Position numbers and translations under genes: made by a program. The notes below the pieces were generated by a model. That model ran no database searches. It was given only the letters and a program-made list of their open reading frames with translations, and was not told the origin of the DNA. Of a stretch of 64,000 nt of DNA, positions 1 through 64,000 are shown one piece after another (within the stretch, counting starts at the first letter, position 1; each line of letters starts with the position of its first letter). The stretch spans positions 33,969 to 97,968 of the forward strand of contig MFSH01000023.1 in assembly GCA_001784875.1 (NCBI GenBank). Direction: 5' to 3'. Source of the stretch: Candidatus Moranbacteria bacterium RIFOXYB1_FULL_43_19. GTDB taxonomy: Bacteria; Patescibacteriota; Minisyncoccia; Moranbacterales; UBA11712.

Positions 1-89
1 TAAAGAATATATAATCTTTAATTAATTGTAAATATGAAAAAACAAAAAGCCTTTTACTCAAGGCCTTTTGTCGTCCCCCCATAAAAGGA

Positions 90-467
90 CTAAACAGCTT
101 TCGGATATTGCGACGAGGAAGAAGAAGACATTGAGACCACTCCCCAGGCTCCCAGAGTCACGGTGATTATTCCGATTATCAGATTATTCCACATCCCCGC
201 GTTTCCGATTGACATCATAAAGAATGGAGTAACAAAAATCCAGGCTCCCAAAAGCACATTAATCCCGTTCAGCCATTTGCCTTCCTCGGACAATCCGATA
301 GCGATCAGCGATACGAGAGCGATTATGACTCCCGTGATAACGTCGTTTAAGCTCAATAATGTTCCGCTGAAGCCGAGAATAAAAGGTGCGACTATGAGCC
401 ACATTCCGGCGAGCACAATCAGCCAGTTAGCTGTTTTTATATTTTGTCTTTCGTTCATTTTTTTCAC
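90..467 (-). CDS. small polytopic membrane protein, SPW-repeat-like (WLIVAPFILGF / AWIFVTPFF motifs after TM helices)
   Basis: 125-aa ORF, 4 predicted TM helices, duplicated W-x-x-V-(A/T)-P-F motif resembling SPW repeat family. Confidence 0.45.
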   Translation of the reverse strand: MKKMNERQNIKTANWLIVLAGMWLIVAPFILGFSGTLLSLNDVITGVIIALVSLIAIGLSEEGKWLNGINVLLGAWIFVTPFFMMSIGNAGMWNNLIIGIITVTLGAWGVVSMSSSSSSQYPKAV

Positions 468-523
468 CTCCCTTCATTTTATATTTGCGCTTATTATAAT
501 CTTTTCCAACCGGCTCATATTTT

Positions 524-1162
524 CTAGTTCATCATCCCCGGAGAAAGATTGTTTTTTTGAAGTTCTTCCCGAAGCATCTTTTTTCCTCGGCTGATCAGCG
601 TTCCGATGGTTCCGATGGGTTTTTCCAAGCGCGAAGCAATTTCCTGATAACTGAATTGTCCATTGTATCTCAAATCAATGGCTTCGCGCTGATTTTTCTG
701 CAGTCTTTCCAGCGCCTCGAAAATCTTGCGACCGTCCAGCTTTCGGGAAACTTCCCGCTCAACATTCTTTTCATCTGCAATTGTATTTTTCAAAAATTCA
801 TTTTCATCGAGAGAAATAGGCGTTCCTGATTTCACATTTTTTCTCCAATGATTAACGGTTTCGTTGTGCGTGATCCGATAGATCCAAGTGGAAAATTTGT
901 TTTTGTTGTTGAAAGAACCGATGTTGACGTATGTTTTCAAAAAAACTGTTTGCAATATGTCCTCTACGGATTCTTTAGTGAGGCCGCTGATGCGTTTCAC
1001 GTAGCGGGTCAGTTTTTCTTCGTACCTTTCTACCAGAAGGGAGTAGCATTCTTTGTTCACTTTCACGAACTCGATGATTTCCTCATCAGTCCGCTTTCCG
1101 CAGAATTCCGAAAGCTCGCAGGGGCAGATCCTTTCTTCTTTTTTTGAGAGTTGTGTTTTCAT
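524..1162 (-). CDS. RNA polymerase sigma-70 family ECF sigma factor with short N-terminal Cys-containing extension
   Basis: Region 2 (LQTVFLKTYVNIGSF..FSTWIYRITHN) and region 4 HTH (REAIDLRYNGQFSYQEIASRLEKPIGTIGTLISRGKKML); N-terminus ICPCELSEFC precedes region 2. Confidence 0.8.
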   Translation of the reverse strand: MKTQLSKKEERICPCELSEFCGKRTDEEIIEFVKVNKECYSLLVERYEEKLTRYVKRISGLTKESVEDILQTVFLKTYVNIGSFNNKNKFSTWIYRITHNETVNHWRKNVKSGTPISLDENEFLKNTIADEKNVEREVSRKLDGRKIFEALERLQKNQREAIDLRYNGQFSYQEIASRLEKPIGTIGTLISRGKKMLREELQKNNLSPGMMN

Positions 1163-1283
1163 GGTCTTTAAAAAATTAAATTTGAATTCTGTCCTTATTA
1201 TATAAAAGGAACATTAAGACAAGATTAAGAAAAAGAGAGTGAAATCCTTGATTTTTTGAGAAAAAAGGGTATAAAATAAAAGT

Positions 1284-1958
1284 ATGAGAATCCTCATAGT
1301 CGAAGACCAGGAAAATCTGGCCAAACTCGTGAAAAAAGGCCTTGAATCGGAAGGCTTTGCCGTTGATTATGTTTTGGAAGGTGATGTTGGCCTAAATCGA
1401 ATTTTAATGCACCGCAATGATTATGACCTGGTGATTCTCGATTGGATGCTTCCCAAAAAAAATGGCGACGAAGTTTGCCGGGAAATAAGGAGTCAGAAAA
1501 TCAGCCTTCCGATTCTGATGCTGACGGCCCGTGACAGTGCCAAAGACATCACGAATGGCCTGGATGCAGGTGCGGATGACTATCTTTCCAAGCCTTTTTC
1601 CTTTGAGGTGCTCCTTGCGAGAATCAGGGCAATACTGCGGCGTCCCAAAACCGCCCTTCCTCTCGAGCTCCAGGCTGGAGAAATTATCCTTGATCCGGCC
1701 AGAAAACAAGTCGCAAAGAAGGGAAAAGAAATAAAATTAACCTTAAAAGAATTCAGCCTTTTGGAATATCTTTTGCGAAATAAAGGAGTGACCGTCACGC
1801 GTGAACAAATACTTTCGAATATCTGGGACTTTGCCTTCGATTCATTCGCCAACGTGGTGGATGTCCATATCACGAATTTGCGGAAAAAAATTGGCGATAA
1901 AGAGGCGAAAATAATCCAAACCGTGAGGGGCATTGGGTACAGGATGAACGATAATTAG
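1284..1958 (+). CDS. OmpR-family two-component response regulator (receiver + winged-helix)
   Basis: MRILIVEDQ..DLVILDWMLP (phospho-acceptor Asp), KPF motif, C-terminal LTLKEFSLLEYL..VVDVHI..LRKKI winged helix. Confidence 0.9.
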   Translation: MRILIVEDQENLAKLVKKGLESEGFAVDYVLEGDVGLNRILMHRNDYDLVILDWMLPKKNGDEVCREIRSQKISLPILMLTARDSAKDITNGLDAGADDYLSKPFSFEVLLARIRAILRRPKTALPLELQAGEIILDPARKQVAKKGKEIKLTLKEFSLLEYLLRNKGVTVTREQILSNIWDFAFDSFANVVDVHITNLRKKIGDKEAKIIQTVRGIGYRMNDN

Positions 1959-1978
1959 GCGATATTCCTTTCAATATA

Positions 1979-2009
1979 AAAACGCCCTGGAGAAACAGGG
2001 CGCTTTTTG
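1979..2009. terminator. bidirectional rho-independent terminator between convergent RR and HK genes
   Basis: CGCCCTG-gagaaa-CAGGGCG hairpin flanked by A-run upstream and T-run downstream. Confidence 0.6.
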
Positions 2010-2021
2010 AAACTCAAGTTC

Positions 2022-4937
2022 TTAGTTGAGCGGAATTGAAAAATAGAAAGTTGTTCCTTTTTCTTCCGCGGAGTCGAACCAGACTTTGGAGCCGGTGAGG
2101 TCGGCAATTGATTTCACCATATAGAGCCCCAGCCCCGCTCCTTCAGAACTCATTTCCTTGGCATTTTCAGCCCGGAAAGTTTTCTCAAAAATCTTTCCTT
2201 TTTGCTTTTCCGGTATGCCGCAGCCCGTATCGCGAACTTCCAACAATACAGCCCCTTTTTCTTTTCTTAGCTCGATGGAAATTTCTCCGCCGGCAGGGGT
2301 ATATCTGATGGCGTTGGAAAGCAAATTATCAAATACTATTTCAAAGCTGTTGGCATTGAAAAACGTCCCAGGAATATTTTCCTGGATTTTTTTTTCAATT
2401 TTTAGTTTCTTTTCCAGAATTATCGGTTCGAACTCTTTCAGCTTGGTTTGAATGACGGAAAGAATATCTAACGGTTCTGTTTCCACGGAAAAAGTTCCCA
2501 TCTCCAGTCGTGAGACATTAAGAAGGTTGTTCACAAGGAGTGCCATCCGCTTTGTTGTCTTATTTATCTCCTCGAGGTATTCCTTCTGGGCGGGTTCCGT
2601 TTTTCCGGCAGTTCCGCGAAGCAATAGTTCTGAAGAAAGAGCGATTGAGGAAAGTGGCGTGCGAAGCTGGTGGGAGGCGAGAGATATAAAATCTTCTTTG
2701 TTTTTTTCCAGCATTTTCTTTTCGGTGATGTCCCGCAAGATCTGAAGTTTGACAGGTGTGCCTTCTGGAGCGGTCATCGGCGTTTCGATAATATCAAATG
2801 TTCTATTCAAATTTTCAAAAAAACATTCCCACCGGACCGATTTTCCGGAGAACACTTCTTTATTCACGCACCAGGGACAGGGCGATTTTCGGCCGTGCAG
2901 GTATTCGAAACACTTTTGTCTTTCAATATTTTGCCCGAAATATTTTTTGAGAGCCGGATTTATGTATGAAATATTATACTCGCGGTTGACGATATATACT
3001 CCATCTTCCATTTTGTTAAGGATTTGTTTTAGCTTCTCTTTTTCATGGTATAGGGCCGCTTCGGCATTCTTGAGTTTTGTGATCTCAGCAGAATAAACAT
3101 TGACATAGGAATCCTTGGCGACTGGAGCAATCGTAATCAGAAACTTTTTATCACCGGCATCCACTTCGATAATCTTCTTGGAGATTTCGCTGATTGCTTC
3201 TTTCACTGCTTTTTCCCATTCTTTTGGTACGGAATCTCCTTTACCAATCTCAAATTTATCAAGAATAATTGTCGAAGCCGGATTTGCATAGATAATTTTT
3301 CCTTCAGACGAAATCCTCATGACTGGATTGGGATTTTCAAGCGGAAACTTGGCAAGGTCGGCTATCTTTTTTTCCGCCATTTTTCTGACAGTAATATCGT
3401 GTACCATTCCGGCAGAGCGAATAATTTTACCGGATTCATCTCGAAAATGTTCGCATTTTTCCTGGACATAGCGAATTTCGCCGCTGGGGCGCAAGACGCG
3501 ATGTTCAATTGCATAAGTGTCGCGGCCATCTCGGATGGAGTTAGAATAAGCTTCATCAACAATTTTGCGATCGTCGGGATGAATCGCCTTGAGAAAAGCC
3601 TCATATGTTGCACCGAACTCTTGCGGTTTGAGACCAAAAATCCGATAAACTTCGTCAGACCAGGTCAATTTGTTCTGGGAAATATCGAGTTCCCAGTTGC
3701 CGAGATGGGCGATTGCTTGAGATCGTTTAAGTCCCTCTTCACTTTCCTTTAGTGCCATCTCCACTTTTTTTCGTTCAGTAATATCCCGAGCAACATGGAC
3801 ACTGCCAAGTAGTTGTCCCTCTCCATTTTTTAGCGGGGTTGTGCTGACAAGAAAATCACCTCCCAAATTAGGCTCGTGCACTTCGCTGATATGTTCTTTG
3901 CCATCGAGCAGACTTTGGGCATGCGGGCACAGTTCGATGGGTCGGTCGCACTTATGGACTGCTTGATAGCATTTCATTCCTATGCAAGCTTCAGCTGTGG
4001 TGCCGAGGCGTTCCGCCATAGCCTTGTTCGCTCGGACTATGCCGTGGTTTTCGTCGAGTATCGCAATAAGGTCCGGAACACTGTTGAAAGTGCGCTCCCA
4101 TCCGTTCTTGGCATCCTGTAAAACTTTTTTGTTTTCGTTCAGCTCCCGAAACATCGAATGGTAGGGTCTCATGAGGCCGAATTCAACCAATGCGAGGTAA
4201 CTTACATAAAAAGCAAGAACCCGCAAGAGGTGGCCGAGTTCATTCGGGAAGCTGTAGACTCCGACATAGAACGCGAAAGTAATTGTCGAAACAAAAAAGA
4301 GCGCGAGCGTGAAAGTTATCAGATGCAGAACGCGTTTTTCCAGGCGGTCTCTGCGTCTCCAGAAAAAATAGAGCGAAAAAATATACGCAGTCGCAACGAT
4401 ATATTCACTGACTTTCTTAAAAGGGGTGAGTCCGGATCCTTCCGCGTAAGCGACGGGAAATATCTTCCAGTAAAAGATCATTGTCAAGAAAAGCGCAAAG
4501 GCGGTCAAATATGCCCAAACAATGGTTTGTGACCTTATTTTCTTCTCTAATAAAAAAGGGGCGATAAGAAAGGTAGTTGCCATAATATATTGATTGGCCA
4601 GCCAAAGTTGAGTGGCAACATTCGAGTCGTTCAATGTTCCGGCCACTACTCCCATACCCCGGTAGGTAAGAGCGTGAATCAGGCTGATCATTCCCGATGT
4701 CAAAAAAGCCATCCCAAAAAAAAGATAGTAATTGTTTTTCACGAATTTTCTGGCATTCCAGGTCAGAAGAAAAATCGCCAGGCTGATAGCCGATCCGAAA
4801 AATTCAGCCAAAACGTGAAAGAGAAGGTAGTTGAAATTGGCCACGATATACAAAACGACCAGAATAAGGCCGATTTGCAATATGCCGACTCTTAAACGTG
4901 TCACAGGAAATTTCGTTATGAAGTTATTGCCTGCCAT
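2022..4937 (-). CDS. multi-PAS sensor histidine kinase with polytopic N-terminal membrane domain
   Basis: C-terminal HisKA H-box (SHQLRTPLSSI) and HATPase_c (DTGCGIPEKQ..GAGLGLYMVK); at least 3 PAS-like segments, two with Cys clusters; ORF extends to 5093, but the MAGNNF start at 4937 avoids overlap with lgt. Confidence 0.85.
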   Translation of the reverse strand: MAGNNFITKFPVTRLRVGILQIGLILVVLYIVANFNYLLFHVLAEFFGSAISLAIFLLTWNARKFVKNNYYLFFGMAFLTSGMISLIHALTYRGMGVVAGTLNDSNVATQLWLANQYIMATTFLIAPFLLEKKIRSQTIVWAYLTAFALFLTMIFYWKIFPVAYAEGSGLTPFKKVSEYIVATAYIFSLYFFWRRRDRLEKRVLHLITFTLALFFVSTITFAFYVGVYSFPNELGHLLRVLAFYVSYLALVEFGLMRPYHSMFRELNENKKVLQDAKNGWERTFNSVPDLIAILDENHGIVRANKAMAERLGTTAEACIGMKCYQAVHKCDRPIELCPHAQSLLDGKEHISEVHEPNLGGDFLVSTTPLKNGEGQLLGSVHVARDITERKKVEMALKESEEGLKRSQAIAHLGNWELDISQNKLTWSDEVYRIFGLKPQEFGATYEAFLKAIHPDDRKIVDEAYSNSIRDGRDTYAIEHRVLRPSGEIRYVQEKCEHFRDESGKIIRSAGMVHDITVRKMAEKKIADLAKFPLENPNPVMRISSEGKIIYANPASTIILDKFEIGKGDSVPKEWEKAVKEAISEISKKIIEVDAGDKKFLITIAPVAKDSYVNVYSAEITKLKNAEAALYHEKEKLKQILNKMEDGVYIVNREYNISYINPALKKYFGQNIERQKCFEYLHGRKSPCPWCVNKEVFSGKSVRWECFFENLNRTFDIIETPMTAPEGTPVKLQILRDITEKKMLEKNKEDFISLASHQLRTPLSSIALSSELLLRGTAGKTEPAQKEYLEEINKTTKRMALLVNNLLNVSRLEMGTFSVETEPLDILSVIQTKLKEFEPIILEKKLKIEKKIQENIPGTFFNANSFEIVFDNLLSNAIRYTPAGGEISIELRKEKGAVLLEVRDTGCGIPEKQKGKIFEKTFRAENAKEMSSEGAGLGLYMVKSIADLTGSKVWFDSAEEKGTTFYFSIPLN

Positions 4938-5046
4938 AAGTTTATACAAGAATGAAAGGCGTTTTATTGTTGAACGAAGCAGGTGCTGGCAATAAAGCGT
5001 TTCATGCCGATTTATTTGTATAGCACAAGGTGTATATTTAGTGAAG

Positions 5047-5874
5047 TCAAGGCCGAAAACCGGAAAATTTTTTGTGAAAAAATAAGGTTGCACCGATTAT
5101 AAGCAGAAAAACAGAAAGCCATTGCCCAAATGTGAGCGACCAAAAAATCCAGCCTTTGTCCGGTTCGCGGAAAAATTCGGCGATGAATCTTGCAATTCCA
5201 TATCCCATCAAATAAAACGAAGTTAGATAGCCGATAGGAAATTTATACTTTCGTAAACTCCATAAAACCGCAAAGAGCAAAATCCCCTCCAAAAAGGCTT
5301 CGTAAAGTTGCGAAGGATGGCGAAGCTGGCCGGAAAAATCCATAGGAAAATACATTCCCCAAAACTTATTCGTAACCCGTCCGTATAATTCCCCATTTAT
5401 GAAATTTCCTAGGCGTCCAAAAGTGAAGGCGAGCGGTACAGCGGGAGCGAACAAATCACTGAATTCTAAAAGATTAATTTTTCGCGTCCGGCAGAAAAGA
5501 TAAAAAGCGAGAGTTAGCCCCAAAAGTCCCCCAAAATAACTCATGCCGTAAATCCCGATGTATTGCCAGTGGTTTCCGATATCAAACGGGAGAAATATTT
5601 GCGAAAGGTGATTTTTGAAATAACTCCAATCGTAAATGAAAACATCTCCCAGTCGCGCGCCCAGCAGAAGTCCGACAATTGCCCACGGGAAAAAATCCTG
5701 GACCGTTTCAAAAGAAATTCCCAAATTTTCGGAACGTATGCGATAACGAATTAAATAATAAGCTATCGCAAAAGAGACCACGTACATAATCCCGTACCAG
5801 GAAACTGGGATTGGTCCGATGGTGAAAGCGATCGGGTTTAGATGCGCGGGAATATTTTGCCAGGCTTGGAGCAT
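5047..5874 (-). CDS. lgt: prolipoprotein diacylglyceryl transferase
   Basis: Lgt signature GRLGNFINGELYG, conserved HPSQLYE, N-terminal IGPIPVSWYGIMY; start taken at MLQAW (ORF runs to 5964). Confidence 0.85.
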   Translation of the reverse strand: MLQAWQNIPAHLNPIAFTIGPIPVSWYGIMYVVSFAIAYYLIRYRIRSENLGISFETVQDFFPWAIVGLLLGARLGDVFIYDWSYFKNHLSQIFLPFDIGNHWQYIGIYGMSYFGGLLGLTLAFYLFCRTRKINLLEFSDLFAPAVPLAFTFGRLGNFINGELYGRVTNKFWGMYFPMDFSGQLRHPSQLYEAFLEGILLFAVLWSLRKYKFPIGYLTSFYLMGYGIARFIAEFFREPDKGWIFWSLTFGQWLSVFLLIIGATLFFHKKFSGFRP

Positions 5875-6046
5875 ATATTTAGTATAGAGTATAAAGTATA
5901 GTGTATAAAGTATCATGTATTTTTTCTTGAAAAAAAGAGCGGTTTGGTGATAGGATAGAAGCAAGTTTATCTATAGGAAAAATTTGGAGGGAGGGATCCG
6001 CAGAACTTTTTTGGCTTAAATTAAATAATAAAATCGATTTTAGGCT

Positions 6047-7045
6047 ATGAATAAGCTAAAAAATACCCTCAAAAAATGGAACTCCATATTTTGCAGTGGA
6101 ATGACCTGTAAGTCCAACATCGGGAGGGATATCGTTGTTCTTTTCCTGTTGATTCTGGTTGCTGCAGTTTTTCTCTATTCAACTGTATATACTCCCATGC
6201 AAGCGGAAAGAAAACCGGCAGTCCAAGCGGGAATTTCCGGCGGTCCCGAGAGTGTCGTCCCTCAAAAAGAAACTTCAGCGCCAATCATGTCGGAAGATAA
6301 TATCTCGAAAGAGGTTGAAAACATAATCAACACAATTGATTCGAGCAACTGGAAAAAAACCAACAACCAGTTCTGGGGTTTTTCAGTGAAATATCCCGGC
6401 GGTTGGCTCTCTCCCAAGAGCCAAAGAAAACCTGCCGGCTCCAAGTGGGAAGCCCGCTATCAATTCAGAAAAAAGGATGCCGGCGGAAATCCTTTTCTCG
6501 GTTTTGACGTCGCAGTTTATGACGTTCCGAAAACGAAGGAACTTCGGAATACTGAAGAATATCCGGTTCCAAAAAATGATAAACCTGATGCAAATAGCCA
6601 ATGCCAAAACATCGAAGGCCATGCAATTGAAATCGATGACTTTCCGGCCGAAGAGATATACATTCCCCTTGGCGATGATTGTTATAATGCCGCTTTGTTT
6701 TTCAGTATTGTGAAAGACAGGTATATCTATAACATCGTTCCAGTTCTCGAGGCCGGAGCCGAGCGGGGAACGGATCCCAGATTGGCCGTAAACGATAATT
6801 TCCCTGACTATTATGCCGCGGCTTCCACTTTGGTTCTTATTGACATTGTGAGGCCGAAACCCGCGCCGCCCAAGCCAAAAATCACCGCGCCAAAACCGGT
6901 GTCGTATAAAGTTGTGGGCGGCAGATTGGTCTGCGCCAAGAAAAACGACAAACCAAGAAAAAGCCGGCAGAACAAGGGGAAGCATCTTGATATGGAATGC
7001 TGTCTTGACCCCGACGAATATCCGAATCCCTGGTGCACGTATTAA
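6047..7045 (+). CDS. membrane-anchored secreted protein, paralog family member A with C-terminal C..GKHxDxxCCxDPDExPNPxCxY motif
   Basis: N-terminal TM anchor; shares GFDV.VY, YxxNIVP, FPxYY..STL blocks and the C-terminal Cys motif with ORFs 15217..15807 and 22088..23068. Confidence 0.6.
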   Translation: MNKLKNTLKKWNSIFCSGMTCKSNIGRDIVVLFLLILVAAVFLYSTVYTPMQAERKPAVQAGISGGPESVVPQKETSAPIMSEDNISKEVENIINTIDSSNWKKTNNQFWGFSVKYPGGWLSPKSQRKPAGSKWEARYQFRKKDAGGNPFLGFDVAVYDVPKTKELRNTEEYPVPKNDKPDANSQCQNIEGHAIEIDDFPAEEIYIPLGDDCYNAALFFSIVKDRYIYNIVPVLEAGAERGTDPRLAVNDNFPDYYAAASTLVLIDIVRPKPAPPKPKITAPKPVSYKVVGGRLVCAKKNDKPRKSRQNKGKHLDMECCLDPDEYPNPWCTY

Positions 7046-7139
7046 GTCCAGAATTGCCACGCAAAGCATCACAGGCGGACTTTTTATACTTTCTTCAGCA
7101 GTTGCCTCGATAAGTACATGAAACTTTAGCTAAAAAAAT

Positions 7140-8636
7140 ATGCCAGTTCAAAATTCCAAAGAAAATCGCAAAAAATGCCTTTGCCCGAACTGTCCGAGTT
7201 ACCCGCATGAATGCGACGGAGAAGTTTTATATTGCGCGGAGAAGGTGGGGCATAGCCAGTGCGACGTGAACGCCAAGGGCTGTCTATGCCCCGGATGTCT
7301 GGTTTGGAGTGAGAATAATCTCAAGGAAATATATTATTGCACGCGCGACACAATAGAACTAGCTTCCGCCCGAGGCGGATCCGCCTTTGGCGGAAAAGTT
7401 GTGATGCGGAAAAAAAAGCCGGACGAGAGCAATGAATTTTATCAGACAGTTGCGGACATAAAAACAATAGCCGAAACAGGCGAGAGCATTGAAAGGCCGA
7501 TGGGTTCGCTCAAGAAGCCGGGTTGCGGGTTATCTCTGGATAATCTGCATTTTGTCCCGGCGCAAGTGGCGAAAATTCCGCTCGACAGGGAAGAAAAAGT
7601 GAAAACTGGTGTTATTATCGGTCCGGTTGCAAAAAAACCGCTCAAAGTTTCATCTCCTATTATGATTACGGGAATGTCTTTTGGCGCGACCTCAAAAAAT
7701 GTGCATCTTGTTATTTCTCGCGTTGCGAAGGAACTGAAAATTGCTTTCAACTCTGGTGAAGGAGGCATCCTTGAAGAAGAATACGAATCAAAGAAATATC
7801 TAATCGGCCAATACGCTACCGGACGATTTGGAATCAATGAAGATGTGATCAAAAAAGTGGCGGCGGTTGAAATTCGCTTTGGACAAGGCGCCTATCCCGG
7901 GAAGGGAAGTTATCTGCCGGCCAAGAAAATGAGCGAAGAAGTCGCGAATCTGCGGGGACTGAAAACAGGCGAACCGGCCTATTCTCCCGCGCACCATCAT
8001 GATATGGAAACGCCAGGGGAAATTGCAGAGAAAGTGAAATGGCTCCGCGAACTGACGGGAGGAGTTCCCATCGGCGCGAAAATCGGCTGTGGAAATGTTG
8101 AGGAAGATGTGAAAGTTTTGGCCGAGGCCGGAATTGATTATATCGCCATTGACGGATTTGGCGGGGGAACAGGTGCGACGGACGCCTATGTCAAAGACAA
8201 CGTTGGGATTCCGGTTTGGGCGGCGATTCCAAAAGCTAATCAAACTCTTCAAGAACTGGGAGCGAGGAAAAATGTTACCCTCATCGCCGGAGGAAGCTTG
8301 CGGCTCTCGGCGGATTTTGCGAAGTGTCTCGCGCTAGGAGCGGATGCTGTTTATATCGGTACGGCCGCGCTCATTGCCATAAACTGCCAGCAGTATCGCG
8401 TCTGCCATACGGGACTTTGCCCGACGGGCGTGACTACCCATCGGCCGGAACTCGCTTCGCAGCTCAATGTCGAAGAAGGCGTCCGAAAATTATCAAACTT
8501 TATAAAAATATCAACCGAAGAAATTGCAGAATTCACAAGAATAGTCGGAAAAGATAATATAAATAAATTATCAAGCGAAGATTTAGTTTCAATAAAAAGA
8601 GATTTGGCGGAAATCCTCGGGGTAAAATGGATATAA
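7140..8636 (+). CDS. glutamate synthase domain-2-like FMN-binding protein (archaeal-type GltB family) with N-terminal 8-Cys module
   Basis: GSLRLSADFAKCLALGADAVYIGTAALIAINC..C..TGLCPTG matches GltB FMN/Fe-S domain; N-terminus CLCPNCP..C..C..CLCPGC. Confidence 0.75.
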   Translation: MPVQNSKENRKKCLCPNCPSYPHECDGEVLYCAEKVGHSQCDVNAKGCLCPGCLVWSENNLKEIYYCTRDTIELASARGGSAFGGKVVMRKKKPDESNEFYQTVADIKTIAETGESIERPMGSLKKPGCGLSLDNLHFVPAQVAKIPLDREEKVKTGVIIGPVAKKPLKVSSPIMITGMSFGATSKNVHLVISRVAKELKIAFNSGEGGILEEEYESKKYLIGQYATGRFGINEDVIKKVAAVEIRFGQGAYPGKGSYLPAKKMSEEVANLRGLKTGEPAYSPAHHHDMETPGEIAEKVKWLRELTGGVPIGAKIGCGNVEEDVKVLAEAGIDYIAIDGFGGGTGATDAYVKDNVGIPVWAAIPKANQTLQELGARKNVTLIAGGSLRLSADFAKCLALGADAVYIGTAALIAINCQQYRVCHTGLCPTGVTTHRPELASQLNVEEGVRKLSNFIKISTEEIAEFTRIVGKDNINKLSSEDLVSIKRDLAEILGVKWI

Positions 8637-8642
8637 AAAAAT

Positions 8643-8730
8643 CCACTACTATATATAGTTGTGGTCTTTCTACAAAATAAAAAGCAGGATTTATTATCTT
8701 CCATCCTACTACAACTAGTTGCAGTAGGAT
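8643..8730. repeat. pair of palindromes (CCACTACTATATATAGTTGTGG and ATCCTACTACAACTAGTTGCAGTAGGAT)
   Basis: Same two palindrome types recur at 61866..61925 in reversed order. Confidence 0.55.
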
Positions 8731-8756
8731 TTTATTTATCGCTGACGGAGCAAGTA

Positions 8757-8987
8757 TTATTCCGTTGCTCCCCGGAAGCAAAAATACCCGTCTTCCAAAT
8801 TATATTCCGCGTGGACAGGACAGGCGCCGCAAAGACATCCTTCCTTGGAAAGTTTGCAGGCTGTTTTTCCTTTGGCGCAGTAGAGATTTTCTTCCTTTTC
8901 TTCGGGACAGTTTGATTGGGTGAAAGTCGGACACTTTGGGCAAAAACATTTTTCCGCGTTTTCTTTTGTATTAGGAACTCTTGTCAT
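8757..8987 (-). CDS. standalone small Cys-rich protein paralogous to N-terminus of 7140..8636
   Basis: 76 aa; KEN.(E/K)KC.CP.CP..YCA(E/K)...C....(K/E)GCLC..C aligns residue-by-residue with the GltB-like N-terminal module. Confidence 0.6.
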   Translation of the reverse strand: MTRVPNTKENAEKCFCPKCPTFTQSNCPEEKEENLYCAKGKTACKLSKEGCLCGACPVHAEYNLEDGYFCFRGATE

Positions 8988-9002
8988 ATCTTTTGTGAAA
9001 AC

Positions 9003-9227
9003 CTAGAACCCCAAATAGGCTGAAAGAGCAAAGAGGGCATGGACCAACGCCAAAAAAATTGTCAGTTTCGCCAGTCGGAGATGCCATTTGAAAGGAATTT
9101 TTGTGTTGCCCTTGAAATTCAGATAGCCGATTGTCGCAGTTGAAAAAAGAGAAAGCAAAGCCAGCATCCCCAGATAAGCAACAATAGGCAGACCCAATAT
9201 TAGAGTATAGGCGATTTTTAAGATCAT
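9003..9227 (-). CDS. small 2-TM membrane protein
   Basis: 74-aa hydrophobic ORF immediately downstream of cupredoxin gene on same strand. Confidence 0.4.
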   Translation of the reverse strand: MILKIAYTLILGLPIVAYLGMLALLSLFSTATIGYLNFKGNTKIPFKWHLRLAKLTIFLALVHALFALSAYLGF

Positions 9228-9230
9228 GCT

Positions 9231-9707
9231 TTATTCTACGATCAATTTTCCGACCATTCCTTGCTGGCGATGAGTGGGAACGCTGCAATAATATTCAAAC
9301 GTTCCTATCTTGTCAGCGACGAATTCAATCGAATCGCTCTGGCCGGTTTGAACAACTTTCGTTCTGGCGTTGAATTCTTCTATGACCCAGTCGTGCATTC
9401 CCAGAGTGACAGCCAGATTAATTCTTACTCTATCACCTTTTTTCACTTTTATTTCTTTGATAGAAAATTCAAAGGGTTTGGCGGAGACGTCAAAAGATTT
9501 CACGCTTTGGTTGTCAGCCGAAGATTCTTTTGGAGCGTCAGTTGGAGTGCCCTGAGAGAGAGTTGCGGAATCCTTATTTCCGCCCCGGGAGAAAAGGATT
9601 ATTCCAATGATTGCAGCCGCAACTACTGCAATCCAAACCATCGAATTGCCTTTTGCCGGCATTTCATTTTGGTCTTTTTGCTCCTCGCTTGTTTCTTTTT
9701 CTTCCAT
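9231..9707 (-). CDS. membrane-anchored cupredoxin (blue copper protein, plastocyanin/amicyanin-like)
   Basis: Type-1 Cu ligand pattern H (GMHDW)...C-x2-H-x4-M (YYCSVPTHRQQGM); N-terminal TM anchor. Confidence 0.75.
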   Translation of the reverse strand: MEEKETSEEQKDQNEMPAKGNSMVWIAVVAAAIIGIILFSRGGNKDSATLSQGTPTDAPKESSADNQSVKSFDVSAKPFEFSIKEIKVKKGDRVRINLAVTLGMHDWVIEEFNARTKVVQTGQSDSIEFVADKIGTFEYYCSVPTHRQQGMVGKLIVE

Positions 9708-9779
9708 ATTTTTAGCTTGAATATCATGGGTTATAAATATTGATAAATTTCTGTCCTAATACTAAATAATACCATATAT

Positions 9780-11027
9780 TTGTCAAATTATTTCAGAGTT
9801 GCGGCAACCCTGGCTGGTTTAAATAATAAGCATATGGAAGGGTTTCTCTTGGTCTTGCGTAAATATAGTAATATGGAAGAAGAAAATTCAAAAAATAATT
9901 ATGGAAGAAGATCTGGCGTTTTTGTTTGGATTAAGGCTTTTATAGCGGTCGGAATCATTCTTTTTGCCTATCAATGGATCAACAATGCAGGTTGGGCAAG
10001 CAAAAGCATAATTGACTCCGAGCTCACGCTTGGAATTTCTTTTCTAACTGGGGTAGCAGCTTCCTTTTCAACATGCCTCGCCGTTGTCGGAGGAATGGTC
10101 ATTGCTTTTTCAGAAAAGTACGAATCCCGGGACAAAAATTTTTTTGCCGGAGTGATTCGGCCGAATCTATATTTCCACATTGGCCGACTGATAACCTTTT
10201 TTTTCTTGGGAGGAATTCTGGGCTTCGTCGGAGGAACGCTCAATATCAGCGGAAATTTTGTCTCCATGTACACCATTGTCTTCGCTGTTGTGATGGGCTG
10301 GCTGGGTCTCAATATTTTAGGAATCCTTCCTCCAATTTCGGCGCTCGGCTGGCGGATGCCAAAAAGCCTGACAAGACTTTGGGCAAAAATGGAAAATTCA
10401 GAGCACCAGGCAGCGCCGTTTCTTTTGGGCGGGCTCACTTTTTTTCTACCTTGCGGGTTTACCCAGAGCACCCAAGTTCTGGCTCTGGTTTCGGGAAGTT
10501 TTTTCGCCGGCGCGCTGGGACTTTTACTTTTTGCGCTGGGAACGATGCCGGTTCTCATGGCGGTGGGAGTTGCCACTTCCTGGGCGCGAAACAAAAAATT
10601 CGAAACTTTTCAGAAAGCGGCCGGAATTCTTATTATCTTTTTTGCGATATTTTCATTTCAAGCGGGTCTAGCGCTCAAAAGTGTGAAAAAAAATGTGATT
10701 TCTAATCCGGTTTCAAATTCAGAAAAAACGCAACTCTCCAAAGTCTTGCCAAACAATTTAGCTGAAAACCAAACGGTGGAAATGAGTGTTACGAGTCGCG
10801 GTTTTGAGCCGGGCAGCTTAAAAATAAAAAAAGGCACGCCGGTCCGCTGGATTATCAGGGGGGTTTCCGTCAGTGGTTGCACCAACCAGATTATTATCCC
10901 CAGTCTGGATATTGCTAAAAACATCAGTTCCGGTGAGAATATAATCAGTTTTGTTCCTCCGGACGTACGTGAAATTCCTTTCAGCTGTGGAATGGGAATG
11001 GTACGTGGGAAATTTATTCTTGAATAA
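9780..11027 (+). CDS. CcdA/DsbD-like polytopic membrane protein fused to C-terminal cupredoxin-like domain
   Basis: TM Cys residues ([15 protein letters not shown]) typical of DsbD_2/CcdA-like proteins; C-terminal beta-domain ending [15 protein letters not shown]; true start likely internal (MEGF/MEEEN). Confidence 0.6.
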
Positions 11028-11095
11028 ATTTCCCAAAGTTCAAAGTTCAAGATGAAAAAATAAAAATTTTTGGGTCCCGCTCTTCGGGACAGCTT

Positions 11096-13312
11096 ATGCT
11101 TATGAATCGCAAAAAGACGATGGTAACAATTTCCGGAATGACTTGCGCGAGTTGTGCCGTTTCGAACGAAAAAGAACTCTTGAAAACAAAGGGCATTTTG
11201 GACGCGTCGGTGAATTTCGCGGCCAAAAAGGCCTTTGTCGAATACGACGCGGACGAATTGAGCGAAGATGATGTAAAGAAGGTAATCAAAGACAACGGAT
11301 ACCAAATCGTGGAGCACGAAGAACATAGCATAAAACACAAACACGCCATGGTTATGGAAAACGGCGGTCACGAACATGCCAGCGAAGACATCAAAAATAA
11401 TTGGCAGGCATTTCTTTGGTCGGCCGTTTTTAGCCTGCCGCTTGTTTTGGAAATGGTTTATCAAATCCGGGCTGGTAAAAATATCCTTGGCATTGATCAG
11501 GTGATGTGGCTGCATCTCGTTTTGGCAACGTTTGTTGTTTTATTGTTCGGCTGGAGATTTCACCGAATGGCGTTCATGCAAGCCAAAAAATTTCGGGCCA
11601 ATATGGACACCCTGATATCGCTTGGAACGCTTACGGCTTATTTTTTCAGTTTGTGGGCAATTTTCAACGGGCGGGAGAGTTATCTTGAATCAGCTGCGCT
11701 TATAATCACATTCATTCTTCTCGGTAAATATTTTGAAGCCAAAAGCACGGGACAAGCCGGAGAGGCAATGCGCAAACTCTTGGAGCTGGGAGCAAAAAGA
11801 GCCCGCGTGGTTACGGAGGCCGGAGAAAAAGAAGTGCTCGTCGACGAGATAAAAGTTGGCGATGTGATTGTGGTGAAACCGGGCGAAAAAATTCCACTCG
11901 ACGGAATTGTTCTTGAAGGGGAATCCAACGTGGACGAATCTATGCTCACAGGCGAATCATTGCCGGTAGAAAAGAAAAAATTTTCCTCGATTTTTGGGGC
12001 AACGGTCAATCAGGATGGCGTGCTAAAAATAAAAGTGATGCAGATCGGAGAGCAGACAGTACTGGCGCAGATTATCAAAACCGTTGAGCAAGCACAGAGT
12101 TCGAAAGCTCCCATTCAAAAATTGGCTGACAAGATTTCTGGAATTTTTGTGCCAATTGTGATTGTTCTGGCTGCCATATCTTTCATCGGCTGGTATGGTT
12201 TTTCGGCTGATTTCACAAAAGCTCTGATCAATGCGGTGGCGGTTTTGGTGATTGCCTGTCCCTGCGCTTTGGGCCTTGCGACGCCAGCGGCAATCATGGT
12301 TGGAACGGGAAGGGGTGCGAAGCAAGGAATACTTTTCAAAAACGGGGAAAGCTTCGAAAGGGCAAAAGATATATCGATGATTGTGTTTGACAAAACGGGC
12401 ACGCTGACGAAAGGTCGGCCGGAAGTTGAAAGAGTTTTTGTGAATCCCGGCTTTAATTTCTCGAAGGATAAAATTTTAAAGATAGCGGGGAGCTTGGCGA
12501 AGCATTCCGAACACCCTCTTTCGAAGGCCGTAGCTGATTATATACACAAGAAAAATATTGCCCCAGTGGACATGAAAAATATCAAAGAGGAAAGGGGGAA
12601 AGGAATTTCGGCAGTTTGCGAGGAACACGGAACAAAATTGCTTTTGGGGAATAGAAAACTTTTAGAAGATAACAAAATTGACACAACGTGGGCGCAGGAC
12701 ATTCTGGAATCGGAAGAATTTCAATCTGGAACAAAATTATTTGTTGCGCATGGCAATGAAACCGTGGGCGCGATTGCAGTGGCGGATGAATTGCGAAATG
12801 AAGCGAAAGAAGCTCTGGGCAAGCTGAAAAAGATGGGACTGAAGATTGGAATGATGACAGGCGACAGCAAAAAAACGGCTGAACATATTGCCAAGGCCCT
12901 GGAAATAAAAGATGTCCGAGCTGAAGTTTTGCCCTCGGAGAAGGCGAATGAAATAAAAAGACTTCAGAGTATTGGGGAGAAGGTTGTTTTCGTGGGCGAT
13001 GGGATCAATGACGCGCCGAGCCTTGTTCAGGCTGATCTTGGAATTGCCATGGGATCAGCACAGGATATTGCCAAAGAGGCGGGACAGATTATTCTTGTCC
13101 ACAATAATCTCAAGAAAGTTGTTGAGGCCGTTGCAGTATCCAGGCTTACTTTCAAAACTATCCGCCAGAATCTTTTCTGGGCGTTCGGATATAATGTCGT
13201 TGCTATTCCACTCGCCATGGCCGGGTTCCTGAATCCCATTATTGCGGCGGGAGCTATGGCTTTTTCTTCTGTTTCAGTGGTGTTGAACAGTTTGAGGATT
13301 TATCGGAAATGA
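11096..13312 (+). CDS. copA: copper-translocating P1B-type ATPase
   Basis: N-terminal [17 protein letters not shown] motif ([11 protein letters not shown]), DKTGTLT phosphorylation site, GDGINDAP hinge. Confidence 0.9.
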
Positions 13313-13464
13313 AAAAGCAGGAAAGAAACCTTTTTTTATTTCCGACTTTAGAGATTATTTCGAAAACGTGAACTCCGAACCACGATATTGTTTCCGAAGG
13401 TGCCGGAATTTTGATTTATCTTTAATTTTCAGCGATACGTTATTTTCCGCTCGACTCCCCAAAG

Positions 13465-14544
13465 CTATTGTGGTGCGAGGGTGAAAGTATTGAGCAATGC
13501 TCCGTCCGGCCCATGGGTTTCGACCGTGATAGCTTTCCCGTTCACCTTCACAAGGCCAAAGCGGCCCTGTCCTTGGTTCGCGTATTCGGCGACGCCCGCG
13601 ACGGGAAGGTCATGATTGAAAGAATCAGTATTTCCGAAAACGAACTGATAAACTCCTCCGATTTTCCGGCGGCTGACGATATGTTCATGACCGTTGAAAA
13701 CAGCTTTCACGTTGTGCTTTTCCAAAATTCGCCAAAGAGCGTTGCGCTCCGCGGGATCAAAATCCAAGCTCTCAGTCATTTTCGAGCTTACTGGATAAGC
13801 CGGCTCATGAAAAAAGACGAAAGTATTTTCTTTCTTGGTTGCAGCTAAATCCCTTTCCAGCCAATCTCTTTGGGTACTGTTAATCTTGTGTTCATCTGGC
13901 TTGTCGCTGTCCAGAAATACAAAATGGGAATTCTTGAGATCAAGAGAATAGGCAAATTCAGTGAATCCGCTTGGTCCGTTAATCGGGAAACTGAAGGCAT
14001 CCGCCCAGAATTGGTCACACTCATCCATATTCTCCACCCGGTCATGATTTCCTTGAACGGCGTAGGTTTTCTCTGCCAGCGGACCCAGAATATTTTTCCA
14101 GTTAGCATAATCCCGATTATTGTCACTTTTTCCCTTGCAGTTGCTAACGAGATCCCCAGTAGCGATAACAAGATCGGGATTTTTTTCTTTTATCCGAGCT
14201 ACCGCTTTTTGAAAATTGCCCTTCGAATTTCCGGCAGTGAATCTTTGCGTGTCGCCGAGAATGGCGAAAGTGAAGCCATTATCGCCGAAATTTTCTGCAG
14301 TCTTATTTTTATCTCCAGAAAAAGGATTGGAAACAGCCTCTTCAATTTTCTCAGCTTCTTTCTTGATGTCATCCAGTACATCCGCCAAAACTCCCCGAAA
14401 CGATTTGATCTCGGGTGCGAAAGAATTTCCAGCTAGCTGATCTGAAGTTGGCGTTGTCTTTTTCAGAACAACCAAAAAATACACCAGACCGGCCAGGACA
14501 GCGAGAGCAGCAAAGATGGCAATGCCGACTAAGAATTTTTTCAT
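13465..14544 (-). CDS. membrane-anchored calcineurin-like metallophosphoesterase
   Basis: GDTQ, GDLV, GNHD, HEP, GHEH metallophosphatase motifs in order; N-terminal TM helix. Confidence 0.8.
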   Translation of the reverse strand: MKKFLVGIAIFAALAVLAGLVYFLVVLKKTTPTSDQLAGNSFAPEIKSFRGVLADVLDDIKKEAEKIEEAVSNPFSGDKNKTAENFGDNGFTFAILGDTQRFTAGNSKGNFQKAVARIKEKNPDLVIATGDLVSNCKGKSDNNRDYANWKNILGPLAEKTYAVQGNHDRVENMDECDQFWADAFSFPINGPSGFTEFAYSLDLKNSHFVFLDSDKPDEHKINSTQRDWLERDLAATKKENTFVFFHEPAYPVSSKMTESLDFDPAERNALWRILEKHNVKAVFNGHEHIVSRRKIGGVYQFVFGNTDSFNHDLPVAGVAEYANQGQGRFGLVKVNGKAITVETHGPDGALLNTFTLAPQ

Positions 14545-14635
14545 AGAGGCAGTTTTATTATAGCACCAAAAAACGAAAACATAACCAGACGAGCCCAGCT
14601 ATGTTTTTAGTACGCTATTTATAAAGATTATTTTG

Positions 14636-15061
14636 CTATTGGGCCGGAGTGTCACCTCCAGAAAAGGCTAAATATGGCATGAAAATAATCGGAATAAGAA
14701 CGGCCAGCACTCCCCAAACGGCTGATTTCCCAAGTCTTCTGGCAATGTCAATCCAGACCACGAAATTAAGGACGACTCCAGCAATATTAATAATCGGTAC
14801 CAGCCAGAAAATGAGCCACCACATCGGACGCCCCGCAATCTGGAGCATCAGAACGAGATTCAGGATTGGAATCCAAGCAAACCAGGCATTTTCCGTGTTT
14901 GTGCGCTTCGCGATTTTCATAAGCGAAATTGCCATCAGAACATAGATAACAAGAATGAACAGCAATACGAACAAGAACATTCCGCCGGCCAGCAAGGCCA
15001 TCCCGCCCGCGGCGGCAGCCGGCACGTCACTTGAATACTGCATATTGTATGTCGGGTCCAT
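14636..15061 (-). CDS. small polytopic membrane protein of unknown function
   Basis: 141 aa, 3-4 TM helices (WFAWIPILNLVLML, WWLIFWLVPIINIAG). Confidence 0.5.
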   Translation of the reverse strand: MDPTYNMQYSSDVPAAAAGGMALLAGGMFLFVLLFILVIYVLMAISLMKIAKRTNTENAWFAWIPILNLVLMLQIAGRPMWWLIFWLVPIINIAGVVLNFVVWIDIARRLGKSAVWGVLAVLIPIIFMPYLAFSGGDTPAQ

Positions 15062-15216
15062 AAGTCACCTCCCTTCGTTATTTTTGTTTTACCTGTTTTT
15101 ATGATACCAGAAAACAAAAAATAGACCAAAAAGAAAAAAATAAACAGCTAAAAGTAGCGCAAATGGTATCTTTCTTGGTATAATTTACAGGAAAGCTACT
15201 CGTATTTTTCAAGGGC

Positions 15217-15807
15217 ATGCTATCCAGGAGACTCAAAAAGATAAATTTGAGCCCATTCCAAAAAGTCAAATGGGAACCGGAAAAGGCGAAAACAACGGCT
15301 TTAGTCTTGCTCGGCGCTTTTGTCTTTGGAGTTTCTTTTTTGGGGAGTGGAAAAATTCTGTTTGATTTCAACCAAAAGGAAAGGCAGAGTATGCTTGGCA
15401 GCCAGCTAGAAGAATATGGCTTTGGAAATGCCCTGGCGGCCGAGAATCAAGAAAACGAAAATATACTCCATTCCGAAGAATTTTTTTTCCCCGAAGAAAG
15501 ACAGGTTTCCGAAGTGATGTCGGAGGCAGCTGGTTCGGTGAAGATTTTAGCCATCAAAAAAGCAAAAGCGGAAGCAGCTGCCAGAAAACTCGCTGCGGAA
15601 AAAGCTTTGAGACGGAGCGCTCCGATTCTTTCAGGATCAACAAAAAAACTTCCCAACGGGCTTCGGGTTTGCACCGGAAACAGCGATCATCCGCAAAGGG
15701 GAGGAGCGACGCACATGGACGAGGACTGTTGTGCCGACTACAATGAAACTCCCAATCCGCGCTGTTACTATAGCCCAGAAAAGATGGGAATTTTAAAGAA
15801 AAAATGA
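15217..15807 (+). CDS. membrane-anchored secreted protein, paralog family member B (shorter) with C-terminal Cys/His motif
   Basis: C-terminus VCTGNSDHPQRGGATHMDEDCCADYNETPNPRCYY matches motif of 6047..7045 and 22088..23068. Confidence 0.55.
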   Translation: MLSRRLKKINLSPFQKVKWEPEKAKTTALVLLGAFVFGVSFLGSGKILFDFNQKERQSMLGSQLEEYGFGNALAAENQENENILHSEEFFFPEERQVSEVMSEAAGSVKILAIKKAKAEAAARKLAAEKALRRSAPILSGSTKKLPNGLRVCTGNSDHPQRGGATHMDEDCCADYNETPNPRCYYSPEKMGILKKK

Positions 15808-15887
15808 GGCAGATAATTATTTATTTTCCACAAAAAGAGAAAGGGCGGATCCGTGCGGATCCGCCCTGTTTAGATGGGAAAAAATAA

Positions 15888-16190
15888 CTAGGAGGGTTGC
15901 CTGATGTTCAGGGTGAGTGGAGAGAAATCGGCCAGTAGGCTTTGCATCTCTATTGGCGTCAGGAAATGCCCGCAATTGTCGATATTGTTGAATCCGAGGA
16001 CGGTAGTTTTGCTTAATCCGTCCCGGCACGGCACGATTTGTCCCACGGTATACGAATGACCGTTTAATTTCACGACGTTGCCCTTGATTCTCAGTTGCGA
16101 GAGTGGCATTCCGCGATTTTCGGGCATCGCGAGAATATTCACTATGCACTTTGGACATGCATAAACTTCATCCTTGGTCTCTCCGGCCAT
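15888..16190 (-). CDS. hypothetical Cys-containing protein (CPKC...C...C)
   Basis: ORF 15888..16310; likely start MAGETKD; no recognisable family. Confidence 0.3.
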   Translation of the reverse strand: MAGETKDEVYACPKCIVNILAMPENRGMPLSQLRIKGNVVKLNGHSYTVGQIVPCRDGLSKTTVLGFNNIDNCGHFLTPIEMQSLLADFSPLTLNIRQPS

Positions 16191-16334
16191 GGCTCCTCCC
16201 AATTTTTTCCCAAAATTATACCAGCTTCGATGAGCTGGACTTTTTTCTGTCTTAATTTTATAAAAAAATAAAACAGATGGCAACACGCTAGAAAATTTAT
16301 GTCTTGACAAAGAACTCCCGGTAGTTTTCGATTT

Positions 16335-16922
16335 TTATTGTCTCTGGCACAACCCAACTAATTCTGTTTGTTCGATGATATGTCCCGCGATTGCTTTTTC
16401 GATATCGGTTTTTTTGGCAGACGAGTTGAATTTCAGCACTTCGTCCAAAGCATACAGCGTAAAGTGATAATGATGAATTCCGGAAGGCGGGCAAGGGCTT
16501 GTCCAACCTATTTTTCCTCCGCTGTTTGTTCCTTCGGTCCCGCTTGGCGGCTTTGAATTTTCTCTTATTTCTTTGAGCGCCGGGCTCATATTGAAAATAA
16601 TCCAATGGGTGAATCCTCCGGGCCCCGGCGCATCAGGGTCATGAGCGATAAGTGCCAGGCTCAAAGTGTCCTTGGGAACTCCCTCAAGCGCCAGCTGGGG
16701 ATTGATACCTTCGCCATCGCAGGTAAATTTCGGCGGAATGCTTCCGTTGTTTTCGAAAGAGGGGCTGGTAATTTTCATATTGCTTGGCTTAGTTGTTATT
16801 TTTTTTTCAAAGGTCACGGGGGAACTTTGGCTGTCTGAAGCTAAAAATTTATTCGTCAGAAACAAAAAGAATCCCGTGGCTGTTATTGCAATGACGAATA
16901 TAAAATATTTCGAAGTATTCAT
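16335..16922 (-). CDS. YbhB/YbcL family PEBP (Raf kinase inhibitor-like) protein, secreted
   Basis: HDPDAP..GFTHWIIFN and C-terminal HHYHFTLYALD PEBP motifs; N-terminal signal/TM. Confidence 0.8.
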   Translation of the reverse strand: MNTSKYFIFVIAITATGFFLFLTNKFLASDSQSSPVTFEKKITTKPSNMKITSPSFENNGSIPPKFTCDGEGINPQLALEGVPKDTLSLALIAHDPDAPGPGGFTHWIIFNMSPALKEIRENSKPPSGTEGTNSGGKIGWTSPCPPSGIHHYHFTLYALDEVLKFNSSAKKTDIEKAIAGHIIEQTELVGLCQRQ

Positions 16923-16970
16923 GGTATAATTATCTTGGATATAGCTTCATTATATTATATCCAATGCATT

Positions 16971-18281
16971 ATGAAAATACTTATTCTTGACAGTGGCGGA
17001 CGTGGAGATGCGCTGGGATGGTGCTTTAAGCGGGATCCAAGAGTGAAAGAAGTTTTCTGCTTGCCTGGAAACGCAGGAATGGAAAAAAATGGCATTATCG
17101 TGAAGCCGGATGTTCGGGCACCGGGAGAAATTGCCCGTTTTGCTCTGGAGAAAAAAATTGATTTGGCCGTCGGTGGATCGGAAGGGATTTTAAGCGCGGG
17201 AATTGTCGATATTTTTGGAAAACATAAAATTCCCATCGTGGGGCCGAGCAAAGTTGCCACAATTTTAGAGGCAAGCAAGGGCTACACGGATATATTGTGC
17301 AGCGAGGTCGGTGTTCCTGTTCCGGAGTTTGAAATTTTTGAAGATCCGGTAAAAGCAAAGGCATATATAAAATCATTGGCGCATGAGGTCGTGGTGAAAT
17401 GCGACGGGCTGGCTGAAGGAAAAGGAGCAATCGTTTGCGATTCTCAAAAAGAAGCAAGTGAGGCAGTGGACCGGGTGCTTGAAATGCAGCGCATTGGGAA
17501 ATGGGGTGGAAAAAGTGTTGTTATCCAAAAAAGGATTTGTGGACGCGAACTTTCCTTTTTCTGTATTACCGACGGCTATACACTTGTTCCGCTTCCGGTT
17601 GCCCAAGACTATAAGCGGGCATTTGACGGTGACCAGGGGAAAAACACCGGCGGCATGGGTTCCTATTCTCCGCATGAATGGGAGGGGGAAAAACTCACCA
17701 AAATCGTGACGGAGAAAATCGCCGCGCCTCTTCTTAAGGGTTTTCGCGATAAACGGAACATAACCTATCGGGGGTTCATATATTTTGGGCTCATTTTTGA
17801 AGATGAGAATATTGAAAAGCCGGTTCTTCTCGAAATAAATGTTCGTCTTGGTGACCCGGAAGCGGAAGTGATTATGCCTCGACTCAAAACGCCGCTTCTT
17901 GATATCTCGCGAGCTCTTCTTGAGAATAAATTGGGCGATTTGAAAATAGAATTCTTGAGCGATTATTTTTGCGACGTGGTTGCGGCTAGTGGCGAAGTGA
18001 AAAGCGCTGGGAAAGGAAAATACCCTGGCTATCCGGGCCGCTATAAGATCGGCTTTCCGATCAGGGGATATTTTGAAAATGATTTCAGATCCCTCACTTT
18101 TTCAGCCGGGATCACGAAAGACGCCGAAGGGAAATATATGACTTCCGGGGGGAGAGTTGCTCATTTGGTCGGATGGGGAGCAACCCTTGAAAATGCGCGA
18201 AAAATGGTTTATGCTGAAATGGAGAAAACAAGTTTTGAAGGGATGCGCTTTCGAAAAGATATTGGTAATTTTTTGAAATAA
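16971..18281 (+). CDS. purD: phosphoribosylamine--glycine ligase
   Basis: MKILILDSGGRGDALGW N-domain, ATP-grasp core, C-terminal GGRV; start taken at MKILIL. Confidence 0.9.
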   Translation: MKILILDSGGRGDALGWCFKRDPRVKEVFCLPGNAGMEKNGIIVKPDVRAPGEIARFALEKKIDLAVGGSEGILSAGIVDIFGKHKIPIVGPSKVATILEASKGYTDILCSEVGVPVPEFEIFEDPVKAKAYIKSLAHEVVVKCDGLAEGKGAIVCDSQKEASEAVDRVLEMQRIGKWGGKSVVIQKRICGRELSFFCITDGYTLVPLPVAQDYKRAFDGDQGKNTGGMGSYSPHEWEGEKLTKIVTEKIAAPLLKGFRDKRNITYRGFIYFGLIFEDENIEKPVLLEINVRLGDPEAEVIMPRLKTPLLDISRALLENKLGDLKIEFLSDYFCDVVAASGEVKSAGKGKYPGYPGRYKIGFPIRGYFENDFRSLTFSAGITKDAEGKYMTSGGRVAHLVGWGATLENARKMVYAEMEKTSFEGMRFRKDIGNFLK

Positions 18282-18302
18282 TCATCAAGTTGTGATCAGG
18301 CA

Positions 18303-19067
18303 ATGAGATTAATTGGCAGATCATTTTTCGGAGGGATGCTAGCTTTTAATATTCTTTTCCTTTCCGGGTGCCTTTTTAAGGACATTCAAAGGCCGGCGGT
18401 TCTTCGGAGTGCCGATGAATACAATGTGAAAGGCTATCAGGATCGCCAGCCGGAGGATCCCGAGGCAGAAAAAAGGCTTTCGGTCAGCGTTTCCGGAGGA
18501 GGCGGCAACGAGCAGTCCCAAGAATCCCAAACAGACCAGGAAAAAAATAGTCTTAATCCTGATCAACCTTCAGCTATGCAAATCGACCAGAACAAAAATT
18601 ATTCAGCTGTTCTCAAAACTGGTCAAGGCGACATTACCATCGATCTCGACGTAAAAAAAACGCCCAAAACAGTCAATAATTTCGTTTCTCTCGCGCGGGA
18701 CGGATTTTACAGCGGTACGATTTTCCACCGGGTCATCAAAGATTTCATGATCCAGGGCGGTGATCCAAGTGGTGACGGAACAGGCGGCCCGGGATATAAA
18801 TTCGACGATGAAAATCTCGAAGGAAAATATACTCGGGGGACAGTGGCGATGGCTAATTCCGGTCCGAACACGAACGGCAGCCAGTTTTTCATCATTCACA
18901 ATGACTATGATCTTCCCAACCAATATGTCATTTTCGGACATGTTTCGAGCGGAATGGACACTGTCGACAAAATTGCAAGCGCGGAAGTGACTACGTCGAG
19001 CTCAATGGAAAGATCCAAACCGGTGAGCCCGGTGAAAATTGATTCGGTGGAAATTTTGGAAAAATAG
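18303..19067 (+). CDS. ppiB: cyclophilin-type peptidyl-prolyl cis-trans isomerase, lipoprotein-like N-terminus
   Basis: FHRVIKDFMIQGGDP, GTVAMANSGPNTNGSQFFI cyclophilin signatures; LSGC lipobox. Confidence 0.85.
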   Translation: MRLIGRSFFGGMLAFNILFLSGCLFKDIQRPAVLRSADEYNVKGYQDRQPEDPEAEKRLSVSVSGGGGNEQSQESQTDQEKNSLNPDQPSAMQIDQNKNYSAVLKTGQGDITIDLDVKKTPKTVNNFVSLARDGFYSGTIFHRVIKDFMIQGGDPSGDGTGGPGYKFDDENLEGKYTRGTVAMANSGPNTNGSQFFIIHNDYDLPNQYVIFGHVSSGMDTVDKIASAEVTTSSSMERSKPVSPVKIDSVEILEK

Positions 19068-19070
19068 CTT

Positions 19071-19091
19071 TTCCAAGACTTAGTCTTGGAA
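19071..19091. repeat. perfect palindromic hairpin element TTCCAAGAC-TTA-GTCTTGGAA (same element found in-frame inside ileS)
   Basis: Intergenic between ppiB(+) and 19158..19496(-); 19-nt identity to 50724..50742. Confidence 0.7.
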
Positions 19092-19157
19092 AAAAATAAG
19101 CCTTCCCGTGGGAAGGCTTCTAAGTTTTTGTGGCGAAATGCAGGCAGAATAGATCCT

Positions 19158-19496
19158 CTAAGATTCTTGCACCTCGATCGCCTCGAGGGGGTAGAGGTGT
19201 TTCCCGTGTGGGTCGGCATATTCGGGCGGCCAGACGAACCGGATTCGCAGAGGCTGCCCGCTTTTGCTTCTGAACAGATCAGCTACGTGAAAGACGGAAT
19301 GCTCGGTAGACTTGCCCGAATCTTTGGGAACATGGTTCCGGACAACCACACTCTCGATGACGAGGATTTTATTGCGAAGGTGCCTGCTTTCGATGCGGAT
19401 TTTGAGCCGTTGCCCAACCGGGATTTTGAGATGGTGCATGAGCTGCACAAAAGCGCTGGGGCCTTCAAAACGTGTCGCTGCTACTTCATTTTTCAT
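19158..19496 (-). CDS. hypothetical protein
   Basis: 112-aa ORF; 23 nt downstream of 19520..19825 on same strand (probable operon); family not recognised. Confidence 0.4.
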   Translation of the reverse strand: MKNEVAATRFEGPSAFVQLMHHLKIPVGQRLKIRIESRHLRNKILVIESVVVRNHVPKDSGKSTEHSVFHVADLFRSKSGQPLRIRFVWPPEYADPHGKHLYPLEAIEVQES

Positions 19497-19519
19497 GCAG
19501 TCTCTCCCTACGGTCGGAC

Positions 19520-19825
19520 TCAGGTTTTGAAATCGACACGCACTTTTTCGGTGCCGAAATTTTCCTTGAAAAGTTCTTCAAAGGCCTCTTTCAAATTTTT
19601 CGGCTCAAATTGAGGGACGGATCCTTTCGGCCATCTTACTTCGCAGAAAACGCCCTCTTTGGAATCCATAAAACGGAGAGGCTGTTGAAATAGAACAATC
19701 ATCTTCTCCGCTTGGAATCCGCATGCCGTGCGAATCAGTTGTTTTATTTGGTTTTTAATAAACTCCGTTGTTTCGGAATTTGTTCCCTCCATGACGCCAA
19801 AGATAAGGCAAACCAGATATTCCAT
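19520..19825 (-). CDS. hypothetical small alpha/beta protein
   Basis: 101-aa ORF; family not recognised. Confidence 0.4.
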   Translation of the reverse strand: MEYLVCLIFGVMEGTNSETTEFIKNQIKQLIRTACGFQAEKMIVLFQQPLRFMDSKEGVFCEVRWPKGSVPQFEPKNLKEAFEELFKENFGTEKVRVDFKT

Positions 19826-19944
19826 AGCCCCTCACCTCCCATTGAGTATTTTTCTTGTTTCCAACCTAGCACGCCCGACGGGAAGAAATCAAGCACGGAG
19901 CCAATTTGATTTTTCCTCCGAAAATCGGTAGGCTAAAGGCAGAA

Positions 19945-20310
19945 ATGAGAAAAATATATTATCGAAAACTCATTCGCGACAAGATTCCTGAAAAAATGAC
20001 ACGGGTCGGAGCAGCGTATGAATCCAGAAAACTTGGAAAGAAAGAATTCGAGAACGAAATCTTGAAAAAAGTCGGGGAAGAGGCGAGTGGTCTTCTTGCA
20101 GCGAAAAATAAAGAAGAAATTATCGAAGAGCTAGCGGATGTTTTGGACGTGGCCGAAGAAATCCGGCGGCATTGGAAAATCAAACCCTCGTGTCTCGCAA
20201 ATATGCAAAAAGAAAACGCCCGCAAAAAAGGAGGTTTCAAGAAAAAAATCTACCTTGTCTGGTCGGAAGACACGGGATACAGGACGAACGAAAGGAAAAA
20301 TTGGAAATAA
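19945..20310 (+). CDS. MazG-like / PRA-PH-like nucleotide pyrophosphohydrolase (all-alpha NTP-PPase)
   Basis: YRKLIRDKIPE...EELADVLDVAEEI pattern typical of MazG/HisE-like NTP pyrophosphatases; start taken at MRKIYY. Confidence 0.55.
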   Translation: MRKIYYRKLIRDKIPEKMTRVGAAYESRKLGKKEFENEILKKVGEEASGLLAAKNKEEIIEELADVLDVAEEIRRHWKIKPSCLANMQKENARKKGGFKKKIYLVWSEDTGYRTNERKNWK

Positions 20311-20348
20311 TTTCGCTACGATATATCGTATTAAGTTAAAGTAAAATT

Positions 20349-21092
20349 ATGAAACTAACTTTTCTCGGGACAAACGGCTGGTATGACAATAAAATTGGAA
20401 ACACTGTGTGCAGCCTATTGGAAAGCGAAAAGTATTATATTATCTTTGATGCTGGAAATGGAATCTACAAACTACCGAGCTACATAAAATCAAAAAAACA
20501 CATTTTTCTCTTTTTGAGCCATTTGCACCTTGATCATATTTTTGGTTTTCATATTTTTCCCAAGTTCAAACTTAAAAATAAATTCAATGTTTTTTGTCCG
20601 AAAGGATTGAAAAAAGATTTGATGAAAATAATCGACCATCCCTACGCCATGCCATTTCGGGAGATGAAGCTGAAAACAAAAATAGAGGAACTGTCAAAAG
20701 ATTGCCGGGAACTTCCTTTTCCCGTCGAATGTCGAAAACTCTATCATATTGATCCATCTTTCGGATATAGGATAACTTTGGACGGCAAAACTGTGGCCTA
20801 TTGTTCCGATACCGGTGTATCAAAAAATTCAATCCAGCTTGCCCGAAACGCTGATGCGCTGATCCATGAATGCGCCGCCGTGCCCAAATTAGTCTCGGGG
20901 AAATGGGGGCACTCCAATCCGGAAGAAGCAGCCGGAATCGCCAAAAAAGCCGAGTGCAAGAAACTTTTTCTGACTCACTTTTCCGCAAATAAATATATGA
21001 CCTTAAAAGACCGCCGGCGGGCTGAGAAAGTAGCGAGGAAAATTTTCAAGAACACTATTGCGGCAAGAGACGGAATGGCCTTAAATGTTTGA
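20349..21092 (+). CDS. MBL-fold metallo-hydrolase (RNase Z/ElaC-like)
   Basis: LSHLHLDHIFG (HxHxDH) motif, downstream Asp/His ligands. Confidence 0.75.
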   Translation: MKLTFLGTNGWYDNKIGNTVCSLLESEKYYIIFDAGNGIYKLPSYIKSKKHIFLFLSHLHLDHIFGFHIFPKFKLKNKFNVFCPKGLKKDLMKIIDHPYAMPFREMKLKTKIEELSKDCRELPFPVECRKLYHIDPSFGYRITLDGKTVAYCSDTGVSKNSIQLARNADALIHECAAVPKLVSGKWGHSNPEEAAGIAKKAECKKLFLTHFSANKYMTLKDRRRAEKVARKIFKNTIAARDGMALNV

Positions 21093-21265
21093 AGTTATCG
21101 AAATTTGACTTATATTTCCTATAAAGTATTATTCTATATAGCCCCAGACCACAAACTTGATTCTGAAAAATATAAGCTCACTTTCGCAAAATAATTTTTG
21201 TGGTGCGGGGCAAGTTGCTGTGGGGAATTCCACAGTTATTTTTTAAGCAATCATTTCAAAAATTT

Positions 21266-21994
21266 ATGGCAAAAGGAAAAAAGAAACCCAAGTATAAGAG
21301 AATACTGCTGAAGCTCTCCGGCGAAGCGATGCGGGGGAAGAGAGAGTTTGGGATTGATCCGGAATTCATTTCCTATCTCGCGTCCGAAATTGTTTCGGCG
21401 CACAAACTGGGTGTCCAGATTGCCGTTGTCACCGGCGGAGGGAATATCTTTCGCGGGGTGGCCGGGTCGAAACGCGGCATGGACGAAGCAACCGCCCACT
21501 ATATGGGAATGCTGGCGACAATTTTCAACGCCATGGCGCTTCAGGACGCTCTCGAGAAAAAAGGGGCGATAGTCAGAATGCAGACAGCCATTGAAATGAA
21601 GCAGATTGCCGAAAATTTCATCCGCAAAAAAGCCATCCGCCATATGGAAAAAGGCCGCATCGTGGTTTTGGGCGGCGGAACGGGCTTGCCTTTCATCACC
21701 ACTGACACCGGCGCGGCTATGCGGGGGCTCGAACTTGGATGCGACGCGGTTTTCAAAGCCACCAAAGTAGACGGGGTCTATTCGGACGATCCGGTCAAAA
21801 ATCCGCAGGCCAAAAAATACGACAAAATTTCTTTCGGGGAGGCTTTCAAAAACGACAAAATAAAAGTGATGGACAAGGCGGCGGTGGAACTTTGCATGCG
21901 GAACGATTTGAAAATAGTCGTATTCAATACCCACAAAAAAGGCGCTCTCGAGAAGGCGCTTCTCGGCGAAAAAGTGGGAACAGTGATTGAATAA
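21266..21994 (+). CDS. pyrH: UMP kinase
   Basis: KRILLKLSGEAM, VVTGGGNIFRG, TDTGAAMR motifs; start taken at MAKGKKK. Confidence 0.9.
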   Translation: MAKGKKKPKYKRILLKLSGEAMRGKREFGIDPEFISYLASEIVSAHKLGVQIAVVTGGGNIFRGVAGSKRGMDEATAHYMGMLATIFNAMALQDALEKKGAIVRMQTAIEMKQIAENFIRKKAIRHMEKGRIVVLGGGTGLPFITTDTGAAMRGLELGCDAVFKATKVDGVYSDDPVKNPQAKKYDKISFGEAFKNDKIKVMDKAAVELCMRNDLKIVVFNTHKKGALEKALLGEKVGTVIE

Positions 21995-22087
21995 TAAAAA
22001 ATACGCCTGCGCAAGTGGGCGTTTTTTTTCGATATGGTATAATATAAAAAAGTAAAAATATAAAAAATAAATTGGGTTTCTACTGGG

Positions 22088-23068
22088 ATGAAAAAAACAG
22101 CGAAAAAACTTTTTCCGAGTTTCCTGAAACGGGAAAATATCACCGCCCTTTCAATGATTGTCGCCATTGGCGGGATTTCTTTTGTTTTGGCTGTTTTTTT
22201 GGTCCAGTTTTCCCGCTACGAAAATCTGAATGAAGCGAGAAAAAAACGTCATTCAGCCTATGAAGACGAATTGCGTCGCCTGTCTGGTCTCTCCGTTAAC
22301 CTCACTCCAGCTCCTGACCCGACTACTGGCTGGAAGACATACAGCAGCCAAAAATATAATATCTCCCTAAGATATCCTCAAAATTGGCAAGCGCCGCGAG
22401 AAAGCTTTGCCGCCAAAGGAGGAAACTATCTTCTCAAAATTTCTTTCGACGAAAAAGGAATCGTGAGCGCAAACGGCGTGAAGGGCTTTGACGTTTTTGT
22501 TTATAGCGCGGCCAAATTTTCTACTCCAGCCGCGACAGACAACCTGAAAAAGAAAAATGAAAATGTTTCGGCGGAAAACTGCCCCGGATTTGATGACATA
22601 ACATTGGGAGAAAAAGGGTATTCGGCCAAAGAAGTGAACATATCTTTTGACAATCCTTGTTGGGAAGAAACTTTTTTCTACAGCCTTTCGAAAAACGGCT
22701 ATACTTTCAATATCGTTCCCCGACAGGGGGGAAGCGCGAACATTTTTGAAGACAGGCAAAAAATAGATATGTTGCGAAACTTTCCCGAGTTCTACGATGT
22801 CGTTTCCACGCTTGATTTTGCAGAAGTTGAGACAAAAGGTATCGCCCAAGCATCCAAAAAAGTTGTCCAGAAAGTTACCGTGGCTCCGAAAGTGAGATAT
22901 ACTTCCGGCGCTTCTTGCGCCCACAAAAAAGACAAACCTCGCTACAGCAAAAACAAAGGCAAACATATGGATGAGGACTGCTGTCCCGATCCAGATGAGT
23001 GGCCGAATCCGCGTTGTGCTTATTCAGCGAAAGGGCTGGCAATAATGATTTCTCCGCCGAAGAAATAA
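22088..23068 (+). CDS. membrane-anchored secreted protein, paralog family member C with C-terminal Cys/His motif
   Basis: C-terminus SCAHKKDKPRYSKNKGKHMDEDCCPDPDEWPNPRCAY; central region homologous to 6047..7045. Confidence 0.6.
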   Translation: MKKTAKKLFPSFLKRENITALSMIVAIGGISFVLAVFLVQFSRYENLNEARKKRHSAYEDELRRLSGLSVNLTPAPDPTTGWKTYSSQKYNISLRYPQNWQAPRESFAAKGGNYLLKISFDEKGIVSANGVKGFDVFVYSAAKFSTPAATDNLKKKNENVSAENCPGFDDITLGEKGYSAKEVNISFDNPCWEETFFYSLSKNGYTFNIVPRQGGSANIFEDRQKIDMLRNFPEFYDVVSTLDFAEVETKGIAQASKKVVQKVTVAPKVRYTSGASCAHKKDKPRYSKNKGKHMDEDCCPDPDEWPNPRCAYSAKGLAIMISPPKK

Positions 23069-23071
23069 ATT

Positions 23072-23707
23072 ATGGAGAAAAAAAATTATAAATTCAATGT
23101 CAGTATTTTTCTACTTTCAAGCTCTTTATATGTTTCCTTCCAGCTTTTTGCCAACATTCTGTCAACGAAAATAGCTCTTTTGCCATATCTTAATTTGGCG
23201 ATTGATGGCGGGACGCTGATTTATCCGCTGACATTCACTCTTCGTGACTTTGTCCACAAGACGCACGGAAAAAAGGATGCCCGGCAGGTAATCATGATCG
23301 CGGCGGCCTTGAACGCTGTCATGTTCGGGCTTTTTTGGCTGGTTGGAAAAATGGCGCCCGATCCAACTTGGCAACTTCAAGGAGCCTATGAGCAGATTCT
23401 TCTTCCGGTTGGGCGGATAGTGTTGGCGAGCATTGTCGCTCAAGTCATTTCGGAACTTGTCGACACGGAAATTTTCAGCTACGTTTATAGAAAAATAAGC
23501 GACACCTCCGCTGTTTTTGTTTCAAATTCCATAAGCCTTATCATAGATAGTTTCATTTTCTCATTCATTGCTTTTTTTGGAGCTTTGCCCTTCGCGACTG
23601 TCATGCAGATCGTCTTCACAAATATTCTGGTGAAATTTTTGATCAGCGCCTTGAGTGTCCCGACAATAAAACTCATCCCCCGCACAGCGAAGTTCGAAGA
23701 TATTTAA
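23072..23707 (+). CDS. yhhQ: queuosine precursor transporter (YhhQ/VUT family, DUF165)
   Basis: 6-TM protein with PLTFTLRDF and ISELVDT motifs characteristic of YhhQ family. Confidence 0.7.
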   Translation: MEKKNYKFNVSIFLLSSSLYVSFQLFANILSTKIALLPYLNLAIDGGTLIYPLTFTLRDFVHKTHGKKDARQVIMIAAALNAVMFGLFWLVGKMAPDPTWQLQGAYEQILLPVGRIVLASIVAQVISELVDTEIFSYVYRKISDTSAVFVSNSISLIIDSFIFSFIAFFGALPFATVMQIVFTNILVKFLISALSVPTIKLIPRTAKFEDI

Positions 23708-23929
23708 AATTGGGTTGTTCCGGGATCGTTTCGGCGGTTTCAGTTTTCTTTTTGGAAAAAAGATTATTATGAAACATTGCAGTGTGTTATGAATTTGATT
23801 TTTACGGCGGGAAATTTTACAATAATATAAAAAATTGATGATTTTTCCCAAAGCTCGGCTTTTCTCCCCCCGACGTCACGTCGGGGTTCATCAATGCCAA
23901 GCTTTATGCAAAATACTAGAAACAAAAAC

Positions 23930-24586
23930 ATGGATTACCAAAAAGAAATCGCGAGATCATTGCTCGAAATCGGCGCGGTGGGATTCAAACCCAAAGACCC
24001 CCTCACTTTCAAATCCGGACTGATTTCCCCGGTTTATGTTGACAACCGGATTTTTCCGGCGCACCCCGAAAAGTTCAAACTGGTGATCAACGGTTTCGAA
24101 AATCTCGTCAAAGAAAAAAATATTGATTTTGACATGGTCGCCGGAATCGCGGTGGGAGGAATACCCTATAGCGCTGTTTTGGGATACGAGATGCGAAAAC
24201 CTTCTATTTTCATCCGAAAAGAAGCCAAAGGGCACGGCAAAGGGAAGAGAATCGAGGGAGGAGATGTCAGTGGAAAAAAAATTCTGCTTGTCGAAGACTT
24301 GGTTTCAACTGGCGGGAGCAGCCTTTCAGGAGTCGAAGCTTTGCGGGAAGAAGGCGCGACCGTTGACGATTGCCTGGTTATCGTAAGCTATGAATTCAAA
24401 GAAGCGCAGGAGAATTTCGAAAAAGCGAAAGTAAGTTTGCGCGCTCTCACATCTTTTCCGGTCATTTTTCAGGAAGCTGTGGAAATGAAAAAAATAACGA
24501 AAGAAGAAAAGAAGATTGTTGAGGACTGGTATTCCGACCCGTGGAATTGGGCAGAGAAATATGGATTTTTGTCACGTAGCTCATAA
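23930..24586 (+). CDS. pyrE: orotate phosphoribosyltransferase
   Basis: PRPP-binding ILLVEDLVSTGGS; start taken at MDYQKEI. Confidence 0.85.
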   Translation: MDYQKEIARSLLEIGAVGFKPKDPLTFKSGLISPVYVDNRIFPAHPEKFKLVINGFENLVKEKNIDFDMVAGIAVGGIPYSAVLGYEMRKPSIFIRKEAKGHGKGKRIEGGDVSGKKILLVEDLVSTGGSSLSGVEALREEGATVDDCLVIVSYEFKEAQENFEKAKVSLRALTSFPVIFQEAVEMKKITKEEKKIVEDWYSDPWNWAEKYGFLSRSS

Positions 24587-24617
24587 CTCATAACACGTAA
24601 CCCGTAACACAAATTGT

Positions 24618-25415
24618 ATGCCAATCATTGACAAATACAACCAGCGGGCGGACAAAGTGAACTCGCTTGTTTGCGTGGGGCTAGATTCTGATTTTGAAAA
24701 AATTCCGGAGCGGTTCAAAAAAATGGAAAATCCGCAATTTGAATTTAACAAATGGATCATTGACCAGACCCATGAATACGCCGCCGCGTTCAAAGCGAAC
24801 ATCGCATTCTACGACGCGCGGGGCGACCAGGGACTTCGGGAGCTCAAAATGACGCAGGATTATCTTGTCGAAAAATATCCCGACATTTTCCGGGTTTGTG
24901 ATTCAAAAAGAGGGGACATTGGGAACACGAACAATGGATATGTCGAGGAGCTTTTCGATTGGTTGGATTTTGACGCGATTACCCTGCACCCATATTTTGG
25001 AAAAGAATCGCTCATGCCCTTTTTAGACCGCGCTGATAAAGGATGTATAATATTATGCCGATCTTCAAACCCGGGGGCGGGAGAACTCCAGGATTTGCTG
25101 GTTGACGGAAAACCGCTCTGGAAAATTGTTGCCGAAAAAACGCAGGGTGATTGGAACTTCAACAACAATTGCCTGCTTATGGTTGGAGCAACGGTTCCGA
25201 AAGAGGCTGGCGAAGCCCGGAAAATCATTGGCGACATGACAATTCTTATGCCTGGAATCGGAGCCCAGGGCGGCGATGTGGAGGCGGCGGTGAAAGCTGG
25301 CATGAATTCCGAAAAGAAAGGGCTGATCATCAATTCTTCCCGTGGCATAATCTTTGTCGAAAACCCGGCCGAAGAAGCCAAAAAGTTGAGGGACGAGATA
25401 AATAAATACAGGTGA
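24618..25415 (+). CDS. pyrF: orotidine 5'-phosphate decarboxylase
   Basis: VCVGLDSDF and DSKRGDIGNT active-site motifs. Confidence 0.85.
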   Translation: MPIIDKYNQRADKVNSLVCVGLDSDFEKIPERFKKMENPQFEFNKWIIDQTHEYAAAFKANIAFYDARGDQGLRELKMTQDYLVEKYPDIFRVCDSKRGDIGNTNNGYVEELFDWLDFDAITLHPYFGKESLMPFLDRADKGCIILCRSSNPGAGELQDLLVDGKPLWKIVAEKTQGDWNFNNNCLLMVGATVPKEAGEARKIIGDMTILMPGIGAQGGDVEAAVKAGMNSEKKGLIINSSRGIIFVENPAEEAKKLRDEINKYR

Positions 25416-25443
25416 GTTTAGAAATACAAAATAGATGAAATAC

Positions 25444-25473
25444 GAAAAAAGCGGAAACATATCCGCTTTTTTG
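25444..25473. terminator. rho-independent terminator after pyrF
   Basis: AAAAAAGCGGAaacatatTCCGCTTTTTTG. Confidence 0.5.
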
Positions 25474-25624
25474 CTATCCGCTGTATAGAAGATTATTTTT
25501 TCCGGAGCAAGCCCGGTCTTGTTTCATAAAGACGTGGGGCGGGTCAGGAAGGCATTTAGAAGCTTATTCTGATGATATACCCCAAAACAAAAACCCCCGC
25601 GAGGAGGTTATTGATAAAAAGAGA

Positions 25625-25795
25625 TTAGCGGCTATAGACGGAGACAAGGAAAAGCGTGAGGAGAATGACGCAGGTGAGCAACATCAAAACTGCCCCGCCC
25701 ACGATATTCCGGTCTTTGTTATAAAGGCTTGCCAGAAGATACACTAGGCTGAGAATGATAAAAAAGACAAAAACAATAACAACCAATGCCACCAT
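25625..25795 (-). CDS. possible 56-aa small hydrophobic protein (not in ORF track; <60 aa)
   Basis: ATG at 25795, in-frame TAA at 25625; MVALVVIVFVFFIILSLVYLLASLYNK..LMLLTCVILLTLFLV two TM helices. Confidence 0.25.
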   Translation of the reverse strand: MVALVVIVFVFFIILSLVYLLASLYNKDRNIVGGAVLMLLTCVILLTLFLVSVYSR

Positions 25796-25902
25796 ATGAG
25801 TTTTTTATCTCCTTTTGGCATTTCAGCCGGGCAGATTCGAGGTTTGGAATGAACCGCAATTTATTTCTTCCACTTTATCAAAAATCGGGCAAAAAGGCAA
25901 TT

Positions 25903-26466
25903 TTAATTTTTCAATAGCTGGCTAAAATTTTTCCGGAGCTTTGTGATTTTTGGAGAGATATTGGTTTGGCAATATGGTTTTTCCGGATTGTTTGCAAAAT
26001 AATTTTGGTGATAGTCTTCTGCGGGATAAAAATTTTCAAGCCGTTTCACTTCGGTCACGATCTGGTTTTTGAAAATTTTTTCTTTTTCTAATTTTTCAAT
26101 GAATTTTTCCGCTTCATTTTTCTGCTTTTCGTCCGAATAAAGAATTATCGAGCGGTATTGCGTTCCTTCGTCGGTTCCCTGCCGGTTGAAAGTCGTCGGG
26201 TCGTGCATGGCGAAAAAAACAGAGAGTAAATCTTTGAATGCAATTTCTTTCGGATCATAGCCAATCTTCATTACTTCAGCATGGCCGGTTTTTCCGGAAC
26301 AAACTTTTTCATAGGTTGGATTAGGCATGGTGCCTCCAGCATATCCCGAAGTAACTTTGATGACCCCTTTTAATTTTGCAAGGATGGCCTCAAGGCACCA
26401 AAAACAGCCGCCGCCAAAGACAGCTTGGGAAAAATTTTGATTATTCTCCGTCGTCTGGCCCTTCAT
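25903..26466 (-). CDS. msrA: peptide methionine-S-sulfoxide reductase
   Basis: GGGCFWCLEAI active site, GYAGG; start ambiguous (overlaps msrB 3' end). Confidence 0.85.
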   Translation of the reverse strand: MKGQTTENNQNFSQAVFGGGCFWCLEAILAKLKGVIKVTSGYAGGTMPNPTYEKVCSGKTGHAEVMKIGYDPKEIAFKDLLSVFFAMHDPTTFNRQGTDEGTQYRSIILYSDEKQKNEAEKFIEKLEKEKIFKNQIVTEVKRLENFYPAEDYHQNYFANNPEKPYCQTNISPKITKLRKNFSQLLKN

Positions 26467-26860
26467 TTGTTTCGGGCACAAATTTCAAGGCAATTGAATT
26501 GATGCAGTATCTTTTTCCTGTCGGAGGCGGGCCGTCGCCAAATACATGGCCGAGATGCGATCCGCAGCGGGCGCAACGGACTTCTTTCCGGACCATTCCG
26601 CCGGAAGTGTCTTCGAAATATTCCACGTGATCTGGCGCGATAGGCTCAAAATAGCTTGGCCAGCCGGTGCCGGAATCAAACATATCTTTGTGGCGGAAAA
26701 GAACCAAATCGCAAGCGGCGCAATGATAGATTCCGTCCTCGTCTTTTCTCCAGGAACAGGTGAACGGAGCTTCCGTCCCGTATTGACGCATAACCCGGAA
26801 CTGCTCCGGAGTGAGAATTTCCTTCCACTCCTTTTCGGTTTTGTGTATTTTTTTAACCAT
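26441..26860 (-). CDS. msrB: peptide methionine-R-sulfoxide reductase
   Basis: CxxC...CxxC zinc site (CAACDL, CARCGSHLGHVF) and RYCINS catalytic Cys; start at MVKKIH. Confidence 0.85.
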   Translation of the reverse strand: MVKKIHKTEKEWKEILTPEQFRVMRQYGTEAPFTCSWRKDEDGIYHCAACDLVLFRHKDMFDSGTGWPSYFEPIAPDHVEYFEDTSGGMVRKEVRCARCGSHLGHVFGDGPPPTGKRYCINSIALKFVPETNEGPDDGE

Positions 26861-27062
26861 AAAGGTATTTTTTTCAAAAACGGACCCTGCGCGGCCCGTC
26901 CTTGAAATAAATTCGAGGTGATCACCCCAGCACCAATCCCAAATATATATTGTTTGTTTGACTCGCTCCAAACGTGAAGCGGCTTCGCCTGACTTTTTCG
27001 ATTTTATAAAATTTGCGCCGAGGATTGGTGCGGGGTTGCGCTTTGCGATATAATCGCAAAGC

Positions 27063-27257
27063 TTACATTTCGTCCTTCATTTTTTCTTTCATCATTTTCT
27101 TCATTTCCATCATCTCTTCGTCCGATTTTCCCTCCATCATATCCTTATGCATTTCCTTGGCGTGCATCATCATTTTGTCCATGACCTCTTCTTCTGTGGC
27201 GCCTTTGGCGACAAAGTTGTCGCTCATGCCCATGTCCTGGCAAGAAAGCGTTTTCAT
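27063..27257 (-). CDS. DUF1059-like small protein with extremely Met-rich C-terminal tail
   Basis: N-terminal LSCQDMGMSDNFVAKGATEEEVM matches DUF1059 pattern; 17/64 residues are Met (EEMMEMKKMMKEKMKDEM). Confidence 0.6.
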   Translation of the reverse strand: MKTLSCQDMGMSDNFVAKGATEEEVMDKMMMHAKEMHKDMMEGKSDEEMMEMKKMMKEKMKDEM

Positions 27258-27493
27258 AGTTTTTAAATTAAAGGTTATATTAACTAATACTTGATATTAA
27301 GCAATTTATTTCATATTTGAAAGCTATCCTCCCATCCGCTCCACGAGATAGATTGCTCCAGCCTTATCGTCGGAAATAATTCCAAGTGAAAATTCCTGTC
27401 TAGCCTGCTATTCTGATCAAAACTATCATTCTTGATCCTATAAAAATATTTTTTCATGATTCTACTGATCAAAATTTATTATGCAGCTTTTTT

Positions 27494-28075
27494 TCAGATC
27501 ATGAAAAAAATACGGGCTAGCCAGTCACCGAATAAATTCAAAACAAGGACGTGAGTGACGAATCCGATGGAGACGGCAAGAGCGAATTTTTTGAAACTGA
27601 TTCCGGAGAGCCCGAAAGCTCCGCTTATGATGTCGATAGGGAAAATCGGGAAGATGTAAAGGAACAGAAGGAAATTTTCACGCCGGGAAATAAGATCCTC
27701 GTATTTCTTCAGTTTTTCTCCGCCGAATAATCTTTCCGCGATGGCGCGTCCGAATTTTCGGGAAAGCCAGAAAACAAGAAAAGATCCCAAAACATTTCCC
27801 GTATAAGTATACAAAGAACCATAAAAAGCGCCGAAAATGAAACCGGCAGAAATGGCGGGAATGAATCCGGGGAGCGGAGCCAGAACTACTTCGATTATGA
27901 TCGCGATGATGATGGCGAAAGGCGCAAAAATGCCAAAACTTCTGATAAGCTGCTCGAAACTTTCCCGGTCGCTTAATATGCCGAATTTATCCCTGAAGAT
28001 GATTAGAAAAACGATAAACAGCAAAAACGCCAAAACAATTGATATATCATACTTGTGTTTCGCGAAGAATTTCAT
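27494..28075 (-). CDS. DedA/SNARE-associated (TVP38/TMEM64) family membrane protein
   Basis: PLPGF..ISAGFIFG and GNVLGSFLVFWLSRKFGR DedA motifs. Confidence 0.75.
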   Translation of the reverse strand: MKFFAKHKYDISIVLAFLLFIVFLIIFRDKFGILSDRESFEQLIRSFGIFAPFAIIIAIIIEVVLAPLPGFIPAISAGFIFGAFYGSLYTYTGNVLGSFLVFWLSRKFGRAIAERLFGGEKLKKYEDLISRRENFLLFLYIFPIFPIDIISGAFGLSGISFKKFALAVSIGFVTHVLVLNLFGDWLARIFFMI

Positions 28076-28109
28076 GATACTATGTTAGTATTAATTTCAA
28101 TCAGAAACA

Positions 28110-28853
28110 ATGACACACGAAAAAAACGTTATTTCCGCCGCAATCCTCTTCGTGTTGATACTTATCGGAGCCGGCTTTTATTCTTCGAAAAAAGAATCTT
28201 CTCCAGCTGCGGGCTTAACTGATTTCAAAAATAGTGTCGGAGAAAAGGCTGAAAAATCCGAGCCAGCGCTTCCGGAAAAAATCATGCTCGAAGTCCCGTT
28301 CACTTCTCAATCGCCCCTGGGGAATTGGCAGGACGTCCGGGAACAAAACGGATGTGAGGAGGCTGCTCTTCTTATGGTGATTGCCTGGGCCAGGGGCGAA
28401 AGCATTTCTCCCGAAGCGGCTGCCAGGGAAATACAAAACATGTCAGACTACCACCTCAAAGCGCATGGGCATTTTCATGATTTGTCGAACGCCGACACTC
28501 TCCAGCTGCTCAACGAATATTTCCAATATTTCAAAGCGCGTCTTGTCGAAGACATCGGGACTGAAGACATAAAAAAAGAACTGGCCGCCGGCAAACTGGT
28601 GATCGTTCCGATAAACGGGGCAACAATAGGGAATCCAAATTATGAACCTCCTGGGCCGACCAACCACAAGATCGTGATCATCGGGTATGATGACGCCGCT
28701 CAGGAATTTGTCACTCATGATCCCGGAACCAGCCGGGGGAAGAGTTATCGATATGGATACGAAGTTCTCGAGAAATCTCTGGAAGATTATCCTACCGGGC
28801 TTCACGAAAAATTTCCAGAAAGAAAAACATCAATGATCGTAGTGGAAAAATAA
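28110..28853 (+). CDS. membrane-anchored C39-like (papain-fold, Peptidase_C39_2-like) putative peptidase
   Basis: VPFTSQSP..NGCEEAALLMV (Gln/Cys) and later VTHDPGT (His-Asp); paralog of 30208..30951. Confidence 0.55.
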   Translation: MTHEKNVISAAILFVLILIGAGFYSSKKESSPAAGLTDFKNSVGEKAEKSEPALPEKIMLEVPFTSQSPLGNWQDVREQNGCEEAALLMVIAWARGESISPEAAAREIQNMSDYHLKAHGHFHDLSNADTLQLLNEYFQYFKARLVEDIGTEDIKKELAAGKLVIVPINGATIGNPNYEPPGPTNHKIVIIGYDDAAQEFVTHDPGTSRGKSYRYGYEVLEKSLEDYPTGLHEKFPERKTSMIVVEK

Positions 28854-28878
28854 TATTTCTTAACAGAATAACGCTTGC

Positions 28879-30195
28879 ATGAAAAGAATGCTCAAAATTG
28901 TTCCGAAAGGGAGTGTTGTGCTTGCGGCAACAAGTTTTGCCTCGTATGTTTTGGGGCTGGCGCGGGACCATTTTTTTGCCCAGACGTTCGGAGCGTCACG
29001 AGCTCTTGACGCCTACAACGCGGCATTTCTTTTTCCCGACCTATTGTTCAATATTCTCATCGCGAGCGGGATTGCCGCGGCTTTTGTTCCGATTCTAACC
29101 AGCCTCCTGCGGTCCGACAAAGCCAAAGCGGAAGAATATGTCAATTCAGTCATCACTTCCGCCACTGGGACGATGCTTACGATGGCGATGCTCATCGTCA
29201 TTTTCGCGGGACCTGTCAGCGCAGTTATCGCGCCTGGCTTTGATCTTCAGGACAGGCAGCTCACAGTGAAAATTCTCCGTGTTCTCGCTTTTTCTCCCAT
29301 TTTTTTCGCGGCTTCGAATGCGCTCGGTGCGATGCTGATCACAAAAAGAAGATTTCTTTTCTACGGCCTTTCGCCGGTTCTCTATAATCTCGGGATAATC
29401 GCCGGCACGCTGCTTCTTGCTCCCCGTTTTGGGATAATGGGCGTGGCAGTCGGGACACTTTTTGGAGCGGCCTTGCATCTTTTGGTGAGAATAGCCGACG
29501 TCTGGCGGAGCGGCTTCCGTTTCAAAGCAGTTCTTGCCTTTCGCACTCCCGAATTTCGCAAAACTATCAGTCTTATGATTCCGAAAATGTTCGGGCACCC
29601 GATTGAACTGGCGACTTTTTGGGGTTTCACGGCCATTGCTTCCGCCTTGGCGGCTGGTTCGGTGGCGGTGATCAGTTTTGCCCGCAACTTTCAGAGTGTT
29701 CCCATCAGTCTCATCGGCATAACCATCGCGACGACCAGTTTTCCTCTTTTGGCAGGGGCGGCCAGCGAAAAAACGAGGGAAATTTTTTGGAAGATACTCA
29801 AAAGATCATCGCTTTTGATTTTTTCCGGAAGCTTTCTGGCTGCCATAGCGATTTATATTATTCGCGTGCCTCTCATCAGAATATTCCTTGGCGGCGGAGA
29901 ATTTCAATCCAACGACGTAGATCGGACTGCCGCCGCGCTGGGGATGTTTTGCTTGAGCATTCCGACCGAAGCCCTCGTCCATCTATTAGCAAGAGCTTTC
30001 TACGCGACAAAAAACACGACCATTCCAGTCGCGGTGAGCGTCTTGGGAATCATCATTGCCATTCCCGGGGGATATTTTTTGAGCCAGTCTTGGGGAATTG
30101 TCGCCCTGCCTTTCGCTTTTTTTCTCGGCAGCGCGGCGGAACTTCTGATCCTTGGAATACTTCTGCCGCTTCGCGTGCGAAAGATTTTTGCCTGA
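28879..30195 (+). CDS. murJ: lipid II flippase MurJ (MviN)
   Basis: 14-TM MOP superfamily; N-terminal SFASYVLGLARDHFFAQTFGASRALDAYNAAFLFPDLLFNI typical MurJ. Confidence 0.85.
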   Translation: MKRMLKIVPKGSVVLAATSFASYVLGLARDHFFAQTFGASRALDAYNAAFLFPDLLFNILIASGIAAAFVPILTSLLRSDKAKAEEYVNSVITSATGTMLTMAMLIVIFAGPVSAVIAPGFDLQDRQLTVKILRVLAFSPIFFAASNALGAMLITKRRFLFYGLSPVLYNLGIIAGTLLLAPRFGIMGVAVGTLFGAALHLLVRIADVWRSGFRFKAVLAFRTPEFRKTISLMIPKMFGHPIELATFWGFTAIASALAAGSVAVISFARNFQSVPISLIGITIATTSFPLLAGAASEKTREIFWKILKRSSLLIFSGSFLAAIAIYIIRVPLIRIFLGGGEFQSNDVDRTAAALGMFCLSIPTEALVHLLARAFYATKNTTIPVAVSVLGIIIAIPGGYFLSQSWGIVALPFAFFLGSAAELLILGILLPLRVRKIFA

Positions 30196-30207
30196 TGTAA
30201 AAAATTC

Positions 30208-30951
30208 TCAGCCGATGATGATCATAACTTTTCTTCCTGTGTCCACATTTCCTCCGTTCCAGTCGTGAACGGCGTTCAGCAGCACCTCCGGTTTATAAAC
30301 ATAATCAGCGCCTTTCCTGGTTCCCGGATCGTTGGTGATCAAGTTGCCGCTTTTCGTGTAGCCTTTTACGACCAGCATATGGTATAGCGGGCCGGGCTGG
30401 CGGTAGTTGGGGTTTCCAATCTCTCTTCCGGCCAGGGGCAATATCACGGCCTTTCCTTCCGCCAAGGCCTTTTTTATTTCTTCGGAGTTGGGATCAGAAA
30501 TAGTTTTCACGTTCGCGAGTCCGAAATAATCCCGCAGAATGAGAGCCGTTTCTTCAATGTTCGTATCTTCATAATAGCCGAATTTTGTTTCTTCGAAATT
30601 TTTGATGGCGAGCATTTTTGCGTCCGCATCATCGGGGCCCGCGATGACCTTGCCTTTGACATAGCTGGCCGCCATCAGGACAGAAGCCTCTTCGCAAAAT
30701 TGCTGGTAAGGCAAATCCCAATTTTGGTGCGGAGCTTGGGAAGTGAATGGAATGGCAAGATTCACTTCAGCAGGCAGAGCTGCCTCCGGTTCGGACGGAG
30801 CCTGGTTTTGAGCCTGGGATGAAGCGGTGGAATTATAGGATTGAGCCGGAGGCATAGGAATTGCCTCTGGCTTTTTTTTAGACATCACAAAAAATATTCC
30901 AGCCAAAAACGGGAACGCGATCAGGATCAAAGTTATTCGGAGTCTTCGCAT
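30208..30951 (-). CDS. secreted C39-like putative peptidase, paralog of 28110..28853
   Basis: IPFTSQAPHQNW..QQFCEEASVLMA and ITNDPGT; same length (247 aa), convergent with murJ. Confidence 0.55.
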   Translation of the reverse strand: MRRLRITLILIAFPFLAGIFFVMSKKKPEAIPMPPAQSYNSTASSQAQNQAPSEPEAALPAEVNLAIPFTSQAPHQNWDLPYQQFCEEASVLMAASYVKGKVIAGPDDADAKMLAIKNFEETKFGYYEDTNIEETALILRDYFGLANVKTISDPNSEEIKKALAEGKAVILPLAGREIGNPNYRQPGPLYHMLVVKGYTKSGNLITNDPGTRKGADYVYKPEVLLNAVHDWNGGNVDTGRKVMIIIG

Positions 30952-31077
30952 GAGATTGATATGTTATCAAAACTCCTGTAATTCATCAACCCAGCCACTC
31001 TCTCAACCACAAAAGCGGCATTTATACAGTTAATACTATTTTATTTCCTTTTATTATTCAATCATATTACGAAACCG

Positions 31078-31643
31078 CTAAATATTTTCACTCCTACCTT
31101 TGATCACTTTGCGAGCCCTGTTTGATTTCTCCAAAATTTTTCTTTCCTCCTCGCCGGCAGTGTCGCTGACTGATCTTCTCTTTTTTTCGTCCTGAAAGCC
31201 CTTGATCATTCTGACGAGCTCCACGGGATGCTTTTTCCCCATATTTCCCGAAAACACGGCCTTGATCATCCGCTCTTTTATTCTCCCGCCCGTGACGGCT
31301 ACCAAAACCGAGGGAATGATGTCTTTTGGGGAAAATATATATGCGGCATTGACTTTTTTTTGAGCCGCCAAAGAGTTTAATTTTTTTCAAGATTTTTCAA
31401 AAATTTGGCTTTTAAATATTCTTTCTCGTCTTTGAGCGACGATCCGGAGCCATAAACCAGGCCGTGTCCCGCCCTCAAGAAAAAACCTTCGCGGTCGGAA
31501 TAGGGCTCCAGCTTGACGTCAAAACCGCCCGCCTTGGCCAACATGCCTTTGCGGGCAAAATAAAAAGTCCCGTTTTTCCGTCCTAAAACGATTATGAGAG
31601 CGTTTTCCTTTTCAAATTGCGGCAGGGGCTGGGGGATCTTCAT
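31078..31643 (-). CDS. split ORF (two frames; 88 aa + 97 aa) joinable by a -1 shift on an A7 run; possible programmed frameshift or indel; product unknown (tentatively eRF1-fold/host-attachment-like)
   Basis: Upstream ORF ends GAA AAA AAT TAA; -1 re-reading on A7 gives ..EKK LNS LAA QKK.. continuous with downstream ORF, which otherwise needs a TTG start. Confidence 0.45.
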
Positions 31644-31728
31644 ACAGATATACTACAAAATGGAACAGTATTTCTTTGTATGAAATCCTAAGGTTCGACT
31701 TTAGGAAAGATTAGACTTTAGGAAAAAT

Positions 31729-32679
31729 TTGGCAAGCACAGATATTATCGCTTGGATCACGGGCGGCTACGGGAAATATTTTCTGTCCCCATGGTGTATT
31801 GTTATTGTATGGATGTATAAGCTTTCAACCATTCAGATGAATGAGGAAAATCAAAAAAATCAAGGTCAGTCGGCTGACAAGGGAAATTCCGGGATAAAAA
31901 ATTACGGGTGGCTCGCCGCGGCTGTAATAATCGCCGCAATTCTTGGCGGTTATTTCATTTTTCGCAATGACATCCGGAACATGGATCAACTGCCGGACAA
32001 TGTCACGCTCAAAAATGAAACGACGGGCGAGACGGAAACAATCATTTTTGAAAATCCGAAAAAATCCGCGCATTACGAAGGCAATACCCCTTCTCACGGC
32101 GATAAACTTGCCGGAGTTCCGATCAACGTGGTGATTGATTTTAATTTTGATCTCGCGTCTCCTTCGGCGATATCGGTCAAAATGAACGGAAAAGAATACG
32201 GAATCGGAGAAACGATAATTGACACGAACAAATTGTCTATGCGAAAAAAAATGGATCCCGATTCTCCGGACGGTCTCTATGACGTGGCCCATAACGCCTG
32301 TTGGCCTGACGGATCATGCCATGACGGGAAATTCCAGTTTGCGATCGACAGGTCAGGCGCCGGAGATTTTGCGGATCTTCGCGGGCAAAAAGAGGTGATG
32401 ATAAAAATGAAAAATATCGCTTTCGAACCGGGAGAAATCATCATCAGCCCGGGGACCGTCGTGACTTGGGTGCAGGAAGACGACGCGGAGCATTTCGTGA
32501 ACACGGAAACACATCCGGCCCATACCTATTTTCCGGCACAAAATTCCCGCGGTCTCAAGCTCGGCGACACTTTCTCGACGACATTTGAAAAGCCGGGAAT
32601 ATATCCCTACCATTGCAGCGCCCACGCGAGTGTCATGACCGGAACGATTCTGGTGATCTCCCCCGAAGTCGAAGTTTAG
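31729..32679 (+). CDS. membrane-anchored protein with C-terminal cupredoxin (plastocyanin/azurin-like) domain
   Basis: Type-1 Cu ligands H (ETHPAH)...YHCSAHASVM (C-x2-H-x3-M); N-terminal TM; start may be internal (MNEEN at 31837). Confidence 0.7.
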   Translation: MASTDIIAWITGGYGKYFLSPWCIVIVWMYKLSTIQMNEENQKNQGQSADKGNSGIKNYGWLAAAVIIAAILGGYFIFRNDIRNMDQLPDNVTLKNETTGETETIIFENPKKSAHYEGNTPSHGDKLAGVPINVVIDFNFDLASPSAISVKMNGKEYGIGETIIDTNKLSMRKKMDPDSPDGLYDVAHNACWPDGSCHDGKFQFAIDRSGAGDFADLRGQKEVMIKMKNIAFEPGEIIISPGTVVTWVQEDDAEHFVNTETHPAHTYFPAQNSRGLKLGDTFSTTFEKPGIYPYHCSAHASVMTGTILVISPEVEV

Positions 32680-32880
32680 GAATGTTTTTTATTTTTTTAA
32701 AGTCCTTAAAAAAAGCCTCTATTTCGTTTATTCCATCACTCCTCAAATTTTGGGCGAGGGCGGAAGTGAAAAAACCGCCCTTTCGAGCGGTTTTCGAGAT
32801 ACTGTCTGAAAAGTAAAGGAACCCCAAACCACAAATTGGGTGTGATTTTTGCATAAAATTAGATAATTTTTTTAGGCTGG

Positions 32881-33282
32881 TCACATCGCCGCAGCGGGCT
32901 CGAGCATGCCGACGCGGTTTCCTTCAGTATCGGAAAAAGATATATAAAGCCCGACGCCGGGTATATCCATCTGCTCGCCGAGTATTTTTCCGCCGGCTTC
33001 CTCAACTTTTTTGATATGCTCCTTCAAACTGTCCACGCTTATCACCACCGAGGGATATTGCGACACTTTGTCATCAGTTCTTTGATAAAAGCCGCCATTG
33101 ATGGCGCCAGGCTTTTGCAGCATGCCTTTCTTGTCGGTCTCGGCGGTCGTCGCAAGAACATATTCTCCCATTTCGGGGCCGAGTTGTTGGATTTTCCATC
33201 CGAATGTCTTGGCATAAAAATCGGACATGCGCTTTTTGTCATCGGCCGGCATTTCAAAATGGACAACTGGATTCATTTTCAT
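32881..33282 (-). CDS. VOC family (glyoxalase/bleomycin-resistance fold) protein
   Basis: VHFEMPADD..FYAKTFGW N-terminus and paired beta-alpha-beta-beta-beta modules, 133 aa. Confidence 0.7.
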   Translation of the reverse strand: MKMNPVVHFEMPADDKKRMSDFYAKTFGWKIQQLGPEMGEYVLATTAETDKKGMLQKPGAINGGFYQRTDDKVSQYPSVVISVDSLKEHIKKVEEAGGKILGEQMDIPGVGLYISFSDTEGNRVGMLEPAAAM

Positions 33283-33354
33283 GGTATTTTATTTAGAAAT
33301 TAAAAATAATCTTGATTTTAGGCCCTGAGCAGAAAAAATATTCGCTTTATACAT

Positions 33355-33732
33355 TTATTTTTCAACGATAGCCTTGAAACCGCCGTAGGCCATCCGTTTC
33401 ATTTCAAAAGGCATCGGCATATCCTTCATCTTCGGGTCATTCATCAGCGGGTCTTGCATCACTTTGGCGTTTACTTGGTCGCGATGCTTGCGCGATTTGA
33501 AAGTGATGAAAGAGAATACAACCGTCTCGTCTGGTTTTGCCTTGGTTATCCTCGGAAAAGTCAGAAACTTCATTCCCATTGATTTGGGATTAAGATCTTC
33601 GCCGACCGCCTCAATATACTCGAGCGCGCCGTATTTTTTCCACACCTTTGCCCCCATTTGGGCCATTTTGAGATAGCTTGCGATATTTTTCTTCGGGATC
33701 GGAAGCACAAACCCGTCAACATACTTGGCCAT
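33355..33732 (-). CDS. DUF1428 family protein
   Basis: MAKYVDGFVLPIPKKNIASY start typical of DUF1428; ORF track N-terminal extension rejected. Confidence 0.6.
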   Translation of the reverse strand: MAKYVDGFVLPIPKKNIASYLKMAQMGAKVWKKYGALEYIEAVGEDLNPKSMGMKFLTFPRITKAKPDETVVFSFITFKSRKHRDQVNAKVMQDPLMNDPKMKDMPMPFEMKRMAYGGFKAIVEK

Positions 33733-33832
33733 AGTTCTGTTCTTAAAAATTATCCTCATGTCGATTAATACAAAAAACCAAGCGGGATATTTCAGTTTAC
33801 CCGAAATGAGGAAAATATGTTTCAAGCCCCGG

Positions 33833-35050
33833 TTACTTTGCCAATATCCTATTAATCGCGTCCTCGTCTCGGCAGCCGTAAGCGTTGTCGGGGGAATAAT
33901 ATCTTTTTTTGGGGCCGTAGCAGCCGCCATTGTCCTTGTCCAGGACGCCGAAATATGGCATCAGAAATCCCATATTCTGCGAAGTGAATTTTCGGTGGAG
34001 CTTCTGGAGCGTCTCGGCTCTTTTTTGGGGGCTCATGCGGGCGAAAATGTCGAGGTCGTCGGATTTGATTCCGGTCCAGTCAAGATGAAGAAGGACATTT
34101 TTTGCATTTGCGGAAAAATTCTTGTGCCAAAGCAGCGCCCAGCAGGAACCTTTCTTGGAAAGACAGGGGCCATTTTCGACATTTCCGTTTTCGTCAATGC
34201 CGACGCCACCCTCGATGTAGTCGAAAATTTTCAAATATTTCGGGTCAGTGATCGATCCGGTCTGGGCGCCAATCACCACGTCGACTCCTTTTTTCTTGGC
34301 ATAAGCGCGGATTTTTTTCACGATTTGGGGCGCGTATTTCCGATTTGAACTTTCCTGCATATATATTTGTCCAAAAGTGAAGCTTTGGATTCCCGTATCA
34401 ATCGCCCGCCGGGTGATGTATTTTAGGTAATCGCGGTATTCAGCGCTGGAAAAAGTCGGGACGCAAGTGTGTTCACCCCAGTGATTCAGCGTATCCCGGT
34501 GGCACATTTTGCGGAAGCGAAAGTAGTGGCCACTTGAGGCGTTTTGATAATTGTCGTTCGTGTCCAAAGCTTCGGCGATAAACATGCCGTAGACAACATC
34601 TTCCCTGGTAATTCGATTCATCACATTGTTGATCACTTCAAAGCGCGGCGGTTGGCGCCAGGTTTCAATGGCCCGGTGGAAATAGTAGCAGTTCGAGCGG
34701 TTGATGAGGCCAATGAACTGGTCGCTGTCGGGATTATATTGTGAAAGAAGCCCGTCGGCGACGCAGCCTTCTTTCTTGACGCGGTTCATCGAAACGGGCG
34801 GAGGAGGCGGCTTTTCTTCACCGATTCCGGGAAGAGGCGGAATAGAAATTTCTTCAGGGGCTGGAGTAGGAAATTTCTCTTCGGGAATAGGGATCGGCTT
34901 GGCAGGAACTGGTTTTTCCGCTTTTTGCCTTGCCCAAAAAAGCCCACCGAAAACAATTCCAGCCATGACAAATGCGGACAAAAAAAACCAAACCTTTTTC
35001 CTTTTCCCCCTGATTTTAAAGATGAACATGAGCTTGCGCTTGGAGCGCAA
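33833..35050 (-). CDS. membrane-anchored secreted hypothetical protein with Pro-rich linker
   Basis: N-terminal TM, PxPxPEEK..PPPPPV linker, ~300-aa globular domain with several Cys; no family recognised. Confidence 0.5.
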   Translation of the reverse strand: MRSKRKLMFIFKIRGKRKKVWFFLSAFVMAGIVFGGLFWARQKAEKPVPAKPIPIPEEKFPTPAPEEISIPPLPGIGEEKPPPPPVSMNRVKKEGCVADGLLSQYNPDSDQFIGLINRSNCYYFHRAIETWRQPPRFEVINNVMNRITREDVVYGMFIAEALDTNDNYQNASSGHYFRFRKMCHRDTLNHWGEHTCVPTFSSAEYRDYLKYITRRAIDTGIQSFTFGQIYMQESSNRKYAPQIVKKIRAYAKKKGVDVVIGAQTGSITDPKYLKIFDYIEGGVGIDENGNVENGPCLSKKGSCWALLWHKNFSANAKNVLLHLDWTGIKSDDLDIFARMSPQKRAETLQKLHRKFTSQNMGFLMPYFGVLDKDNGGCYGPKKRYYSPDNAYGCRDEDAINRILAK

Positions 35051-35354
35051 CTGCTATTACGCTTTAGCGCCGTGACTTTTTATATCTCTCAAGCAGATTG
35101 AGATTTGATTTTATCATATAAAGGGAGATAAAAAAAGAGAAAAAATTTCAAGGCGATCTTTCCTAAAATTAGACTTTGAAAGCGCGAAGCACGAACCGTG
35201 AGAAAAGAATTACGTAGCATGCTACGTAACACCGCCTTAAACAAAAACCGCTGGCAAGGGAGCATTTTCATAGTTTTGAAGGTTAATTGTTACACATATT
35301 ACTACCCGGAAATCTATCCTAAGATCGGATCTTAGGATAGATCTTAGGATAGAA

Positions 35355-37190
35355 TTATCTTCTTTTCCGTCCGGCTTGGACGCGCTCGTTTTCGGTGAGA
35401 AATTGTTTGCGCAGCCTCACGCTTTCGGGGGTGATTTCGAGATATTCGTCTTCGTCCATGATTTCCAGTCCCCGCTCAATCGTGAGCTTCAGAGGGGGAG
35501 TGAGATTGATGGCTTCATCGGCGCCGGACGCGCGCATATTGGTGAGCTGTTTTCCCTTGATCGGGTTCACGGCCATATCGTGGCCCTTGGAAACGTTCCC
35601 AATAACCATCCCTTCGTATACTTCGGTGGTTGGATCGATATACAGGCTTCCGCGTTCCTGAAGGTTGGCCAGCGAAAAGCCCAGCGCTTTTCCAGTGGCC
35701 ATTGAAACCATAGATCCGGTTTCCCGTTTAGCGATTTCGCCGGTGAAGGGGCGGAATTCAAGGAAACGGCTGGAAAAGATTCCTTCCCCCCGGGTATCAA
35801 TCATGAACTGCCCGCGATAACCCAAAATGCCTCGGGTGGGAATTTCAAAAATCATCCTGACCTGGCTTCCGCGCTGTTCCATTTGCGTCATCAATCCTTT
35901 TCTTTTTCCGAGTGTTTCAATGATCACCCCCGATGATTTTTCGGGCACGTCAATCGTCACTTCTTCAAAAGGCTCAAGCTTTTTCCCGTCTTCTTCTTTA
36001 ATAATCACTTGGGGCTGGGAAATCTGGAGCTCATATCCTTCGCGGCGCATATTCTCAAGAAGAATGGCGATATGAAGTTCGCCTCGGCCGAAGACTTTAT
36101 AATATTCTGGTCCGCCAGCCGGCCCGCCAGAAATGCTTTGCGCAGCAATGCGGGCTGGTGGATTAAAATCAATTTTGAGGCCGACATTCACTTCGAGTTC
36201 CTTTTTGAGGCGCTCTTTGATTTGCTTCGTCGTCACGAATTTTCCTTCGCGCCCGGCAAAAGGCGAGTCATTGACCAAAAAATTAAGAGAAATTGTCGGC
36301 TCATCAATTTTGATGGCCGGAAGCGGCGCTTGTTCTTCGTTTTCACAAATTGTTTCGCCGATATCAATGTCCGGGAGGCCCGCGACCATCACTATGTCTC
36401 CAGCCAGAGCTTCCGAAACTTCTTTTTTGGCAAGCCCTTCAAAAGTGAACATTTTGATTATTTTCCCTTTACGGGTTTCTCCGTTAGGTTTCCGAACAAA
36501 AGCTTCGCCATTTTTGATAGTTCCTTCTTGCACTCGGCCGATGGCCAATCTCCCGAGAAAATTATCATAAGCAAGACTAAAAGGCTGGAAGCGAAAAGGG
36601 GCACTGGTATTTTGGGAGGCGGGCGGAACTTTTTTAAGAATAGTATCAAGAAGAGGAGAGAGATCTTTCGATTCGTCGTCCAAATGAATTTTGGCAATGC
36701 CATCCCGGCCGATAGAGTAGACCGTTTCAAAATCAAGCTGTTCGTCTGTCGCACCCAGATCAAGAAAAAGTTCAAAAACTTTTTCCTGGGCCATTTCTGG
36801 CTCAGCCGCCGGCTTGTCGATTTTGTTGATGACAACAATGGGTTTCAGCCCCAGCTCAAGAGATTTTTTGAGAACGAACCGAGTTTGAGGCATGGGTCCT
36901 TCCTGGGCGTCAACGACCAAAAGGACGCTGTCAATTGAGCGGAGAACCCGCTCCACTTCAGAACCAAAATCAGCGTGTCCGGGCGTGTCCACGATGTTGA
37001 TTTTCGTTCCTTTGTAAAATACAGAAGTATTTTTGGAATAAATTGTGATGCCGCGCTCTTTTTCAAGGGCGTCAGAGTCCATGGTCGCGGCTTCATCTTT
37101 TTCCATTCCGGTCTGGCGCATGATGGCGTCGGTGATGGTCGTCTTTCCATGGTCCACATGGGCAATAATGGCGATGTTTCTGATTTCCAT
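35355..37190 (-). CDS. typA: translational GTPase TypA/BipA
   Basis: [27 protein letters not shown]-motifs, EF-G-like domain order; start taken at MEIRNIA. Confidence 0.9.
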
Positions 37191-37214
37191 TTGGCTAAAA
37201 AACAAAATCTGCTA

Positions 37215-37392
37215 AAGAGCCTGTTTTCAAAGTCCGTATTCTGCCGCAATCTCATAATTTCGGCTGCAAACAACTTATCGCTTGTCGGCGTATGCTCTGC
37301 ATATGCCTCCTCGCGCTTCATTGTTTTCGCTCGAAATTATAAAATTTCGCGACGAAAGAGACTTCAAAAACAGGCTCTAAGGAGCAGAAAGT
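37215..37392. repeat. ~178-bp element bounded by 22-nt inverted repeats (MITE-like or structured leader) between cspA and typA
   Basis: GCTAAAGAGCCTGTTTTCAAAGTC ... GACTTCAAAAACAGGCTCTAAGGAGC. Confidence 0.35.
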
Positions 37393-37434
37393 GATTATTT
37401 ACTGCAATTATAATACGTTATTTATATACCCAAA

Positions 37435-37466
37435 ATTCAGTCTTGTCAAAAAACAACCCCGACGTC
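37435..37466 (-). terminator. rho-independent terminator after cspA
   Basis: minus strand CCCCGACacgacGTCGGGG followed by TTGTTTTTTG. Confidence 0.55.
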
Positions 37467-37489
37467 GTGTCGGGGCTGCTTCAATTTGA

Positions 37490-37690
37490 CTAGACTCGTT
37501 TCACTTGAGTCGCGTTTGGCCCCTTCGGGCTTTCGCTGACTTCAAACTCAACTTTGTCGCCTTCTTTCAGATCATTGAACTCAACACCTTGGAGTTCGTT
37601 GGAGTGGAAGAAAAGATCCTTGTCACTGCCTTCCTGGGCAATGAATCCGAATCCGCGGTCAGTCAACCGCTTGATAGTTCCTTGTGCCAT
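37490..37690 (-). CDS. cspA: cold-shock protein (CspA family)
   Basis: GTIKRLTDRGFGFI RNP1-like motif, 66 aa. Confidence 0.9.
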   Translation of the reverse strand: MAQGTIKRLTDRGFGFIAQEGSDKDLFFHSNELQGVEFNDLKEGDKVEFEVSESPKGPNATQVKRV

Positions 37691-37916
37691 TCTTGTGTAT
37701 AGATTATTTAAATGGGTCGCGATGCAAATTTAAGAGTTCGACTACGCTACAATTGCTCGCTCCATAACGCCATAAGCATAACATTTTGGGGGATTTTGTC
37801 AACAAAAGAGCTTTGTCCCCTGTCCCACGCGGGAATTTTGTGGAATAATAGAAGTAATGGAGCGTAAAAAAATTTCGCTGGTTATTCTTGAAATGGGGTT
37901 TTGAAAAAAACAAAAA

Positions 37917-39236
37917 ATGAAAAATACAATCAAGCTTTTTAGCATCATTATTTTTTCAGCTACTTTTCCCTGGCACTGCTTTGCGATTGACAGCTGGCCG
38001 GGAGGGGCGGGGACGACAATTGCGACATTGTCCGAGCCAAGCGGGATAGTTTGGCACGAGGGAAGGCAATCGATTTTCGTGGTTGAGGATAGTGGGACTC
38101 TCAAAGAAATTAACTCAACGGGAACTACGCTAAATACCTGGCCGTTGGCCGGCAATCCTGATCTTGAAGGAATCACTCTTGCGGAAAATGACCGTTATCT
38201 CTATATCGGCGTCGAAAATCCGGATAGTATCGCGGAATTTGATCTGGGAGCTGAATCACTTACTGGAAAATCATGGGATCTCACGTCCTGGATGGCAAGC
38301 GCGGACCCTAATCAGGGACTTGAAGGCCTTACTTACCGGGATGGGTATTTTTATGCCGGTCTGCAGGAGAACGGAAAAATATATGTTTTCGACTTGAATC
38401 TTTCCGTGGGCGGCGACGTCGATTATGTCGAAACCATCACGCCCTATGCAAGCTATTCCGACATTTCCGGTATAGACTATAATTCAGATACCGGGATTAC
38501 TTATGCCATATTTGATTCAGCGAACGCGCTGCTGGAACTCAACGCGGCCGACGGGATAGTCGAACACTATTCTCTTCCGGACAGTGCCCAGCAGGAAGGT
38601 ATCGCGATTAAAACGAATTGTCTATCCCGCACAGCCGATGTGTACATCGCCAATGACGACAGTGGACAAGTGGTGAAATACGCAAGTTACCCGATCACTT
38701 GCCTTGATGCCGACTCGGACGGCGTTTCCTATGCGACGGATTGCAACGATTATGACGCGGCTGTTTCGTCCAATCAAACCTACTACCGAGACGTGGACAG
38801 CGACGGACTGGGGGACGCATATACAACTTCACAAGTTTGTTCCCTCGCCGCGCCAGAGGGTTATGTTGCAAACTCGAGCGATCCGGCCGATATTTTTTCG
38901 AGCGGCAGCAAGATGTATGCCAACGGAAACTATCATGACTTTTTCACAATCGATCCGACAACGGTTGAATATACAGACCTCAACTTTTTCGGCGACGACT
39001 GGCGTGAAATCATCGCCGTTGGGCTCGTTTCAAAAAGAGCTTACATAACTTTTGCCCGGGTACGGGGGAGCGAGGTCGCAGTGACGAAAAGAGTGCGAGT
39101 GAAAATAAAAAGAAAGCATAAAACGGTCCAGATAGTTCCGAATTCCGCTAAAAATAAATTCACCACCCGCTTCAGTCGGGGCAAAAAATACACCTGGAAG
39201 GCGAAAAGCTCGGGTTCGTTTAAGCGGTCGAAATAA
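37917..39236 (+). CDS. secreted beta-propeller protein (YjiK/SdiA-regulated-like) with Asp-rich Ca-binding type repeats
   Basis: Signal peptide; LSEPSGIV, DLEGIT, GLEGLTY motifs; C-terminal DADSDGVSY..DVDSDGLGDAY (DxDxDG) repeats. Confidence 0.5.
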   Translation: MKNTIKLFSIIIFSATFPWHCFAIDSWPGGAGTTIATLSEPSGIVWHEGRQSIFVVEDSGTLKEINSTGTTLNTWPLAGNPDLEGITLAENDRYLYIGVENPDSIAEFDLGAESLTGKSWDLTSWMASADPNQGLEGLTYRDGYFYAGLQENGKIYVFDLNLSVGGDVDYVETITPYASYSDISGIDYNSDTGITYAIFDSANALLELNAADGIVEHYSLPDSAQQEGIAIKTNCLSRTADVYIANDDSGQVVKYASYPITCLDADSDGVSYATDCNDYDAAVSSNQTYYRDVDSDGLGDAYTTSQVCSLAAPEGYVANSSDPADIFSSGSKMYANGNYHDFFTIDPTTVEYTDLNFFGDDWREIIAVGLVSKRAYITFARVRGSEVAVTKRVRVKIKRKHKTVQIVPNSAKNKFTTRFSRGKKYTWKAKSSGSFKRSK

Positions 39237-39291
39237 ACCGTTTTTCCAAGATAAGTCCTGTTTGGGATAAATCATATTTTCACTTCCGCTT

Positions 39292-39320
39292 AAAAAACCG
39301 CTAATTCAAGGCGGTTTTTG
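39292..39320. terminator. bidirectional rho-independent terminator
   Basis: AAAAAACCGCtaattcaagGCGGTTTTTG. Confidence 0.55.
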
Positions 39321-39663
39321 AAAACAAACTTGCTTTTCACTCTGCCCGACGAGAAAGTGGCCGCTTTCCGGATTGAAGGCTAGCTCCTTTTCCATTTTCC
39401 GCCGTAATGATTTTGAGGCATTTTCTGCGCCTCATCTTCGATTCCGGGATTAAGAAGTGCCAAAACCTAGCCTTGTATATCTTCGCTCCCGCGGCAATAT
39501 TCGAACCGGATCGGTCACTCGATAAAAAATACAAGAGGGTATGTTTGAAAAATTCCTTATAGATAGTGAAAAGGGTCAATTTTTTCTTGATAAAAATGTG
39601 ATGCAAATAATAATTTTAAAAGGCCGGAGGATCTCCGACCTTTTTGCTATCTCTGTTGCTGCT

Positions 39664-39921
39664 TCATTTCGGCAAATTCTCTTCCCCCCATTCCTCAATC
39701 AGTTTCTTCGCCTCCTCCGCTTGGCTATGTGATTCAACGAGAATGGTTAGGATTTGATATCCCCTCGCGCTCCATCCGTAATCTTTATTGACGCGAAGAT
39801 TGTTATGCGCTAAGAAAGCCTCGAATTCGTGTTTGCGCGGATCGTTGTGCCGCGGTATAAGATTTACTTTCAGTTCCCAGCATGCAGCGCTGTGTTGGGT
39901 TATTTCGACTTTAGCAGGCAT
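39664..39921 (-). CDS. hypothetical protein (85 aa)
   Basis: 9 nt downstream of 39931..40467, probable operon; family not recognised. Confidence 0.4.
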   Translation of the reverse strand: MPAKVEITQHSAACWELKVNLIPRHNDPRKHEFEAFLAHNNLRVNKDYGWSARGYQILTILVESHSQAEEAKKLIEEWGEENLPK

Positions 39922-39930
39922 ATTAGTCTC

Positions 39931-40467
39931 CTAGAAACTGACCGTCAATCGGCTTCTGTCAACCGCTTCAAGCTTTTCCAGATGCTCCAGAGCGTCAAAC
40001 AGGTCTTTCCCGACGCACAGGCCGCCGCGATACCATTTCAAATCACTCCTCCGATAAGTGTATCCCCTCTCTTTGAGAAGATTTTTGACCAAGACTTCGC
40101 GCAGGTTTCCGAAAGGAATTTCGTTTCCTGTTCCGACCCAGACAGCCAATCGCATTTTCTTTTTCAGTGTGTCGGAAAAATCGGGAATTTTATTTCCTTT
40201 GCCTCGCTTGGGCAGGTATTTTTTGTATGCCGGACGCAGCTTGGCCAACAGTCGCAAGGCTTTTTTATACGCCTTGTCTTCTTCGCCTTCCACGATTTTG
40301 ACTCTTGCCTCCAGAGGCCCCATCTCCTTTTCAGCGCAGGTGCTTTCAGGTTTGCCAACAAATTTGTTCGCTATTCGTTCACAAGCCATGACAAGGCTCC
40401 AGGTGAACCTGTCCATGATGCACTCGTTATGGATCCGAAGGCCCAATAGGTTCTTTATATTTTCCAT
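39931..40467 (-). CDS. hypothetical protein (178 aa)
   Basis: ORF with Lys/Arg-rich centre; no recognisable domain. Confidence 0.4.
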   Translation of the reverse strand: MENIKNLLGLRIHNECIMDRFTWSLVMACERIANKFVGKPESTCAEKEMGPLEARVKIVEGEEDKAYKKALRLLAKLRPAYKKYLPKRGKGNKIPDFSDTLKKKMRLAVWVGTGNEIPFGNLREVLVKNLLKERGYTYRRSDLKWYRGGLCVGKDLFDALEHLEKLEAVDRSRLTVSF

Positions 40468-40548
40468 CGCCCCCTCCTTGAAATGATTGCGATAGTGAAA
40501 AATAGCACGCCAAGTGCTATGTGTAAAGTTGCTCCCGGGACAGGTATC

Positions 40549-40860
40549 CTACGTCTTTGACTTCGGACTACTTTTTCGCCCCAGTGTAAAATCCTTCGCC
40601 AAGGCTACCGATACTAAACGCTTATAGGTGAAAGCCTTTCCCGAACCTGTTTTTAAGTAAAGCTCAAAATCTCTCGCTTGTTTTTCTGTTTCGAAAGCAC
40701 AATACCAAACTAGCTTCCAAGGTATATGAGGTTTTGTAGATTTAACTTTTCCAGAATTATGAAGATGAATTCTTCCTCTTAAATTATTTGTTGAACCAAA
40801 ATAAAATATATGAGATTTTGAGCTTAGCAAAATATAAGTATTATACATAACAAAAACCAA
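40549..40860 (-). CDS. GIY-YIG nuclease family protein (YhbQ/UPF0213-like)
   Basis: YNTYILLS...HIFYFGSTNNLRGRIHLHNSG..E matches GIY-YIG catalytic core. Confidence 0.7.
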   Translation of the reverse strand: MVFVMYNTYILLSSKSHIFYFGSTNNLRGRIHLHNSGKVKSTKPHIPWKLVWYCAFETEKQARDFELYLKTGSGKAFTYKRLVSVALAKDFTLGRKSSPKSKT

Positions 40861-41100
40861 GGCTTATATGGAATATTATACCACTTTGGCATGCAATTCC
40901 GTAGCCTTGGCGAAGGATTGCTCTCAAGATGGAACGATTATCGAACTTTGGATATTAAGAAATACTATCCAAATATTGATTTTTGCTTGAAGGAGGCGCG
41001 GAAAATAAATTGTATCGTTTGACACAAAAATATTTATTTTAAAATAAAAAATAGCGGCCCATCGCAAGGATGGGCCGTTTTTGCTTCGGGGGAAACCGTA

Positions 41101-42219
41101 TCATCCCGGAGATATTTTCTGGAATAACCCTTTCTTCCAGCGCTGCGCAGTTCTTAAATTTAGATTCAAGATTCTGACAGCCTTCGACTGATGATAACCT
41201 TTCACGAAAAGGAGCCAAAGAAATTTTATTTCCATTGGCTCGAGATACAAGAATATCCTGAGCGAAAGCTCCACTGGGTCGATTTCCTCGCCCGGGAATT
41301 TCTCCGCGGCCATTTGGAAATTATTGTTTGCCGCGAGCTCCCGTATTTTTTCCACATCGGTTTCATAGGCACGGTTCAGCCCCATCATCCATGATTTTCT
41401 TTCCGTCTCAAGGAAAGAAAGATTGGGAACACTGCCTTTTTTCAAGGCTTCCGAGGCTGCGTTAACGATTTTGAGCCTCAGAATGGCTTGGGCATGAAAC
41501 TGAGAAACTCTCGGCGGCGTGAACCCCATTTCCTTCGCGATCTCCCTCATGGTGCGGTCTTCGTAGTAAAACCTTTTCAAAACAATTTGTTCTTGATTGG
41601 GAAGAACACTGAGAAAGATTGGAGCCGAGACTCTGGCGCTGTTTCGGTGCACCTTTTCCATCGTTTCATCTTGCGTAGCCGGATAACCCCTGAGCTCATC
41701 AATGTTCACAAATCCGGTCGACTCAATGTTGGCCAATTCGTGGTATGCCTCGAAAGAAATCCCGAGATGCTCGATGAGTTCATCTTCTGAGGGCGAGCGT
41801 CCGAGAATTTTTGTCAGCTGACTGCGAGCCTTGCCCAAGATCTTCATCTTGTTACGGAATGATCTGGGTATGGCATCCATGTAGCGAAGTTCGTTCAGTA
41901 TGGCCATCTTCACTCGGAACGTGGCATACGTCCAAAATTTGCCCTGTCTTGAAGGGTCAAACTTGCTCATCGCACCAACCAAGCCCAGCAGTCCCGCCCC
42001 GACCAAATCGTCGGCGTGGACATCCGCCGGAAGCTTATAGGCCATTTGCCCGGCTATCTTTCGGACTTTTTGCAAATACCGGTTGAGGAAAATTTCCTCC
42101 TTCCTCTTCTCAGGAATTTCTGAGGCAAGGATTTCTTCAGGCGACCATTTCTCAAGCGCGCCTGCGAGCAATTGGGCCGATGCTTCGACATTAGTGTTCT
42201 TTTCAGGCATTTCGGTCAC
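41101..42219 (-). CDS. sigma-70 family sigma factor (group 3, FliA/SigB-like) with ~100-aa C-terminal extension
   Basis: Region 2 (DLVGAGLLGLVGAMSKFD..FWTYATFRVKMAILNELR), region 3, region 4 HTH (QIVLKRFYYEDRTMREIAKEMGFTPPRVSQFHAQAILRL); extra C-terminal segment with a second HTH-like stretch. Confidence 0.8.
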   Translation of the reverse strand: MTEMPEKNTNVEASAQLLAGALEKWSPEEILASEIPEKRKEEIFLNRYLQKVRKIAGQMAYKLPADVHADDLVGAGLLGLVGAMSKFDPSRQGKFWTYATFRVKMAILNELRYMDAIPRSFRNKMKILGKARSQLTKILGRSPSEDELIEHLGISFEAYHELANIESTGFVNIDELRGYPATQDETMEKVHRNSARVSAPIFLSVLPNQEQIVLKRFYYEDRTMREIAKEMGFTPPRVSQFHAQAILRLKIVNAASEALKKGSVPNLSFLETERKSWMMGLNRAYETDVEKIRELAANNNFQMAAEKFPGEEIDPVELSLRIFLYLEPMEIKFLWLLFVKGYHQSKAVRILNLNLRTAQRWKKGLFQKISPG

Positions 42220-42440
42220 CCTCCTATATTTTTTGGTTTGAAAAGAGCGGGGATATAATTTGATAAATCTCCTCCCGACTAAAAAATAGATTAAGGTAAG
42301 ATAGTTTTTTTTGCAAATATCAATCGTCTTTCAAGCAAAAGACGGAGTTCGAATACCGGCCGGATACCAAAAAAAGCTTTGTATAAAGCTTCGAAAAAAT
42401 GGCTGATTTCTCACTTTCGAACCGCCCATATTTGGCTTTC

Positions 42441-42478
42441 AAAATGCAAAAATACCACTTAATTTGGCGGTATTTTGT
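42441..42478 (-). terminator. rho-independent terminator downstream of tRNA-Asn
   Basis: minus strand AAAATACCgccaaattaagtGGTATTTT then UGCAUUUUG. Confidence 0.5.
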
Positions 42479-42484
42479 CGGTGC

Positions 42485-42773
42485 TCCCGGGGTCGGATTC
42501 GAACCGACAACCAATTGATTACACTTATCCTAATGTTTCCAGAAGGGGTGGACTATATCATTGCCTTATCAAAATAATTTTGATTTAGGCATTTTGGTAT
42601 CTAGTCTCTACGGTGCCCCTGATGTTACATCGGGGTTCCCACGGTATTAGCATACCCCTCAAAAAGAGCGATTTAGCTTTCACCGTTATCCCAAAATTTT
42701 TCGACCTAAGTTTCCTTAGGAAGCTGCGTTTAATGTTCACAGTCAACTGCTCTACCATTGAGCTACCCGGGAA
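42485..42773 (-). tRNA. tRNA-Asn(GUU) interrupted by a group I intron in the anticodon loop (exons 42773..42740 and 42522..42485; no encoded CCA)
   Basis: Exons give U1CCCGGG-UA-GCUCAAUGGUAGAGC-A-GUUGA-CUGU|UAA-UCAAU-UGGUU-GUCGGUUCGAAUCCGAC-CCCGGGA-G73; canonical Asn loop CUGUUAA, U1-A72, G73; 5' exon ends in U, intron ends in G. Confidence 0.7.
42523..42739 (-). ncRNA. group I self-splicing intron (~217 nt, no ORF)
   Basis: P7 pairing GACUA...UAGUC; R-like GAGACUAGAUACC and S-like GAUAUAGUCC elements; GGGUAUGCUAAUACC A-rich block; IGS GCAG pairs with exon CUGU (U.G at splice site); terminal G. Confidence 0.6.
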
Positions 42774-43020
42774 TAAAATTTTTTATGTGCTCGTCTAGCC
42801 ATTTTCTTCCCTGGCCAGACTTCAAAAAATTCTCTCTTTTTATTGCATCAGATTTTTCAGAAAATTCTTCCAAGTGAACCATAGTAAAGGGTTTATTATA
42901 GCGTGTCCACTTATTGCAACCTCGATTGTGTTCCCCTAATCTTTTGAGAGCTTTTTTTGAAGTATAACCAATATATCTTTTTTCGTTTTTTGAACTCTTT
43001 AGAACGTAAACCGTATACAT
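42763..43020 (-). CDS. GIY-YIG nuclease family protein (YhbQ-like); 3' end overlaps tRNA-Asn 5' end
   Basis: MYTVYVLKSSKNEKRYIGYTS...RLGEHN GIY-YIG core; stop codon TAG lies within tRNA positions 8-10. Confidence 0.7.
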   Translation of the reverse strand: MYTVYVLKSSKNEKRYIGYTSKKALKRLGEHNRGCNKWTRYNKPFTMVHLEEFSEKSDAIKRENFLKSGQGRKWLDEHIKNFIPG

Positions 43021-43035
43021 AACTATTTACAGTCC

Positions 43036-43136
43036 CCGCCGGAGGCGGGTCAGCCTCTGGCTGAAACTGCTCAACGATAATCAATCCGGGAATATTCGAT
43101 TGTTTCCGCCGGAGGCGGATCAGCCTTTGGCTGAAA
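43036..43136. repeat. two 31-nt direct repeats (2 mismatches) with 39-nt spacer, each containing CCGCCGGAGGCGG palindrome
   Basis: CCGCCGGAGGCGGGTCAGCCTCTGGCTGAAA at 43036 and CCGCCGGAGGCGGATCAGCCTTTGGCTGAAA at 43106. Confidence 0.6.
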
Positions 43137-43200
43137 ATACTCTTGTATTCTACGGCAAAAGTTTCCCTTTGGCAAGAATATGGGATAAAATATATATAAC

Positions 43201-44472
43201 ATGGAAAAATACGATCCGCAAAAGCGGTTTCTCGAAAATCAAAGAATCGAGGGAAAAAAGCCGGACAAAAAAAATCCGGAAGAGCAAGGGGGAATATCCC
43301 GCCGGGATTTTCTGAAATTCGGAGCGCTTGTGCTGGGCGGGGGAGCGGCGGTGTTGGCGGAAAAGAAATATGGCTGGTTGGGGAAAGCCTTGGGATATGG
43401 GAAAAGTTTGGCAGAAAGGGAAAAGATTGAGGAAAAAACCGAAACCGAAGTTGAGTTTTCTCACAAAGAAAGTGACATCTATCCGGAAAATCTTCAGGCT
43501 GTATCAAACGTACTGGAACTTCGAGACTGGAATCCGGTAAAAATTGACCGCGAGACTGCTCTTGGAACGGAAGGATTTTGGTGCCGGGCCTATGAAGGAA
43601 AAAACCCAAAGCTTGAGAAAAGCCTTGAGGACGGATATCTGGCCATGCATCCCTGGATACCGCAGCTTCGAAAAATATTTGAAGATGAATTTCGTGGCGC
43701 TTTTTCGGGCGAAGTAGTTCCTGAAGAAGCCATCAATCTTTTTTATCTCGCTCTCCCCGAATCGCATTGGAATTGGAAAAAAGATTCGCCCAAAGGTGCG
43801 GCTGGACCCTATCAATTTATGCCGGCAACTGCCCGCAACTATGGGCTTAGAGTCGAAACAGGTTTCAAGAGAGACAAAAAAGGGAAAAAAATTCCAACCG
43901 GAAAAATTGACGAAAGGCTGGATGTTTTCAAAAGCGCTCGCGCTGCTGCCAGATGTCTCAAAGATCTTTTTGCGCGGACCGGTGACATAAACCTTGCTCT
44001 CTCCGGGTATAATGGGGGATTCATTTGGAAGTATCTCAAGGAACCGGAAAAACCGAGCTACGAAGGATTTCTGAAATTCATTGAGAACAAAATCAATCAT
44101 TACAAACGAGAATTGCCGAGAAACAATTTTTGGCGGCATGAAGTTGAAAGGGGATGGTCTTTTGAAGGAATTGCCAAATTTTTCAAAATGGATCCCAAAA
44201 TTCTGTTCGCGGTGAACCGAGACCGGGTTTTTGCGAAAAAAGAAAAGAACGGAACAGTGTATGTGATGAGAGAAAACGTGAAAACTTTACTCATTCCAGC
44301 CCAGGCCGAAAACCAGAAGCGCCATATCTACCGATGCCTTGTCGCAGGCTTTGTGGAAAATCTCAATTATCCTCCCAAATACAATGCAATAGCAAAAATT
44401 ATTAGCAAGAGAGAATTTCAAAAAAAGATGGAAGAGAGGATGAGGGGACGTACGGCTTTCGCAAGACGATAA
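43201..44472 (+). CDS. lytic transglycosylase (SLT domain) with twin-arginine signal peptide
   Basis: SRRDFLKFGALVLGGGAAVLA Tat motif; GAAGPYQFMPATARNYGL SLT catalytic-region motif. Confidence 0.65.
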   Translation: MEKYDPQKRFLENQRIEGKKPDKKNPEEQGGISRRDFLKFGALVLGGGAAVLAEKKYGWLGKALGYGKSLAEREKIEEKTETEVEFSHKESDIYPENLQAVSNVLELRDWNPVKIDRETALGTEGFWCRAYEGKNPKLEKSLEDGYLAMHPWIPQLRKIFEDEFRGAFSGEVVPEEAINLFYLALPESHWNWKKDSPKGAAGPYQFMPATARNYGLRVETGFKRDKKGKKIPTGKIDERLDVFKSARAAARCLKDLFARTGDINLALSGYNGGFIWKYLKEPEKPSYEGFLKFIENKINHYKRELPRNNFWRHEVERGWSFEGIAKFFKMDPKILFAVNRDRVFAKKEKNGTVYVMRENVKTLLIPAQAENQKRHIYRCLVAGFVENLNYPPKYNAIAKIISKREFQKKMEERMRGRTAFARR

Positions 44473-44555
44473 CTTCGGAAATTTGACGAATGGACTTTTT
44501 CCCAAAAATGTGCTAAACTATTATATACTCGTAAAAAGCTGATTTCCGAGTATAA

Positions 44556-45857
44556 ATGAACATAAAAATCAGACTAAAATCGTCTTTTTTGCCTCTTCTT
44601 GTCATGGCAGTGCTTCTGTCCGGGGGAGGCTTTTTTGTTTCTCCCCAAAAAGCCGAAGCGGCCAAAAAAACCAAATGGCAAAAGCTTCTGGAGCAAAACA
44701 ACGTGTCCGAATCCCTCTGGGCAAAATACAAGCCCAAAATCAGCCGGAGCGAATATCTCAAAGCGACAAGAGGAAAATCCGTGAAGGCGGCCAAAAAGTC
44801 AAAAGTGACAAAATGGCAAAAATTGCTTGAAAAAAATGGGATTGATCCAACAATTTGGCAAAAGTATCTCCCGAAGGTTTCAAAAGGGGAATATAACAAG
44901 GTAAAAAAGGCGCTCAAAAGGCTGGGGCAAATTTCCGGATCGCTCGGGCCGGATATGAAAGTGGGTCTTTTCAAATTGAACACCGAAAATCACAAAACGA
45001 TAACCGTGAACAACACGACCGGCTTCAGAATAAAAGACAAAAGCGGGAACGTTTTGCGGGAAATTCTCGGAGGCCAAAATGCAGCCATCCGGGCGGTTTA
45101 TTCAGGAGACTATTTCACTATTCGGGGAGATGACGGAGAATACGGGGCTCTCACAAGCGGAGACTATCTGATTCTTGAGCCGGTGGGCGGGAACGGAATT
45201 TTTGAAATTGACGATTGCGAAGTGAACACCAGCGCTGACAAAAAATCAAATCCCTTCGGATGCTATAAATCCGGGGAAGTGAAATACGACGAATACCGCG
45301 GAAAGCTGGAGCTTTCTTTCAATGACGACGGCGAAGCCTGGGTCATCAATGTCCTTCCGATGGAGCAATATACCTGGGGGACAGGGGAAATCGGCGATTC
45401 AAAGACGGAATATTATAAACTTTTTTCAATCATTTTCCGAACCTACGGATATTACCATAACGAAAAGCGCACCAAGCACTCGGGCGAAAATTTTTCCCTC
45501 AATGACACCTCGAACGACCAGATTTATAAAGGTTATAAAATCGAAGAAAGGTTCCCAAAGATGAAACAGGCGACGGAAGAAACGCGGGGAAAAATTGTCG
45601 CTTACAAAGGAAAAACGGCGCTGACACCATATTGCTCATACACCAACGGGCGCACGCGCGATTATCCCGGTGATGATTTTCCTTATCTGAAATCGGTGAA
45701 AGACCACAAGAACGGGACGCAAGACAATCCCGGCGACGGAAACCACATGTATGGGCTTTCGGCCCACGGCGCAGTCGGCTGGGTCGGTGACGGAAAAAAA
45801 TATGATTGGGTTCTGAAATATTATTATTCGGGAGTGGATATCAAAGGAGCGTATTGA
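44556..45857 (+). CDS. SpoIID/LytB-domain protein with N-terminal tandem ~35-aa repeats
   Basis: PMEQYTWGT..E, FRTYGYYH, C-terminal NHMYGLSAHGAVGW resemble SpoIID domain; repeats KTKWQKLLEQN..WAKYKPKISRSEY / VTKWQKLLEKN..WQKYLPKVSKGEY. Confidence 0.65.
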   Translation: MNIKIRLKSSFLPLLVMAVLLSGGGFFVSPQKAEAAKKTKWQKLLEQNNVSESLWAKYKPKISRSEYLKATRGKSVKAAKKSKVTKWQKLLEKNGIDPTIWQKYLPKVSKGEYNKVKKALKRLGQISGSLGPDMKVGLFKLNTENHKTITVNNTTGFRIKDKSGNVLREILGGQNAAIRAVYSGDYFTIRGDDGEYGALTSGDYLILEPVGGNGIFEIDDCEVNTSADKKSNPFGCYKSGEVKYDEYRGKLELSFNDDGEAWVINVLPMEQYTWGTGEIGDSKTEYYKLFSIIFRTYGYYHNEKRTKHSGENFSLNDTSNDQIYKGYKIEERFPKMKQATEETRGKIVAYKGKTALTPYCSYTNGRTRDYPGDDFPYLKSVKDHKNGTQDNPGDGNHMYGLSAHGAVGWVGDGKKYDWVLKYYYSGVDIKGAY

Positions 45858-45862
45858 TTTCA

Positions 45863-45900
45863 TATCTAGTATCTAGTATCTGGTATCTAGTATCTGGTAT
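45863..45900. repeat. heptanucleotide tandem repeat (TATCTAG/TATCTGG) x5
   Basis: tatctag tatctag tatctgg tatctag tatctgg directly after SpoIID-like gene stop. Confidence 0.6.
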
Positions 45901-45954
45901 ATTGTATAAAAAAATTTCCTTTCGGAAATTTTTTTCGTAAAACCTTTTGAAGCC

Positions 45955-47256
45955 TTAATAATTCGCTCCATTCAGGAGCGCCTTTTGAAAGTTCACTTTT
46001 CCGCCGCTTGAAACTTTTCCAGTGAGGCTGGCGTTGGTGTCAACAGAATTTTTTACAATCTCAATCACTTGTGTGCCGGAGAGATTGGGATACTTTGAAA
46101 AAAGGAGTCCGGCTTCGGCGCTCACGAAAGCGGTGGAGAGGGAGCTGCCCTCGGCTTCATCGTATCTGCTTTTTGACATGGAAAGCCCAATAAGGAAGGA
46201 GCCATCTGTTCCACCGGGCGCGGCAACATCAACCGAAGTCGCGCCAAAATCGGAATAGTCAGCCAGATTCCCGTTTTGGTCCGTCGCGCTGACGCAGATA
46301 ATATTGGCGAGATCAAAATCGCAAGGATACATCTTGTCGTCGGCGTTTCCGCTGTCGTGGTTCAGGCTTTCGTTTCCGGAAGCGGCGACAAAAACTCCGG
46401 GATATGAGGAAATGGCATCCTTGAGAGCCAAGTCCAGTCCGTCATCGCCATAGCCTCCCCAGCTGGCGTTCACGACCAGGACGCCTTTGGCTTTGGCATA
46501 ATTCAGGGCTTCAATTGCCTGGGAGGTAGTAAAGTCAAAGCGAAGGGGCATAATGCGGAGGTGATTAAAAAAACTTCCTCCGGAAACCCCTCGTTTATTG
46601 TTTGTCTGGGCGGCGATGATTCCGGAAACAAAACTTCCGTGGCCATCGCTGTCGGTCGGCTTTTTTTTCGGATTTTCAAAGTTCTTTCCTTTGGCGGAAC
46701 CTTTGGTCAGATTTTTTTTGAGGTCTTTGTGCTTCAGGTTCGCACCGCTGTCGATGACGGCCACAGCCACATTGCGCTGGCTTTTCGATTCGAGATCCCA
46801 GGCCGAAGTGGCGCTCACGCCGCCGGCGCTTTGGGTGCTGTCAAAGAGCCACCACTCCCGGGAAAAATAGGCGTCTTTGGAAACCATGGCAAGCGGCTTA
46901 TATTTGAAATTTGGCTGAACAAGTTCGATGTTCGAGTCCTTTTCGAATTCTTTCACCAACTTCCGAGCCGTTTTTTTGGAAAGGCTTTTAGCGAGATAGA
47001 AATATTCATTTTCGCCTCCCCCCAAGGGGGAAAGATAGACATCATATTTTTTTGCGATGGATCCAAGACAATTTGAGCAATCAATTTTCACGACAACTTC
47101 GTGTTCTTTGAATTCCCAGCCACTGCTCGTTTCCGGGACGACGCTTTTTTTCACATTTGTCTTTGCTTTGACTGGCACAAAATAAAATTGCCCGACGGCA
47201 AAGAGCAAAATTAAGAGAAGCAAGCTTGTTTTTTCAGCGAAGTTATTTTTCCGCAT
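45955..47256 (-). CDS. secreted subtilisin-like serine protease (peptidase S8)
   Basis: Catalytic triad contexts VAVIDSGAN (Asp), HGSFVSGIIAA (His), GSSLSTAFVSAEAGLL (Ser); signal peptide. Confidence 0.85.
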   Translation of the reverse strand: MRKNNFAEKTSLLLLILLFAVGQFYFVPVKAKTNVKKSVVPETSSGWEFKEHEVVVKIDCSNCLGSIAKKYDVYLSPLGGGENEYFYLAKSLSKKTARKLVKEFEKDSNIELVQPNFKYKPLAMVSKDAYFSREWWLFDSTQSAGGVSATSAWDLESKSQRNVAVAVIDSGANLKHKDLKKNLTKGSAKGKNFENPKKKPTDSDGHGSFVSGIIAAQTNNKRGVSGGSFFNHLRIMPLRFDFTTSQAIEALNYAKAKGVLVVNASWGGYGDDGLDLALKDAISSYPGVFVAASGNESLNHDSGNADDKMYPCDFDLANIICVSATDQNGNLADYSDFGATSVDVAAPGGTDGSFLIGLSMSKSRYDEAEGSSLSTAFVSAEAGLLFSKYPNLSGTQVIEIVKNSVDTNASLTGKVSSGGKVNFQKALLNGANY

Positions 47257-47446
47257 GCATACATTTTACACGACAGGAACAAATATCACAAGAAGACCAA
47301 GCTTGTCTTTCGCGTATCCCGGTAGTACAATTTTGTGACACTAATTAGACGGTTGAAGAATAATTCCTGAAAGATTGTACTACTGGGTATAATAAGGTAT
47401 AGTTAAAACAGAAGTATAAGTCTTATATTGAAGAAAAAACATTGAT

Positions 47447-48595
47447 ATGCGCATAGGAATCGACGCGAGAGCCATCTTGAATCCTGAAAAATCCGCCCCG
47501 AGCGGGGTGGCGCATTATGTTTGGCATCTCGTGAAAAATATTCTGGAAATTGACTCGAAGAACCAGTACATCCTCTTTTTTGATTTCAAGGTCCGGGACA
47601 AGGATGTCAAAAAATTCACCCGACCGAATGTCAAGATAAAATTTTTCCCCTTTTCCGACTATAAAAAATATATGCCGGGAGCCTATAGCGAAATTCTGGG
47701 GCTGGCTACCTATTCCCGGGAAAAGATGGATTTGCTCCACGTGACGTCGCCGCTTTACCGCGTTCCGGCGTCCTACCGGGGAAAGATTGTGACAACTTTC
47801 TATGATTTTGCGCCTTATCGCGTCCCGGATTTGTTTCCGCGTCTTTCCGCGGCCAAAACCAAGGCCCTCTACAAGTTCATGGCCAAAAAGTCTGACCGGA
47901 TAATTGCCGTTTCCGAGTCGACCAAAAAAGACGCCAAGGAGCTGCTTGGCTATCCGGAAAAAGATATTTACGTGGTTTTGAACGGCATCGACAAAAGATT
48001 TTTCGAAGATTGTTCCGTGCCGGCGGAGAAAATAAAGAAAGACTACAAGATAAATGGCAAGTATATACTTTTTCTGGGAACGCTTGAGCCGAGAAAAAAT
48101 CTGACGCGTGTCCTCGAGGGATTTGCCCGGTTCAAGAATTCATATCAGGGTAAATTTGATTATCAGCTTGTCGTAGCCGGGAAGCGAGGCTGGCTTTTTA
48201 AGGAATATTTCCAGCAGGCCGAAGATCTGGGAATCAAAGAGGACGTTGTTTTCACCGGATATGTCGGCGGAGATGACCTCAAGCCCCTCTATTGCCACGC
48301 GGAGTTTTTCGTGATGCCGTCCCTTTATGAAGGTTTCGGCCAGACAATTGTCGAAGCCATGGCTTGCGGCGCGCCGTGCCTTGTTTCGCGCGTCGCTTCC
48401 ATTCCGGAAGTGGCGGGAGACGCGGCGCTCTATGTCGATCCGCATGATACGGAAGGAATTGGAAAGGCAATGGAGCGCTTGGCTGGAGATAGGGATTTGA
48501 GATTTGAACTCGCGAAAAAGGGCAGGCAGCAAGCCAAAAAATTCAGCTGGTCCAAGTGCGCCCGGGAAACGCTCGAGATTTATAGAAAAATATAA
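47447..48595 (+). CDS. glycosyltransferase family 4 (GT-B, RfaG-like)
   Basis: C-terminal E-x7-E region FVMPSLYEGFGQTIVEAMACGAPCLVS. Confidence 0.85.
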   Translation: MRIGIDARAILNPEKSAPSGVAHYVWHLVKNILEIDSKNQYILFFDFKVRDKDVKKFTRPNVKIKFFPFSDYKKYMPGAYSEILGLATYSREKMDLLHVTSPLYRVPASYRGKIVTTFYDFAPYRVPDLFPRLSAAKTKALYKFMAKKSDRIIAVSESTKKDAKELLGYPEKDIYVVLNGIDKRFFEDCSVPAEKIKKDYKINGKYILFLGTLEPRKNLTRVLEGFARFKNSYQGKFDYQLVVAGKRGWLFKEYFQQAEDLGIKEDVVFTGYVGGDDLKPLYCHAEFFVMPSLYEGFGQTIVEAMACGAPCLVSRVASIPEVAGDAALYVDPHDTEGIGKAMERLAGDRDLRFELAKKGRQQAKKFSWSKCARETLEIYRKI

Positions 48596-48700
48596 AACTA
48601 AAATGTAAAATCGAGAAGCTACAATTAAAATCCAAAAACTAAATGGAAAAATTTTAGTTTTCAGTTGCAGTTTTTGCTTTTTAGATTTTCGCTTTTAACC

Positions 48701-51631
48701 ATGTTCAATCCAGTCAATCCCAAACAAAGCCTTCCTGAAATGGAAGAAAAAATTCTCAAGTTTTGGGAAGAAAATAGAATTTTTGAGAAATCCCTGGAAC
48801 TTCGCCGAGACGCGGAGCTTTATTCTTTTTACGACGGGCCGCCTTTTGCCACCGGCCTTCCTCATCATGGGCATCTTCTGGCCTCAACCTCGAAAGACGT
48901 CGTGCCGCGATATTGGACTATGAAAGGCTTCCGGGTCCCGCGCCGGTGGGGATGGGACACCCACGGCCTTCCCATTGAAAACATCATTGAAAAAAAGTTC
49001 AGCTATAAAGGCAAAAGGGACATTGAAAAAAATATCGGGCGCTTCAACGCGGAGGCCAAAAAAACCGTTCTCCAGTTTGCAGACGAGTGGAAAAAAACAG
49101 TCCGCCGGATCGGCCGCTGGGTGGATTTCGACAATTCCTACAAAACAATGGATAGCTCTTTCATGGAATCGGTCTGGTGGGGATTTTCAGAGCTCCATAA
49201 AAAAAATTTGGTTTACAAAGACTCGAGAATATCCCTTTATTGCCCGCGCTGTTCGACGCCCCTTTCCAATTTTGAGGTGGCGATGGATTCAAGCTATAAA
49301 GAAGTCAAAGACGCTTCGGTATATTTCAAGTTAAAAGTGAAAGGCGAAAAATATCCGGACACTTTTTTCCTTGTTTGGACGACTACGCCCTGGACGCTTT
49401 TGGCGAACGTCGCCATCGCCGTGAATCCGAAAGAGAAATATGCAGTTGCGCGGCAGGGGAAAGAAAAATATATTTTGGCCAAAGACCGCCTTGAAGCGCT
49501 TGGAGAAGGTTTTGAAATCGAAAATGAAATAGCCGGCAAAGATTTGGAGGGAATCGAATACGAGCCTATATTTGCGCACACCATAAAAAATGGATACCGC
49601 GTGGTGACCGGCAATTTTGTGAGTCTTGAAGACGGGACGGGAATCGTCCATATCGCTCCGGCTTTCGGCGAAGACGATTTCCGGGTGAGAAAAGAAAACA
49701 ACCTGCCCATCATTGAAAACGTGGATGATGAAGGAAAATTCATCGAAGGCGATTGGGTGGGCGAAAATGTCTGGGAATCGAATTTCAAAATTTTAAAGGA
49801 TATATCCGAGAGAGGGTTTGTTTTCAAGAAAGAAAATGTGGGCCATTCGTATCCTTTTTGCCACCGTTGCGACACCAAGCTCATCTACATGTCCCAGCCG
49901 GCCTGGTTCATCAAAGTTTCAGAGCTGAAAGAAAAACTTTTGGCGGAAAATGAAAAGATCAGCTGGCACCCCAAGCATCTCAAAGAAGGAAGGTTTGGGA
50001 ACGGTCTTGAGACAGCGCCCGACTGGAATATTTCCCGCTCAAGATATTGGGGAAACCCGATGCCGATTTGGCAATGCGACAACAAAAAAGCCAAAAGCTT
50101 GGAATGCGATAATATTAGGATAATTGGGTCTTTCAGGGAACTGGAAAAATTGTCCGGAAAAAAACTGGAGGATTATCATCGGCCGATGATTGACGAAATA
50201 ACTTTTCCTTGCGAAAAATGCGGCGGAACAATGAAAAGGATTCCCGATGTTTTCGACTGCTGGGTGGAATCTGGTTCGATGCCTTTTGCCGAATTCCACT
50301 ATCCCTTCGAAAACAAGGAAGAATTTGAAAAAAGGTTTCCCGCCCAATTCATTTCCGAGTATATTGCCCAGACGCGGGGGTGGTTCTATACTCTCCATGT
50401 TCTTTCTGTGGGATTGTTTGGGAAGCCAAGTTTTCTCAACGCCGTGACAACGGGGACCATCACCGGCGCGGATGGGAAAAAGCTATCCAAGTCTCTTGGG
50501 AATTTCACTGACCCTAACATGCTCGTCAACCGCTTCGGGGCAGACGCTTTTCGCTTTTATCTCATGAGTTCGCCTCTTATGGAAGGGGAAAATCTGAGTT
50601 TTTCAGACGATGAGCTAAAAGATATCTTCAAGGGGATGTTTCGGATGCTTTGGAATACATATTCCTTTTTTGCCCTCTATGCGAATATTGACAAATTTGA
50701 ACCAAGACTAAGTCTTGGGGTGTCCCCAAGACTTAGTCTTGGAAATTTGCTGGATAAATGGGTAATTTCTGAATTGAATAGCCTGATAAAAAATGTGAAT
50801 CGGCATATGGAATCCTACGAACTTTCGAGAGCGGCAAGATTATTCCCGGTCTTCATTGATAATCTTTCTAACTGGTATATTCGCCGGAGCCGTAAAAGAT
50901 TTTGGAAACCGGCCTCTCCGGCAGGCGGGAGCGAGAGTGATGAGGATAAAAAACAGGCTTACGAAACCTTGCATTACATACTAACAGAGCTGTCAAAGCT
51001 GATGGCGCCGTTCACGCCTTTTGTAGCGGAGGAAATTTATAAGAATCTTTCCGGAGAAGAATCTGTGCATCTGGTTGATTTTCCAGCTGCAGATGAAAAA
51101 ATGGTTGATGATGAACTCAACAAGCAAATGCAACTTGTGCGGCGTTTCGTAAAAATGGGGCTGGCCGCTCGGGCGAAAGCCGGAATCAAAGTACGCCAGC
51201 CCCTCAAAGAGTTGATGGTCAACGAAATTATCGATGACAATCTGCTGGATCTTCTGAAGGAAGAAGTGAACGTGAAAAAAATCGGCTTTTACGGATCGAT
51301 TGAAAAAGATCCGGGAATATACATCGAACAGGAAGGGAATTCGATGGCCGGCCTCAATATTGTCATAACAGATGAGCTGCGCCTCGAGGGAGAGGCCCGG
51401 GAACTCATCCGGCGCATCCAAGAGCTTCGGAAAAAAGCGGGATATGAAGTTGACAACCGGATCACCATTTTCTACCAGGGAGGAGAGAAAATTTTTGAAA
51501 AATTTGGGGACATAATTGCCCGTGAGACTCTAGCCACTGGCGCGATTGAAAGCGAGGGAACTGATTCTGACATCGAAGAATTTTTTGAGCTGGAAACAGC
51601 GCCGGTAAAAATTTGGCTGAAGAGGATATAA
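48701..51631 (+). CDS. ileS: isoleucine--tRNA ligase
   Basis: HIGH (PHHGHLL), KMSKS (KLSKSLGN), editing domain, Zn-finger CxxC pairs; contains in-frame palindromic insert. Confidence 0.92.
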   Translation: MFNPVNPKQSLPEMEEKILKFWEENRIFEKSLELRRDAELYSFYDGPPFATGLPHHGHLLASTSKDVVPRYWTMKGFRVPRRWGWDTHGLPIENIIEKKFSYKGKRDIEKNIGRFNAEAKKTVLQFADEWKKTVRRIGRWVDFDNSYKTMDSSFMESVWWGFSELHKKNLVYKDSRISLYCPRCSTPLSNFEVAMDSSYKEVKDASVYFKLKVKGEKYPDTFFLVWTTTPWTLLANVAIAVNPKEKYAVARQGKEKYILAKDRLEALGEGFEIENEIAGKDLEGIEYEPIFAHTIKNGYRVVTGNFVSLEDGTGIVHIAPAFGEDDFRVRKENNLPIIENVDDEGKFIEGDWVGENVWESNFKILKDISERGFVFKKENVGHSYPFCHRCDTKLIYMSQPAWFIKVSELKEKLLAENEKISWHPKHLKEGRFGNGLETAPDWNISRSRYWGNPMPIWQCDNKKAKSLECDNIRIIGSFRELEKLSGKKLEDYHRPMIDEITFPCEKCGGTMKRIPDVFDCWVESGSMPFAEFHYPFENKEEFEKRFPAQFISEYIAQTRGWFYTLHVLSVGLFGKPSFLNAVTTGTITGADGKKLSKSLGNFTDPNMLVNRFGADAFRFYLMSSPLMEGENLSFSDDELKDIFKGMFRMLWNTYSFFALYANIDKFEPRLSLGVSPRLSLGNLLDKWVISELNSLIKNVNRHMESYELSRAARLFPVFIDNLSNWYIRRSRKRFWKPASPAGGSESDEDKKQAYETLHYILTELSKLMAPFTPFVAEEIYKNLSGEESVHLVDFPAADEKMVDDELNKQMQLVRRFVKMGLAARAKAGIKVRQPLKELMVNEIIDDNLLDLLKEEVNVKKIGFYGSIEKDPGIYIEQEGNSMAGLNIVITDELRLEGEARELIRRIQELRKKAGYEVDNRITIFYQGGEKIFEKFGDIIARETLATGAIESEGTDSDIEEFFELETAPVKIWLKRI
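50702..50742. repeat. two inverted copies of 17-nt palindrome CCAAGACT(A/T)AGTCTTGG inside ileS, in frame (encodes PRLSLG-VS-PRLSLG)
   Basis: ccaagactaagtcttgg ggtgtcc ccaagacttagtcttgg; second copy identical over 19 nt to intergenic hairpin at 19071..19091. Confidence 0.75.
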
Positions 51632-51825
51632 GAATTGAGATTTGAGAAGCGAAAAGCGAGATTTTTCGGGAAGTAATTTTTTTGTATACTTCACTCCCGC
51701 GCTAAATACTGATGATAAAATTGCCTGCCAACCAGCCGAAGTGCGAAAAATTTGCCATTACTTGGTTCGGGGCAAGCCCGCAAAGCGTAGCTTCATTCAA
51801 AATTCCATAAAAAAAGGAGAGCCAA

Positions 51826-52170
51826 ATGGACTCGAGAAAGATATTTGCGTGGCGATTGCCGTTCGGGGATAAATGCGATCCCCAATGCGAGAATGACTTG
51901 CATAACGCTTACTGCATGGTTTTCCCCGTGATTGCCGTAATTCTGGTCTTATCTTTGGTCGGTTTTCTGCGCAAAGTTTTCATCTTCGGATTTCTTGTGC
52001 GCCATTCGGTGGGTTATCAGGGCGCCATGATATTTTCTATCATTGCGTTTCTGGCGGTTTTCATTGCAACGTTGAGACATCAGAAAAAAATAATCGTTCG
52101 TCTCTGGTGCCGGCGATGTCCGGGGTTGGAAAAGAAACCGGTCAGCGATGGCTTTATGCTCATCATCTAA
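51826..52170 (+). CDS. hypothetical small membrane protein
   Basis: 114-aa ORF with 2-3 hydrophobic helices; weak. Confidence 0.3.
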   Translation: MDSRKIFAWRLPFGDKCDPQCENDLHNAYCMVFPVIAVILVLSLVGFLRKVFIFGFLVRHSVGYQGAMIFSIIAFLAVFIATLRHQKKIIVRLWCRRCPGLEKKPVSDGFMLII

Positions 52171-52199
52171 CCCGGCGTTGCCGGTGAGGAGGAGGTACT

Positions 52200-52397
52200 T
52201 TGAAACCAAGCAAAAAAGAAATTTTGGTTTCCTGTTCGTGCGCATCTTTTCCCGCAGCAGGATATGGATTGGCTTGTTTCTTTTTCAAGTTTAGCTTTCA
52301 AGGAAAGCTATTGCTGACACTGGCCGGTTTATTTCTAGGAGCGGTTGTCCTGGGATTTGTAATTTGGATTAGTGGGAGAAAAAAAATTCCGCCTTGA
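52200..52397 (+). CDS. hypothetical small membrane protein
   Basis: 65-aa ORF with one TM; weak. Confidence 0.25.
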   Translation: MKPSKKEILVSCSCASFPAAGYGLACFFFKFSFQGKLLLTLAGLFLGAVVLGFVIWISGRKKIPP

Positions 52398-52544
52398 TTC
52401 GGGTCGCATTCGCGGCCCTTTTTTTATGCTATAATCAAACTATGCCCGGTAGTGAAATTTTGACTAGCCTTTGGCTATAACAAAAAAACTAAAGGGCAAA
52501 TCTATCTAGAATATTTTAATTTCAGTTTTGGCCCTAGTTTTTCT

Positions 52545-53273
52545 ATGGTCAAAGTTCTGCTACCGGGTATGCAAAAATACACGGCCATAATTTTGGCTTC
52601 GCGCAAGGCGAACGAAGTGAACCGGCTATATATAATGTATACCCTCGAGCAGGGGCTTGTGAAAGCGGTGGCCAAGGGCGTTCGAAAGCCAAACGCAAAG
52701 TTGGCCGGGCATCTTGAGCCGGTGACACTTTCAGAGGTTTATGTCGCCCGCTCAAAGGGAATGGGGCAAATCACAAGCGCCATCACGCTTGAAACTCTTG
52801 AAAATATCAAAAAAGATTTTGGCAAACTCTCTGAAGCTTTGAAAATATTCCGTTTTTTTCTCAAAAATTTCAGTGAAGGGGAAAAAGATGAGAGAATTTT
52901 CAAACTTTTGTGCGGATTTTTGGAATTTTTGGCAGGCAAGGAAGCTAAAGTGGAAATTTTGACCGAAGCTTTTTGGTGGAAGCTTTTCGACGTTTTGGGA
53001 AACCGGCCGGAAGTGGTGAAATGCGCCGGTTGCAGTGGAAAGTTACGGGCAGATTCGAAAAAATATTTTAGCATTTCCAAAGGCGGGGCAGTCTGCTTGG
53101 ACTGCAGGCAAAATTTTGAAGGGCTGACTGCGATCAGCGACAATCAGATCAAGCTTCTTCGCGTTTTTTTGGGGAATTCTCTTGAAAAAACGGCGAAAGT
53201 TAAAATAAGCGAAAAAGAAGTCGAAAAACTGGCCAAAATCAGGGGAAATTATATAAAATACCATTTTTCCTAA
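52545..53273 (+). CDS. recO: DNA repair protein RecO
   Basis: N-terminal OB-fold region, C-terminal Zn finger CAGCSGK...GGAVCLDC; start may be MQKY (52569). Confidence 0.75.
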   Translation: MVKVLLPGMQKYTAIILASRKANEVNRLYIMYTLEQGLVKAVAKGVRKPNAKLAGHLEPVTLSEVYVARSKGMGQITSAITLETLENIKKDFGKLSEALKIFRFFLKNFSEGEKDERIFKLLCGFLEFLAGKEAKVEILTEAFWWKLFDVLGNRPEVVKCAGCSGKLRADSKKYFSISKGGAVCLDCRQNFEGLTAISDNQIKLLRVFLGNSLEKTAKVKISEKEVEKLAKIRGNYIKYHFS

Positions 53274-53419
53274 AATTTTTTTGCCCCTTTGCCCTTTTTG
53301 CTGTAAAATTAGGTCAAACTCCGCACTGTGATTTTGCGGCTTAGGGTTGGTCAATTCTAAATAATTTGTCACATTCGTTCTGAATTTATTTTCGCAGAAC
53401 GTCCTGTGGCGCAGGGCAA

Positions 53420-55357
53420 TTGTCTCTCAAGGAAATTGAAGGGAAAATTTATAAAAGAGAGGGAGAAACTCCGCAAGATAAAAAAGCGACTGGAAATTCT
53501 CCAAGCCTGACCGAAAAAAACGAAAGTCCTTTCGCGCCGACTTTTTTCAAAACGGAAGAGGCGAAAAAGAACGGCGTCTGGATCAAGGAAGACGAAGAGA
53601 AAAAAGCCAAAAAAAAGAAAGTCGTGAAAATTGCCGCAATTTCAGCTTCGGTGTTGGTTTTGCTTTCCGGGCTAGTCTGGGGCGCTCTTTATATAAGAAA
53701 AAGTTCTTTTTCGGAAGATAAAGTGACAATTTCCATTTCCGGGCCGGAAGAAATTCAAAGCGGGGACATGGTGACTCTTGAGATAAATTATAAAAATGAA
53801 AACCGGGCGAGCCTCAAGGACGCCGTGATTGATATAAGTTATTCCGAAAATTTCAAGCCGCTCGACAACCTCAACCTGGAATCGGGAGGACCAAATTCGA
53901 GCCGCCACAATGTAGGGACAATAGAAGGAAAATCGGATGGAAAGTTTGAGTTGCGGGGAAAATTTTTTGGCACAAAAGGCCTTTTAACCTACATAAACGT
54001 CAAACTTCAATATAGTTCTTCAAATTTCAGTTCCCAGTTCGAAGCCGAAGCAAAACACGGAATGACAATTTCCTCAAGTCCGCTTGAAATTGAAGTCATT
54101 GGTCCCCAAAGCGTTTCTTCCGGGGGAGCAGTTACCTTTTTGGTGAAATATCGAAACGCCGGCCAGCAGGTTTTCCGGGACCTCAAGATGAAAGCTGATC
54201 TGCCGGCCGATTTTACGGTGACAACTTCGGAGCCGTTGCCGGCTTCGGGAGGAAATATCTGGTATGTAGGGGATTTGGAAGGACAAGGAAGCGGGGAATT
54301 GAAAATTTCAGGAGTGCTCGCGGGGCAGCCCCAGGAAACAAAGCAATTCAAATTTGCTCTTGGGGAGATTGGCAGTGACGATTTTATCGCCTATAACGAA
54401 ACGTCAAAAAGCATCAAAGTGATAGGCGTGGCGGTGGCTCTCACCCAGACAATCAATGACAAAAAAGACGCTCTTCTCGTGAATACGGGCGACAATTTGA
54501 ATTTTAAAATCAAATTCAGAAACGTAAGCGACACGGCGCTCAAAGACTTGATTCTCACCGAAGAAATATCCAGCCCGGCCCTTGACTATGGTTCATATCG
54601 GGATTCTTCGGGTTCGCAAGGGGCGCTCGATTCAAACAAAGGAATCATATCCTGGAAAGCGCCTGGCCTTGAAAAATTGAGAGCGCTGAACCCCGGGGAA
54701 GAAGGGGAGCTCAGTTTTTCGGTGAAAATAAAAGACAAGGTCCCCGTTTCAAGCGCGAAAGACAAGAATTTTTCCTTTACGGCCATTTGCCGGATCGAAA
54801 GCCCCGATATTCCCACGCCCGAAGGAGAAAACAAAATAGTTTCCGGAAATGGAATTGCGGTGAAACTCAATTCGAAAATAATTGTTCGGGAAGAAGGATA
54901 CTACAATGACGCGGAAATTTCCAATACCGGTCCTCTTCCTCCCAAGGTAGGAGAAGAGACGACCTTCGCGATCCATCTCAAGGCGGAAAATATTTCCAAC
55001 GACATAACAGACGCGAAAATTGTGGTGACGCTGGCTCCAAATGTTTCCTGGAAAGATAATTTTTTGCCAAAAGACGCAAATATTGATTATAATGACCGGA
55101 CAGATGAGGTGGTCTGGAACATCGGGTCTCTTCCGGCAGGCGTGGGAACGATTACTGATCCTAAAGAAACTATTTTCCAGATTGGCCTCAATCCCTCGGC
55201 AAATTTTGTCGGCCAGTATCCCAAACTTCTCAAAAGCACGGTTTTTTCAGCAAAGGACAGCTTCACCGGGCAAAATCTGGAAGCGAAACTGGGCGAAAAA
55301 GATACCAATCTTACTGAAGACTTGAGCGTAGGCAGCTCGGGGATGGTTACGCAATAA
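53420..55357 (+). CDS. large membrane-anchored surface protein with repeated beta-rich (DUF11-like) domains
   Basis: Single N-terminal TM (VVKIAAISASVLVLLSGLVWGALYI) then ~550-aa extracytoplasmic region of repeated Ig-like segments. Confidence 0.5.
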   Translation: MSLKEIEGKIYKREGETPQDKKATGNSPSLTEKNESPFAPTFFKTEEAKKNGVWIKEDEEKKAKKKKVVKIAAISASVLVLLSGLVWGALYIRKSSFSEDKVTISISGPEEIQSGDMVTLEINYKNENRASLKDAVIDISYSENFKPLDNLNLESGGPNSSRHNVGTIEGKSDGKFELRGKFFGTKGLLTYINVKLQYSSSNFSSQFEAEAKHGMTISSSPLEIEVIGPQSVSSGGAVTFLVKYRNAGQQVFRDLKMKADLPADFTVTTSEPLPASGGNIWYVGDLEGQGSGELKISGVLAGQPQETKQFKFALGEIGSDDFIAYNETSKSIKVIGVAVALTQTINDKKDALLVNTGDNLNFKIKFRNVSDTALKDLILTEEISSPALDYGSYRDSSGSQGALDSNKGIISWKAPGLEKLRALNPGEEGELSFSVKIKDKVPVSSAKDKNFSFTAICRIESPDIPTPEGENKIVSGNGIAVKLNSKIIVREEGYYNDAEISNTGPLPPKVGEETTFAIHLKAENISNDITDAKIVVTLAPNVSWKDNFLPKDANIDYNDRTDEVVWNIGSLPAGVGTITDPKETIFQIGLNPSANFVGQYPKLLKSTVFSAKDSFTGQNLEAKLGEKDTNLTEDLSVGSSGMVTQ

Positions 55358-55500
55358 GTTTGAAATCCTAAATTCTAATATCTAAATCCTAAACAATACT
55401 AAAATTCAAATAACCAAAATTCAAAACTTTTGAAAATTTGAATTTGGAGAGTTTGAATTTGTTTAGAGTTTGGCGCTTGGAATTTAGGATTTTTATGGTT

Positions 55501-56718
55501 ATGTTCAAAATTGTTAAAAGAGAAAATGAGCTGAGGGCAGGAAAGCTGCAAACGATGCATGGAACGGTCAATACTCCGTTTTTTTTGCCTATTGCCACCA
55601 AAGGAGCAGTGAAAAATTTGACCTCCGAAGAGCTTCGGGAGGCCGGCGCGGAAATTATCTTAGGCAATACCTATCACCTTTGGCTCCGGCCGGGAATTGA
55701 TGTAATCAAAAAAGCAGCCTGCCCGCAACGCTCTCGCTTGCAAGGCGGGCGGGGCGGATTGCACCGTTTCATGAACTGGAACGGGCCGATTCTGACTGAC
55801 TCTGGCGGTTATCAGGTTTTTTCACTTGGCCCTGTTAAATTCCGCCAGGGGCGGACCTTCGCCAAAGGCGAAGGATTTAACAGGGTAAACCTATCTGAAG
55901 AGGGAGTTGAATTTCGCGATCCGGTGAATGGAAAAAAATATTTCATGACGCCGGAAAAATCAATCGAAATCCAGCTTGCTCTCGGGAGCGATATTATCAT
56001 GGTTCTTGATGAGTGTCCGCCGTACCCATGTTCAAAAGATTATGCGAAGAAATCGCTGGAGAGAACGACGAGATGGGCGGAGCGTTGCTTTCGATATTTT
56101 CATGAGCAAATAAATAAAAATAAAAAGAAATATAAGAAATGCAGACCTCTGTTATTTTGTATTGTTCAAGGTTCTGTATTTAAGGATCTCCGCAAAAAAT
56201 CGGCGAATCAACTGTTGAATATGGATTTCTCCGCCCTAGGCGGACCAGCCTCGGGCTGGGACGGCTATGCCATCGGCGGAGTTGCGGTTGGCGAGCCGCG
56301 GGAAAAAATGAAAAAGATCCTGCAGTGGGTTTTGCCGATGCTTTCGGAAGACAAGCCGAGATACCTCATGGGGCTGGGAAAGCCGGAAGAAATTGTCCAC
56401 GCCGTAAAGAATGGAATTGATATGTTCGATTGCGTCATTCCAACGCGCAACGCCCGGCACGGGTCATTTTTTGTCCGGGAAAGCAGAAGAAAGAGCATCA
56501 ACGGAAATAATTTTTATCGAACAATCAACATAACCAACGAGAAATTCAAAAAAGATTTTTTCCCAGTTGGAAAAAATTGTGATTGCTACACTTGCCGGAA
56601 TTTTACCCGGAGCTATCTGCGGCATCTTTTTTCTGTTGGCGAACCTCTGGCGGGGCGCCTGGCGACAATCCACAACTTAAAATTTTATCTGGATCTCATG
56701 AAAATATTGCGAAAATGA
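55501..56718 (+). CDS. tgt: queuine tRNA-ribosyltransferase
   Basis: TPFFLPIATKGAV, LTDSGGYQVFSL catalytic Asp region, Zn site CDCYTC..H; start taken at MFKIVK. Confidence 0.88.
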   Translation: MFKIVKRENELRAGKLQTMHGTVNTPFFLPIATKGAVKNLTSEELREAGAEIILGNTYHLWLRPGIDVIKKAACPQRSRLQGGRGGLHRFMNWNGPILTDSGGYQVFSLGPVKFRQGRTFAKGEGFNRVNLSEEGVEFRDPVNGKKYFMTPEKSIEIQLALGSDIIMVLDECPPYPCSKDYAKKSLERTTRWAERCFRYFHEQINKNKKKYKKCRPLLFCIVQGSVFKDLRKKSANQLLNMDFSALGGPASGWDGYAIGGVAVGEPREKMKKILQWVLPMLSEDKPRYLMGLGKPEEIVHAVKNGIDMFDCVIPTRNARHGSFFVRESRRKSINGNNFYRTINITNEKFKKDFFPVGKNCDCYTCRNFTRSYLRHLFSVGEPLAGRLATIHNLKFYLDLMKILRK

Positions 56719-58010
56719 GAAAAAAAATCGAACTCATTGCTCCCGGAGGGAGCCTTGAAAAAATTGAATATGCCTATCATTTTGGGGCTGACGCGGTCTA
56801 TGCGGGGCTGCCGAATTTTTCTTTGCGGTCGAGGATCAATGAATTCAACGAGAGAAGATTGGTGAAAGCAGCGAAGTTGGCGCGAATCCTTGGCAAAAAA
56901 ATATATTTCACAATCAATGTCTACGCCCACGAGCGGCACCTGGAAGTTCTCAAAAAACATTTGAAATTTATAAAAAAGATAAAGCCGGACGCGGTGATCG
57001 TCAGCGATCCAGGCATAATCAATCTGGTCAGAAATTTTTCGCCGAAGATAAAAATTCATCTTTCCACTCAAGCCAACACAACCAATTCTGAAGCGGTAAA
57101 ATTTTGGCAAAAACTAGGAGTATCGCGAATAATCCTCGCGCGGGAAGTGACGCTTGAAGAAATAAGGGGAATAAGAAAAGCGTGTCCGAAAATAGAATTG
57201 GAATATTTTGTCCATGGCGCGATGTGCATGAGCTATTCGGGAAGATGCCTGCTTTCCCGATGGATGCGAAACCGGAGCGCTAATCTGGGGGACTGCGCAC
57301 AACCGTGCCGGTGGCCGTATCACGTAACACGAAACACAAAACACGTAACACAAGAAAATAAGGAAGAAATTATTTTATCAGAGGATGAACATGGGACTTA
57401 TTTTCTAAATTCCAAGGATCTTTGTTTGATAGAGTATTTAGACAATTTGGCCAAAGCGGGAGTGAATTCTTTTAAAATCGAAGGGCGGACGAAGAGCGCC
57501 TATTATGTTGCTTGCGTGGCAAAATCCTATAAAAAAGTATTGGACGCAATAAAATTCGGAAAAAGCCAAATGGAAATCAAAAAAGTTTCTGCTTTGGAAA
57601 GAAAAGAGCTGGAAAAATTGGTAAACCGCGGATACTCAACCGGATTTTTGTTCGGAAAAGACAAATGGGAAAATGATTTTGAAAAATCCCACCAGGAAAG
57701 CAAATGGCAATTTGTGGGGGAGATTATTGGCATAGAACCGACTCATATCGCTGCACAAAGCGGGTTTTGCTCGCGAAGCGTTGCGGGCGGGGAAAATTGG
57801 GCAAAAGTTAAAATACATAACGTTCTGAAAAAAAAAGAAAGAGTAGAAATAATCATGCCAGACAAGATATATGGAGACGAAATTTTGGAAATTAGAAACA
57901 GCAATGGCGAAAAAGTTAAATCGGCCCACGGCGGGGGAAAACAGGCTTATTTTGTCCGGCTCAGCCGTTTTTATCCCGAAAAATCGATGCTAAGAAAATA
58001 TCAGGGTTAA
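56715..58010 (+). CDS. peptidase U32 family protein (RlhA/TrhP-like putative RNA hydroxylase)
   Basis: U32 signature region E..FVHGAMCMSYSGRCLLS; 4-nt ATGA overlap with tgt stop. Confidence 0.8.
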   Translation: MRKKIELIAPGGSLEKIEYAYHFGADAVYAGLPNFSLRSRINEFNERRLVKAAKLARILGKKIYFTINVYAHERHLEVLKKHLKFIKKIKPDAVIVSDPGIINLVRNFSPKIKIHLSTQANTTNSEAVKFWQKLGVSRIILAREVTLEEIRGIRKACPKIELEYFVHGAMCMSYSGRCLLSRWMRNRSANLGDCAQPCRWPYHVTRNTKHVTQENKEEIILSEDEHGTYFLNSKDLCLIEYLDNLAKAGVNSFKIEGRTKSAYYVACVAKSYKKVLDAIKFGKSQMEIKKVSALERKELEKLVNRGYSTGFLFGKDKWENDFEKSHQESKWQFVGEIIGIEPTHIAAQSGFCSRSVAGGENWAKVKIHNVLKKKERVEIIMPDKIYGDEILEIRNSNGEKVKSAHGGGKQAYFVRLSRFYPEKSMLRKYQG

Positions 58011-58210
58011 AGTGAAAAAATTAAAATAGAGCGCCTTTGTGGAAATATTTTTGTTTTTGGAGACTGCCCAGTTGTTATTTCCGGAAATGCCTTGTTGACA
58101 ACTGCAAAATAGTGTATAATATCTGCAGATATAAAAAATAAAATTAACCCTGTTAAATAACCAGCCATAGGCTGATTGCCGCTTCGTGGCATTTAATAGG
58201 GCAAAAAAGC

Positions 58211-58876
58211 ATGGCTAGGAGGATAAAAACAAAAAATAGATCAGTAAGCACGAAAACTATTTTCAGCAAACAATTTCCTGCACAAGGGATAAAAGCAAGA
58301 AAAGATCTCCGCTTCAACATTTCTCTGGTGTTTCTTATCGCAATGCTTTCGATTTCTGTTTATCTTCTGCTTTTTTCCATGACTGAAAATGGAAAAGCAT
58401 TTAGAGACAGCTCTAGCCTTTCGCCAAAAACCGCAACGGTCAGTCCGGTAAAGGCAGTTTCGCCAGGGGAAAAAAAGCTCTTAGATGACTCTGCTCTTGA
58501 TTTCAAGTTGTCAGTTCCTTCCCAGCTTGGCCAGTGGATGTACCGAATTGGAAATGTCAAAGGATTGACAGATGATTCTCTTTCCAACCAGTTCGTAAAA
58601 ATATACGTCGCTCAAAGGACTGCCGGCAGTTCAACCAGCTTTGACGATTGCTACAAAGATGTTCTAACGTTAAGAAAATTTTCTGCGGAAGAGTGGGACG
58701 AGATTGAAAAAGGCTGCAGCAAAGGGAACCTTTTGTATTGTGAGGAAGCTGGAACAAAAATAAATGAAAAAGACGGGTCGGTTTGGGCGTATACAAAATC
58801 AGATAATTGCTCGAAAGAAACAAAGGCAAATTGCGCATCCATCGAAAAAATCATCGGAAGCTTCGAATTCAAATAG
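58211..58876 (+). CDS. hypothetical membrane-anchored protein
   Basis: N-terminal TM then ~170-aa soluble domain with 6 Cys. Confidence 0.4.
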   Translation: MARRIKTKNRSVSTKTIFSKQFPAQGIKARKDLRFNISLVFLIAMLSISVYLLLFSMTENGKAFRDSSSLSPKTATVSPVKAVSPGEKKLLDDSALDFKLSVPSQLGQWMYRIGNVKGLTDDSLSNQFVKIYVAQRTAGSSTSFDDCYKDVLTLRKFSAEEWDEIEKGCSKGNLLYCEEAGTKINEKDGSVWAYTKSDNCSKETKANCASIEKIIGSFEFK

Positions 58877-58959
58877 TTTTCTTGCAAGAGATTTTTTCCG
58901 GTGGCGATTTGAACTTTGAACCGGGAAACGGGCTCTCGAATAAAAGATATTTTAGATTT

Positions 58960-59703
58960 ATGATTTCTATTCGCCGTCCTCGGATAGAACAATTCAGAAA
59001 TCTTTTTTTGCTTGTTTTTCTTGTTCTGGTTGTGACAATCATATCCACGCCTCTTCTCGTGAAAAGAGGCTTTTCTTTTTTTGAGGAAGAAACTTGGGAG
59101 GCGATTTTGCTTCTGGCTCAAGTCTCTCTTGCCTGGAACATCTTCCGGCTTTATGAAAAAGCGGTTGCGACAAGAGAGGAAGAAATAAAAAAGCTCGAAG
59201 GTGAATACCAGAAAAGAGAGAAAGAGCTTCTGGAAGCTTTCACCTATTTAGGGAAAATAAATGTCCAGATATCTCTCATCAAGGATTTCATGAAGAAAAT
59301 AAAAACTCCGAAGGATCGAGGCGAAATGAAGAAGTATCTGGACGACATTTTGCATATGGCAATCACTATCAGTCGGAAGGATTGGATGACCGTAAGGATA
59401 ATAAACACGGAAAACATGCAGACGGTTGCCGAGCACCGGGCAAATTCTTCGAAATCGAAAGAAAATAATTTCAAAATAGGCAATCGGGAAATGATGGAAA
59501 TGGCCCGAAACAAAGATCTTTGCAGCAAGCGGAATCTCTGCGTTTTGCCATCTGCTGGGTCAAAGCCCTACGAAGAAAAAGCTTTTCTTGTTTTCGAGGA
59601 AAAAAAGACGGTTGATCGGGAAATCCTTGATTTTTTGAAGGCGGCTGTCAACCAGTGCGAAGTAATCCATACTCTTTACGTGTTGGGGCATGGAAAAAAA
59701 TAG
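58960..59703 (+). CDS. hypothetical membrane protein with coiled-coil segment
   Basis: Start taken at MISIRRP; 2 TM helices then EEEIKKLEGEYQKREKELLEAF coiled coil. Confidence 0.4.
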   Translation: MISIRRPRIEQFRNLFLLVFLVLVVTIISTPLLVKRGFSFFEEETWEAILLLAQVSLAWNIFRLYEKAVATREEEIKKLEGEYQKREKELLEAFTYLGKINVQISLIKDFMKKIKTPKDRGEMKKYLDDILHMAITISRKDWMTVRIINTENMQTVAEHRANSSKSKENNFKIGNREMMEMARNKDLCSKRNLCVLPSAGSKPYEEKAFLVFEEKKTVDREILDFLKAAVNQCEVIHTLYVLGHGKK

Positions 59704-59842
59704 TCCGGAGATTTTGAAGCGCGTATTTTTACCGGCGCTGGTTCGCTGGTTTTTTTTGTGTTATTCTTGACTAAGAAAATATTTTCTGTTATTTTGTATT
59801 ATCTCAGAATTACGCATAAAAATAATTAATATTCAAAAATAT

Positions 59843-61246
59843 ATGAGCGCAAAAAAAGAAAATCTCATGGAAAAAATTGTATCACTTTCGAAACGGAGGG
59901 GGATTATTTTTCCGGGCTCTGAAATATACGGCGGCCTTGCCAACACCTGGGACTACGGTCCGGTCGGAGTGGAGCTCAAAAACAACGTCAAAAAAATATG
60001 GTGGAAATATTTTGTCCAGGAGCGTGAAGACATCGTGGGTCTTGATGCGGCTATTCTCATGAATCCAAAGACCTGGGAAGCGTCGGGCCATGTAGCTGGA
60101 TTTTCCGACCCATTGGTAGACTGCAAAAAATGCAAAACTCGCCATCGGGGAGACAAACTGCTCGAAGAAAAATTCGGTGTGGACAAGATAGCCGGCATCA
60201 AACTCGAAGACGTGCAGCCCCGGCTCATAAAAGAAAAAATCAAATGTCCTGATTGCGGCGCAGTGGATTGGACGGAAGCCAAGCGGTTCAACCTCATGTT
60301 CAAGACTCACCAGGGCGTGACGGAAGACTCGGGCTCTCTTGTCTATCTTCGACCGGAAACGGCTCAGGGGATTTTCGTCAATTTCAAAAATGTTCTCGAC
60401 ACAACTCACATGAAGCTTCCATTCGGAATCGCCCAGATTGGGAAAGCCTTCCGGAACGAAATCACTCCCGGAAATTTCACTTTCCGGACCCGCGAATTCG
60501 AGCAGATGGAAATTGAATATTTCGTCGCCGAAAAAGACTGGAAGAAAAAATACGAGGAATTTAAAGAAGCCTGCTGGAAGTTTTTCACCGGGTATGGATT
60601 GAATCCCAAGAAACTTCGCTGGCGGCAGCACGCGTCGGATGAGCTTTCCCATTATTCAAAAGAAACATACGATATCGAATATCAGTTTCCGTGGGGCTGG
60701 GGAGAACTTGAAGGTTTTGCCTACCGCACCGATTTTGATTTGGCCCAGCACGAAAAATTTTCCGGCCAGAAACTGCGATATCGCGAACCGGAAACAGGAA
60801 AGGAATTTGTTCCCCATTGCATTGAGCCTTCTTTCGGGCTTGACCGGACGGCTCTCACTTTTCTTCTCGACGCCTATACCGAGGAAGAAGTAAGAGGCGC
60901 GAGCGGAGAAAAAGAAACGCGGGTAGTTTTGAAATTCCACAAAGATATTGCGCCGATCAAGGTAGCTATTTTGCCGCTTTCCAAAAAGGAGGAACTGACG
61001 AAACCGGCCCGCGATATTTTCAATTCTTTGAAATCCCACTGGATGGTTCAATATGACGAAACCCAATCGATCGGAAAAAGATACCGCCGGCAGGACGAAA
61101 TCGGAACGCCCTTTTGCGTGACGGTGGATTTTGAGACCCTCGATGACAAAGCGGTCACCGTGCGCGACCGGGACACGATGAAGCAGGAGAGGGTATCTGT
61201 CGATAAGTTAAATAAATATCTAAAAGATAAATTAGAAGCGTGCTGA
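59843..61246 (+). CDS. glyQS: glycine--tRNA ligase (alpha2 dimeric type)
   Basis: RRGIIFPGSEIYGGLANTWDYGPVGVELK N-terminus, class II motifs, C-terminal anticodon-binding domain. Confidence 0.9.
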   Translation: MSAKKENLMEKIVSLSKRRGIIFPGSEIYGGLANTWDYGPVGVELKNNVKKIWWKYFVQEREDIVGLDAAILMNPKTWEASGHVAGFSDPLVDCKKCKTRHRGDKLLEEKFGVDKIAGIKLEDVQPRLIKEKIKCPDCGAVDWTEAKRFNLMFKTHQGVTEDSGSLVYLRPETAQGIFVNFKNVLDTTHMKLPFGIAQIGKAFRNEITPGNFTFRTREFEQMEIEYFVAEKDWKKKYEEFKEACWKFFTGYGLNPKKLRWRQHASDELSHYSKETYDIEYQFPWGWGELEGFAYRTDFDLAQHEKFSGQKLRYREPETGKEFVPHCIEPSFGLDRTALTFLLDAYTEEEVRGASGEKETRVVLKFHKDIAPIKVAILPLSKKEELTKPARDIFNSLKSHWMVQYDETQSIGKRYRRQDEIGTPFCVTVDFETLDDKAVTVRDRDTMKQERVSVDKLNKYLKDKLEAC

Positions 61247-61386
61247 TATTTTTTTGGTCTCGTCTAAATTTCCAATTTCCAAATCCCAATTTCCAAATAA
61301 ATTCCAAATTTTTGGTTTGATATGTTTTGTTTCTTTTAAAATCATCGAGCGTTTTTAGGGAATGAAATAAGAAAGAGGAGGTTATT

Positions 61387-61815
61387 ATGCTGGAAGTGGA
61401 GGAAATTAAGCTAGATTCAAACTCGCTAATTCTTTGTTTGTCCGGCGGCAGGAAGGTGTTACTGGAGATAACTGAAAATTCCAGGAAAATCCGGGAGGGC
61501 GATAAAGTGTTCATGTGGCCCAACTGGCGAATGGGATTTGATTCCGAAAAAGAAGTGCAAATCTTCATCAGTAGGGGAGAAATCCGTGTTTTTGAAGGGG
61601 AAATCGACTGGAAGATGCGGAGATGCGTCCACGAGGACGGGTTCGCCCATTGCTGCTTTTGCCGGGGCCCGATTTACGCGTCTCCTCCGCATTCAAATCC
61701 CACGGTAGTTATCGAAGAGGGCAGTGGGGAAATCATCCTACATATCATGTGTGGAGATTGCTTCTGCAGGCAGACCAGCGGCGAGAGGCTCCCGGACCGA
61801 ATCTGCAAGCTTTAA
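61387..61815 (+). CDS. hypothetical Cys/His-rich protein (C-x-H..HCCFC..CGDCFC)
   Basis: 142-aa ORF; possible Zn-binding; no family recognised. Confidence 0.45.
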   Translation: MLEVEEIKLDSNSLILCLSGGRKVLLEITENSRKIREGDKVFMWPNWRMGFDSEKEVQIFISRGEIRVFEGEIDWKMRRCVHEDGFAHCCFCRGPIYASPPHSNPTVVIEEGSGEIILHIMCGDCFCRQTSGERLPDRICKL

Positions 61816-61865
61816 GTCTTTCGGGGAACTACGGTTCCCCATCCCTAAAAGTGCTTGAAAAGTTC

Positions 61866-61925
61866 ACTACAATTAGTTGTAGTTAAAAATAAGAAATAAT
61901 TTTTATTACTATATATAGTAGTAAA
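61866..61925. repeat. pair of palindromes (CACTACAATTAGTTGTAGT and TTACTATATATAGTAGTAA) upstream of pepA
   Basis: Cores CTACAA(C/T)TAGTTG(C/T)AG and ACTATATATAGT shared with 8643..8730. Confidence 0.55.
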
Positions 61926-61950
61926 AAAATTCATACTAAGATAATTTCCA

Positions 61951-63351
61951 ATGAAAATAGAAGTTGCCGAAAAAAAAGAAGCTGGGAAAGATTTTGTGAA
62001 AATTGCCTTCGGTCCGAAAATTGCCGAAAGCCGTTTTGTTGTTGGGAAAAATGAAGAAAAAACGCTGATTATCAAGTCGCCAGAGAAAAAGGATATTAAT
62101 CGCCGAAAGTTCATTTTGCTTTGCCGCCAGATCATTCAGGAAGCGAAAAAACACCAGATGAAAAAAATCGTAATTGATTTTTCGGATCTCAATTTCAAAT
62201 CAGCCAGTAAAAACCTGGAAGAAATTGCCGAAATCATGGCGGAAAATTTTGAAATGGCAAATTATGAATTCGTGAAATACAAGACCAGGCCTAAAGAGGG
62301 CTGGAATTTTTTGGAAGAAGTGAAAATTATCGCTGAAAAGAAAGACGTGAAAAATATCGAAAAAGGAATTCTCAAAGGTCAAATTATTGGGAAAGAAACA
62401 AATGCTTGCCGGGAAATTTCCAATATGCCGGGCGGGGACATGACGCCGCAGATTTTGGCCCAGGAAATAAAGAAAGCGATTTCCGGCACGCCGATAAAAA
62501 TGAAAGTTCTCGAAGAGGCAGAAATGGAAAAACTGGGAATGGGCGGGATTTTGGGAGTTTCGCGCGGGTCGGCGGAAAAGCCGAAATTCATCGTTCTCGA
62601 ATATATGATGTCACAGAAAGAAAAACCAATTGTGTTCATTGGAAAAGGGATTACCTTCGACACGGGCGGACTTAACGTCAAGCCGGAAAATTATATGAGT
62701 GACATGCATCTGGACATGACCGGCGGGGCGGCGGTAGCCCATGCAATGATCGCGGCAGCGAAGCTGGGGATAAAGAAAAAAATCGTCGGCTTCATTCCAG
62801 CGGTGGAAAACATGCCATCGGGGCAAAGCTACCGCCCAGGGGATATCCTAAAGACTGTCTCTGGAAAAACAATCGAAGTGGCTAACACTGACGCGGAAGG
62901 CAGAATAACTCTGGCGGACGCGCACGGTTACGCGGAAAGATACGAGCCGCGGCTGGTTGTCAATATCGCGACTCTCACCGGAGCGGCTGGCGTAGCCCTT
63001 GGAGAAAGAGCTTCGGCTTTGTTTTCAAAAAACAAAAAATTGGGTGACAAGATTTTTGAACTGGCTGAAGAATCGGGAGATCCAGTCTGGCCGATGCCTC
63101 TTTGGGAAGAATATAAAAATGATATCAAAGGAAATTTTGGCGATGTAGCCAATCTTCGTTCGGCAGGGGATCCGAGATACGGTGGCGCAATTCACGCGGC
63201 GATGTTTCTTTTGGAATTCGCGGAAAAATTTTCCCAGTGGGCTCATCTCGATATTGGCTCCCGCGACATAGTGAATCCGGACGAACTTCTCTCAAAAGGC
63301 GCGTCGGGAGTGGGAGTGAGGCTGTTGGTGAAGATTTTGGAGAGGATATAG
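61951..63351 (+). CDS. pepA: leucyl aminopeptidase (M17)
   Basis: NTDAEGRITLADA M17 signature, GKGITFDTGG, metal ligands. Confidence 0.88.
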   Translation: MKIEVAEKKEAGKDFVKIAFGPKIAESRFVVGKNEEKTLIIKSPEKKDINRRKFILLCRQIIQEAKKHQMKKIVIDFSDLNFKSASKNLEEIAEIMAENFEMANYEFVKYKTRPKEGWNFLEEVKIIAEKKDVKNIEKGILKGQIIGKETNACREISNMPGGDMTPQILAQEIKKAISGTPIKMKVLEEAEMEKLGMGGILGVSRGSAEKPKFIVLEYMMSQKEKPIVFIGKGITFDTGGLNVKPENYMSDMHLDMTGGAAVAHAMIAAAKLGIKKKIVGFIPAVENMPSGQSYRPGDILKTVSGKTIEVANTDAEGRITLADAHGYAERYEPRLVVNIATLTGAAGVALGERASALFSKNKKLGDKIFELAEESGDPVWPMPLWEEYKNDIKGNFGDVANLRSAGDPRYGGAIHAAMFLLEFAEKFSQWAHLDIGSRDIVNPDELLSKGASGVGVRLLVKILERI

Positions 63352-63497
63352 TTGTTTCGCCGAACAACTCGCGAAAAATATAATTTCTCGAGTAGGCTAC
63401 CGCTCTCCGGGCGGCTCACGCGATACTCTCAAAATTATATTTTCGCTCGTCTTTTGAATTCGTATATTCGTATTTGATTCGTAATTCGTAGAGATAT

Positions 63498-64000
63498 CAT
63501 GCATTTCAAAAAAACAATTCTCAAAAACGGGCTTCGGGTGGTGACGGCACCAATGAAAGATACCCAAACGGTGACGGTGATTGTTTCGGCTGGGGTTGGC
63601 TCGAAATATGAAACTAAAAACATAAACGGAATTTCCCATTTTCTCGAACACCTGTTTTTCAAGGGGACGAAAAAGCGGCCCAAGACAAAAGACATATCTT
63701 CAGCGCTCGACGCGGTCGGCGGAGAATACAACGCTTTTACCGGGAAGGAGCAAACCGCCTATTTCGCCAAAGTGGATGCCAGGCATTTTGATTTGGCGCT
63801 CGATGTGATTTCGGACATTTATCTCAATTCAAAATTTGAAGAAAAGGAGATAGAAAAAGAGAGGGGTGTGATTCTCCAGGAGATCAACATGTATGAAGAT
63901 ACTCCCGTTATTCAGGTCGGAGATGTTTTCGAAGAGCTTCTTTATGGCGACCAGCCGGCCGGATGGGAAATCATCGGAACAAAAGAAAACATCAAAAATT
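63498..64000 (+). CDS. M16 family (pitrilysin-like) zinc peptidase, 5' partial (runs off window)
   Basis: MHFKKTILKNGLRVV..GISHFLEHLFFKGT (HxxEH inverted zincin motif); ORF open to window end. Confidence 0.7.

Follow-up and report, generated by a model that had tools for sequence, protein, structure and literature searches.

Introduction

REP/REPIN sequences and their RAYT (TnpA-REP) transposases, together called 'REPtrons', were reportedly treated in work by Nunvar in 2010, by Bertels and Rainey in 2011 and by Ton-Hoang in 2012. REPtrons are described in Di Nocera 2013 (PMC3733652) and Quentin 2018 (PMC6006769). Their repeats are short dispersed palindromes, and two inverted copies often pair into a single long hairpin. 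The transposase is a single-gene Y1 HUH enzyme whose gene has its cognate palindromes on its flanks; each paralog goes with a palindrome of a different kind. The published REP super-families are defined by a GTAG (or CGTC) tetranucleotide at the foot of the hairpin (PMC3733652). In-frame REPs have already been published as occasional intragenic copies, including in uvr and tRNA synthetase genes and in RAYT genes of subclass 2.4 (PMC3733652, PMC6006769). Classical REPs are mainly extragenic, with copies just downstream of genes, and their stems are imperfect and GC-rich.

Two other systems are also comparable. In the IS200/IS605 group (IS608, ISDra2), the transposase gene itself moves between two different imperfect subterminal hairpins. 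In Rickettsia, RPEs are in-frame palindromic repeats in essential genes that are translated as extra loop residues; RPE-1 measures roughly 100–150 bp, and we know of no transposase for RPEs. RPE-1 elements are the longer palindromic insertions, and the shorter RPE-4 and RPE-6 carry a CGTC tag (PMC3733652). For the Candidate Phyla Radiation (CPR; Patescibacteria), no description of REP-type palindromes was found in the literature searched. Here, we analysed a palindrome that occurs both within and outside genes in a 64-kb stretch of Moranbacteria DNA, which is referred to as the window.

Results

Three palindrome copies in the window

The palindrome CCAAGACTWAGTCTTGG was matched three times in the 64-kb window with at most two mismatches, compared with 0.01 matches expected by chance, and none of 100 shuffles reached three. 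All three copies lie where the sequence-only reading had placed them:

19073-19089: palindrome copy 1, centre T
50702-50718: palindrome copy 2, centre A
50726-50742: palindrome copy 3, centre T

The consensus is TTTT-CCAAGACT-W-AGTCTTGG-AAAA; the copies are flanked by TTTT/AAAA or GG/CC. Copy 1 is the core of a 25-nt intergenic palindrome that lies 2 nt past the stop codon of a ppiB-like gene (19067) and 4 nt ahead of a terminator hairpin:

18303..19067, plus strand: ppiB-like cyclophilin gene, with a single palindrome copy in its 3′ untranslated region
19069..19093, no strand: single REP-like palindrome TTTTCCAAGACTTAGTCTTGGAAAA, 25 nt, core 19073-19089, intergenic
19098..19119, plus strand: intrinsic terminator hairpin of ppiB, AAGCCTTCCC-GT-GGGAAGGCTT, followed by a T-run

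A Pro_isomerase Pfam match was obtained on the L121 ortholog of the ppiB-like gene. The terminator is a classical one; it is context only and stands outside the repeat family. Copies 2 and 3 form a doublet within ileS:

48665..51631, plus strand: ileS, encoding a type-2 IleRS of 988 aa, the host gene of the doublet
50702..50742, no strand: REPIN-like doublet of two inverted 17-nt palindromes, with joiner GG-TGT-CC

The two ileS copies are separated by 7 nt. Counting this spacer, they make up a perfect palindrome of 41 nt, whose 19-bp arms enclose a 3-nt loop; the window contains no longer one. The predicted RNA folding energy was −37.8 kcal/mol for the ileS element (z = −8.7) and −27 kcal/mol for the ppiB 3′ region including its terminator (z = −5.2). 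Long perfect palindromes can be produced in MDA-based or mis-assembled metagenomes, for example as chimeric inverted repeats. MEGAHIT and SPAdes nevertheless assembled the identical sequence independently from several samples, it is found in NCBI as well as JGI records with its reading frame preserved, and the identical IleS protein, linker included, was encoded on at least 10 of the contigs read. An assembly or amplification artefact is thus refuted by the independent assemblies, and its probability is negligible.

The doublet fills a variable linker of IleRS

Both inverted ileS cores are in frame and are translated as PRLSLG-VS-PRLSLG, as had been read from the sequence; the doublet encodes PRLSLGVSPRLSLG between ...YANIDKFE and NLLDKW... 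of IleS. Alignment to the solved IleRS structures 8c8v and 1ile placed this site in the variable linker that connects the catalytic core with the anticodon-binding domain. The doublet had been taken for a 14-aa insertion, but no net gain of 14 aa was found: the slot was filled in 120/120 aligned IleS orthologs, by a linker of 9–19 aa (median 12). Since the linker is present in every ortholog, the ileS copies add only about 2–5 residues. Translational bypass or removal of the doublet segment was considered and dropped, the doublet being in frame and the linker of ordinary length.

No consistent target-site duplication was seen at the ileS doublet. To our knowledge, Y1 transposases make none. 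An AAATTTG repeat flanking the doublet was rejected as a candidate duplication: its period of 50 nt is not divisible by 3, and the repeat reflects conserved codons (KFE/NLL) and is missing from two orthologs (L120 and L121).

In closer IleS orthologs, this linker slot is taken up by different variants of the palindrome or by arrays of heptanucleotides. The slot contains a perfect (GTCAAAA)x4 in L118, a perfect (ACCAAAA)x4 in L119 and a direct 24-nt repeat of CCAAGGTCGGACCTTGG in L120. The arrays were detected with TRF, and heptamer arrays also occupy a second ileS slot. The same doublet as in the window fills the linker slot of the L121 ortholog, whose protein is 63% identical to IleS.

These orthologs bear on a purely local origin, in which a slippage-prone and poorly constrained ileS linker acquired its repeat without mobility, through template switching or hairpin-templated repair, and the likeness of the other copies is incidental. 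The internally repetitive DNA in the slot of L118, L119 and L120, the heptamer arrays of the second slot and the similar linker length in all orthologs are consistent with such an origin. It is contradicted by the dispersed identical copies: the same 17-mer occurs at five or more loci of this genome that are otherwise unrelated, and also surrounds a Y1 transposase gene, against the chance expectation given above, and the doublet recurs in an ortholog as distant as that of L121. We consider a local origin quite improbable.

Copies elsewhere in the source genome and in relatives

The sequence-only reading had suggested a palindrome family with further copies in this genome, and such copies were found beyond the window. 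In total, 10 copies at 5 loci were counted in the ~110 kb of the source genome examined: three in the window, two in rsmI, three around a RAYT-like gene and two more on the contig of that gene. The rsmI copies form an in-frame doublet (L159:14915 and 14941) located 2.9 kb past the window end; its orientation is direct rather than inverted, as is that of the L120 ileS doublet. The RAYT contig doublet lies at L123:1127 and 1153. On related contigs, in-frame copies were detected in the genes for Elp3, a GT4 glycosyltransferase, UvrC, CysRS and ArgRS. Two candidate orthologs were rejected: the window ORF at 7140..8636 is not an Elp3 ortholog, and the 'tRNA-synt_1e' gene of L159 does not encode CysRS.

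Approximately 11 of the distinct sites sampled are intragenic and in frame and approximately 5 are intergenic, in a small sample chosen by the search pattern; the intergenic sites are the ppiB 3′ region, the RAYT 5′ flank, L128, L130 and the L135 doublet. In Moranbacteria GW2011_GWC2_40_12 (L073:5375, L126), the site orthologous to that of ppiB also contains the palindrome, in a version with a flipped centre base. Depending on the site, the 17-mer is translated in one of three frames, as PRLSLG, QDLVLE or SKTKSW. Furthermore, the palindrome was identical at 99/102 positions across six orthologous site pairs, compared with 75% identity in the flanks (P = 1.3e-9), and all three differences were centre-base flips. 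Judged by this comparison of sequences, the conserved unit is the DNA and not the peptide.

Such strong conservation relative to the flanks would also be expected of a cis element selected by the host, that is, a site for a host DNA- or RNA-binding factor or a functional mRNA hairpin serving as stabiliser or processing site, to which the transposase link would be secondary. The position of the ppiB copy, between stop codon and terminator, is likewise typical of REP-type mRNA-stabilising hairpins (PMC3733652). The copies read in three frames in unrelated housekeeping genes, however, share no common regulatory logic; orthologous slots change family between genomes; and each transposase paralog has its own palindrome (see below), which a single host factor would not explain. 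A host-selected cis element is therefore an unlikely account of the family.

Filled sites are shared by genomes that are just 60–80% identical, which indicates that the copies are old or continually re-homogenised. The sequences compared showed neither a transposition event nor a site polymorphic between empty and filled, nor any variation among strains.

When genome contigs were scanned with the bare 17-mer, most of the matches listed were unrelated to the repeat family, and the informative ones among them came only from Moranbacteria and perhaps three Saccharibacteria. The unrelated matches included sporadic terminators, the reverse-transcriptase motif QDLVLD of group II introns and the ribosomal protein S17 motif RP[LI][SA]KTKSW; in many bacteria, this S17 motif is specified by the very same 17-mer. 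An Rfam search of the odd metagenome matches returned no RNA family at these sites, which are S17 genes. All four matches on viral contigs were coding coincidences, and thus they give no sign of a phage origin.

A RAYT-like Y1 HUH transposase gene is flanked by the same palindrome

The gene for a 235-aa protein, P0121, is encoded in L122, L168 and L169 and is associated with three identical copies of the palindrome. One is located 20 nt upstream of the ATG, one lies in frame inside the gene at about +200 nt (FPRLSLGK), upstream of the HUH motif, and one occupies the last codons:

L169:46, 283 and 750: P0121-linked palindromes

P0121 scored 25.6 bits against Pfam Y1_Tnp (PF01797; cut-off 23) and 17.9 bits against NCBIfam NF047646 REP_Tyr_transpos, far under the cut-off of 80. 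Among 60 homologs, several of which are labelled 'REP element-mobilizing transposase RayT' by JGI, H90-Y-H92 and N153 were invariant and Y149 was nearly so, giving Y149-x3-N153. The Y-x3-N arrangement is the RAYT-type signature under the N-versus-Q criterion (PMC6006769). AlphaFold (AF2) also modelled P0121 with confidence (pLDDT 89.7). Among PDB structures, this model matched best to 4er8, in which the E. coli REP-associated tyrosine transposase is in complex with a REP hairpin (E = 8.6e-7; target-length-normalised TM-score 0.65). A phmmer search of P0121 against PDB sequences gave no match, so the relationship is seen only at the level of profile and fold. Given its low NCBIfam score, P0121 belongs to a divergent subfamily of RAYT-like transposases.

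The cognate transposase gene sits in the source genome. Contig MFSN01000011.1 of assembly GCA_001784975.1 is 100% identical to window positions 1–12079 apart from an N-filled scaffold gap, which alone accounts for a 195-nt difference, and P0121 is carried on MFSN01000015.1 of the same assembly. P0121 was also present in samples ERZ27254749 and ERZ4902915, which gave contigs identical to the window.

Transposase paralogs are paired with different palindromes

RAYT-like paralogs were found in L128, in L123 and, as two genes, in L124. Every one of them has its own, different perfect palindrome on its flanks; for the second gene of L124 and for that of L128, the flanking palindrome recurs inside the gene. 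The source genome itself has at least two paralogs, P0121 and P0197, each with a different palindrome, and no exact duplicates were seen. RAYTs are described as single-copy genes that are vertically inherited (Bertels 2017, PMC5581495). In having both P0121 and P0197, the source genome resembles genomes that house several REP families. The GGGG-NNN-CCCC doublet architecture of ileS recurs beside a RAYT-like gene at L135:2557-2603, and the doublet at L123:12612-12656 is built in the same way. Some sister families are tagged, e.g. CTACC...GGTAG in L124.

Discussion

Taken together, the palindrome is very probably a REP-type sequence, present in ileS as a REPIN-like inverted doublet, whose family is kept, and most likely spread, by the RAYT-like Y1 HUH transposase of the same genome. 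The sequence-only reading had spoken of a mobile or recombinogenic palindrome family. The dispersed family is real, and a mobile origin is the best reading because a cognate Y1 transposase gene, flanked by the palindrome, lies in the same genome; transposition itself we infer.

By analogy with E. coli TnpA-REP and IS200/IS605 TnpA, the palindrome would fold into a hairpin on single-stranded DNA, for example at a replication fork. The transposase would bind this hairpin and would cut and rejoin the adjoining DNA via a tyrosine-DNA intermediate, and hairpin units could thereby be copied or replaced without target-site duplication. Gene-dense genomes would retain copies only at tolerant sites, either directly behind a stop codon or in surface loops and linkers, and those within proteins would have to stay stop-free and frame-preserving. 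The ileS doublet now makes up the 14-residue linker and would simply be translated, presumably neutral for IleRS, and its 19-bp mRNA hairpin may slow ribosomes.

The locus had also been likened to the Rickettsia RPEs. The likeness holds insofar as both are palindromic and lie in frame within essential genes (PMC3733652), but it is an analogy only, and the closest kind is REP/REPIN with RAYT. The units described here are 17–25 nt long, whereas RPE-1 is several times longer; they lack the CGTC tag of RPE-4 and RPE-6; a cognate Y1 transposase is present; and the host phylum is unrelated. Literal membership of the RPE family is extremely improbable.

The REP/REPIN–RAYT reading also has points against it, namely the modest copy number, the missing GTAG/CGTC foot, the low NCBIfam score and the mostly intragenic sites. 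The GTAG or CGTC tetranucleotide was absent at both ends of the Moranbacteria palindrome copies checked. In contrast to REP stems, these palindromes are perfect, AT-flanked and have a 1-nt centre, and the sampled copies are mostly intragenic. P0121 differs from RAYTs in that its internal palindrome is not between HUH and Tyr and its host belongs to the CPR. With IS200/IS605, P0121 shares the transposase fold and catalytic motifs, and single-strand hairpin recognition and the lack of target-site duplication would be common to both; unlike in that group, whose signature is Y-x3-Q, the dispersed unit here is a naked hairpin and the transposase gene has identical palindromes on both sides.

The heptanucleotide arrays in the linker slot of closer ileS orthologs are unexplained by the RAYT model. 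Cyanobacterial STRRs are heptanucleotide repeats, and the arrays resemble them as dispersed tandem 7-nt units that recur at unrelated sites; unlike STRRs, many of the Moranbacteria arrays are intragenic, have a frame-preserving total length and share slots with palindromes. Heptameric SSRs are in excess in bacteria (PMC4692102). We speculated that RAYT-linked palindromes and dispersed heptanucleotide arrays in Moranbacteria might both stem from a single ongoing process on single-stranded DNA that repeatedly overwrites the same permissive slots, although we regard this as unlikely. The slots concerned would be loops of aminoacyl-tRNA synthetases, loops of repair enzymes and the stretch that separates a stop codon from the terminator. 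If such a process were at work, the linkers of essential proteins in these reduced genomes would be rewritten continually, and the agent would be a domesticated transposase instead of point mutation.

These results leave the accepted REP mechanism as it was, since in-frame copies within genes, RAYT genes among them, are already on record. The findings extend REP/REPIN-RAYT systems, a known kind of element, to a new bacterial lineage, the Candidate Phyla Radiation. In genomes as compact as these, it seems to be mainly within genes that the hairpins last, translated as loops of the essential enzymes IleRS, ArgRS, CysRS, RsmI, UvrC and Elp3. The repeated peptides PRLSLG, QDLVLE and SKTKSW in CPR proteins are accordingly to be read as DNA-level hitch-hikers and not as functional motifs; they mark permissive loops, and the palindromes could serve as lineage markers.

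Palindrome copies in ileS and behind ppiB

A scan of the 64-kb window allowing up to two mismatches located the 17-nt palindrome CCAAGACTWAGTCTTGG at 19073, 50702 and 50726 only, against 0.01 occurrences expected by chance. Both ileS copies are in frame within the 988-aa IleS ORF (48665..51631) and are translated as PRLSLG-VS-PRLSLG, confirming the sequence-only reading in its observation of three copies, two of them inside a gene. The third copy lies behind ppiB:

19069-19093, copy forming the core of a 25-nt palindrome, between the ppiB stop codon and a conventional terminator
19098-19119, conventional terminator 3' of this copy

The centre bases of the ileS copies are complementary (A, then T), and with its 7-nt spacer the doublet forms one perfect 41-nt palindrome, the longest in the window, whose 19-bp arms enclose a 3-nt loop. 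Its folding energy was -37.8 kcal/mol as RNA (z = -8.7) and -22 kcal/mol as DNA. IleS with exactly this linker arose in independent assemblies on at least 10 contigs, from several samples and by two assemblers, showing that the doublet is not an artefact.

The ileS linker as a variable slot

By its IleS homologs, the window belongs to Candidatus Moranbacteria, a CPR/Patescibacteria lineage. The doublet had been proposed to be a lineage-specific 14-aa insertion. Alignment showed a linker between ...YANIDKFE and NLLDKW... in all 120 aligned orthologs (9-19 aa, median 12), and therefore the 42 nt are the linker itself rather than an addition to it. IleRS 8c8v, the best homolog with a solved structure, has five residues fewer at this point.

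The linker filling was checked on DNA in four related loci. L121, whose IleS shares only 63% protein identity, carries the same doublet with a slightly decayed first copy; in L120, the compensated variant CCAAGGTCGGACCTTGG is present as a direct doublet; and L118 and L119 have perfect (GTCAAAA)x4 and (ACCAAAA)x4 repeats, respectively. Linker peptides of the close clade betray DNA-level repeats: judged by peptide periodicity, 9 of 59 show the palindrome-doublet pattern and 9 of 59 a heptamer pattern, and of 61 more distant orthologs none shows the first pattern and one shows the second. Moranbacteria bacterium RBG_13_45_13 is credited with two different IleS proteins, P0032 and P0091, which share 58% and 55% identity with the query and have differing heptamer-type linkers; either ileS is truly duplicated there or the bin is mixed.

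Copies in other genes and genomes

Moranbacteria copies were among the matches listed from a reference-genome scan with the bare 17-mer. An identical 17-mer lies 3' of ppiB at the orthologous position (L073), another is in frame in an Elp3-like gene of two genomes (L067 and L092), and the glycosyltransferase gene of L034 holds a doublet. A metagenome scan, using the 17-mer with three extra flanking bases, gave in-frame copies in the following genes, as well as in other ORFs; the rsmI doublet of the source genome lies on its contig extended 10 kb past the window end.

CysRS, L124
RsmI, L125 and L133
UvrC, L149/L152, three copies
ArgRS-like gene, L154
L159:14915-14957 (~66865-66907 window-equivalent), source-genome rsmI doublet, copies at 14915 and 14941

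The source rsmI (TP_methylase) doublet is direct with a 9-nt spacer, reads ...NSKTKSWERFPRLSLGK..., and is translated in two different frames as SKTKSW-ERF-PRLSLG. Another doublet lies on the RAYT contig, at 1127 and 1153 of L123. In total, the source genome holds 10 copies at 5 loci in the ~110 kb examined. One DNA sequence is read in all three frames (PRLSLG, QDLVLE, SKTKSW), and in the two frames where the "wrong" centre base would create a stop codon, the permissive base is always carried.

Matches outside the CPR, among those listed, were conserved protein motifs or isolated terminators. Considered as family members, these matches (L005-L117, L127-L153) were rejected as coincidence: in many bacteria the 17-mer also encodes the conserved ribosomal protein S17 motif (R)P(L/I)(S/A)KTKSW, and it encodes the group II intron reverse transcriptase motif QDLVLD, which floods genome-wide searches with such coincidences. 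In three Saccharibacteria genomes (L020:1891, L021:5772, L101:1182), the same 17-mer is the core of longer intergenic hairpins, e.g. GAAAATCCCAAGACTTAGTCTTGGGATTTTC, either by chance or because this second CPR lineage has a related family.

A cognate transposase

In two metagenome loci (L122 and L135), three palindrome copies surround and enter a 222-235-aa ORF that matches Pfam Y1_Tnp (IS200-like) above the cut-off. Its residues H90 and H92 (HUH motif) and N153 do not vary and Y149 hardly does, giving a Y149-x3-N153 signature, which Quentin et al. report for TnpA-REP and not for IS608-type TnpA. The AlphaFold model was confident (pLDDT 89.7), and its best PDB match was 4er8, the E. coli REP-associated tyrosine transposase (RAYT) with its REP hairpin, followed by the IS608 and ISDra2 transposases. 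The 5' copy lies 20 nt upstream of the ATG, the internal copy is in frame ~200 nt into the gene (FPRLSLGK, a loop in the model), and the 3' copy occupies the last codons.

Paralogous transposase genes each carry a different perfect palindrome:

L124:4545-5207 (-) and L124:6277-6915 (+), divergent RAYT-like genes separated by ~1 kb and carrying different palindrome families
L123:12831-13226, RAYT-like paralog

The full 5'/internal/3' layout recurs in L124 gene 2 with TTAGACGTCGGACGTCTAA and in L128 with TTCCGAAAG-N5-CTTTCGGAA, the internal copy of the latter having one mismatch; L124 gene 1 (ACCAACATTGAATGTTGGT) and L123 have flanking copies. Such covariation of transposase and palindrome is the hallmark of REP-RAYT REPtrons (PMC3733652).

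The genome that contains the window also encodes the 235-aa transposase, P0121. In assembly GCA_001784975.1, contig MFSN01000011.1 equals window positions 1-12079 at 100% identity, an N-filled gap excepted, and MFSN01000015.1 encodes P0121 with its three palindromes. Samples ERZ27254749 and ERZ4902915, both sources of window-identical contigs, contain P0121 as well. A second paralog with a different palindrome, P0197, lies on the same contig as P0121 in the source genome.

Conservation and turnover of the copies

Over six orthologous site pairs, the palindrome was 99/102 identical and its flanks 62-80% identical (P = 1.3e-9), all three differences being A/T flips of the centre base. Such conservation could stem from tight constraint on the DNA or, equally well, from the transposase copying the hairpin anew time and again. 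Decay was seen in the first copies of rsmI (L125, where the other copy is intact), GT4 (L147) and ileS (L121), and maintenance or replacement seems to act on the single hairpin. Slots also switch family between genomes: in the ArgRS slot, L067 and L092 have a second-family doublet, CCTAAGATCSGATCTTAGG, and L154 combines two variants, each alone a perfect palindrome, in a hybrid doublet.

Other palindromes and heptanucleotide arrays

Further repeats of the window and the second variable slot of ileS were as follows:

35312-35353, second palindrome family, perfect palindrome of 31 nt with its core CCTAAGATCGGATCTTAGG at 35318, and a 12-nt tandem copy, immediately downstream of ORF 35355..37205 (-)
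11006-11035, 30-nt perfect palindrome TGGGAAATTTATTCTTGAATAAATTTCCCA, overlapping the end of ORF 9780..11027 and followed by (CAAAGTT)x2.4
5881-5920, 24573-24610, 45863-45907, 55363-55393, 57316-57353, 61267-61310 and 11034-11050, heptamer tandem arrays (4-6 units)
~50075-50105, ileS slot 2 (IleS residues ~460-470), between two Cys pairs (WQCDNK...ECDN)
L118:2818-2849, L119:4384-4413 and L120:7488-7519, slot 2 in orthologs, (AAAACCA)x4.6 or (AAGCGCA)x4.3-4.6

In the ArgRS-like genes of L067 (1650, 1674) and L092 (2396, 2420), the second-family core occurs as in-frame doublets, LLRSDLRSVLRSDLRK. No second copy of TGGGAAATTTATTCTTGAATAAATTTCCCA was found in the window or the other loci compared.

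Moranbacteria loci totalling 255 kb held 30 period-7 arrays of at least 3.5 copies, versus 13 in 761 kb of control loci. Units differ between the window arrays, except for ACGTAAC, common to 24573 and 57316. Arrays directly follow the stop codons of SpoIID (45863, before a terminator), ORF 53420..55357 and GlyRS, and the array at 57316 lies within a U32 peptidase gene. Slot 2 has only ~2 units in the window and none in L121. Identical units recur at unrelated sites: CCAAAAA, for instance, occupies slot 2 of L118 but slot 1 of L119, the behaviour of dispersed repeat families. The arrays resemble cyanobacterial STRR repeats and share slots with the palindromes, a pattern that the REP-RAYT reading does not account for.

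Comparison with known systems and proposed mechanism

REPs inserted in frame within genes are on record, often as doublets and often in genes for repair proteins and tRNA synthetases (Di Nocera et al. 2013, PMC3733652), and for subclass 2.4 they have been described inside the tnpA-REP genes themselves (Quentin et al. 2018). The Moranbacteria system differs in that its palindrome lacks the GTAG/CGTC foot, its stems are perfect with a 1-nt centre, the internal copy in the P0121 gene lies upstream of the HUH motif, P0121 fails the NCBIfam RAYT cut-off, and the host belongs to the CPR. Literature searches yielded no paper on REP-type palindromes in the CPR, although JGI already annotates homologs automatically as RayT. 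The suggestion of a mobile or recombinogenic family akin to Rickettsia palindromic elements was partly supported, the Rickettsia likeness being a functional analogy only.

By analogy with TnpA-REP and IS200/IS605, the hairpins would form on single-stranded DNA, where the transposase may bind them and then cut and rejoin the DNA beside the stem via a 5'-phosphotyrosine link, a reaction expected to leave no target-site duplication. No reproducible target-site duplication was found flanking the copies examined on DNA, consistent with such a duplication-free mechanism. That copies persist only in loops of proteins or immediately behind stop codons is the outcome expected of selection in a genome nearly devoid of intergenic space. 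In the simplest reading, the ileS doublet is a tolerated, translated passenger.
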